Source: Stramenopiles sp. TOSAG23-2
Taxonomy: Eukaryota
NCBI GenBank assembly: GCA_900128395.1
Contig: LT649329.1
Location: 1 to 37,298, forward strand
Length of the DNA stretch: 37,298 bases
Direction: 5' to 3'
The position numbers and the translations under genes were made by a program. Positions 1 through 37,298 of this stretch are shown here, in pieces. The notes beneath the pieces are model-generated. The model did no database searches. It was not told the origin of the DNA and saw only the letters and a list, made by a program, of their open reading frames with translations. How positions within the stretch are numbered: position 1 is the first letter of the stretch; each line of letters begins with the position of its first letter.

Positions 1-3000
1 TCAAAACTTAAAAGAATGGTATCAATTTTAGGAAGAAGTTTATTAAATGCTCCGTTAATTCGAGTCTTTGGACAGGTTAATTTCGGGGAAGGCTCCAGCC
101 ATGCTGTTCCAATAGAAGAGCGTATATTAAATTTGCATGTTGCATATATGCTTGGAAAAAGCTATACACGCAAAACATTAGAGGAAAAGCGCAGAAAATT
201 AAAATCGTCGTATCCAGATTTATATGAGATTCCAAAACCAGAAGATTACTCATCCATTAAACATCACCAATGCGATGCATTAACATTTTTTTCTCGAAAT
301 ATATCTGAATTCGCTTACTTATACGAAATTATAACCGATGGTAAAGATATATTTGAGCAACTGAAAAGTTTAGCCATGGTAAGCCCAGGTGGTTGGGAAA
401 AACCGTATTTATATCTTCTCCGTTTAAAAACTCGTGTATCATCAATTGCAGAAGAAACTGATTGGGCAGAATCCAAAACGGTAGACAGATCCTTGATGGA
501 ACTTTTAGTCAATGGAAAAGTACACGTTGATACATTGTATCAATTAACAGGACTCCAGTACCCGTGGATGGCTATATGCGCAATGGTTGAAGATTCAACA
601 AATGTACTTCAACAAGCACTCCGACGCAATATTGGCGTGACTGGTTACGTTTCGTTACAGACTGTTCACGCAGCTTATATTGTATACAGAGCAGCCTTAA
701 ATTCCCTCGCGCCGCACCCAACATGCAAATGTAGATTACAAGCTAAAATAGGTCCAGATTTGCGCAAAAAAGATAATACAGGACGATTCATTTGGTACAA
801 CACGGATGGCCCGGAACCCGTTATAGCTAAGGAAGGTGAACGGCAATATTACAAGTGTCCTCGGGCTGAGGGAGACGGTGCATGTACATTCTTCGTTTAT
901 ACTGACTTATGGCATCAATCAGAGAATAATTTAGCGGAGCTGTTGGAAAAATACACACAAAAAGGAGAAAAACACACAATATATGCTCATAATATATATG
1001 TATTTTTACAAAAACATTGCCCAAATCATAAAGACGTATTTGCATTGGCAAAAGCTGTTATCATGCTTCAGACTTATTTGAAACGAAACCTTTCCTCGAA
1101 ATCTAAATTGACAAAATTTAACGTTCGATCGATTCCTGGATTATTCATGCCACGTAAGCTCTTAGTTGGCCAGCGAAGACTTGCAGATCAGTGTTTAGCA
1201 GAGTTGAAAACGATGATTGGAAAAGAAAAAGACAGAATTGCGTCAAAAGCAAGTGATTTTCAAGAACTGATGTTGTCGCCCTCATCACCAAAAAGGAAAA
1301 CTGAATCTCCATCCAAGTCATTGTTACGACCTGCGATTGAAGTTGTACCTTCCGACCTTCCTGAAACAAAATATGCCCAAGATGCATTGGTTCACTATGA
1401 AAACTTTGCTAGTATGTTGGTCCATGATTTGCCATTAAGTTTGAAAGCATATCAAAACACAATATTGTTTCTACACTTGGAAATACCAGGCACGATAACG
1501 TACGAACATTTTTTTCATTACTTCAATTTTTTAACACAAACCGTTGAGATAGATGAAAAGCTACCATACGAAGAAGAAGTTGTAAATAAACGAAAAGAAC
1601 TTCGCGATAGGTTAAACAATTTTTTTAGTGTATTGGATTTAGAATTAACTCGTTTGTACCAAGACAATTTGGTCAAAACGGTGAGTGAAAATACGAAAGA
1701 CAAAGTTAGTGGAGTTTTAGCAAAGTATGGAATATCGATACGAACAATGGTATTATTATTGATTGTTAGCATTGTAGTTGTGATACTTCTATTTGCTTTA
1801 ATTTTATATGCCCAAGTTGCTTTTGGAAGTCCAGGTATGGTGTCCGCTTTATTGTCTTCTGTATTATGCCTCGGAGGCACTTTTGGAGTAAATACAGGTT
1901 TAACAAAACAAAATACATCCCCTACAAGGATTGCTAAGATTACAGAGGATTCTGGTCAACAATTGCAAAAGGTAACACCCGATCTAAGTGCTGATTTCTC
2001 ACGAAGTCTAAAAGGTTCAATCAAACAAGCCGCTGCAGATCAAAAGAAAAGCTTTCTTAATGTACAGAATAAATTGCAAAGTATTGAAACTTCAATTCAA
2101 TCACAGGAAGAAAAAATGACTCAAATGATAAAGACTGAAGTTACCTCCTTAGAAGGCAAAGTTGGAGAGCAATTGGGTGGTGTCAAGGATGATGTAAAAA
2201 ATGCAATGCAAAACGTCAAAAATGAAATTACAAGAGATGTAGGTAAAATAAAGGAGGATGTAAGATTATCATCCTCAGCTATGGAAGACAATTTCAAGCA
2301 TTTGCATGGTGGTCGTGCAATTGAAAAACAGACTTATCAACAAATGCAAAATCTGGAATCATCGTTAACATCCATTAACCAGCGAGTTATGGAGAACCAA
2401 CGTAGTTTAATGGCTGAAGTTGCGGCTGGAAGGGAAGTTGAGCAAGTTTTAGGCACATCGTTTGCAACTAATATGAGCAAAGTTAAAATGGCAAAGAAGT
2501 TGCATCGACAATTAGATGTTGGTAGATTACAAAAAGCGAAAAAATACGAAACAGAAATACTCCGTTTATTGCATAAAGCAGAGACAGGGGCAACATTGGA
2601 TTTTGAAGTACGCTCTGAATCATTGCAATGCACATCATTTTGGAATTTAGATAGAGCACTTAATAGATTAAAATCATTTTACATGGATTATCCACGTTAC
2701 AAAGAAAGACAAATGGGGGATTATGTAACCGATACATATAAAAAACGCGACAATTTAAAGCCAATGGCAGAAGCAATTGAACGTGTAGTAACTACAGGAG
2801 AACTAGTCCATGATCGCGATACGTTGAATTCATTTTTGAATGAATGCCGATCAATGGAGAAAAAACATTTGGCGCTTGGTGAGCATGTGAAAGATTACAT
2901 AAATGTTGGAATGGAAAAGATTGAACAATACATGACAATGCGGCGCAATGAGGTAACAATATTAGTGGCTTCATATGAAATTCGTGATCATATGGAGGGC

Positions 3001-3951
3001 TGGGGTCATCGTTACGAAGAGCCTACAATCAACAGCATCTTAGATTTATTACATTGCATGTTCCTTGTATTGGGATACAAAGATGCTAAATCCAAAGATT
3101 GGTCTGATTCTCATACGCGTTTACAAAATTACAAAGGCGCAGATACATTTAAAACTCGCATGATGCGTTTAAGTGAAACAATAACTGAAGGCAACTCAAG
3201 CACACGTCGTACTTTAAATAGCCAGCTTGGTTCAAAAGTTAAATCAATTACAAAATTGAATATGGGCGAGGAAAAAGATACGTACATGGTGGTTTTTTAC
3301 GATGATGAGAAACACAAAGCATGCCAATATACTAAAGATAGTGCGATATACCTCAGCGATACTAGATGGGAACTATCTAATAAAGGTGGCACTAAAAAAG
3401 CTGCTATCAAAACAGATGTATTTCATGGACAAGAATTCATTATTTTAGAAAATGCAAAGGTTTTGCCACCCGAACAACTAGAGGAAACAAAAACATCTAA
3501 AAAAGTAAAAGGTAGATTATCTGTACTAGAGACAGCTGCTGCGAAGAAAAGCCCAAATAAACGCGGAAAGAATAGCCCAAGAAACAGTCCAAGGGGTCGT
3601 AAAAAAGTTGATGATGAAGTGAAAGAGGAAATAGAAACGGATGAATTTTTAACATCGCTTTTACCAAAACTACCACCTCGCGTAACAAAGGAAGTTTTAA
3701 TACAAGCATCAAAACATTTGACGTGGGATAATAGTAATGCACGTCATACCCTAGATACAGGTTACATCTCAACACCATTTCATAATAAAGTAATCATTGA
3801 CGATGCATTAAAAACAAAAGCACTGAATAAATTAAAAAGTAGTGCAGTGATTATGAAGGAAAGCAATGTGCACGAATCGATCAAAGATGCATTTTTATGG
3901 ATGACAAAGACATTGGATAATATTACTCCACCATTTGAATATCGTTATTAG
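1..3951 (+). CDS. Large membrane protein, probably 5'-partial: GRF-type zinc finger, two TM helices, long coiled coil; function unknown
   Basis: 1311-aa ORF from ATG 16, but the frame is open to base 1 (tca aaa ctt aaa aga ATG). PTCKC...GERQYYKC...CTFFVYTD (718-906) fits zf-GRF. Hydrophobic hairpin IRTMVLLLIVSIVVVILLFALILYAQVAF-GSPG-MVSALLSSVLCLGG (~1738-1890). Heptad-rich region ~2020-2600. Basic SP-rich stretch near 3540-3600. Confidence 0.85.
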   Translation, partial: SKLKRMVSILGRSLLNAPLIRVFGQVNFGEGSSHAVPIEERILNLHVAYMLGKSYTRKTLEEKRRKLKSSYPDLYEIPKPEDYSSIKHHQCDALTFFSRNISEFAYLYEIITDGKDIFEQLKSLAMVSPGGWEKPYLYLLRLKTRVSSIAEETDWAESKTVDRSLMELLVNGKVHVDTLYQLTGLQYPWMAICAMVEDSTNVLQQALRRNIGVTGYVSLQTVHAAYIVYRAALNSLAPHPTCKCRLQAKIGPDLRKKDNTGRFIWYNTDGPEPVIAKEGERQYYKCPRAEGDGACTFFVYTDLWHQSENNLAELLEKYTQKGEKHTIYAHNIYVFLQKHCPNHKDVFALAKAVIMLQTYLKRNLSSKSKLTKFNVRSIPGLFMPRKLLVGQRRLADQCLAELKTMIGKEKDRIASKASDFQELMLSPSSPKRKTESPSKSLLRPAIEVVPSDLPETKYAQDALVHYENFASMLVHDLPLSLKAYQNTILFLHLEIPGTITYEHFFHYFNFLTQTVEIDEKLPYEEEVVNKRKELRDRLNNFFSVLDLELTRLYQDNLVKTVSENTKDKVSGVLAKYGISIRTMVLLLIVSIVVVILLFALILYAQVAFGSPGMVSALLSSVLCLGGTFGVNTGLTKQNTSPTRIAKITEDSGQQLQKVTPDLSADFSRSLKGSIKQAAADQKKSFLNVQNKLQSIETSIQSQEEKMTQMIKTEVTSLEGKVGEQLGGVKDDVKNAMQNVKNEITRDVGKIKEDVRLSSSAMEDNFKHLHGGRAIEKQTYQQMQNLESSLTSINQRVMENQRSLMAEVAAGREVEQVLGTSFATNMSKVKMAKKLHRQLDVGRLQKAKKYETEILRLLHKAETGATLDFEVRSESLQCTSFWNLDRALNRLKSFYMDYPRYKERQMGDYVTDTYKKRDNLKPMAEAIERVVTTGELVHDRDTLNSFLNECRSMEKKHLALGEHVKDYINVGMEKIEQYMTMRRNEVTILVASYEIRDHMEGWGHRYEEPTINSILDLLHCMFLVLGYKDAKSKDWSDSHTRLQNYKGADTFKTRMMRLSETITEGNSSTRRTLNSQLGSKVKSITKLNMGEEKDTYMVVFYDDEKHKACQYTKDSAIYLSDTRWELSNKGGTKKAAIKTDVFHGQEFIILENAKVLPPEQLEETKTSKKVKGRLSVLETAAAKKSPNKRGKNSPRNSPRGRKKVDDEVKEEIETDEFLTSLLPKLPPRVTKEVLIQASKHLTWDNSNARHTLDTGYISTPFHNKVIIDDALKTKALNKLKSSAVIMKESNVHESIKDAFLWMTKTLDNITPPFEYRY

Positions 3952-4530
3952 GGTAATACGCATATGATACATACTGTAGTATCTGCATGTGCATATACGC
4001 GTACAACAATAACAACAACAGCAGCAATAGAAAAAGAGAAATATAAAACCCTGATAAAACACAAATATTTATTATTACTTCTTTTCTACGAAGTATTTCT
4101 TTCTGTTTTATGTTGTCTGGTTGTGTAACTAGACTCGGATCAATTTCTCTATTAATATATGTGTAACCCTATCTATAGTCGAGTGCCTCGCCGCTTTGCT
4201 CTTTTTAGTGTTAGTGTACCCTGTGGTATAAACCCCATTCTTATTTAGTCTTATTTTGTTGTGAATTTTGCGTTCTCTATTTATTTTCGCCTATATGTTA
4301 GAGTACCATAAGCTCAGGCATAGTCGTTATATTTTTTTAAGTTTATAATTAATTAATAATAATTCTGTTATAAAATGATGAAGATAATTTCTAATCAAAC
4401 ATATATATATATAGTATTTCAAAACAAAAACGAATAAGATACCAAATTGATATTGCACCATTTAATACCTTCTCATTTCGTATTAACGCCATATTCATAT
4501 TAATTGAATATTTTTTTTTATTGATTGAAA

Positions 4531-7500
4531 ATGGAAGAAGCGTCCGATGAATATGAAGTAAACGGTTGGGCCATTTCTACATCATTTGTATTTCCTTTAT
4601 TATGGAAAAATCATGGTTTACGTATAATTGAAACTGCTGTTTTTACAACCAAAGCAGAATATGAAGCACATGTATTTACAAGTGCCACGAAGAAGAAAGG
4701 AAAAGGGGGGTCAAAGTATACAGAGATAAAGAGGCGTAAAAAAAGCAATTTGAAATTAGATGAATTAGAATACAGGTATACAAAAAAAAGTATTAAACGT
4801 GGTATGAATTTATGGGGTGTACAGAGACATATAGGATATCGTGGTACAATTTTATCCGAAACAGGTGGTTGTAGAGTTTTACGTGATTTATCTGAAAACG
4901 AAGATGGTCAAAACAATCACTTTTTACATGCCATAAAACAGCAACAACCAAATCACGGAAAAGACAATACAAAAAACACGACGCTATGTATACAAACATA
5001 TATCCCTCCACAAAACAATATTGTCTATACAGCAACTTTAAAACGACAAAGGCCAAAATATCCCAATAGAAACGTCGGGATCGATTTTGATATCATTGCT
5101 GAGTCATTTGGCCGTTCATACTTTTTCCCGAAAACATTTTCTGTTGATGACGTAGATGGGTTTCATTCCAACCATGCCAAAGTTGACATAGTTACACGTC
5201 AAAGAGCAAGAATAGCTTCATTAGCGGTTGCCCACCACGTTGAAAATACACATGGTATATTTTTCACGGAATTAGAATTAGAATTTTTATACGATTATCA
5301 ATTTAAAAATGAATTAATAATTAGTGGTGTAAAACGCTGTCAATATATAATGGTACATGAAATGTGGCGATGGCCAGTATCCGAAGCGTCCATGGCAGAT
5401 TTTGTTAAAGAACATGGTAAAAATCCCATAGATGACGATAATAAAAAGAAACGAAGTGATAGTATCCATATTAAACACCATCAAATGCATCATAAGCATA
5501 CTATCGTAAGCAAGAATAATACAAATAAATATGCTGGTGGATATGCCGATAGTAGTAGTGATAGCGATAGTGAATCTTATAATAGTGATCAGATAAATAA
5601 TAGAGACGGTGATCATGATAATACTACGAAATATAATGCAAATATCAATCGGAGTATCATACCGCATGGCGAGGAGAAATATGTAGATCATTATGAAGAG
5701 GAAGAAAAAGTAATAGAAAAAATACAACCAACAGCAAATTTTGAAGATGTAGTCACAACACCACTTCATATTAATAATGATACTAATAATAATAATGATG
5801 ATAATTATACAAAAGGCATTAAATTTGGCAGCAGTAAAAGTGCTTCAACATCTAATTTGTTGACACCTCAAAATTATGTTTCACGTCGTCCAGATAGAAA
5901 CTACAGCAATACTGGTATCATTCAACGCCCCAAAACAGCTGGAAGTAGATCGATGCAAATGTTACCGTTACAAGGCCATCGTTCTTTTCGTCACCAATCT
6001 TCATCATTGAACGCACAACGTATTTTGTCTAATCCATTACGTACTGCAAAATCAACAACTACCCTCATGCAAAAGCCAATACATCATACAACTGGAAGAG
6101 AAGCTCCAGCATTTATTCCTTCTGGTACAAACAAAACTAGTGGTCATAACATAGGAGGTATCACGCTGGATGCAGCATTTTCTGATTTAAAGAGTTTAAA
6201 TCCATCTGCAACTGGAAGTGGTGATCGATGGGCAGCAAAGAAATTTAAAGGTTTAGTTGATGGATGGAAAGATACGCGCATGCAAAAAATTCCAGCTTCT
6301 GAAAAAGCTTTGGATAATATTAAAGTCAAGCGTGTTGGTGTGGATGATTTACATATAAAAATGTCTAAATTATTACGAATTGCCCATGAGAAAAACGACA
6401 AATTGCAAGCAGAAATCAAGAGATGGATCGCTCGTAGTGAGAAAGATGTAGCAGCATTAGGAGAAATAGAGCAAATTTGTACGCAAGCACAATCACGATT
6501 AGCAGCATTGGAAGATAAATACAAACGTGAATCGGAAAAATGGCTGGCTGAAAATGCTAAATTAAACGACTTGGTAAATAAATTGAGCAAAGAATTAAAA
6601 TTGACAAAAAAGAAGCTACAAGAAGAGCGCTTAATTTTTCAAGATAAAGCATTTGAATGCGATGAGTTAAAATCACAATTAGATAATGCATTAGCTAGAG
6701 AAAAATCATATTTAGCACGATTAGCATTGTTTGAAGATGAGGCGTCGGATGAAAATAAATTGCGTAATGAACTTTTAAAGTTACGTGGAGAACATAAGCT
6801 TTTACAAGAGGCACATAAGGTGTTGGTATCTGAACACGAGGAAGTCAACGAACAATACGTAGAGTTAGAGAAAGATAATATTAAAAAAGACAATTTTAGA
6901 AATCATTTATTTAAATTATTGGCTGATCGAAGCACAGTTGGTGTAAATGAGCCAGAACGCAAAGGCGGCGGTTTCAGCAGTTACCCAGTCCCAGGGAAGA
7001 AGAATGTAGAACGTGCCGTGAAAATGCTTTGTGATGGTAAATTTAGACCTCCGCCAAAAAGAATACGTAAAGGTCGCAATAAAGCAATTAGGCAGTTAAA
7101 ACATTTACGTGAGATGCGGTTGAAATCTGAAGAATACTTCAATACGAAAGATGTCACAGTGGATGCACCGTCTGTTTTTAGACAATTGCGTTTTGCCTTG
7201 GCTGGTGGTCGCACGTTATTTGGAAAGAAGATAAAAAATTTAAAAGATTTGTTTAAAGTTTTAGATAAAGATAATGGTGGAACAGTATCACACGATGAGT
7301 TTAAAGCTGGATTACATCGTCTGGATATAGGATTGACGAAAGATCAAGTGCGTGCATTATTGCATGTTGTCGACGATGATCAAAGTGGAGAGATTGACAT
7401 TAAAGAATTTTTAACAGCAGCAAGAGAATTTAGCCCTACAAGAATACGAAAACGGAAAGAGAAAAAACAACAACAAAGCAATGGTGGGGAAGAAGAGCTA

Positions 7501-7749
7501 GAGAAACTGAAGGAGGAGGAACAGAATCAAGAAGCAAAGCGAAATATTAACTTTAATAATCTTAGTGATAATCAAAAAAACGAAACAACTGCAACTTCGC
7601 ATGACAATAATATGGTTAAAAAAGCTACAGTAGGCAGTGACAATGCAACAATGATGGCAGCAAATAGAAATATGAATACTAGTAGTAGTGGCAATATTTT
7701 CAATAATGATTATGGTGATAAAATAAGGGAATTAAGTGAAACGATTTGA
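4531..7749 (+). CDS. Coiled-coil protein with C-terminal EF-hand pair
   Basis: First ATG is at 4531 (the ORF track starts at an upstream TTG). Two canonical EF loops, DKDNGGTVSHDE and DDDQSGEIDIKE (~7260-7410). Long coiled coil ~6350-6900. Asn/Ser/His low-complexity linker. Confidence 0.88.
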   Translation: MEEASDEYEVNGWAISTSFVFPLLWKNHGLRIIETAVFTTKAEYEAHVFTSATKKKGKGGSKYTEIKRRKKSNLKLDELEYRYTKKSIKRGMNLWGVQRHIGYRGTILSETGGCRVLRDLSENEDGQNNHFLHAIKQQQPNHGKDNTKNTTLCIQTYIPPQNNIVYTATLKRQRPKYPNRNVGIDFDIIAESFGRSYFFPKTFSVDDVDGFHSNHAKVDIVTRQRARIASLAVAHHVENTHGIFFTELELEFLYDYQFKNELIISGVKRCQYIMVHEMWRWPVSEASMADFVKEHGKNPIDDDNKKKRSDSIHIKHHQMHHKHTIVSKNNTNKYAGGYADSSSDSDSESYNSDQINNRDGDHDNTTKYNANINRSIIPHGEEKYVDHYEEEEKVIEKIQPTANFEDVVTTPLHINNDTNNNNDDNYTKGIKFGSSKSASTSNLLTPQNYVSRRPDRNYSNTGIIQRPKTAGSRSMQMLPLQGHRSFRHQSSSLNAQRILSNPLRTAKSTTTLMQKPIHHTTGREAPAFIPSGTNKTSGHNIGGITLDAAFSDLKSLNPSATGSGDRWAAKKFKGLVDGWKDTRMQKIPASEKALDNIKVKRVGVDDLHIKMSKLLRIAHEKNDKLQAEIKRWIARSEKDVAALGEIEQICTQAQSRLAALEDKYKRESEKWLAENAKLNDLVNKLSKELKLTKKKLQEERLIFQDKAFECDELKSQLDNALAREKSYLARLALFEDEASDENKLRNELLKLRGEHKLLQEAHKVLVSEHEEVNEQYVELEKDNIKKDNFRNHLFKLLADRSTVGVNEPERKGGGFSSYPVPGKKNVERAVKMLCDGKFRPPPKRIRKGRNKAIRQLKHLREMRLKSEEYFNTKDVTVDAPSVFRQLRFALAGGRTLFGKKIKNLKDLFKVLDKDNGGTVSHDEFKAGLHRLDIGLTKDQVRALLHVVDDDQSGEIDIKEFLTAAREFSPTRIRKRKEKKQQQSNGGEEELEKLKEEEQNQEAKRNINFNNLSDNQKNETTATSHDNNMVKKATVGSDNATMMAANRNMNTSSSGNIFNNDYGDKIRELSETI

Positions 7750-8436
7750 TAAAAAGTGAGATAAAGATAGCTCTATTAGTATTATAGCATAAGTGTTGAT
7801 GCTAGTCGTCTAATAGTATAATATTAAGCTCTCTGTACTCTGTGTCTGTAGTCTGTACCATAGACTATTATAACCTGGATTACAGATAATAGTGCAATAC
7901 AGTAACAGTAATACAGTAGCTCTAATATAATATAATAAAACAATAATACTGTAATCGATCTGTATCACAGGACTCCTCATCAGACCAAGCTGGCAAGCAC
8001 AGAATTTCAATCACAGTAGGCACTAGGCACACATCTCACGGACTTCGGACACAGCCCAAAAATTAGTACACTTAAGAGCCATATAATACGGCAAAATACG
8101 GCACGCTATAGTTCAAGGTTTTTTAAGGAATAAGGTGTTAATAGCATTATTAATATTACAACGTATTATATAGAGCTGCTACCAATTTTTCAGCGCCGGC
8201 TTGTTTTGTAGCTCCAAAAAATCGAATATATAGATATCAATGCATAGGCACATTTATTATTATTATTCAGAGTGTGGTTTGTGTGTTTTATATCATTATA
8301 CCACACTATATATTTTGATACATAGATATATACATTGTATACTTATTATTATCATCATCATACGCTCATTACTTTTTATTTCTTGTAATAAACTGTACAA
8401 CAAGAATAATACAAAAAAAAAAACAAAAAAAAAACA

Positions 8437-10191
8437 ATGGGAAATGAAAATTCAAAGACACATACGCATGGATTGCATTTTAAGGCAAAGTGTGAATCGT
8501 CTCCGACAGGATTAAATTTAAAGAAAACTGCTTGTGTTGTAATTGAATTTGATGGTCTAGCATTTACAAATAAAAAGAATGATATATTGTATCGACCAAA
8601 ATACAGTGAACTTGCAGCATGGGGAGCATCGCCAGATAATAAGAGATTAAAATTTACGTTCGAAGGCAATAAGGACGGTATATTTAAAGTTGACAATGCA
8701 AAAGTTGTTGAAAGGGCAATGCTTTTACGACTGGATGTATTTCGACAAGAGGATAAATTTGCGGCCACGACTGTTAACGATCCAAGTGGGAAATTCCCAG
8801 AGGAGGTCATATTTCATGTGACTGGCAATGGTTTAGTTGTTTCTGATGCAACTGGGCGTACAAAAGCACGTTTATTTGAATTTGTCATGTTACAAGGTTG
8901 GGGAACAAAAAATAATTATGAAATTATTTTAGCAACACGAGATGGAACAAATTATACATTCGCATCGCCATCGGTAAAAGCCATGTTAGCAAAATTGGAT
9001 GATGTTGCCAGGATGGTTTCTAGATCTATGAAAGCAAATGGCGCCCCTGTTCGCGAATCTGTAGTAGACCACTTTCACCAACAAGACCAAGAGCATGAAA
9101 CCCCATTAACGTTGGTGAAACTTATTTTTAATCCATTTGGGGAAAAATTGCTGCCAAAAGATTGTGCTGTGCGTTGCTTAGATGGACAAGGCGTGCGTAT
9201 CCTTGGTGTAGGTACAAAGAAAAAGATTACTGTCCAATACAAATCGTTAGGATCATGGACACATGATCAAAATCAAGTTATATTAACATTGACTGCCGAA
9301 AAAGGCAGCAAAAGTTTTGTCTTTCAATGTAACAATGTGAACGATGCAACTACGTTAATTTACAATTTGGAACAATCAATACATCGTTATGATCAGAAAA
9401 AACAAAGGCGTAAACAGCAACGGAACAGTGTCAATGTAGTGCATCAAGCACCCGAAATACCTAATAGTTTAGCTCAAGTTGGAAAGTTAAAATCACGCCG
9501 ATTAAGTGGAAGCGATCGTACATTGAAGCAACAACAACAGCAGGCTATGTCGGGCCAAAATTTATTTGCTAATATGCAGCAAAACCAGCAACAACAAGCT
9601 ACAGCAACTACGAATAATTTCCAAATGGAAGCACAAGTAGGTCGCCATGGTGAATTGCTTGGATTGGAACAATCAAGTACATATTTATTTGCAGTTGAAG
9701 GTGCAAAATTAAACCTTGTAAACATGAGTGCGGATGTTCTTTACACTGTCCATAGTTGGGGTTTGAATCAAATTACTGGCTGGCAAGCAATCGATGGCCA
9801 AGAATTTATGTTGGTAATTCCACAAGGCAAAGTGTCGTTTTTCGTTGAAGATGCACATGTATTAGCCAGTGTTATTGAAGATGCATGTGTACAATATGCA
9901 AAGCAATTGAAATTGTTGAAACAACAACAGCAACAATATCAACAAGCACCGCAAAATGTACAACAATATTCATCGCCGCCACCACCTCCGCATCCAGCAA
10001 TGCAGCAGCAACAACAGCAACCACTACAACAACAGATGCCAAATACAGTTAGTATAATTATACCAAAAGGTGTGAAACCAGGAAATAAAATTAAAATTAA
10101 ATTGGATGATGGGACAATGAGAGAATTTACTGTGCCAAAAGGTGCAAAAGCAGGAAGTAAAGTTGAGATGACTGTAAGGGCTGAAATTTAA
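8437..10191 (+). CDS. Putative N-myristoylated protein with about four tandem PH-like/PTB-like domains, a Gln/Pro-rich linker and a C-terminal (I/V)PxG beta-domain
   Basis: MGNENS start. Repeated motif YSELAAWGAS / FVMLQGWGTK / YKSLGSWTHD / LNQITGWQA, each followed by beta-strands and a helix. C-terminus IIIPKGVKPGNKI...FTVPKGAKAGSKV. Confidence 0.8.
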   Translation: MGNENSKTHTHGLHFKAKCESSPTGLNLKKTACVVIEFDGLAFTNKKNDILYRPKYSELAAWGASPDNKRLKFTFEGNKDGIFKVDNAKVVERAMLLRLDVFRQEDKFAATTVNDPSGKFPEEVIFHVTGNGLVVSDATGRTKARLFEFVMLQGWGTKNNYEIILATRDGTNYTFASPSVKAMLAKLDDVARMVSRSMKANGAPVRESVVDHFHQQDQEHETPLTLVKLIFNPFGEKLLPKDCAVRCLDGQGVRILGVGTKKKITVQYKSLGSWTHDQNQVILTLTAEKGSKSFVFQCNNVNDATTLIYNLEQSIHRYDQKKQRRKQQRNSVNVVHQAPEIPNSLAQVGKLKSRRLSGSDRTLKQQQQQAMSGQNLFANMQQNQQQQATATTNNFQMEAQVGRHGELLGLEQSSTYLFAVEGAKLNLVNMSADVLYTVHSWGLNQITGWQAIDGQEFMLVIPQGKVSFFVEDAHVLASVIEDACVQYAKQLKLLKQQQQQYQQAPQNVQQYSSPPPPPHPAMQQQQQQPLQQQMPNTVSIIIPKGVKPGNKIKIKLDDGTMREFTVPKGAKAGSKVEMTVRAEI

Positions 10192-10245
10192 AAAATATAC
10201 CGTACGAGACGTATAGAGACGAACGCGCGTGTAATAAAATATTTT

Positions 10246-10248
<3 letters not shown>

Positions 10249-10276
<28 letters not shown>
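10249..10276. repeat. (GA)14 microsatellite
   Basis: Perfect GA dinucleotide run read directly from the sequence. Confidence 0.95.
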
Positions 10277-10279
<3 letters not shown>

Positions 10280-10491
10280 AAATTAAAAAAAAGCAAAATG
10301 TCATATATGCATATTATAAAAGAGAATTATTTAATATGTACATGCATATATATATTTTTACATTTTTATGAAAAAAAAATACCGTCGTCGCGTTAAAGCA
10401 AAAAACCATTAAAATATTTTGGATTTTTATTTTATATTAAAAAATGAGAGAATAGATGAAAGTCTAACAAAAATTTTATAAATAATATATT

Positions 10492-11230
10492 TTATTCCCT
10501 TCCTCCAAGCCCATTGACCTTTTTTAGAAGCTCACTTGTCAACTTTTCTTGTACCGCTTTCTCTTTGTTTAATTGCTTAATTTGTGCTTTTAATTCATCA
10601 ATTTCTGTTAGTTTATTGTTGGTAAATTGAATTTGGTAATTATAATTTTCATCCAAATCTTCAACTTTTTCATCCAAGTCTGCAACTTTGTCTTGAAATT
10701 CTGTTTTAACTTTTTTAAATTTTTGATTATTTGCAGATGTCAACGATAACCAGCTTGTGCCATTATTGTTTTCACTTGTGGCTTTTCTTTTTAATGAGAT
10801 TGTTTCATCTTTTTCAGTGTCGACGTTTCTTACAATGGTAATTTCATTGTTTGCAGCTGTCTTTAATTTTTTATTTTCTAATATCACTTTTTTCATTTGT
10901 TCTTTTAATTGTTTCTTTTGCACCATTTTCATAAAGCCATTTCATGGTATCTAAATGATTCCAACGACATGCTATCCACATTGGTGTTTGTCCATATTTA
11001 CCAGCTTTTGTAACATCATCTTTTGCACCATTCTTATAAAGCCATTTCATGGTATCTAAATGATTATAACGACATGCTATCCGCATTGGTGTTTGTCCAT
11101 ATTTACCAGCTTTTGTAACATCATCTTTTGCACCATTATTATATAATTTTTTTACCTCTGCTAAATCACCTTTATGACATGCATAAAAAAGAGGTGTCCG
11201 CTCATATTTATCAGCCATTTCAATATTCAC
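10492..11230 (-). pseudogene. Ankyrin-repeat plus coiled-coil gene split by a frameshift (pseudogene or assembly collapse)
   Basis: ORF 10871-11230 has 3 ankyrin repeats (RTPLFYAC..GD, GQTPMRIAC..NHLD, GQTPMWIAC..NHLD). Overlapping ORF 10492-10932 is a coiled coil in another frame. The ankyrin pattern breaks at ~10912 (GAK-E-TI instead of GAK-DDV), where the second frame becomes protein-like. Confidence 0.65.
10914..11137. repeat. 105-bp tandem duplication (about 2.1 copies) encoding 35-aa ankyrin units
   Basis: tcttttgcaccatt recurs at 10914, 11019 and 11124. The intervening units are nearly identical. Confidence 0.92.
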
Positions 11231-11946
11231 TTCTCACCCTTATCAAATCACAACTATATATATAATATATATATAATGGTTTATATATATATATTTGTCT
11301 CATATACATCCATATTATACATTACAATCTACATCCGTACACATCTATCAAATGAATAATTATTATTAAATTTTCTTCTTTTTTTCGTCGTCATTACGTG
11401 CTCACCTAAAATCCAAAAATTGCTACTATACGTATAATACCTGGTACGGCTGCTGAAAGGAAAGTGTTTTTTTTAATAAAAAGCATTACACAGCATTGCA
11501 ATTTTTTTGGATTAGACGCATGATGTATTAAAAATATATACTGTAAAATAATTATAGTTTACCAATATACAACATAATTTATTATTATTATTTTTTATTA
11601 ATTTACTCTCATAATAATTCTCCTACTCTTCAAAAGAATACAATAATATTTGGAATAATCTATCTCACACTCTATGAATAAATTCTACCGGGGTACAACT
11701 CATCATACGACTTGCCAAATGCACCATTTTAAAGCAAAACGATATATTATTGCAAAGCGCAAGTTTTAATAATCGCAGTTTGTATATCTCTACACGTAGT
11801 AGAAATCCATTTTGGAAGCTGCAAGCTCTCTCTCTAACGTATATTTCGTATAATACACCCCCTCTCTGCACATTATTCATCATAGAAAGAAAGACGAGAT
11901 CACGGTGCACAAGTGCGTGACACAAAACAAATCCTTGATCGCAATG

Positions 11947-12816
11947 TTATTCTTCAATAACCATCGATAAATCACCGTCCATGGTACTACTCCCTTCTGT
12001 TTGCTTTTCTTGTTGTTGATTATTTAAAATTTGCATATGATTTTCAAGTAATTTTGTTTTAAATAATTGAAATGTAGCTTGGCAATTATTTTTTGCAGTG
12101 TTTAACATAGATTCAAAAATTCGCATATCAACACGATTTGCCATGCGTACAAAACATATTTTATTATTCAAATTTGGCAAAATAGCAACTTCTATCTGTG
12201 GATATCCACTATTGACTTCCGTATGATTTAAATCTACTAAATTAAATGGAGAAGTTGATGAATACATGTTGTTATTTTTTGATGTTGCTGATGCAGTACT
12301 CGTATAATTCGCATTTTGTTGTGGCAAATCATTAATATTTGCAATATTGCAACATGTAGTGCCTATGACAAAATCTAAACATGGTATACCAGCATGTATC
12401 AATGCTAATGACACAGCATTTATACTACAGCATAATGCACTGCCGTCTGATTGTAATATATTTACAAAGATATTGACTTCAGAGGAAGGCAATAAATTTG
12501 TTAAAATAACACCTTCAAATATATTTTTAATGGTATTTGCTTCACTAATACTATTTTTATCGCGTTTACTACTACGCCTATATCCCAGTGCTGCAAATGG
12601 CGATGTAGTATATTCACATTTAATGATACATTTCTTCTTGTTTACATTACGTTTTGTTGATACTTTTGGACCTATAATCGATACAATAATTTTATTATTA
12701 CCTTGCTCATAATATACACTCCCATCCGAATTTTTAATATTATTAATTTTAAATTTTATTTTCCGAAATTCATTATATTTCCTTCCATCATTTCGTAAAT
12801 TAGCATATGATAACAT
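11947..12816 (-). CDS. RRP41: Exosome complex RNase PH-like subunit Rrp41 (EXOSC4/Ski6)
   Basis: LRNDGRKYNEFR...DGSVYYEQGNNKIIVSIIGP, CEYTTSPFA, ILQSDGS...SINAVSLALIHAGIP, VDLNHTE. DGSALC replaces the DGGTR-type phosphate-binding motif, which suggests a non-catalytic subunit. Confidence 0.9.
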   Translation of the reverse strand: MLSYANLRNDGRKYNEFRKIKFKINNIKNSDGSVYYEQGNNKIIVSIIGPKVSTKRNVNKKKCIIKCEYTTSPFAALGYRRSSKRDKNSISEANTIKNIFEGVILTNLLPSSEVNIFVNILQSDGSALCCSINAVSLALIHAGIPCLDFVIGTTCCNIANINDLPQQNANYTSTASATSKNNNMYSSTSPFNLVDLNHTEVNSGYPQIEVAILPNLNNKICFVRMANRVDMRIFESMLNTAKNNCQATFQLFKTKLLENHMQILNNQQQEKQTEGSSTMDGDLSMVIEE

Positions 12817-13586
12817 TCTGTTATATTATTATTATTATTATTGAATTAAAAGTATATTAACAATGATGAAAAAATGATTGCGATTGATATTTGATGCGAT
12901 GTAATACGATAAAATGTTCTTTTATCTATGTTTATATCTTATCCTTTTGACAATTGTATATAGTAGAGTATAATTATTATTATATTTTGTGGATATGTTG
13001 ATTATTTATTATTTAAGGATCATCAATTATTTACCTCCTGATTACCCCGCTGCATCATCACATTTACATTAGTGCACTAGTCTAATAACTAATAACATCA
13101 TCACAGCACATCGCTAGAATTAGGCAACAACAAAATAAAAAAAAGAAACGCAACTACAGGAATTTATCATTGGTATAAATATTATACAACAACATAGCAT
13201 TAACATAGAACCACAGAGTTTTTTTTTATAGATTCTTTTGATAGGGAAAATTCTTCTATTTTGAAGTATACTTTCCAAATTTATTACGCGTGACGTCTTC
13301 ACTAATAGCTATTAATATATCATAATCGTTTTATAAAAATTCAATAGTGTGCTTTGTTAATTGTAATTCCTCCTCAAAATAATTTAAAAGAAGGGGGGGG
13401 GGAGAAGCGAACGAACTACCAAATTTAATACTATTTAATATAGAAATAGAACCACGATATATAAACATATATATATATATATATAAAGAATATACATCTA
13501 TATATAAAAAAGTCATTTATCTATAGTTTACTTTTATTCTATATTAATTGTAAAGATATAATATACTTTAAAAGAAAAGAGAAAAG

Positions 13587-14681
13587 ATGAAATATATTAT
13601 CTTTCTAGTTCTTGCAATATGTACGTATTCGTCATATGCTCAAAATGTGACGAATATGAATGTGACGAATATGAATATTACTGACGCAAACATTACTAGT
13701 GTATTTGGAAAAGGCAAAGCGGGAAAGAAAAAGAACGCAACTATTAGTCCATTATCAGAAAAATTTTGCACAAGTAAAGAGGTTGATCCAAAGAAAAAAG
13801 ATTTGTGCTATTCAGCACAATTTGTCATGGTTGAAAGCGAGAAATACTTTACGAAGTTAAAGGAATTAGAACAACCACAAAAAATATATACTGATTTAAG
13901 AGAAGAAACTGTACAAGCCTTGCAGCGTGCAACTGCACAAATCAGAATAGTTAAAGAACGTTTAATTGAGTTTGATAGCCCTATCAATATCGGGCGTTCT
14001 TTCCGTGCAATCAAAGAAGGCATCAACCGTGCCATTACCAATATCTCCGATGCAACGACTATCCGTGAAACCATGGTAGCGCTGAACGGTCCACGTGATT
14101 TATGGGTCCAAAATGTGAAAGATGCTAGGGATGAACATGAAAAATATTGGAAGTATTTGGAACTATTTAGATATCATAATAAAGTAGAATTAGAAGCAGC
14201 AAAGAAAAAAGTTGCGCATCTTGAAAACATTACAATAGCAAAAGCGCAAGAATTGAAAGGACAATTGGATCATGCAGAACGCATGGCATTGAAGAATAAA
14301 GATTTTGTATCAAACCCAGACGTTGATGACGAGGCTGGTGCATTAGCATTACAATCAATGCGTAGATCTACCTCCAATGCAGCTGCAACAAAACGTTATT
14401 TATTAGCAATTGAAGCAGAATTAAAATTAGCAAGATTGACATTAGACAAAATTAAAATGAGAACGCCGGGTGGTGGATTACCAGTATTTCCAGATATTAA
14501 ACCTACCAAAAACTATGGCGCTGAGGATATTGATGCAATTAAAGATGCACAAATACGTTTAGATGAGAAAGCAAATAAAGAATTTCATCAATTGAAAGCC
14601 ACCTCCGGTGGCGAGTTTGATGTAATAGCTTCCCTTCCTGGTGCACCAAAAAAACCACAACCGCCACCACAAACATTGTAA
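13587..14681 (+). CDS. Secreted coiled-coil glycoprotein of unknown function
   Basis: Signal peptide MKYIIFLVLAICTYSSYA-Q, clustered N-x-T sequons (NVTNMNVTNMNITDANIT), helical/heptad body and Pro-rich tail. Confidence 0.8.
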   Translation: MKYIIFLVLAICTYSSYAQNVTNMNVTNMNITDANITSVFGKGKAGKKKNATISPLSEKFCTSKEVDPKKKDLCYSAQFVMVESEKYFTKLKELEQPQKIYTDLREETVQALQRATAQIRIVKERLIEFDSPINIGRSFRAIKEGINRAITNISDATTIRETMVALNGPRDLWVQNVKDARDEHEKYWKYLELFRYHNKVELEAAKKKVAHLENITIAKAQELKGQLDHAERMALKNKDFVSNPDVDDEAGALALQSMRRSTSNAAATKRYLLAIEAELKLARLTLDKIKMRTPGGGLPVFPDIKPTKNYGAEDIDAIKDAQIRLDEKANKEFHQLKATSGGEFDVIASLPGAPKKPQPPPQTL

Positions 14682-14968
14682 AAAGTTGAACGGTGTGTGT
14701 GTAAAATGTGTGTAGTGTTAAACATTGTGTGTGCACGTGTTACTAAAATTTTTATTCATTTAAATATTCATAATATTTAATATAATATAACAAAAAGCTA
14801 GAAGATACATTTACAACAGAGTTTATACATTTTTTTTACGCATTATACCTGGTACTTCGTTTTAAATATAATACAACTCATCTCTTCGGTGTATATACCT
14901 TATTATTATATATACACACATATAACTATGATATTATGATATTCTACACACAATAAAAAAGCTCAAAC

Positions 14969-16042
14969 TTAAAATCCCAAGTGAGCAATATAATTAACAC
15001 TTAAATCTTTATCATTTTCATACCATTTTTTTAATACTGGGTTATATTGCATACCAACAATATCATGTAATTTCAACGACGTACCTTCATCTACATTGTT
15101 ATTTTTGTTAATCATTTCTTTTAATTCATTTGGTTGTATATATTTACTCCAATCATGAGTACCAGATGGTACCATTTGTAACACATCTTCCGCCATCATT
15201 ATACTTAAAAAATATGATAATGAAGTACGATTTAATGTTGATAGAAATATATGGCCATTCTTTTCTTTTAATAATTTTGTACATTCATTCAAAAATAATG
15301 ATGGGTTGTTTACATGTTCAATGATTTCTAATGCACAGATAATGTCAAATTTGTTCGTATCATCTTTTAAAAAACCATCCGCATCATATGACAATACTAA
15401 ATCTTCAACACTACTATGTACATATTTAATATTTTTTGTATTGTGATTTAATTTGGAATGTAATCTTGCAGCTTCAATTGATGGTAATGATGCATCTAAT
15501 CCAGTTACTGTGCCACCTAAACGTGCTAAAGATTCAGATAAAATACCGCCACCGCATCCAACATCTAATATTTTCAAACCAGATAATGGTAACAATCGTT
15601 GTTTTTCATTATTTGCTTTATTATTATCACAATCTTCTTGTTCTTGTTGAAATTCTTTAATTTTTCTACATACATATTTTACACGACATGGATTCATGAA
15701 ATGCAAGGGACCAACTGTATCGGTATTATTTGATTGGTTATTGTTATTATTATTAAATCCCCACCAATCGTTTGATGCATCTGAAAATTTCTTAACTTCC
15801 TCGTTGTTAACAGTGGTCGTATTGTTATCCTGATTATTATTATTTTCAACCATAGTTGGTCTGGTAACAATTGTTGACGTTGAAAAATTACATTTATTAT
15901 GTTTATTTGATTTAAATATTGTTACGTTACTTGCATTATTATTTTTCCTATTACAAATATTTCTTTTTATACTTTTCAATATGGCATCCTTGTTACCAAA
16001 TAGTTTATTTATAGATCTTAATTTAATGAACGTATTAATCAT
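14969..16042 (-). CDS. COQ3: Ubiquinone biosynthesis O-methyltransferase (COQ3/UbiG), mitochondrial
   Basis: EEVKKF...WW, GPLHFMNPCRVKY, SAM motif ILDVGCGGGILSESLARLG, FDIICALEIIEHV, STLNRT, VPSGTHDWSKYI. The K/R-rich, acid-poor N-terminus resembles a transit peptide. Confidence 0.95.
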   Translation of the reverse strand: MINTFIKLRSINKLFGNKDAILKSIKRNICNRKNNNASNVTIFKSNKHNKCNFSTSTIVTRPTMVENNNNQDNNTTTVNNEEVKKFSDASNDWWGFNNNNNNQSNNTDTVGPLHFMNPCRVKYVCRKIKEFQQEQEDCDNNKANNEKQRLLPLSGLKILDVGCGGGILSESLARLGGTVTGLDASLPSIEAARLHSKLNHNTKNIKYVHSSVEDLVLSYDADGFLKDDTNKFDIICALEIIEHVNNPSLFLNECTKLLKEKNGHIFLSTLNRTSLSYFLSIMMAEDVLQMVPSGTHDWSKYIQPNELKEMINKNNNVDEGTSLKLHDIVGMQYNPVLKKWYENDKDLSVNYIAHLGF

Positions 16043-16400
16043 CTTGTCGAAATGTTGTTTATTATTGGTTTGTTCTTGAGACCATATACTTTTCGTGATG
16101 TTCTACTATCGATAGTTCTTCTGATAATATCGATATTAATAATTATTCTTCGAATGATGAATTTAAATTGTGAATATTATTTGTTGTGTTTTGTTGTAAT
16201 ACCTGGTAATAATAATAATTATTATACAACAATATACAAAGTGAAAAAGTATTATATATCTTTTTTTTTTAAATTGAACCTAAAATTCTATTTATTATTA
16301 ATTTTTTAAACGGCAGTGTGTATTGTATTATATACGAACAACCATCGTTTGTGTTTGTTTGCCTTTCTTTCTTTCTTCTTTATTCGTTGAGGATAAAACA

Positions 16401-18239
16401 ATGTTACAACAACAACATCTTCGTTTTTTTCAAAAACAGCAACATCGTTTCATAAATTGTAATAGAAATTATCAGACAATCAATAACAATGCCATTGTAA
16501 AACGTAGTAATTTATTTTTGCCAACTCTACGTGATTTTAATCAGAAAGAAAAAACAATAGAATCGCACAAATTGCTCATTAAAAGTGGTTATATACGCCA
16601 AACGAACTTAGGAATATACAATTATTTACCTTTTGGATTACGTGTATTAAATAAAATTGAAGAGTTAATTGACATATCTATGAAAAGTATACATGGTCAA
16701 AAATTAGCAATGCCATTATTATTAAATGCTGATAATTGGAAAAAAACGGGACGTTGGGAAACGACTGGGGACGAATTGTTTCGCCTTAAAGATCGTCATG
16801 ATGTATCTCATTGTTTAAGCCCAACGCATGAAGAAGTAGTTACTGAAATTGTTGCACAAAATGTTTTCTCACATCGTGATTTACCATTATCCTTGTATCA
16901 AATTGGAAAGAAATATCGTGATGAGCGACGTCCACGTTTTGGACCAATGCGTGCGCGTGAATTCATAATGAAAGATATGTACAGTTTTGATAAGAGTGAA
17001 ACAGATGCATTTGAAACATATGAAAAGGTGCGAGAGGCATATCATAAGATTTTCAAAGCATTGGAATTGATATATGTCGAGGTAGAAGCTGATAGTGGTA
17101 ATATTGGTGGAAATTTATCTCATGAATTTCATGTGTTAAATAATATTGGTGAGGATTTATTATTAACATGTGATACTTGTAAATACAGTGCAAATGTTGA
17201 AAAAGCTACACCATATGTAATCAACAATGGTAATAATGTAAAGAAATATACATTAAGGGGGAAATGTAAGAAAAACAATGATGGCGATGAACATAGGGAT
17301 GGTGATACTGTTCATTTTATCAATATAATTATGCCAGCAACAATCGCAGGAAACGATGATGTTGTTGATCAGGAACGGTTAAATGAAACGAAAATTCTTA
17401 CCAAATGGAATGATATGTTAATAGATAAAAATATTATCATCGATAATTATTCTATTGTTAAAGATTTTGATGACGAAGTATCTACATATTTTATTGATGC
17501 ATCAGTAAATATAGATGATGATATTAATATACAAGGGAATGATAAAAATATTATTCAAGCAGATTATTTATTAGCACGTGATGGTGATCGGTATCGTGCA
17601 TGTAATGGAGAAGAAGGTATTTTAAAGGAGAAACGAGGTATTGAAGTTGGACATATATTTTATTTAGGGAAAAAATATAGTTCTATATTAAATGCTACAT
17701 TTATGGATTCCAATAATAAAACGAATACTATTGAAATGGGATGTTATGGTATTGGTATATCTAGAATATTAGCTGCTGCAATTGAAAATAATTTAGTAAC
17801 GAATGGTGAGAACGATGATATTAATAATAATAACAAGACGAAGAAGGGTAAACAGAAAAATCAACAACAACAACAACAAATAATATGGCCATCAATTATA
17901 GCACCTTATCAATGTGTTGTATTAACTGCAATGAATAATGATGTATTAATTGATTATGCAACCGAACTTTCCATGAAATTAATAGTTGCCAATAATCATT
18001 TAAAAGATGAAATTATCATTGATGATCGTTGGAGTGCAAATTTTGGTGTTAAAATGAAAGAAGCTACATTATGGGGTGCACCAATTAAAATTATATTAGG
18101 AAAAAGCTATTTGAACGAGGGTAAAGTGGAAATTGAAACATGTAAGGGTATTAAATTACATTTGAATGAAGCAGAACTTATCGATTATATGCAAGAAAAT
18201 GTAGTTTCCATAGAGGAGAAATATTTTGAGGATGTGTAA
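16401..18239 (+). CDS. PARS2: Prolyl-tRNA synthetase, bacterial/mitochondrial type
   Basis: First ATG is at 16401. SHKLLIKSGYIRQ, WKKTGRW, LSPTHEE, motif 2 YRDERRPRFGPMRAREFIMKDMYSF, GIEVGHIFYLG, motif 3 MGCYGIGISRILAA, anticodon-binding domain DDRW..FGVKM. Transit-peptide-like N-terminus. Confidence 0.95.
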   Translation: MLQQQHLRFFQKQQHRFINCNRNYQTINNNAIVKRSNLFLPTLRDFNQKEKTIESHKLLIKSGYIRQTNLGIYNYLPFGLRVLNKIEELIDISMKSIHGQKLAMPLLLNADNWKKTGRWETTGDELFRLKDRHDVSHCLSPTHEEVVTEIVAQNVFSHRDLPLSLYQIGKKYRDERRPRFGPMRAREFIMKDMYSFDKSETDAFETYEKVREAYHKIFKALELIYVEVEADSGNIGGNLSHEFHVLNNIGEDLLLTCDTCKYSANVEKATPYVINNGNNVKKYTLRGKCKKNNDGDEHRDGDTVHFINIIMPATIAGNDDVVDQERLNETKILTKWNDMLIDKNIIIDNYSIVKDFDDEVSTYFIDASVNIDDDINIQGNDKNIIQADYLLARDGDRYRACNGEEGILKEKRGIEVGHIFYLGKKYSSILNATFMDSNNKTNTIEMGCYGIGISRILAAAIENNLVTNGENDDINNNNKTKKGKQKNQQQQQQIIWPSIIAPYQCVVLTAMNNDVLIDYATELSMKLIVANNHLKDEIIIDDRWSANFGVKMKEATLWGAPIKIILGKSYLNEGKVEIETCKGIKLHLNEAELIDYMQENVVSIEEKYFEDV

Positions 18240-18563
18240 TTATATATAAGGGATTTTTGTGTGTCTCACATTTACTTTGTCGCGTACATAAAATTAAAAA
18301 ATATATTTTATCTCGTACGTTCTCGTAAAAAAAATATGTTTTGGCTTTTTGCCACCAACCGTGCACTTCAAGATCTTTATCCGGATAGTCACCGGTTGTT
18401 GTTCACAACAGGATCTTTCACTTCGACAACCTCACCGTTTTCGAATGAACCCGACGTCCAGCACGTTCAACGAGAGCGCGCGGAAGGATAGAAACCTACT
18501 CATGCTTGTAGAGTACGTATTAGTTTGCAGAAGGTGCATTAGAGCTTTACTATTTTACTATAT

Positions 18564-18759
18564 CTGGTACTTCAAAATTAAAAAATTTAGCTGGTGTTCT
18601 CGGTGCACAGATATTGTGCACCGTTTTTATGTACTTAAAAGTAGTCTGATATATAGGCCAACTGGTACTTCAAAATTAAAAAATTTAGCTGGTGTTCTCG
18701 GTGCACAGATATTGTGCACCGTTTTTATGTACTTAAAAGTAGTCTGATATATAGGCCAA
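18564..18759. repeat. Perfect 2 x 98-bp tandem repeat (left arm)
   Basis: 18564-18661 is identical to 18662-18759. Confidence 0.95.
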
Positions 18760-19512
18760 GTAAAATAATATAAAATTTTATTTATAGTGCTGCTGTGTTG
18801 ATACGAATATTTATACATAGCAAATTTCATAGTCTAAGGCCAATGATGAGCAATCATATACTACTAAATATAACCAATAGTCCTTAGTTTTATTAATAAA
18901 ATAAAAATATTCTGGAATTACATGTTTTTATTTTAGTACACGCACCGTTTTTCACCAATTTTAGCATAAGTATACCATATAGCAAACAGGGGACGTGCAT
19001 ATGTGTTTATATATATAACTTATATAATAAATATTATTATTGTTAATAATGGATTTTTTGTTATAACATTAGATTTAATTTATATACTCTGCCTTGAACA
19101 TGGTGCACCCTATAATGACATAGCATTTATACAAAGTATACGGCATATTTATACCGGATAAATTTAATAGTGATTAGTGTAAATGACCTAATTGACAAAA
19201 TATTGAAATATTTTGATTATATAGGATTTTACCTGCTGTGTGCGGTGTAAATGCCGTGTACAATATCTGTACACGTTCTCAAAATACATGTAATATTATT
19301 ATCCTTAAATATGTACTATATTATAACTTATTATATAATTACATTTAAGGTAATGTTATCGGTGCACAGATATTGTGCACCGTTTCTACATTTTGCAAAA
19401 TTTTGAAGTACCAGATATATATAACCTATTATATAATTACATTTAAGGTAATGTTATCGGTGCACAGATATTGTGCACCGTTTCTACATTTTGCAAAATT
19501 TTGAAGTACCAG
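18564..19512. mobile_element. Putative non-autonomous TIR element (MITE-like) with subterminal hairpins and duplicated ends
   Basis: 16-bp TIR CTGGTACTTCAAAATT (18564-18579) / AATTTTGAAGTACCAG (19497-19512), flanked by ATAT on both sides. Four identical CGGTGCACA-GATAT-TGTGCACCG hairpins at 18601, 18699, 19360 and 19458. No credible internal ORF. Confidence 0.6.
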
Positions 19513-19518
19513 ATATAT
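19322..19518. repeat. Near-perfect 2 x 98-bp tandem repeat (right arm)
   Basis: Hairpins at 19360 and 19458, and GTACCAG ends at 19414 and 19512, are each 98 bp apart. One mismatch (taactt vs taacct). Confidence 0.93.
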
Positions 19519-19538
19519 TATATGATAATATGTATATG

Positions 19539-19597
19539 CATATCATACGAGTATGCATACACATATGTTATCATTAATATGATACTCGTATGATATG
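19539..19597. repeat. 16-bp perfect inverted repeat
   Basis: CATATCATACGAGTAT (19539-19554) is the reverse complement of ATACTCGTATGATATG (19582-19597). Confidence 0.85.
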
Positions 19598-19826
19598 ATA
19601 TGATATATACTTCGTATATATGATACTCGTATGATTACGATGACTTCGTACCTTATTTTTTTTTATCTATATATATATATATATTTTTTTATACGAGAAA
19701 TACGAGTTCGTAAAAATATCTCAAAAGTTTTTTAAATACTATACGGCACACTCACTATGATAAAAGTGTAATATTATGATCACATTTATTAATCATTATA
19801 TGTCTTCTCTATATATCTCTCCATTT

Positions 19827-22025
19827 TCAAACGTCCAAATTATCTAAATTAATTTCATCTAATTCACTCATCGATTTGTCATGAGCATCATTACCTAATT
19901 TGTTGAGAACTTCATTTAAGAAGGTTTTCTGTGTAGTTATATGCGTGGAACCTATTATTACTTCACGTTTTGTTTCCTTCATAACTTTATGAAGACACCG
20001 CATTTCAGAATATGTCATACCACCAATTACAAAAACAATAACACGAGGACCTTTGAATTCGAGATCTAAACTTTCTTTTCGTTCTTTTGCTTTTCTTCCA
20101 TTCGTTTTACTATCGCCATCTTTACCGTGCATATTTAAATTCAATTTGTGCTTCCGTACGGACTTGACACCTTTTTTATGATGACTTGTGCTAGGAGTTG
20201 AATTTTTCCCACCTTTGAAAAAACTTGACATGAGTCCAGAGGATTTAGACTCTGAATTTGCATTTGGATCTTCCAGGTAACCAGGTGGTGGTGGGACGAC
20301 GAAAGAGAATTCATCTTCTGATAATTTATATTCAATATGATCTTTGACAACTTGATATATTTTAGGCTCTATTGTACGTACTACAAATGCATCTTTACCT
20401 GCCTTCATCAGGTCCAAGCGTTCTTTTATCTGGTCCTGATTTCGTTTAAGTTCTATTTTATCACGTATTGCAGGCTTTCCTTCTCTTCTAACTCGAACAC
20501 CAAGGTTACTAAAATTAACTAAATCGCTTACGTTCATTAAAGGCGGTTCGCATATTGTTTGCAATGCTTCTAGCTCTGTTAGCGACAAACCGTCGCTTTT
20601 TATCATGTATAGCGCTATCAGTCGTAATTTTTCTTTCATGGTAACTTCCACATCTCCTAATAGTGTTTTCAAAGTTTTCCATAACGCTGCATGTGAAACT
20701 GTTGCATATGATGTATCAGTTTCCTTCACACCAGTTGCTATTTCGGCTTCTAAATTACAAATTGGTATAAGGCGTTCAAACTCATTTAATAATCGTTGCA
20801 ATGCAGTTTGATTCGCATTGAGCGATATTTTCATTGCATTCAGTTTGTCTTGCTTCTTTGTCTGTTCTATCTGTCGTTTAAATTTCTCTGCTGAAGTTAA
20901 ACCTTCCGTGCTTACTTCCCCAAGGTATCTTTCTTGCAATTCTGTAAAATTATTCACTTGTCCAAATATATCATGGCGAATATCCATCCACACCTCATCG
21001 TCTTGATTATTTAATTTGTAATCAACCCTTTTTTTATCACCATTCATATATGAAAATGTTCCATCATTTGTTATTTCCAACGTATCCCAGTACACTGCTT
21101 GTACGGTCACTTCATGCATAAGAGGCGCAGCAAGATCTTCTCGACGATCTACAATGATCAAAGTTGATCGTTGCACGTCATCCCCACCATCCATACCATG
21201 GTACCAAAAATCATGGCATTCGCTTAAATGTTGATTCAAACGTTTTTGAACACTTTCCGCAATTGCTCGACTTTGACTATTATCATTGCGGTACCTAATT
21301 AATGGATATTCATGTAGCGACAAACACAAGGATAACAAGCGATTTACCATCAAATATTGGGATTCTGCCCGTTGGCGTTGATTCATGCCTTTTGAGTGCA
21401 AATCAACAAGCGTAGTTGGCATGTTAAGATGAAATACCTTTGGTTCAAATGGTATAGCATCTAAGTTAGCGTCTTCAACAGTTAGCAAGTGGTTCAACAA
21501 TCGTGGTGCTTTTCCCAATTCTTCAATTAAAGAGGTAGGTGCATGTGATGTGAAAAATATATGCACGCCATAATACATATTTCGCTTATTGTCATCTCCC
21601 GGAAAATCTTCCATAATTTTTTTCACGTTTTCAAGGGTAGGTGCGACAAAATAAATAGCTTCCATCAAAGGACTTGGTTCCCTTCTTCTTGCTAAACTTG
21701 TAACAATAGCAACGTTGCCATTTGGAAACAATAAATCAGATGTTTTTGCTATAGATCCAACAACTTTAGCACCATGTGCATCCAACACAAGCGTTAAACA
21801 TTCCCCATCGGGACAACATGGATTAATAATTTCCTTAATAAACCTATCTTTAAATGTGCTTCGCAAAATACCACTTTCCTCTCTTGTTTTTTTCCATGCT
21901 TTGGCTTTTGCAACTAGAGCAGCTCTTTCTTCACCACGCATTTGAACATCAGGAAAATATTCTTCAAAATCGCTTTCCATTTCTACTGATGGTACCATTC
22001 CACCACCTCCACATTGGTTCCCCAT
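19827..22025 (-). CDS. SEC1: Sec1/Munc18 (SM) family protein, Sec1/STXBP-like
   Basis: RRREPSPLMEAIYFVAPT, LCLSLHEYPLIRY, LIIVDRREDLAAPLMHEVTVQA, EKLRLIALY, PRVIVFVIGGMTYSEMR, EVIIGSTHI. Confidence 0.92.
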   Translation of the reverse strand: MGNQCGGGGMVPSVEMESDFEEYFPDVQMRGEERAALVAKAKAWKKTREESGILRSTFKDRFIKEIINPCCPDGECLTLVLDAHGAKVVGSIAKTSDLLFPNGNVAIVTSLARRREPSPLMEAIYFVAPTLENVKKIMEDFPGDDNKRNMYYGVHIFFTSHAPTSLIEELGKAPRLLNHLLTVEDANLDAIPFEPKVFHLNMPTTLVDLHSKGMNQRQRAESQYLMVNRLLSLCLSLHEYPLIRYRNDNSQSRAIAESVQKRLNQHLSECHDFWYHGMDGGDDVQRSTLIIVDRREDLAAPLMHEVTVQAVYWDTLEITNDGTFSYMNGDKKRVDYKLNNQDDEVWMDIRHDIFGQVNNFTELQERYLGEVSTEGLTSAEKFKRQIEQTKKQDKLNAMKISLNANQTALQRLLNEFERLIPICNLEAEIATGVKETDTSYATVSHAALWKTLKTLLGDVEVTMKEKLRLIALYMIKSDGLSLTELEALQTICEPPLMNVSDLVNFSNLGVRVRREGKPAIRDKIELKRNQDQIKERLDLMKAGKDAFVVRTIEPKIYQVVKDHIEYKLSEDEFSFVVPPPPGYLEDPNANSESKSSGLMSSFFKGGKNSTPSTSHHKKGVKSVRKHKLNLNMHGKDGDSKTNGRKAKERKESLDLEFKGPRVIVFVIGGMTYSEMRCLHKVMKETKREVIIGSTHITTQKTFLNEVLNKLGNDAHDKSMSELDEINLDNLDV

Positions 22026-23009
22026 ATTGTTTTTTCTTTTTATATATAATAAAATATATAAATAATGTGTATAAATATATATTATATTGTATATATTTCA
22101 AGTATTAAGAATTGATTACCACCTTGTATATATATATATATAATTATATATTATATATATAATTTTAAATAATAATTCATCATCAATATTATTTATGATT
22201 GCCAGATTGTTGTTGTTGCCAGAGTGCTGGAGTGCCAGATTGCCAGATGATTGCTGTGGACGACTTAGACTAGACACTTAGACTGTGGATTGTGGGATTA
22301 TTGCTGGATTGCCAGTATTGCTGGATTGGCATTTTGTTATGCCGTGGTTGCGCTCCGTGGGTGGGACACTGCGTACTTATGATATACTAAAGAATAGCTA
22401 ATATATCTATCAAATATATGAATATCTTGTATGTATGTATGTAGTAATACCATAATGGTCATGATGTATGTACCTTGTAAATAGATAATAATATCACAAT
22501 GCTAGCACTGAATACGAGATCCACTCACTATCCAGGCTGCTTTTCATCCCACAACAGCACACCAGCACACTGGCACACCAGCACACTACTTCTACAGTAT
22601 GACACTGGCACATCAGCCAGGACAGCCAGACAGCCGCCTCTCCTTTGTTGACACGAATTAGGTGGTCCAATCAAAATGTGATGAATGATTGATACTCTTC
22701 TTCTTGGACTTATAGTTGTTAGTACTGGAAGAACGATTTCAAAAAAAAAAATAATATATATTTAACAAAGATGTGAAGATATATGTGACATATCAAATTC
22801 TACATATTATCCTTCTTTATGTATTGTGACATCAATTTGATTTTGTTTTTTTTTTTTCCATTTAGAATTCTTATTAGTATATTATAAAGCTTCACACCTT
22901 CGTTTGTTTTGTTGTATTGTTGGTGGTATATTTTTATTATAATATATTTAATCTCTTTTAAAAAAAAAAAAAAAAAAAAGGGGTTTCATCAAAAAAAAAA
23001 AACTTAAAA

Positions 23010-23038
23010 NNNNNNNNNNNNNNNNNNNNNNNNNNNNN
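23010..23038. other. Assembly gap (29 N) within poly-A runs
   Basis: Run of N flanked by homopolymer A tracts. Confidence 0.99.
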
Positions 23039-23105
23039 TTTAAAAAAAAAAAAAAAAAAAAAGTGTGTCTATCAAAATAAAAAAAATAAAAAATAATTTA
23101 GTAGT

Positions 23106-26100
23106 ATGAAATTATTATTTTTTAGTTCATCCATCACTATCTGTTGCTACTTTTTGCTTTTTCTCTCTTCAGCGATTAATTTGATATGTTTTGCTAATTC
23201 ACAACCAGTGCAAACCAATTATGCTCCAGAAGCGACACCATTTAATAAAGAAGTTTGTAGTTATGAAGATTATCAACGCGCAGTTGAATTGTTTAATATT
23301 GGTAATAATTACCATATGGATAACGATGTAAAAAATGCTGAAATATATTATAACAAATCATTAAATTTTTTCCCATTATTTGGTGAAGCATATTTGAACC
23401 TAGGCAATATTTATAGAGGCGAGAGGTCATTATGGGCATATAAAAAAGCTGCAGAAGTTATTGGACCAAATAGCTTATGCCCAAACAGACCTTTGTATGC
23501 GAATGCAATGTCGAATATTGGTCACCATTTGGTTGAAGGACAAGGAAAAACAAAAGGATTAGATTATGAAAATATTCAACAAGCTATTGAATATTATAAA
23601 GAAGCATTGCGTTGGGTACCAGAGCATCATGCCACTTGGTATAATTTAGGAATAGCATTTGAAAAGCAAGGATTCAGGCAAGAAGCATTCAATGCATACA
23701 ATGAAGTGTTAAAGTATGTTCCTGAACATACCGGTGCAAATTTAAATATTGGAAATTTATTAATGTATGGCGGATATCATAATGCGTCCTTAAAATTTCA
23801 TGAAAGGGTATTGCAAAGCCCAACTGTTAATACTTGGTATAAAGTAGCGACGTTAAACAATATGGCAGAGACGTACAGATTTTTGAATGACGTTGAATCT
23901 TCATTGAAAACAAATAAAAGGGCGTTAGAATTAGAACCAGGCAATACGCATACAATCTTTAGTATTTACAAAACGAAACGTACGTTGATTGATTGGGAAG
24001 GTATAGAAGATGAAATTGATTTTATGATTCATCTAACTAGAACACAGTTAAAAAATGGGCCAAATTGCACGATGTTGCCATATGATTACACGTTAATGCC
24101 AGTGCATAAAAGAGATTTATTAGACGTTGCAGCTGCAAACACATATATATATGATGGCTTAGTACATCCACCAAGGGATCCTAGTAAGGACCATTTGGTT
24201 GGAATTAAATTTCAACAACAACAACAACCGAAACGACATAAATTAATTGTAGGTTACACTGGATACGACTTTAATAATCATCCAATGGGACATTTGACAT
24301 GCGGTGTGTTAGAAATGCATGATCGTAGTATTTTTGGCGTCTCTTGTTACCCATATGGTTCCGATGATTTGTCAGAACAACGAAGACGGATTGTCAAAGC
24401 GTGTGACCATTTCGAAAATGTAACAATGATAGCCGATTTTAAAATTGCATCGTTAATGTCTGGACAGGGCGTTCATATAGCAATCGATTTAATGGCCCAT
24501 ACACGTGGTACGAGATTAGGTGTAGCAGCATATCACCCGGGTGCCATATTGGTGAATTATCTGGGATATCCAGGCACGATAGGCACAAAACGATATGCTG
24601 AATATATCATTGTTGATCGTCATATAGTTGTTCCTGAAACTGCAACTGATGAAGTAAGTGAAAAGCCTGTCTATTTACCACATCATTATCAAGCAAATGA
24701 TTTTCCCCTGTTCACAGATTATTGTGATGGTGTTTCGACTAGATTGGTCACCCCAGAGTTTGAACGAATAAATGATGAAGCAGTTAATATGTATTGTCCT
24801 GGTGGATCTAAATATTCAGAAAAACGTGCTGTAGAAGGATTACCAACTAGTGACGATGCAGTTGTAATGTGCAATTTTAATACTATCGATAAGTTGGAAC
24901 AACAAATTTATTCTATATGGATGTCTATATTATCGCGTGTGCCAAATAGCGTCTTGTGGTTATTAGCACCTCAAGGAAAAACTGGAGATACAGTTCGTAG
25001 AAATTTTTATCGCGAAGCACAACAGCTTGGAATTGATAAGGAAAGGCTTATTATTGCTCGACGCGTTCCTAAATTCGATCATTTAGATCGATATAGATAT
25101 TGTGATGTGTTTCTTGATACTTTTCTATATAACGCCCATAGCACAGCATCTGACGCTTTATGGGCGTTTGTTCCATTAGTAACCTTTGAAGGAGAAGCAT
25201 TTCAAAGTCGTGTAGCTGCTGATTTGTTGTATAGTATCGGTTTAGATGAATTAGTCGCGCATTCGAGACGATCATTTGAAGATATTGCTGTCAAAGTGGG
25301 CAAAAGCAAATCCTTGCGTAGATCCATTCGCAACAAGCTGGCTGCAAATGCTCTAACGTATCCATTATTTGATACAAGACGAATAACTATTAATTTGGAA
25401 CGTTCCTATGAGATTATGTGGGAAGTAAAAGAAACCTTTAAGTTGAAGGCACAAAATATAGTTGTTGCGCCTAATGATCCAATGATTGCAAATACTAAAT
25501 TGATAAATACGCGTTTTGAAAAGGAAGTGGAGAAAGCTATGACGCTTCAAGCATCTGGAAATTTAACGTCTGCTGGAAATATTTATCGTAGATTATTACA
25601 CGTTGATCCCTTCAATACCAATGTTTGGCATTTACTTGGTATATTAAGACATTCGCAAGGATTTAGCGAAACTGGTAAAAGTTTTATTACACATGCAATT
25701 TATTTACAAGAACAGAACGGTCAACAATTTGTAAGCTTATTTCACCACAATTTAGTTGAAGTATGTCGCAGCGTTGGTGATATCGAATGTGCATTACGTA
25801 GCTTAGTGCTAACATGGGATAACCAAGATGTAAATTTGGATAATACTAAAACTGTATTGCACGATCTTGTGCAACTAGGAGAGCATGATGCAGTTATTAG
25901 CTTTTATAAAGCGTATGGTCACCACTTGTTATTGCCAGAACGTGTTGCAACTGACAGCCATAATACAGTCAGTGAAATATTGACTCTTTTTTCCATTGGT
26001 TATGCTGCAAAACACCAAGCAGATGGTATTTCAGGAAATGGTGGCGGTGTACCGCAAATATGTTTTGAATTATTGTCGTATGCTTTGCGCATGGATCCAA

Positions 26101-27503
26101 ATTATCCACGACCATGGCAAAAGCTTGCCATCATGTACGATTCTAAAGAGGAATTTAGGACTGCATTTCGTATTTATACAAACATGATGATGTTGCAAAA
26201 TAGGATATACATGCAGCAAGTAAATATGGACCCAGCTTTGATTTATATGAAGCAAATGAAACATCAAGTTCAGCTTGCTAGACAATCTGCAAATCAGAAT
26301 GGGAAGAAAATTGTTGTAATTTATTGTAATGAATATGAACAAACTTGGTGGCCAAATTGGGGCCCAAATTCAATGGATACTGGTGGTGTTGGTGGATCAG
26401 AAGAAGCCGTGATTTTCTTATCGAAGGAATTGCATCAAATATATGGCTATCATGTCGAAGTATACGGAGAAGCATTGCCAAAGGATTGGGGAGAACATGA
26501 AAAAACTGGAGTATGGTGGTTACCACATCAAATATACGATGCAACGAATCCGGAAATAAAACCTGATATCTTCGTTGCATGGAGATATCATATTTCTACT
26601 GTATTAGGTGATATAGCAAAACAACGATATTTATGGTTGCAAGATGTATCCCCTCGATACAAAATCGGCTATACAAATGAATATGTAGACACTCTATCTG
26701 GAATTTTCCCTTTAAGTCATTTTCATGGTAGACTTGGACTGTCCGATTATGCGGTCAAAACAAAATCTCACGTAACACCCAACGCATTAGACCCAAAATA
26801 TTTCTACAACGGCCCAAATCATAACCACAATTTTATTTATGCAAGTGCACCTAATCGTGGCTTAGAAATTGTGTTGCGCGCATGGCCTTACATAAAAGCG
26901 GCTCTGCCAAATGCAAAGTTGGAAGTTTACTATGGGTTTTCCAAATCATTCATGAAGTTTGGAAAAAATACTATTCCACAGTTTGATTTATGGTATGCGG
27001 AAATGTTGAAATTGTTGAAGCATGATGGCATAACTTATGTTGGTATGGCAGATCATCACAAATTAGCACAAGGGTATGTCAACGCCGGGTTTTATCTTTA
27101 TCCAACTCACTACCCAGAAACTGGATGTGTAGCATTAATGAAAGCACAAGCATTAGGAGCTATACCTATTACAAGTAGACATTATGATTCAACTTTGCCG
27201 GAGTTAGTAGGGGAATTTGATTTAGGTCCACCAATGACTGAGCGACGCAAAAAAATGAGAATTCATGAAGACCCTACATGGATCGATGATTGGGTTAATT
27301 CTGTAATCAATACGGGGAAGATGGATCCAAATAAGATAAAATTGCATCGTGAAAAAATGATGAAACATGCACGGCATACATTTTTATGGAGTACAGTAGC
27401 TGGTTTGTGGCATCAAAACTTTGTGAAAGGTGGTGTTAATGGTGGGGCAAAAAAGTCATTTGCTGAAACATTCCCTGCTATTACTTCTATTACAATGTCG
27501 TAG
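23106..27503 (+). CDS. Signal peptide + TPR + GT41 (OGT-like) + TPR + GT4-like glycosyltransferase fusion
   Basis: Hydrophobic N-terminus. TPRs (EAYLNLGNIY, ATWYNLGIAF, ANLNIGNLL). GT41 motifs IVGYTGYDFNNHPMGHL, IAIDLMAHT, NYLGYPGTIG, CNFNTIDKL, DVFLDTFLYNAHSTASDALW. Second TPR block (NVWHLLGIL). GT-B/GT4-like motifs GVGGSEEAV, FIYASAPNRGL, YLYPTHYPETGCVALMKAQALGAIPITS. Confidence 0.9.
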   Translation: MKLLFFSSSITICCYFLLFLSSAINLICFANSQPVQTNYAPEATPFNKEVCSYEDYQRAVELFNIGNNYHMDNDVKNAEIYYNKSLNFFPLFGEAYLNLGNIYRGERSLWAYKKAAEVIGPNSLCPNRPLYANAMSNIGHHLVEGQGKTKGLDYENIQQAIEYYKEALRWVPEHHATWYNLGIAFEKQGFRQEAFNAYNEVLKYVPEHTGANLNIGNLLMYGGYHNASLKFHERVLQSPTVNTWYKVATLNNMAETYRFLNDVESSLKTNKRALELEPGNTHTIFSIYKTKRTLIDWEGIEDEIDFMIHLTRTQLKNGPNCTMLPYDYTLMPVHKRDLLDVAAANTYIYDGLVHPPRDPSKDHLVGIKFQQQQQPKRHKLIVGYTGYDFNNHPMGHLTCGVLEMHDRSIFGVSCYPYGSDDLSEQRRRIVKACDHFENVTMIADFKIASLMSGQGVHIAIDLMAHTRGTRLGVAAYHPGAILVNYLGYPGTIGTKRYAEYIIVDRHIVVPETATDEVSEKPVYLPHHYQANDFPLFTDYCDGVSTRLVTPEFERINDEAVNMYCPGGSKYSEKRAVEGLPTSDDAVVMCNFNTIDKLEQQIYSIWMSILSRVPNSVLWLLAPQGKTGDTVRRNFYREAQQLGIDKERLIIARRVPKFDHLDRYRYCDVFLDTFLYNAHSTASDALWAFVPLVTFEGEAFQSRVAADLLYSIGLDELVAHSRRSFEDIAVKVGKSKSLRRSIRNKLAANALTYPLFDTRRITINLERSYEIMWEVKETFKLKAQNIVVAPNDPMIANTKLINTRFEKEVEKAMTLQASGNLTSAGNIYRRLLHVDPFNTNVWHLLGILRHSQGFSETGKSFITHAIYLQEQNGQQFVSLFHHNLVEVCRSVGDIECALRSLVLTWDNQDVNLDNTKTVLHDLVQLGEHDAVISFYKAYGHHLLLPERVATDSHNTVSEILTLFSIGYAAKHQADGISGNGGGVPQICFELLSYALRMDPNYPRPWQKLAIMYDSKEEFRTAFRIYTNMMMLQNRIYMQQVNMDPALIYMKQMKHQVQLARQSANQNGKKIVVIYCNEYEQTWWPNWGPNSMDTGGVGGSEEAVIFLSKELHQIYGYHVEVYGEALPKDWGEHEKTGVWWLPHQIYDATNPEIKPDIFVAWRYHISTVLGDIAKQRYLWLQDVSPRYKIGYTNEYVDTLSGIFPLSHFHGRLGLSDYAVKTKSHVTPNALDPKYFYNGPNHNHNFIYASAPNRGLEIVLRAWPYIKAALPNAKLEVYYGFSKSFMKFGKNTIPQFDLWYAEMLKLLKHDGITYVGMADHHKLAQGYVNAGFYLYPTHYPETGCVALMKAQALGAIPITSRHYDSTLPELVGEFDLGPPMTERRKKMRIHEDPTWIDDWVNSVINTGKMDPNKIKLHREKMMKHARHTFLWSTVAGLWHQNFVKGGVNGGAKKSFAETFPAITSITMS

Positions 27504-27620
27504 AAAATGTTTTCTGTGGAGTTATGAATTGAAAAAAAAAAAATATTAAATGAGATAGAGAGAGGAATAACCAATATTTATATAAAAAATATACGAGTCG
27601 TAAATTCAATAAAAAAAAAT

Positions 27621-30600
27621 TTAATGCCCTCTTACTCTTGCATCATGCAAAGCAATTTTTGCATCATGTAATTTGTTTTGAATCTTTTTGTATTCATCCA
27701 ACGTAGAATTGTATTCCCCTAATGCTTCTTCGTAACTTAAATTATTACTCGTATTACTAGATGAAGGCAAACCAAAATAACGTTGGTTTTTTTCAAAAGT
27801 TTCATTTCTCATCAATAATGAATGTGAACTTAATGAACTGTTTTGTCCCATTTCGCTATCATATAATGCAAAACCACCAGGGGCAACTAAACTATTTTTG
27901 CCAAGGTTTACATGTCCAGTTTTATAAAATCGGTCTTCATATAAGTGTGTTTGCAAAGTCCCACCAGTCACAACACTATTATCACCAATGTGAGTTAAAT
28001 CATGCTCCATGAACGTAGCACCAAACAAAAATACATTCTCCCCAATGTCTACACCAAACAATCTATAAATTATATTGATCACTGGCGTACCATCAAACAC
28101 TCTTACCGCACCGCGCATAAATATTTCCATTTCATAGGAAATATCACTACGCCATATAAAACAAGACCACATTGGAACTTGAATTGGGCGATATTTGCAA
28201 ACAACTAACCATTTTCCTAATGCGCAAACCAATACGATGACAATTGCATATGTCAATGAAATTAGCAACCACCAGGAAAATTTAATCCAAAATGACAAAT
28301 ACAATAAATTATCAGAGGTTTCAACATCAAATTGATTGTCGACATAATTGAAAATATACATGTAAAGCAACATGATGGCAAAAATCATTGTCATTTGAGT
28401 GATGATTTTGATCAAATTCATCACAAGTCTCAATATTCGCATATAAAATGGCGGATTAAATGTCAAATCAGTTTCAGTTGATTGCATCTCGTTTCTCCAA
28501 ACTTTCCTACTAGGAAGCTTAAAAGAGGGGCTACCTAAATATGTAGACCCTTGTTCCATGTTTTTTGGGCTGACACTCATTACACCTAACAATGTATTGC
28601 CTTTTATCATACTTCCTTGTGGAACTACACTCATATTGCCTAGAAACGTTTTTTCACCTAACGAGGAACGGCGTAAAAGCAATTGTCCATAATAAACGGG
28701 AGCAATTCCAAGTAATGCACCACCATTAATCATGCAATGTTTACCACAATGTACTAGTTCTGGTTTTGGACCCCAATTTGATACATCGATTTCACTTCCT
28801 TCACCTACATCCATACCCATACCATACCGTAATGTGAAACGCATAAATACGGTTTCTGTTAGGCCTCTTGATGGCCCTGTCATCAACATGCGAATTGCGT
28901 ATTGTGCTACAAACCTACGTAAATATTCAAAGGAATCTAATGTGACTAGTCCTTCATATTGTGAATTTCCACTTACCACACGTTTTACAAGACATAGAAA
29001 AAAAACGGTAAGAAATTGTTGAATAAGCGCACACAACGGGACCCATTTAAACAATGGTAAACAATCAAAGTTCAATAATGCTGTTTGGAAACTTGGAACC
29101 GTGTAATAAAGCAATCCAACCGGTGCAATGAAAGCTATGCTAAATAACATCATTTGGATTGCTAAAATAAATAATATACCAATTTGAACAAAAAATGAAC
29201 CGCAGGTAGACTGTTGTTGTGAGTTTGATTTCAAGTTCATTAATTGTCGTTTTAAAGGACTTGTCGTCGATGAGTTATTTTTTATCATCTTTCCTGGTGC
29301 ACCTTGAATTTCAGTGTTTTTTTCATAATTTGAAAATTTCGCCGTAATTGTTAATGGGTGGACAATCGTATCATCCCCAACAATACTTCCTAATGCAATT
29401 GTCGATCTTTCTCCAACATAGACATTATTGCCTATTTTAATTTTTCGTAACTTTAAAATATGTTTTTCTACTACCCATGTTTGTATGACAGCATCAGGTT
29501 GCAATGTAACGTTATTTCCAATTTCAACTAAATCAGTTTCAAAAAATGGCGTACATGCAAGGTATACATTTTCCCCAATTTTTGAACCTAATAATCGCGA
29601 TGAAAGAACAGCTAGAGAATGACCAGGCAAAAATAATGGATTTATTACCATTCTATGAAGCAACCACCATTTAAAATAATTCAGGCTGTAAAGCGGGTAA
29701 TCCGCCTCCTTAATACGCCCAATAAAAAACCACTTTATAAAAACTGCTTGTAAAAACAAAATAGGCGGGATAACCACTGGAACGCAAATGAGTTGAACGA
29801 AATATACCCAAGTTGGTACATTGTTCAAGACAAATTGCTGCACTAGCATTACTAGGTTCAATAACAAAGCAAACCATATATATACCATCATTTGTAAAAA
29901 TACTACCAAAAACTTTCGTCGCTTGTTGTAAAATGAATCCAATTCTGTAGTTCTTAATAATGGAATAGTGTTGACATCAGCACCTATATCAAATCCTTTT
30001 ATTCCTATTTTTGTTTCAACTATGCATGAATCGATATATGCTGATAAAGCACGCGGTGAGGTATATTCATATACATCTTTCATTTTTAAAAAACTCCAGT
30101 TTTTTTCATTACGACATTTTGATATTAACAATGCCCCAGATACTGAATTGAATCCATAGTCAAAAATATTTTCTGCCATTGGTATTTTAATTTGCAAAAT
30201 GTTTAATAATATGTTGGCAATGTAATGTTCCGTGCTTGTTTTTGGTTGACTGTCCTTACTTTCTCCTACACTATCATCCCCAAATGACAAACGTGGATCA
30301 ACCAATAGCTCAAGCGTACTCCAATAAGGTAATTTACCTCGTAGCACTTTCCCACTAATGTTGCTATGTGGAATTTCATCTACTGTGATTCTAACAAAAG
30401 CATTTGGTATCATGTATTTCGGCAAAACTGTTTTTAAATATCGCCTAGCATCTGTTGGATTGAAACTTGTTTCATCCGAAGTTACAATAAATGCCACAAG
30501 CTCCTGCGCATTTGATACTGGGTTTTTTTGAACAGCTACAACAACAGATTTGCAACCTTCGACTCCACTTATATGCGTTTCAATATCTTCTAATTCTACA

Positions 30601-32279
30601 CGATAACCTCTAATTTTCACTTGGCTATCTGCACGACCGATGAAAACAACAGAGCCATCTTTGTCTTCACGAACAAGATCCCCCGTCTTATATATACGAG
30701 CTCCATCTACAAAAACAAATTTCGAAGCAGTTTTCACAGGGGCATTCAAATATCCTAATGTAACACCTTTTCCACCGATACAAAGTTCACCTTCTTCGCC
30801 ATTTTTCACTACTTTCATAGTTTCATCACGAATCGAGACGGTGTAACCCGGTAATCCATTTCCAATGCTTACAGGTTTTCCAGCAAATAATTCAGCATAA
30901 GTAGCGGAGACAGTAGTTTCAGTTGGACCATACATATTGAAAAATCTTCTACCAGGTTGCCATTTTTCAACAACAGGTGCTGTACATTGCTCCCCGCCGA
31001 CAATAACGATTCGTAACAATGGCAGATCATATCCAGTACCCATAATTGTTAAATTAGTGGGAGTAGTATCTAAAATTGTAATGCCGAGTTCATTGATTGT
31101 TAACTTTAAATCTGCCCCAGATTGCATCATTTCTGGTGTACCAACGACAAGTGTTGCGCCTCCACTAAATGCCATCCAAATTTCGCCATAAGATGCATCA
31201 AACGCAGTGCTGTAACCTTGAAAAATACGATCATTTGAATTGCTTGAAAAAAGTTGCTTCAACACGTTAATGTAATGGCTTGCATTTCTGACCGATACCA
31301 TGACTCCTTTCGGGATACCAGTAGTTCCACTAGTATAAATAATATACGCTATTTTTGGATTTATCGTAAAATTTGCATCAATATAGTTAAGCTTCGTCAT
31401 TTTGTTCCCTCCTTTATTACTATTGATTTTTTTTTTATTGGTATTGATATTACTACCAATTGAAGAGTGGATAATGTTAGTATCTTGTAATACTACATGT
31501 CCTAATGAAGTTTTGATTTTTTCCATCATTGCATAATCACTTGAAGTTAGTGATTTCTCATTATTATTATCTTTACTAGCACCATTATTTTTATTTCCAT
31601 TATTATTATTATTTGATTCTTTTTTTTCTCCTCCATCATGTTTCAATAAAGAAAACAGCCCTTCCGTTTCTCGTATAATAACTGCAGCACCAGAGTTTTG
31701 CAGTGTAAATAATACACGTGTTTGCGGAAAGCCCGTATCTATCGGTACGTATGAACATTGCGCCTTTAAAATTCCTAACATTGAAATGTAAACGTTGACT
31801 CCGCGTTTTACAAATATTGCTACTACGCTCCCTTTGACAATATCCATCGACTGTAAGGTCTCTGCTATTTTATTTGCCTTGTTTAATATCATTTCATACT
31901 GGTAAACAACACCATTTTCCTCAACAGCTGAAAGTTTTGGGTTCTTTTTGCAAACACTTTCAAACACTTCATGTGGCTTCACAAAAGCCTCTTTTTTTGC
32001 TTCTTCAACTTCATTATTATGTTCATCGTAAGTGAAGCTTGCTCTTAACGTTCGAAATGGGGAAGGATTGGGCCACAGCCGCGAATTTGGTGACATCACA
32101 GCATTTTGAGCTTTAGCAAGTGAACCTGCAGACACAGACCGACCAATTTCACCTAATGTTCTTTCTTTGTTTTCATCAAATGATGTTGAATATTGATATT
32201 GTGAACTAACATTGTTTACATTCAACAATGGCGTCTTAATTGATGGGTCGCTACCGACTTTCTTATGCCGGCTAAACAT
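27621..32279 (-). CDS. Pls/PosA-family membrane-bound single-module NRPS-like homo-poly(amino acid) synthetase
   Basis: First ATG is at 32279. A-domain cores: YIIYTSGTTGIPKG, FDASYGEIW, NMYGPTETT, GELCIGGKGVTLGYL, YKTGDL, GRADSQVKIRGYRVELEDIE, LPKYMIP, SGKVLR. T domain IFDYGFNS. Three pairs of TM helices alternate with three hexapeptide beta-helix domains (LLGSKIGENV; GMDVGEGSEI; LFGVDIGENV...LQTHLYEDR). No C or TE domain. Confidence 0.92.
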   Translation of the reverse strand: MFSRHKKVGSDPSIKTPLLNVNNVSSQYQYSTSFDENKERTLGEIGRSVSAGSLAKAQNAVMSPNSRLWPNPSPFRTLRASFTYDEHNNEVEEAKKEAFVKPHEVFESVCKKNPKLSAVEENGVVYQYEMILNKANKIAETLQSMDIVKGSVVAIFVKRGVNVYISMLGILKAQCSYVPIDTGFPQTRVLFTLQNSGAAVIIRETEGLFSLLKHDGGEKKESNNNNNGNKNNGASKDNNNEKSLTSSDYAMMEKIKTSLGHVVLQDTNIIHSSIGSNINTNKKKINSNKGGNKMTKLNYIDANFTINPKIAYIIYTSGTTGIPKGVMVSVRNASHYINVLKQLFSSNSNDRIFQGYSTAFDASYGEIWMAFSGGATLVVGTPEMMQSGADLKLTINELGITILDTTPTNLTIMGTGYDLPLLRIVIVGGEQCTAPVVEKWQPGRRFFNMYGPTETTVSATYAELFAGKPVSIGNGLPGYTVSIRDETMKVVKNGEEGELCIGGKGVTLGYLNAPVKTASKFVFVDGARIYKTGDLVREDKDGSVVFIGRADSQVKIRGYRVELEDIETHISGVEGCKSVVVAVQKNPVSNAQELVAFIVTSDETSFNPTDARRYLKTVLPKYMIPNAFVRITVDEIPHSNISGKVLRGKLPYWSTLELLVDPRLSFGDDSVGESKDSQPKTSTEHYIANILLNILQIKIPMAENIFDYGFNSVSGALLISKCRNEKNWSFLKMKDVYEYTSPRALSAYIDSCIVETKIGIKGFDIGADVNTIPLLRTTELDSFYNKRRKFLVVFLQMMVYIWFALLLNLVMLVQQFVLNNVPTWVYFVQLICVPVVIPPILFLQAVFIKWFFIGRIKEADYPLYSLNYFKWWLLHRMVINPLFLPGHSLAVLSSRLLGSKIGENVYLACTPFFETDLVEIGNNVTLQPDAVIQTWVVEKHILKLRKIKIGNNVYVGERSTIALGSIVGDDTIVHPLTITAKFSNYEKNTEIQGAPGKMIKNNSSTTSPLKRQLMNLKSNSQQQSTCGSFFVQIGILFILAIQMMLFSIAFIAPVGLLYYTVPSFQTALLNFDCLPLFKWVPLCALIQQFLTVFFLCLVKRVVSGNSQYEGLVTLDSFEYLRRFVAQYAIRMLMTGPSRGLTETVFMRFTLRYGMGMDVGEGSEIDVSNWGPKPELVHCGKHCMINGGALLGIAPVYYGQLLLRRSSLGEKTFLGNMSVVPQGSMIKGNTLLGVMSVSPKNMEQGSTYLGSPSFKLPSRKVWRNEMQSTETDLTFNPPFYMRILRLVMNLIKIITQMTMIFAIMLLYMYIFNYVDNQFDVETSDNLLYLSFWIKFSWWLLISLTYAIVIVLVCALGKWLVVCKYRPIQVPMWSCFIWRSDISYEMEIFMRGAVRVFDGTPVINIIYRLFGVDIGENVFLFGATFMEHDLTHIGDNSVVTGGTLQTHLYEDRFYKTGHVNLGKNSLVAPGGFALYDSEMGQNSSLSSHSLLMRNETFEKNQRYFGLPSSSNTSNNLSYEEALGEYNSTLDEYKKIQNKLHDAKIALHDARVRGH

Positions 32280-32786
32280 TCTTATCGCTGATATTGTCAA
32301 TTCTTTTTTATAACTTGTTGAATTATGTTCTTTCTTCTTATATCTTTCTTCTTATACGTGTATTTCTAATTTTTATTATATCGAGAAAAGATTCTCATTA
32401 TTATTTTTCTTAGGTGCTTAGGTTAGTTATTAATATTATATGGGTTTTGCCAGGATTACCTGGATTTTTTTGTTGATGTATGAGGAGATATTTCGCAAAT
32501 TTGTGGATAATATGCAGTGCATATCTATTAGAATCTATGAAAACGAAATTAAAGAATATGGCCAATAATACGCACACTATAACACGGCTCAAGTGCTACT
32601 CAGTACTATAGTGTTTTGCTCCTATTAATATTATATTAAAAAAAGCTTTTAAAGGAAATGATTTTAATCTTTGTGTGGTAAAAATGGCATTTCTTGTTTT
32701 TTGTACAGATGATAAAGAAAAAAATTCGAATAAAAAAATCTAGACGACTACATATACGCGGTTTTATCTTCGTTCTCTCTCCCTTT

Positions 32787-32813
32787 CTCACTCACTCACT
32801 CACTCACTCACTC
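32787..32813. repeat. (CTCA)6+ microsatellite
   Basis: ctca repeated six times plus ctc, just downstream of the stop of the last gene. Confidence 0.9.
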
Positions 32814-32846
32814 CCACTACACACAAAATTCTCTCTCTCTCAAAAT

Positions 32847-35800
32847 TTAATACGGCAAATTTAACACTACAACATTCACATCATGTTCTTCTCTTAATAA
32901 ACGCGTAGTTGATAAAATAATACTACGTATCGTTCTCCATTCTTCTGGTAAATTAAATTCAGCATCTTGCTTATTTAGTGGACCTTCTTTATTACCCAAA
33001 TATGGTTTTGGTTCACCTTTACTATTTTGTTTTGGTTTCTTCATCGCATTTTTAAAAACAATAATATCACGTGCAGATGCTTTTTTTGCCCAATTGAACA
33101 CATTTGTAAAAGTTGTCAATGCAAGTCGAAAATTTACGGATGGAACAAATAAAATACATATATCAGGGCGAAAGCCGATAATATGAAATAATATTTCACT
33201 ACATTCTACCATATCAGCAAATGTTAAAACTAGGATGATAGGCTTTTTACCATTGTTATCACTAAAGTTTTCAAACCATGACAATGCAGCAGATGCACTT
33301 TTTATCCTATATTGAACATGAATAAAATGAAACAATTCTTTTATGCTCATACCGTTATTAAACATAGTATCTCGTGGATAATCCCCATGTTTTATCAATG
33401 GTGTTTGAAATGGGACGTTGTCACAATGGGCAGCGTAACGACGATTTATAAAATTATAAAAATATGTGGATGATGAAAAAAGTCTTTTTTCATGAAATTT
33501 TAAATGATCAACATCATCTGGGTTTGGATTCATAGGATGGTGGTGACCACCAGTTAATTCAGTAGCCCTGTGGTTGATTTCATATATAAGTCTACGAATC
33601 AAAATTTTTTTACGGACTTTTTCATTAGTTTGTTGCAGTACTGGACGCCTCGTTTTAAATGCAAGTGACAAAAATTGTGGTATTTTAATAGATTTTCCAT
33701 AATGTAAAGATTTCACTTTCATATCAACTTCTGCCAAAGGCTGGGAAGTATTAATCTTACTTTCATCCACCTCCTTATTTGCATTCTCTACAGCGTCACC
33801 ATCCCCTTTCTCCACTCCTTTCGCTTGCTGCTGCTGCTGTTGTTGTTGTTGTTGCTTTTTGCTGTTTTTACGCATTTTTTTCTTACTCCTATCAGGAACT
33901 CTTTTTCTATTTTCTATTTTGCATTTAAATGGAAAAATTAACGAATGTGATCGTGTCACATCACACATTTCTATTAATTGATCTTCGTATGGTAAAAACA
34001 TCAATAATGGGGACGATACAAATAAAAGCGGTGCTTCGTGTTTCCGCATGGACCGTAATTCATTCGGTACAACCACACGCCGGGTGAATAATGATGCAAA
34101 GAAACCTATTTGCCCATGTTCCGTTGGTATATCATCCTTGGTACTTCCTTTAATTGGTATTGCGTGTACTTTTTGGTATTCTTCAGCATTTTCAATAATA
34201 GTACTCGCTACCTTCTTAAAGTGCAAGCCGTCAACTGCATTTATTAAATTGATACGAGATGATATCGAATCATCGCGTTTTGTAACAACAGACATTCGTT
34301 TCTTCGATGCCTGGATACTATTATCACGTTGATGCACATCTGATTTTTTCCTTACCATATTCACAACTATTTTTTGCGTCTCTATAGGGAAACGGACATA
34401 ATTTATATTCTCATGTGGTACATCATTCATAAGTGAAATGACAAAGTCATTTTTTATGCCACCATCTTCTTCTTGTGGGCTTCCATCGTCTTTTACCGGC
34501 GATGCATTATAGATACTATCATCATTTTCAAACATATCCATATCTACTTGTACACTAATCTTTCGCTGCATTATACTCTCTTTTGGGGGGTCAACCTCGG
34601 TCAACATAGCAATTGAACGACATCCGCTTTGAGGAGAATAAATCATGATAAAATTTTCAACATTGATTACATATACAAGCCTTAATAAGTTTTCAATATC
34701 TACTATTCCATTGGCATCATCAACATTGCCATCGTAAATGTTACTCAATATTGCTTCAAAATTCATATCAACTGGATTTGGTTGGGGTTGCTCCCCACGT
34801 ATAGATGCTGTGCGCCTCCATTGCATTGTATGTGCCAAATCGAATAAATTTCGCTTTATTAACCCGTAAATTTCTTTTGGACTCTTCTTTTTACTATATC
34901 CTTCCGCTGATAGTTGTATTCTATATAAACAACTACTGCAAAATTCACATGTGACAATGTCACTATCATAGCCTGTAACGATGCTATCCCACTTCGTCCT
35001 GGCATCTTTCATGGTTTCTTTCACTACACGTGTGCTTTTTCCATTGTGTACTAATTTGTAATTGTAAGTAAAAAGTGGGGATAATATATAGCTGTTTTCT
35101 TGATTATCATCAAAAATTTCTACTTTATCATTATTTTTATTCTTGTTGGCATTACTACTACTTGTACTTGCGTTTGAAAATTGAGAACGTCGTAACATTT
35201 CCCGTTGACTTTGAATGTAAAGATCAAATATATAAATATATTTATTCACCTTTGTCCGCGGCAAGGCAAAATGCAACAGCATTGCTCGACTAAGTATGCC
35301 AAATAAGCGATTAGCTGTCTTAATATTTACCGTTCGTAGCAAAGGTACATTTGAGCCATCAACAAATAAATATACAAATAAATCAATCGCTTCGCTCCAA
35401 TGCATAACGCATCGTTTTAGATTTCCTTTTAAATAATTCAATTCTGCCATTAATAAACAACTATTTATATGATCAATTGGAATTCCCATTGTACGAGTGC
35501 GTGAATATGCAAATGTAGCAGGATGTTCCAAATCTGAAAATTTATATGCAATACGTCTATTTTGGACATCTCCATCAACTGTCTTCTCTAATAAACAAAT
35601 AGGAACTTTAGAATTGCTTCTTTTGTGAAGCGTATTATTGTTGTTCTTCTCATTGTCCTTAGTGCTATTGTTGTTACAGCCTGAAAATAAAATATCAACC
35701 GGTGCTTCATGAAAATAATCTCTAATAAGCACATGGGTTTGTACACTAGCAATTTCCAAAGCCATTCTAGTGGCACCAACATGGTCGCCAATAGATGAAT

Positions 35801-37298
35801 AAATGTCAAATGCTTTTCTATAAGCTTTGACACAATGCTTAACACTGTCGCTAATATTATTCAAAACAATCTGTTCACGTTTATCTTCCTCTTTTGACAA
35901 TACTATATTCATAATTATAGGAAATTCAACGTTAACATTCCCAAGCCGCGTTGCATGTTCGTAGATATCCCCTTCGAATTCGTAATTTTTCGCTTGCTGT
36001 AATTTTGTATTATTGCCATGAGCTCGTTCTCGTTTATGCCATTGAATAAATACATTCAAAGCATTATCGACGCATTTCTTTTCTAATTCATATTTAGCTT
36101 TAAGCCATTCATATACAGGGGGATCCAGAGGTTCAAATAAATTACGGAAAAACGAATTAATTAAACGGCCAGCACTACCAAAACCTTTGCGATTTTTTTT
36201 CTTTTTCATTGAAACCTCATTCATGTTTTTCTCTAAATCACTTTTATGGAGAAACTCTTTCTTCACCTTTTCTTCCAATTTTGTTTCCATATATTTTATA
36301 CGATTTAAAATTATTAATGCGCGACTTGGTGCACCTGCTTGTAAAAATGTTTCAGCTAACCATAAATGTACCACCTGCAATTTTCCATCTACATTATCAA
36401 TATCTTCAACATCATCGATTTCAATGGATTGTGCTAAACGTAATAATATGGTAGATGCATATCCTGGCCAACCAGCATTCAAACAAAATCGTGCTAAAGT
36501 AATCTCTAACGATTGTACACTTTCTAGCAAATTTTTTCGGTCCATTTGCCTCATTAAATTATCTTTTGTAATGCCTTTTTCTATATCTCGTTTTAAACGT
36601 TTATATTTAAAACGCATGTACTTTATCCATGTTTTCAATTCATTTTTGCCTTTTGAAAATTCACCTTGACAACATCTTATTTTAGCAATTGCTTCTACCA
36701 TATACATATATTCATTTTTATTTTCAAAATATTTACATTGTTGAAATATGTCCAGGTGATATTTTGCAGCACGTGTGTAATCAGCCATTTCGTAACATTT
36801 TACGGCTAAATCTCGTAACGCTTTTTTATATTCCCTTTTATTATTTCCATTATCACTTTCGGTATTATTATTTTCACTACTCAATTCAATTTGTTCAAGA
36901 ACAGACGTTGATTGAAAAATGTCTTCTACTTTAAAATCAGTTCCATGTTTTGGCTGTAATGTTTCTACTTTTAATATTAAATCGCGTATCTCCTCTGGGA
37001 GTTCTTCCATCAATATTTCCCCAGGGGCTATAATACGTTTTGTTGAAGCACGCTTGCTTTCGCCTTCCTTAATAGCGGACAGTAAAAAATTAGAAGCTTG
37101 CATATTTTCATCATGCTCGTCATCATCCTCAGCGGAAAATACAGCCCTCAATTTTAGAAATTGATTAGAAACTGTAGAAGAGCTCCCGTCATCATCTTTT
37201 ACCGTTGTTACACTGGGAGTTTTATTGTCACTTGCTAGACTGTTAGTGTTATCATTATCGATCATAGTATCCCAGTCTTCTTCCTCCTCTGAGTCTAA
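32847..37298 (-). CDS. Large TPR-like alpha-solenoid protein with a C-terminal CHAT/separase-like segment; probably 5'-partial
   Basis: 1472-aa ORF from ATG 37265, but the frame is open to the window end. TPR-like helices (LAVKCYEMADYTRAAKYH, LWLAETFLQAGAPSRAL, LLMAELNYLKGNLKRC). Motif PLLFVSSPLLMFLPYEDQL...VTRSHSL. Confidence 0.8.
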   Translation of the reverse strand, partial: LDSEEEEDWDTMIDNDNTNSLASDNKTPSVTTVKDDDGSSSTVSNQFLKLRAVFSAEDDDEHDENMQASNFLLSAIKEGESKRASTKRIIAPGEILMEELPEEIRDLILKVETLQPKHGTDFKVEDIFQSTSVLEQIELSSENNNTESDNGNNKREYKKALRDLAVKCYEMADYTRAAKYHLDIFQQCKYFENKNEYMYMVEAIAKIRCCQGEFSKGKNELKTWIKYMRFKYKRLKRDIEKGITKDNLMRQMDRKNLLESVQSLEITLARFCLNAGWPGYASTILLRLAQSIEIDDVEDIDNVDGKLQVVHLWLAETFLQAGAPSRALIILNRIKYMETKLEEKVKKEFLHKSDLEKNMNEVSMKKKKNRKGFGSAGRLINSFFRNLFEPLDPPVYEWLKAKYELEKKCVDNALNVFIQWHKRERAHGNNTKLQQAKNYEFEGDIYEHATRLGNVNVEFPIIMNIVLSKEEDKREQIVLNNISDSVKHCVKAYRKAFDIYSSIGDHVGATRMALEIASVQTHVLIRDYFHEAPVDILFSGCNNNSTKDNEKNNNNTLHKRSNSKVPICLLEKTVDGDVQNRRIAYKFSDLEHPATFAYSRTRTMGIPIDHINSCLLMAELNYLKGNLKRCVMHWSEAIDLFVYLFVDGSNVPLLRTVNIKTANRLFGILSRAMLLHFALPRTKVNKYIYIFDLYIQSQREMLRRSQFSNASTSSSNANKNKNNDKVEIFDDNQENSYILSPLFTYNYKLVHNGKSTRVVKETMKDARTKWDSIVTGYDSDIVTCEFCSSCLYRIQLSAEGYSKKKSPKEIYGLIKRNLFDLAHTMQWRRTASIRGEQPQPNPVDMNFEAILSNIYDGNVDDANGIVDIENLLRLVYVINVENFIMIYSPQSGCRSIAMLTEVDPPKESIMQRKISVQVDMDMFENDDSIYNASPVKDDGSPQEEDGGIKNDFVISLMNDVPHENINYVRFPIETQKIVVNMVRKKSDVHQRDNSIQASKKRMSVVTKRDDSISSRINLINAVDGLHFKKVASTIIENAEEYQKVHAIPIKGSTKDDIPTEHGQIGFFASLFTRRVVVPNELRSMRKHEAPLLFVSSPLLMFLPYEDQLIEMCDVTRSHSLIFPFKCKIENRKRVPDRSKKKMRKNSKKQQQQQQQQQQAKGVEKGDGDAVENANKEVDESKINTSQPLAEVDMKVKSLHYGKSIKIPQFLSLAFKTRRPVLQQTNEKVRKKILIRRLIYEINHRATELTGGHHHPMNPNPDDVDHLKFHEKRLFSSSTYFYNFINRRYAAHCDNVPFQTPLIKHGDYPRDTMFNNGMSIKELFHFIHVQYRIKSASAALSWFENFSDNNGKKPIILVLTFADMVECSEILFHIIGFRPDICILFVPSVNFRLALTTFTNVFNWAKKASARDIIVFKNAMKKPKQNSKGEPKPYLGNKEGPLNKQDAEFNLPEEWRTIRSIILSTTRLLREEHDVNVVVLNLPY

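Follow-up and report, generated by a model that had tools for sequence, protein, structure and literature searches.

Described Pls/PosA-type synthetases and the architecture of the window protein

The number of homopoly(amino acid) synthetases is small, and their products, epsilon-polylysine for instance, are antimicrobials in commercial use; the only characterized eukaryotic enzyme of the family is, to our knowledge, fungal. Streptomyces Pls, described in PMC7179176 and PMC10522769, combines an adenylation-carrier (A-T) didomain with six membrane helices and the tandem domains C1-C3, with neither a condensation nor a thioesterase domain. The same architecture, including a predicted pseudo-threefold beta-helix terminal domain, is described in PMC10522769 for PosA, the delta-poly-L-ornithine synthetase of Acinetobacter baumannii (PDB 8G95-8G98). 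Epls of Epichloe festucae has this architecture in a eukaryotic host and a characterized antimicrobial polymer product; it retains the Lys pocket of bacterial Pls, to which it is 51% identical, according to PMC7179176. Regarding specificity, two Stachelhaus code residues, the Asp of position 1 and the Glu of position 3, are stated in PMC10522769 to be “conserved in all CHPAs”, CHPAs being the cationic homopoly(amino acid) synthetases (characterized ones are Pls, PosA and the PDAP, PDAB and beta-Lys enzymes); the position-3 Glu is essential in PosA, where the E221A mutant was inactive. In the window (the whole 37,298-nt stretch analyzed here), the initial annotation recognized a protist gene of this family, noting that the characterized eukaryotic examples are fungal. 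This statement stands, and the novelty that it implied is smaller, homologues in “Metazoa, Alveota, and Amoebozoa” having been mentioned in print in 2023 (PMC10522769).

The coding sequence occupies 27621..32279 of the (-) strand, as do all features below, and encodes 1552 aa plus a stop in a single exon, as shown by the ORF list and translation, RNA contigs and 1552-aa gene calls in a 99% cluster. The open frame (27621..32300) begins at a TTG, the first ATG being at 32279. A hydrophilic N-terminal extension (residues 1-105, 31965..32279), identified by an insert scan and a 12-row alignment (nine rows bacterial), is absent from the bacterial rows and has short motifs in common with two relatives (P0005 and P0006). 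It is followed by the adenylation domain with cores A3-A10 (residues 106-652, 30324..31964), supported by Pfam AMP-binding (E 8.5e-62), by TIGR01733 (score 336.9, above the NCBIfam cut-off of 317.4) and by extraction of the specificity code. The A3 (TSGTTGxPKG), A5 (NxYGPTE) and A7/A8 motifs and the A10 Lys644 were invariant in all 12 rows; the core motifs of this N-terminal domain are thus intact, as expected of the Pls/PosA family. Two Asn/Lys-rich low-complexity inserts (residues 213-230 and 259-289, 31413..31643) lie inside this domain, in columns gapped in at least eight of the nine bacterial rows. The carrier (T) domain (residues 686-749, 30033..30224) gave a Pfam PP-binding match of E 1e-3 and 19.8 bits, slightly under the Pfam cut-off of 20.8; in the alignment G709, Ser712 and A716 were invariant, the phosphopantetheine-attachment Ser712 (30144-30146; within DYGFNS, with the motif G-F-N-S) being present in 12/12 rows. 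As in other family members, no Condensation or Thioesterase domain was matched by Pfam at E<=0.01 in the window protein.

In the remainder of the protein, three pairs of membrane helices alternate with three beta-rich soluble domains, beginning with a helix pair. The pairs comprise residues of about 786-820 and 823-853 (29721..29924; helices 7-41 and 44-74 of the structural model), 1026-1060 and 1080-1103 (28971..29204), and 1278-1316 and 1328-1359 (28203..28448), and correspond to six hydrophobic segments in Kyte-Doolittle hydropathy. When the last 773 aa were modeled with AlphaFold2 from a 40-row alignment, the same arrangement was obtained (mean pLDDT 87.5, pTM 0.86). C1 (residues about 854-1025, 29205..29720) and C2 (about 1104-1277, 28449..28970) were both assigned as left-handed beta-helices from hhalign and the model, the former also from the single Pfam Hexapep match in the protein and from Foldseek, the latter also from weak PDB beta-helix matches (fragment residues 414-472). 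C3 (about 1360-1510, 27750..28202), delimited by the 12-row alignment, hhalign and the model, carries QTHLYEDR (27930-27953), of which Q1443 and H1445 were invariant in the 12 rows. The three domains are mutually homologous (hhalign probability 99.6-100%, E 1e-23 to 7e-39), and Foldseek searches of the PDB with the model returned left-handed beta-helix acyltransferases, with 24 matches at E<=0.001. Six helices in three pairs with three homologous beta-helix domains, as in the family, are found by hydropathy, hhalign, the model and Foldseek. When the C-terminal half was aligned to the Pls/PosA terminal-domain profile, a check proposed in the initial annotation, TIGR02353 “Pls/PosA family” matched end to end (E 3.5e-104; profile positions 7-694 of 695, protein residues 798-1512 counted from the TTG) with 349.6 bits, below the curated cut-off of 423.1; the trees place the protein inside the family.

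The Pls/PosA architecture first proposed for this gene is upheld by Pfam, the end-to-end but sub-cut-off TIGR02353 match, conserved motifs, hydropathy, hhalign and the model. The protein was, however, thought to end in LQTHLYEDR, and about 100 more residues follow this motif, including a long clade-specific C-terminal helix (residues 1516-1551, 27627..27734; model helix 737-772) absent from most bacterial rows. The window protein is about 25-30% identical to bacterial family members, and its A domain is matched by that of the Pls structure 7WEW (7wew_A) at 232.8 bits. It differs from Pls in its eukaryote-type extensions at the N terminus (105 aa) and the C terminus, its Asn-rich inserts and a pocket without the position-3 Glu.

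The substrate pocket and the clade that carries it

The specificity residues D361, A362, G365, D404, I426, G428, M449, V457, S458 and K644 give the code DAGDIGMVSK. Since the extracted columns reproduce four codes quoted in PMC10522769 (DMEHNGTVSK, DGESISVVNK, DIESIGTVTK and the pattern DLEDIGTV(T/V/I)K), the residue mapping holds. Across 133 family rows, position 3 is Glu in 123 and Asp in two more; Gly or Ser occurs in seven, all within the clade of the window protein. DAGDIGMVSK is identical in the five distinct clade lineages carrying it, and one clade member has DASDIGMVSK. The window code thus has the Asp1 of the CHPA pair with Gly in place of Glu3, and likewise the Ala at position 2 assigned to Lys-type enzymes in PMC10522769, again with Gly where these enzymes have Glu3. 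As read from this code, the predicted pocket differs from that of every characterized member, including PosA, whose code in PMC10522769 is DMEHNGTVSK with the essential Glu221. Homology to the characterized cationic-polymer enzymes therefore fails at a key specificity residue. The initial annotation regarded the product as probably cationic; family resemblance speaks for this, but the position-3 Glu described for all CHPAs is replaced by Gly. Given the Gly/Ser of position 3 and the Asp of position 4, it is plausible, though not proven, that the polymer is cationic.

In both a FastTree phylogeny (79 rows) and an IQ-TREE PMSF phylogeny (32 rows), the six DAGD/DASD rows were monophyletic with support of 100, nested among mostly bacterial-type family members on a long stem branch (0.59-0.87 changes per column). 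The members with DAGDIGMVSK share 37-80% identity with the window protein. The sister of this clade, and the nearest named relative in both trees, is the uncharacterized Myxococcota protein MCK6509893.1 (P0205/P0355; support 99 and 100), with 33% identity over the terminal domain; unlike the window protein, it is bacterial, 1402 aa long and has kept the position-3 Glu in its code DAESIGGVVK. The next branch outward (support 99 and 97) comprises P0346 and an uncharacterized metazoan homologue from Nematostella vectensis (XP_001625520, P0211), a family member from a eukaryote other than a fungus; it falls in the same wider part of the tree but outside the DAGD clade, with 30% identity and a Lys-type code, DAESIGSVVK. 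PosA-type rows occupy a different part of the tree, and a row with a fungal-type code (P0273) is far from the window clade, the Epls sequence itself being outside the rows compared. The bacterial ancestry initially suggested for the gene agrees with this topology: a common ancestor of the small, eukaryote-associated clade would have taken up the gene from bacteria on one occasion. The donor lineage rests on a single named sister, the Myxococcota protein.

A transcribed host gene of a marine protist

The neighbors of the gene in the window encode a Sec1/Vps33-like protein, an RNase PH exosome subunit, an EF-hand protein and a GT41/TPR protein. Its GC content is 0.354 (GC3 0.271), and its relative synonymous codon usage (RSCU) correlates with that of the rest of the window at r 0.95 (0.84-0.95 for the other ORFs). 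Window positions 37296..22622 recur collinearly, at 97-99% nt identity, in three other metagenome assemblies (L001, L002 and L003), with both the P3-NRPS and the NRPS-GT41 junctions present. A more distant orthologue (L004, 80% aa identity) sits among other eukaryotic genes, followed by PPR and PH/cNMP genes, and two relatives occur in EukProt proteomes. Between the window gene and L004, dN was 0.127 and dS about 2.3 (saturated), giving a ratio of about 0.055; 34.5 synonymous and 26.5 nonsynonymous differences from L002 gave a ratio of 0.21. The gene is under purifying selection, with dN/dS of about 0.05-0.2.

The stretch was found in 20 of the 24 runs listed, from 14 studies, one of which runs may be the source of the window and six of which are RNA runs; the labels shown denote marine, seawater or aquatic metagenomes, and several others are coded or blank. 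In all four RNA runs compared, from four metatranscriptome studies (two PolyA, one oligo-dT and one cDNA), contigs covered 27594-32172 piecewise, most of them with 95-99+% identity, and tiled the ORF without joints or introns. These are Logan contigs, which tell neither strand nor ends nor level, and some DNA may have been carried over into the RNA libraries; with this reservation, the gene is transcribed in the protist.

Codon usage, the repeated junctions, the eukaryotic orthologue locus, dN/dS and the RNA contigs together establish a host gene of a marine protist, not contamination. The eukaryotic, domesticated setting proposed from the sequence is supported, its basis being the eukaryotic neighbors, the RSCU correlation and the recurrence of both junctions in three other assemblies. 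A bacterial contaminant, a chimeric assembly or a transferred gene in decay might be considered for a metagenome-type sequence encoding a protein of a family otherwise prokaryotic apart from fungal members and a few eukaryotic homologues; this is extremely improbable, being already contradicted by the host-like codon usage, the junctions, the orthologue in a second eukaryotic neighborhood with two EukProt relatives, the contigs from poly(A) libraries and an intact frame under purifying selection.

Proposed function, alternative substrates and significance

The favored reading, to which we assign a probability of roughly 0.7, is that of a functional, transcribed nuclear gene for a single-module, membrane-anchored NRPS-like synthetase of Pls/PosA architecture, once acquired from bacteria and fully host-adapted in codon usage. 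By homology with Pls and PosA, the A domain would adenylate one amino acid, which would be loaded as a thioester onto the phosphopantetheine arm of Ser712. This step would require a host Sfp-type PPTase; the initial annotation reported none in the window, and indeed no PPTase/ACPS match was found among the 13 window ORFs and four extra ORFs of L002 scanned. The C-terminal beta-helix domains, as a left-handed pseudo-trimer anchored at the membrane by the three helix pairs, would then pass the aminoacyl group again and again to a side-chain amine, either that of a free monomer or that of the growing chain. This would yield an isopeptide-linked homopolymer whose release needs no thioesterase; the initial annotation suggested that such a product could serve to kill bacterial prey or in defense, a putative role. 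With Gly at position 3, it would be the Asp at position 4 that holds the side-chain amine of the substrate. Both the polymerization chemistry and the role of position 4 are extrapolated from what is described in PMC10522769 and PMC7179176. The most likely substrate appears to be a long basic amino acid, given that position 2 is the Ala of Lys-type enzymes and position 4 an Asp; L-lysine would be a first guess, and a substrate new to the family a serious alternative.

A true epsilon-poly-L-lysine synthetase, with the substrate and product of Streptomyces Pls and Epichloe Epls and lysine bound differently, is possible though doubtful: the pocket has the Lys-type Ala of PMC10522769 and still an acidic residue, at position 4, and the Myxococcota sister and the Nematostella protein have Lys-like DAESIG..VK codes, but the window code is unlike Lys-type rows at positions 3, 4, 7 and 9, no characterized member uses such a pocket, and the long clade stem leaves room for functional change. 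A homopolymer of a substrate new to the family, such as a non-cationic amino acid or a basic one that is longer or modified, can be put forward just as tentatively. The confinement of Gly/Ser at position 3 to this clade, where it is strictly kept at 37-80% identity, suggests selection on a distinct specificity, and a changed code can alter activity, as PMC10522769 shows with a Bdellovibrionales homologue that prefers Arg; against this, ordinary diamino acids can be accommodated by an acid moved to position 4, as in the Orn-activating module of bacitracin, where it holds the side-chain amine (PMC10522769). A single aminoacyl transfer to another acceptor (a membrane lipid, polyamine or small amine), with no iterative polymerization, would suit a membrane-located enzyme with the fold of left-handed beta-helix acyltransferases, which perform single transfers, and with clade-specific N- and C-terminal extensions. 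It is nevertheless improbable, as the characterized proteins with this terminal domain in PMC10522769 are all polymerases and the family-wide invariant residues of C1-C3 are kept.

Under the synthetase reading, an abundant, uncultured marine protist has domesticated a gene of this family, which is under selection and transcribed; the stretch occurs in runs of 14 studies. The gene offers a clear case of a secondary-metabolite enzyme passed from a bacterium to a protist, an enzyme that may matter for protist-bacteria interactions in plankton. With its conserved and unprecedented pocket, the clade tests the published rule of a universal Glu at code position 3 and provides a cloneable target for a new polymer. 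It is conceivable, if at present rather unlikely, that a widespread marine protist lineage, possibly stramenopiles, makes a homopoly(amino acid) new to the family from a monomer other than Lys, Orn, Dab, Dap or beta-Lys, with Asp4 holding the substrate instead of the near-universal Glu3; if true, this would be a so far unrecognized eukaryotic natural product in ocean plankton.

Domain architecture and fold of the synthetase

The synthetase is encoded by a single long minus-strand frame (27621..32300) opening at TTG, and translation from the first ATG (32279) gives a protein of 1552 aa. Judged by its predicted architecture it belongs to the Pls/PosA family, one caveat being that TIGR02353, the NCBIfam model defining the terminal domain of the "Pls/PosA family non-ribosomal peptide synthetase", scored below its curated threshold: the alignment ran nearly end to end (profile 7-694 of 695, E 3.5e-104), as expected from the initial annotation, though with 349.6 bits against a cut-off of 423.1. 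Pfam identified an AMP-binding domain (E 8.5e-62) and one hexapeptide repeat and placed the carrier at 19.8 bits against a PP-binding cut-off of 20.8, and TIGR01733 (amino-acid adenylation) scored above its cut-off. Neither a Condensation nor a Thioesterase domain was found by Pfam at E<=0.01, in agreement with the absence first reported. In a 12-row alignment of the synthetase with its relatives, two of them eukaryote-like and nine bacterial, residues of A3, A5, A7/A8 and A10, the carrier Ser712, and Q1443 and H1445 of QTHLYEDR were invariant; the Ser712 motif reads DYGFNS in the synthetase and DLGGHS in bacteria.

Hydropathy revealed six hydrophobic segments forming three pairs. For the last 773 residues, a confident AlphaFold2 model based on a 40-row alignment (mean pLDDT 87.5, pTM 0.86) showed three pairs of long helices, a beta-rich domain after each, and a terminal long helix. 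The three soluble segments are mutually homologous (hhalign probability 99.6-100%, E 1e-23 to 7e-39), and a Foldseek search with the terminal model returned left-handed beta-helix acyltransferases only (24 matches at E<=0.001), among them maltose, galactoside and serine acetyltransferases, LpxA and LpxD. The anatomy first described was thus right, except that about 100 residues come after QTHLYEDR. A solved Pls-type terminal domain was found neither by PDB sequence search with the terminal 769 aa (weak beta-helix matches, best E 0.007) nor by fold with Foldseek, consistent with the statement in the PosA paper that none had been solved as of 2023 (PMC10522769).

Members of the eukaryote-associated clade have in common a hydrophilic extension of about 105 aa at the N-terminus (31965-32279, minus strand, in the window) with the short motifs KTPLL, MSPNSR and SPF+T, and a C-terminal long helix (27627-27734, minus strand) that is missing in most bacterial rows. 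These elements may play a role in regulation, targeting or oligomerisation.

Genomic neighbourhood, selection and transcription

The eukaryotic-type ORFs of the window encode a Sec1/Vps33-like protein, an RNase PH exosome-type subunit, an EF-hand protein, a mitochondrial-type prolyl-tRNA synthetase and a GT41/TPR glycosyltransferase. The Sec1 neighbour fell in eukaryote-only protein clusters that indicate no particular lineage. The prolyl-tRNA synthetase (mitochondrial/bacterial-type; 16323-18239, plus strand) formed a clade with five unnamed relatives (46-69% identity; support 99) in a tree of 35 rows, with oomycetes as sister (SH-aLRT 84) among named taxa comprising only oomycetes, fungi, dictyostelids, animals and bacteria; this single-gene tree gives a weak hint of stramenopile affinity for the organism. 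The GT41 protein (1465 aa; 23106-27503, plus strand) has TPR repeats both at its N-terminus and internally, together with two stretches of GT41 (O-GlcNAc/SPY-type transferase; E 1.2e-77), and its gene is convergent with that of the synthetase, with about 117 bp between the stop codons. On the other side, a 1483-aa open frame (32847-37298, minus strand) runs off the window end and matched no Pfam family at E<=0.01; its sequence includes a run of poly-Gln as well as acidic/Asn stretches of low complexity, and its conservation in the metagenome locus L002 is 98%. Three plus-strand ORFs of 1316, 364 and 132 aa (1-3951, 13587-14681 and 18349-18747, respectively) likewise matched no Pfam family at the thresholds used. 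Past the window end, L002 holds an RCC1-repeat gene (976-2616, plus strand) in two 259-aa frames about 80 nt apart, the split being either a short intron or a frameshift; if an intron, it would be the sole candidate seen in the neighbourhood.

The initial annotation had regarded the synthetase gene as domesticated, and this reading was upheld. Its GC content is 0.354 (GC3 0.271), and in RSCU it correlates at 0.95 with the remainder of the window, compared with 0.84-0.95 for the other ten ORFs. A scan of metagenome contigs gave 23 pattern matches, five of which were confirmed, representing four loci. Over window 37296..22622, three of these (L001, L002 and L003) show collinearity at 97-99% nt identity and repeat both junctions, i.e. 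upstream gene/synthetase and synthetase/GT41. The fourth, L004, encodes an orthologue (80% aa and 75% nt identity) after which come genes for PPR-repeat and PH/cNMP-binding proteins; this is a second eukaryotic neighbourhood, unlike that in the window. Bacterial contamination or a chimeric join is considered excluded by the host-like codon usage, the repeated junctions and the L004 neighbourhood. Decay into a pseudogene is considered excluded by the selection signal on the coding frame, with a dN/dS ratio of about 0.055 against the L004 orthologue (dN 0.127, dS about 2.3 and saturated) and 0.21 against the L002 variant (34.5 synonymous and 26.5 nonsynonymous differences).

The stretch was present in 20 of the 24 listed public runs, from 14 studies and possibly including the source run itself; several holder runs have a coded or blank label, and those with a shown label come from marine, seawater or aquatic metagenomes. 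Six holders are RNA runs. Logan contigs were mapped for four RNA runs, each from a different study (two prepared as PolyA, one as oligo-dT and one as cDNA). Pieces spanning 27594-32172 were obtained in all four, mostly at 95-99+% identity, and the contigs ran without joints, so that no introns were detected in the synthetase across these four runs. The gene therefore appears to be transcribed into polyadenylated RNA, with the provision that the contigs carry neither strand nor level and that DNA carry-over is possible. Contigs on the GT41 side end at 27496-27528 and separate contigs on the synthetase side begin at 27594-27615, and the intergenic bins at 32364-32791 had no cover in 4/4 runs; these gaps fit separate mRNAs for the synthetase and its neighbours, contig absence not in itself being evidence. 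At 31583-31615, RNA contigs of three runs diverge from the window on both sides of a 30-nt stretch (depth 202 in one run); this is the site of an Asn-rich low-complexity insert, probably matched there by unrelated transcripts.

Family phylogeny and origin

A word-indexed search recovered 47 relatives with identities of 99%, 61% and 40%, then <=29% for bacterial proteins; a EukProt proteome entry occurs in the 61% cluster and likewise in another at 49%. Exhaustive HMMER searching with the terminal domain returned 2276 proteins at E<=1e-3, 302 of them at E<=1e-30. Trees were generated with FastTree (79 rows) and IQ-TREE under LG+C20 PMSF (32 rows), using at most three rows per specificity code after four had been dropped, three as duplicates within a cluster and one for a gap in its code. 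In both, the synthetase, the L004 orthologue and the family proteins P0005, P0006, P0203 and P0351 formed one clade with support 100 and a long stem, whose sister was P0205 from a Myxococcota bacterium (MCK6509893.1; support 99 and 100); next outward came P0211 from Nematostella vectensis with P0346 (support 99 and 97). This placement fits the ancient horizontal transfer first proposed, as a single transfer into the clade ancestor, the donor being only loosely indicated because most tree rows are unnamed. The cnidarian record (XP_001625520; P0211/P0359) is a full-length family member with the Lys-type code DAESIGSVVK, and groups with a row bearing a Bdellovibrionales-like code, next to the protist clade.

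Substrate pocket and proposed mechanism

The ten Stachelhaus positions, in GrsA numbering, were read off the alignment, with the core motifs as anchors for the columns. The columns were checked against published codes (PMC10522769), reproducing DMEHNGTVSK (PosA), DGESISVVNK (beta-lysine type) and DIESIGTVTK, as well as DLEDIGTVVK within the pattern DLEDIGTV(T/V/I)K; the column mapping is therefore sound. Among 133 rows of 1250-1800 aa (shorter and longer ones being left out as fragments or fusions), position 3 was Glu in 123, Gly in six, Asp in two, Ser in one and a gap in one. All seven Gly/Ser rows belong to the synthetase clade, with P0353 included as a duplicate from the cluster of P0203, and have the code DAGDIGMVSK, or DASDIGMVSK in P0351. 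By the PosA paper's account, Glu221 at position 3 is "conserved in all CHPAs" (cationic homopoly(amino acid) synthetases) and E221A PosA is inactive, Ala at position 2 is assigned to Lys-type enzymes, and the bacitracin Orn-activating module has its acid at position 4 instead (PMC10522769). The synthetase departs from the Glu-at-position-3 rule of characterised cationic polymer synthetases, and is not an orthologue of Streptomyces Pls, Acinetobacter baumannii PosA or the fungal Epls of Epichloe festucae. Within the Pls/PosA family the pocket of this clade is therefore new: Ala occupies position 2, position 3 is a hole, and positions 4 and 7 are Asp and Met. It is unchanged between clade proteins down to 37-40% identity, which argues for a selected, specific substrate. 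In the simplest reading, Asp404 would hold a long basic amino acid; lysine would be a first guess, because Orn modules have a Glu, which exceeds Asp by one carbon.

The predicted catalytic parts are present and conserved in the synthetase. A further source on Pls is Yamanaka 2008. By extension from Pls, PosA and Epls, as far as described in PMC10522769 and PMC7179176, the A domain would adenylate the substrate, the aminoacyl group would be loaded as a thioester onto holo-Ser712, the membrane-anchored pseudo-trimeric beta-helix domain would repeatedly transfer aminoacyl groups to the side-chain amine, and the isopeptide polymer would be released free. The carrier would require a PPTase; in line with the first remark on the window, none was found among its 13 ORFs scanned or among four extra L002 ORFs. 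All of 40 aligned rows keep His1445 in C3; in beta-helix acyltransferases a His acts as general base, which makes this residue a candidate for the same role.

The observation in the initial annotation of a Pls/PosA-type synthetase in a protist is confirmed, and its interpretation is partly supported. The occurrence of the family in eukaryotes is not in itself new: Epls had been presented as the first eukaryotic case in 2020 (PMC7179176), and Patel and Gulick mention homologues in "Metazoa, Alveota, and Amoebozoa", with substrates unknown (PMC10522769). No publication on such a protist enzyme turned up in the literature searched. What is new is the clade-wide variant pocket, related codes perhaps being in Supplementary Table 2 of PMC10522769, together with the evidence for domestication, selection, transcription and presence in runs of 14 studies, whose labelled holders are marine or aquatic.
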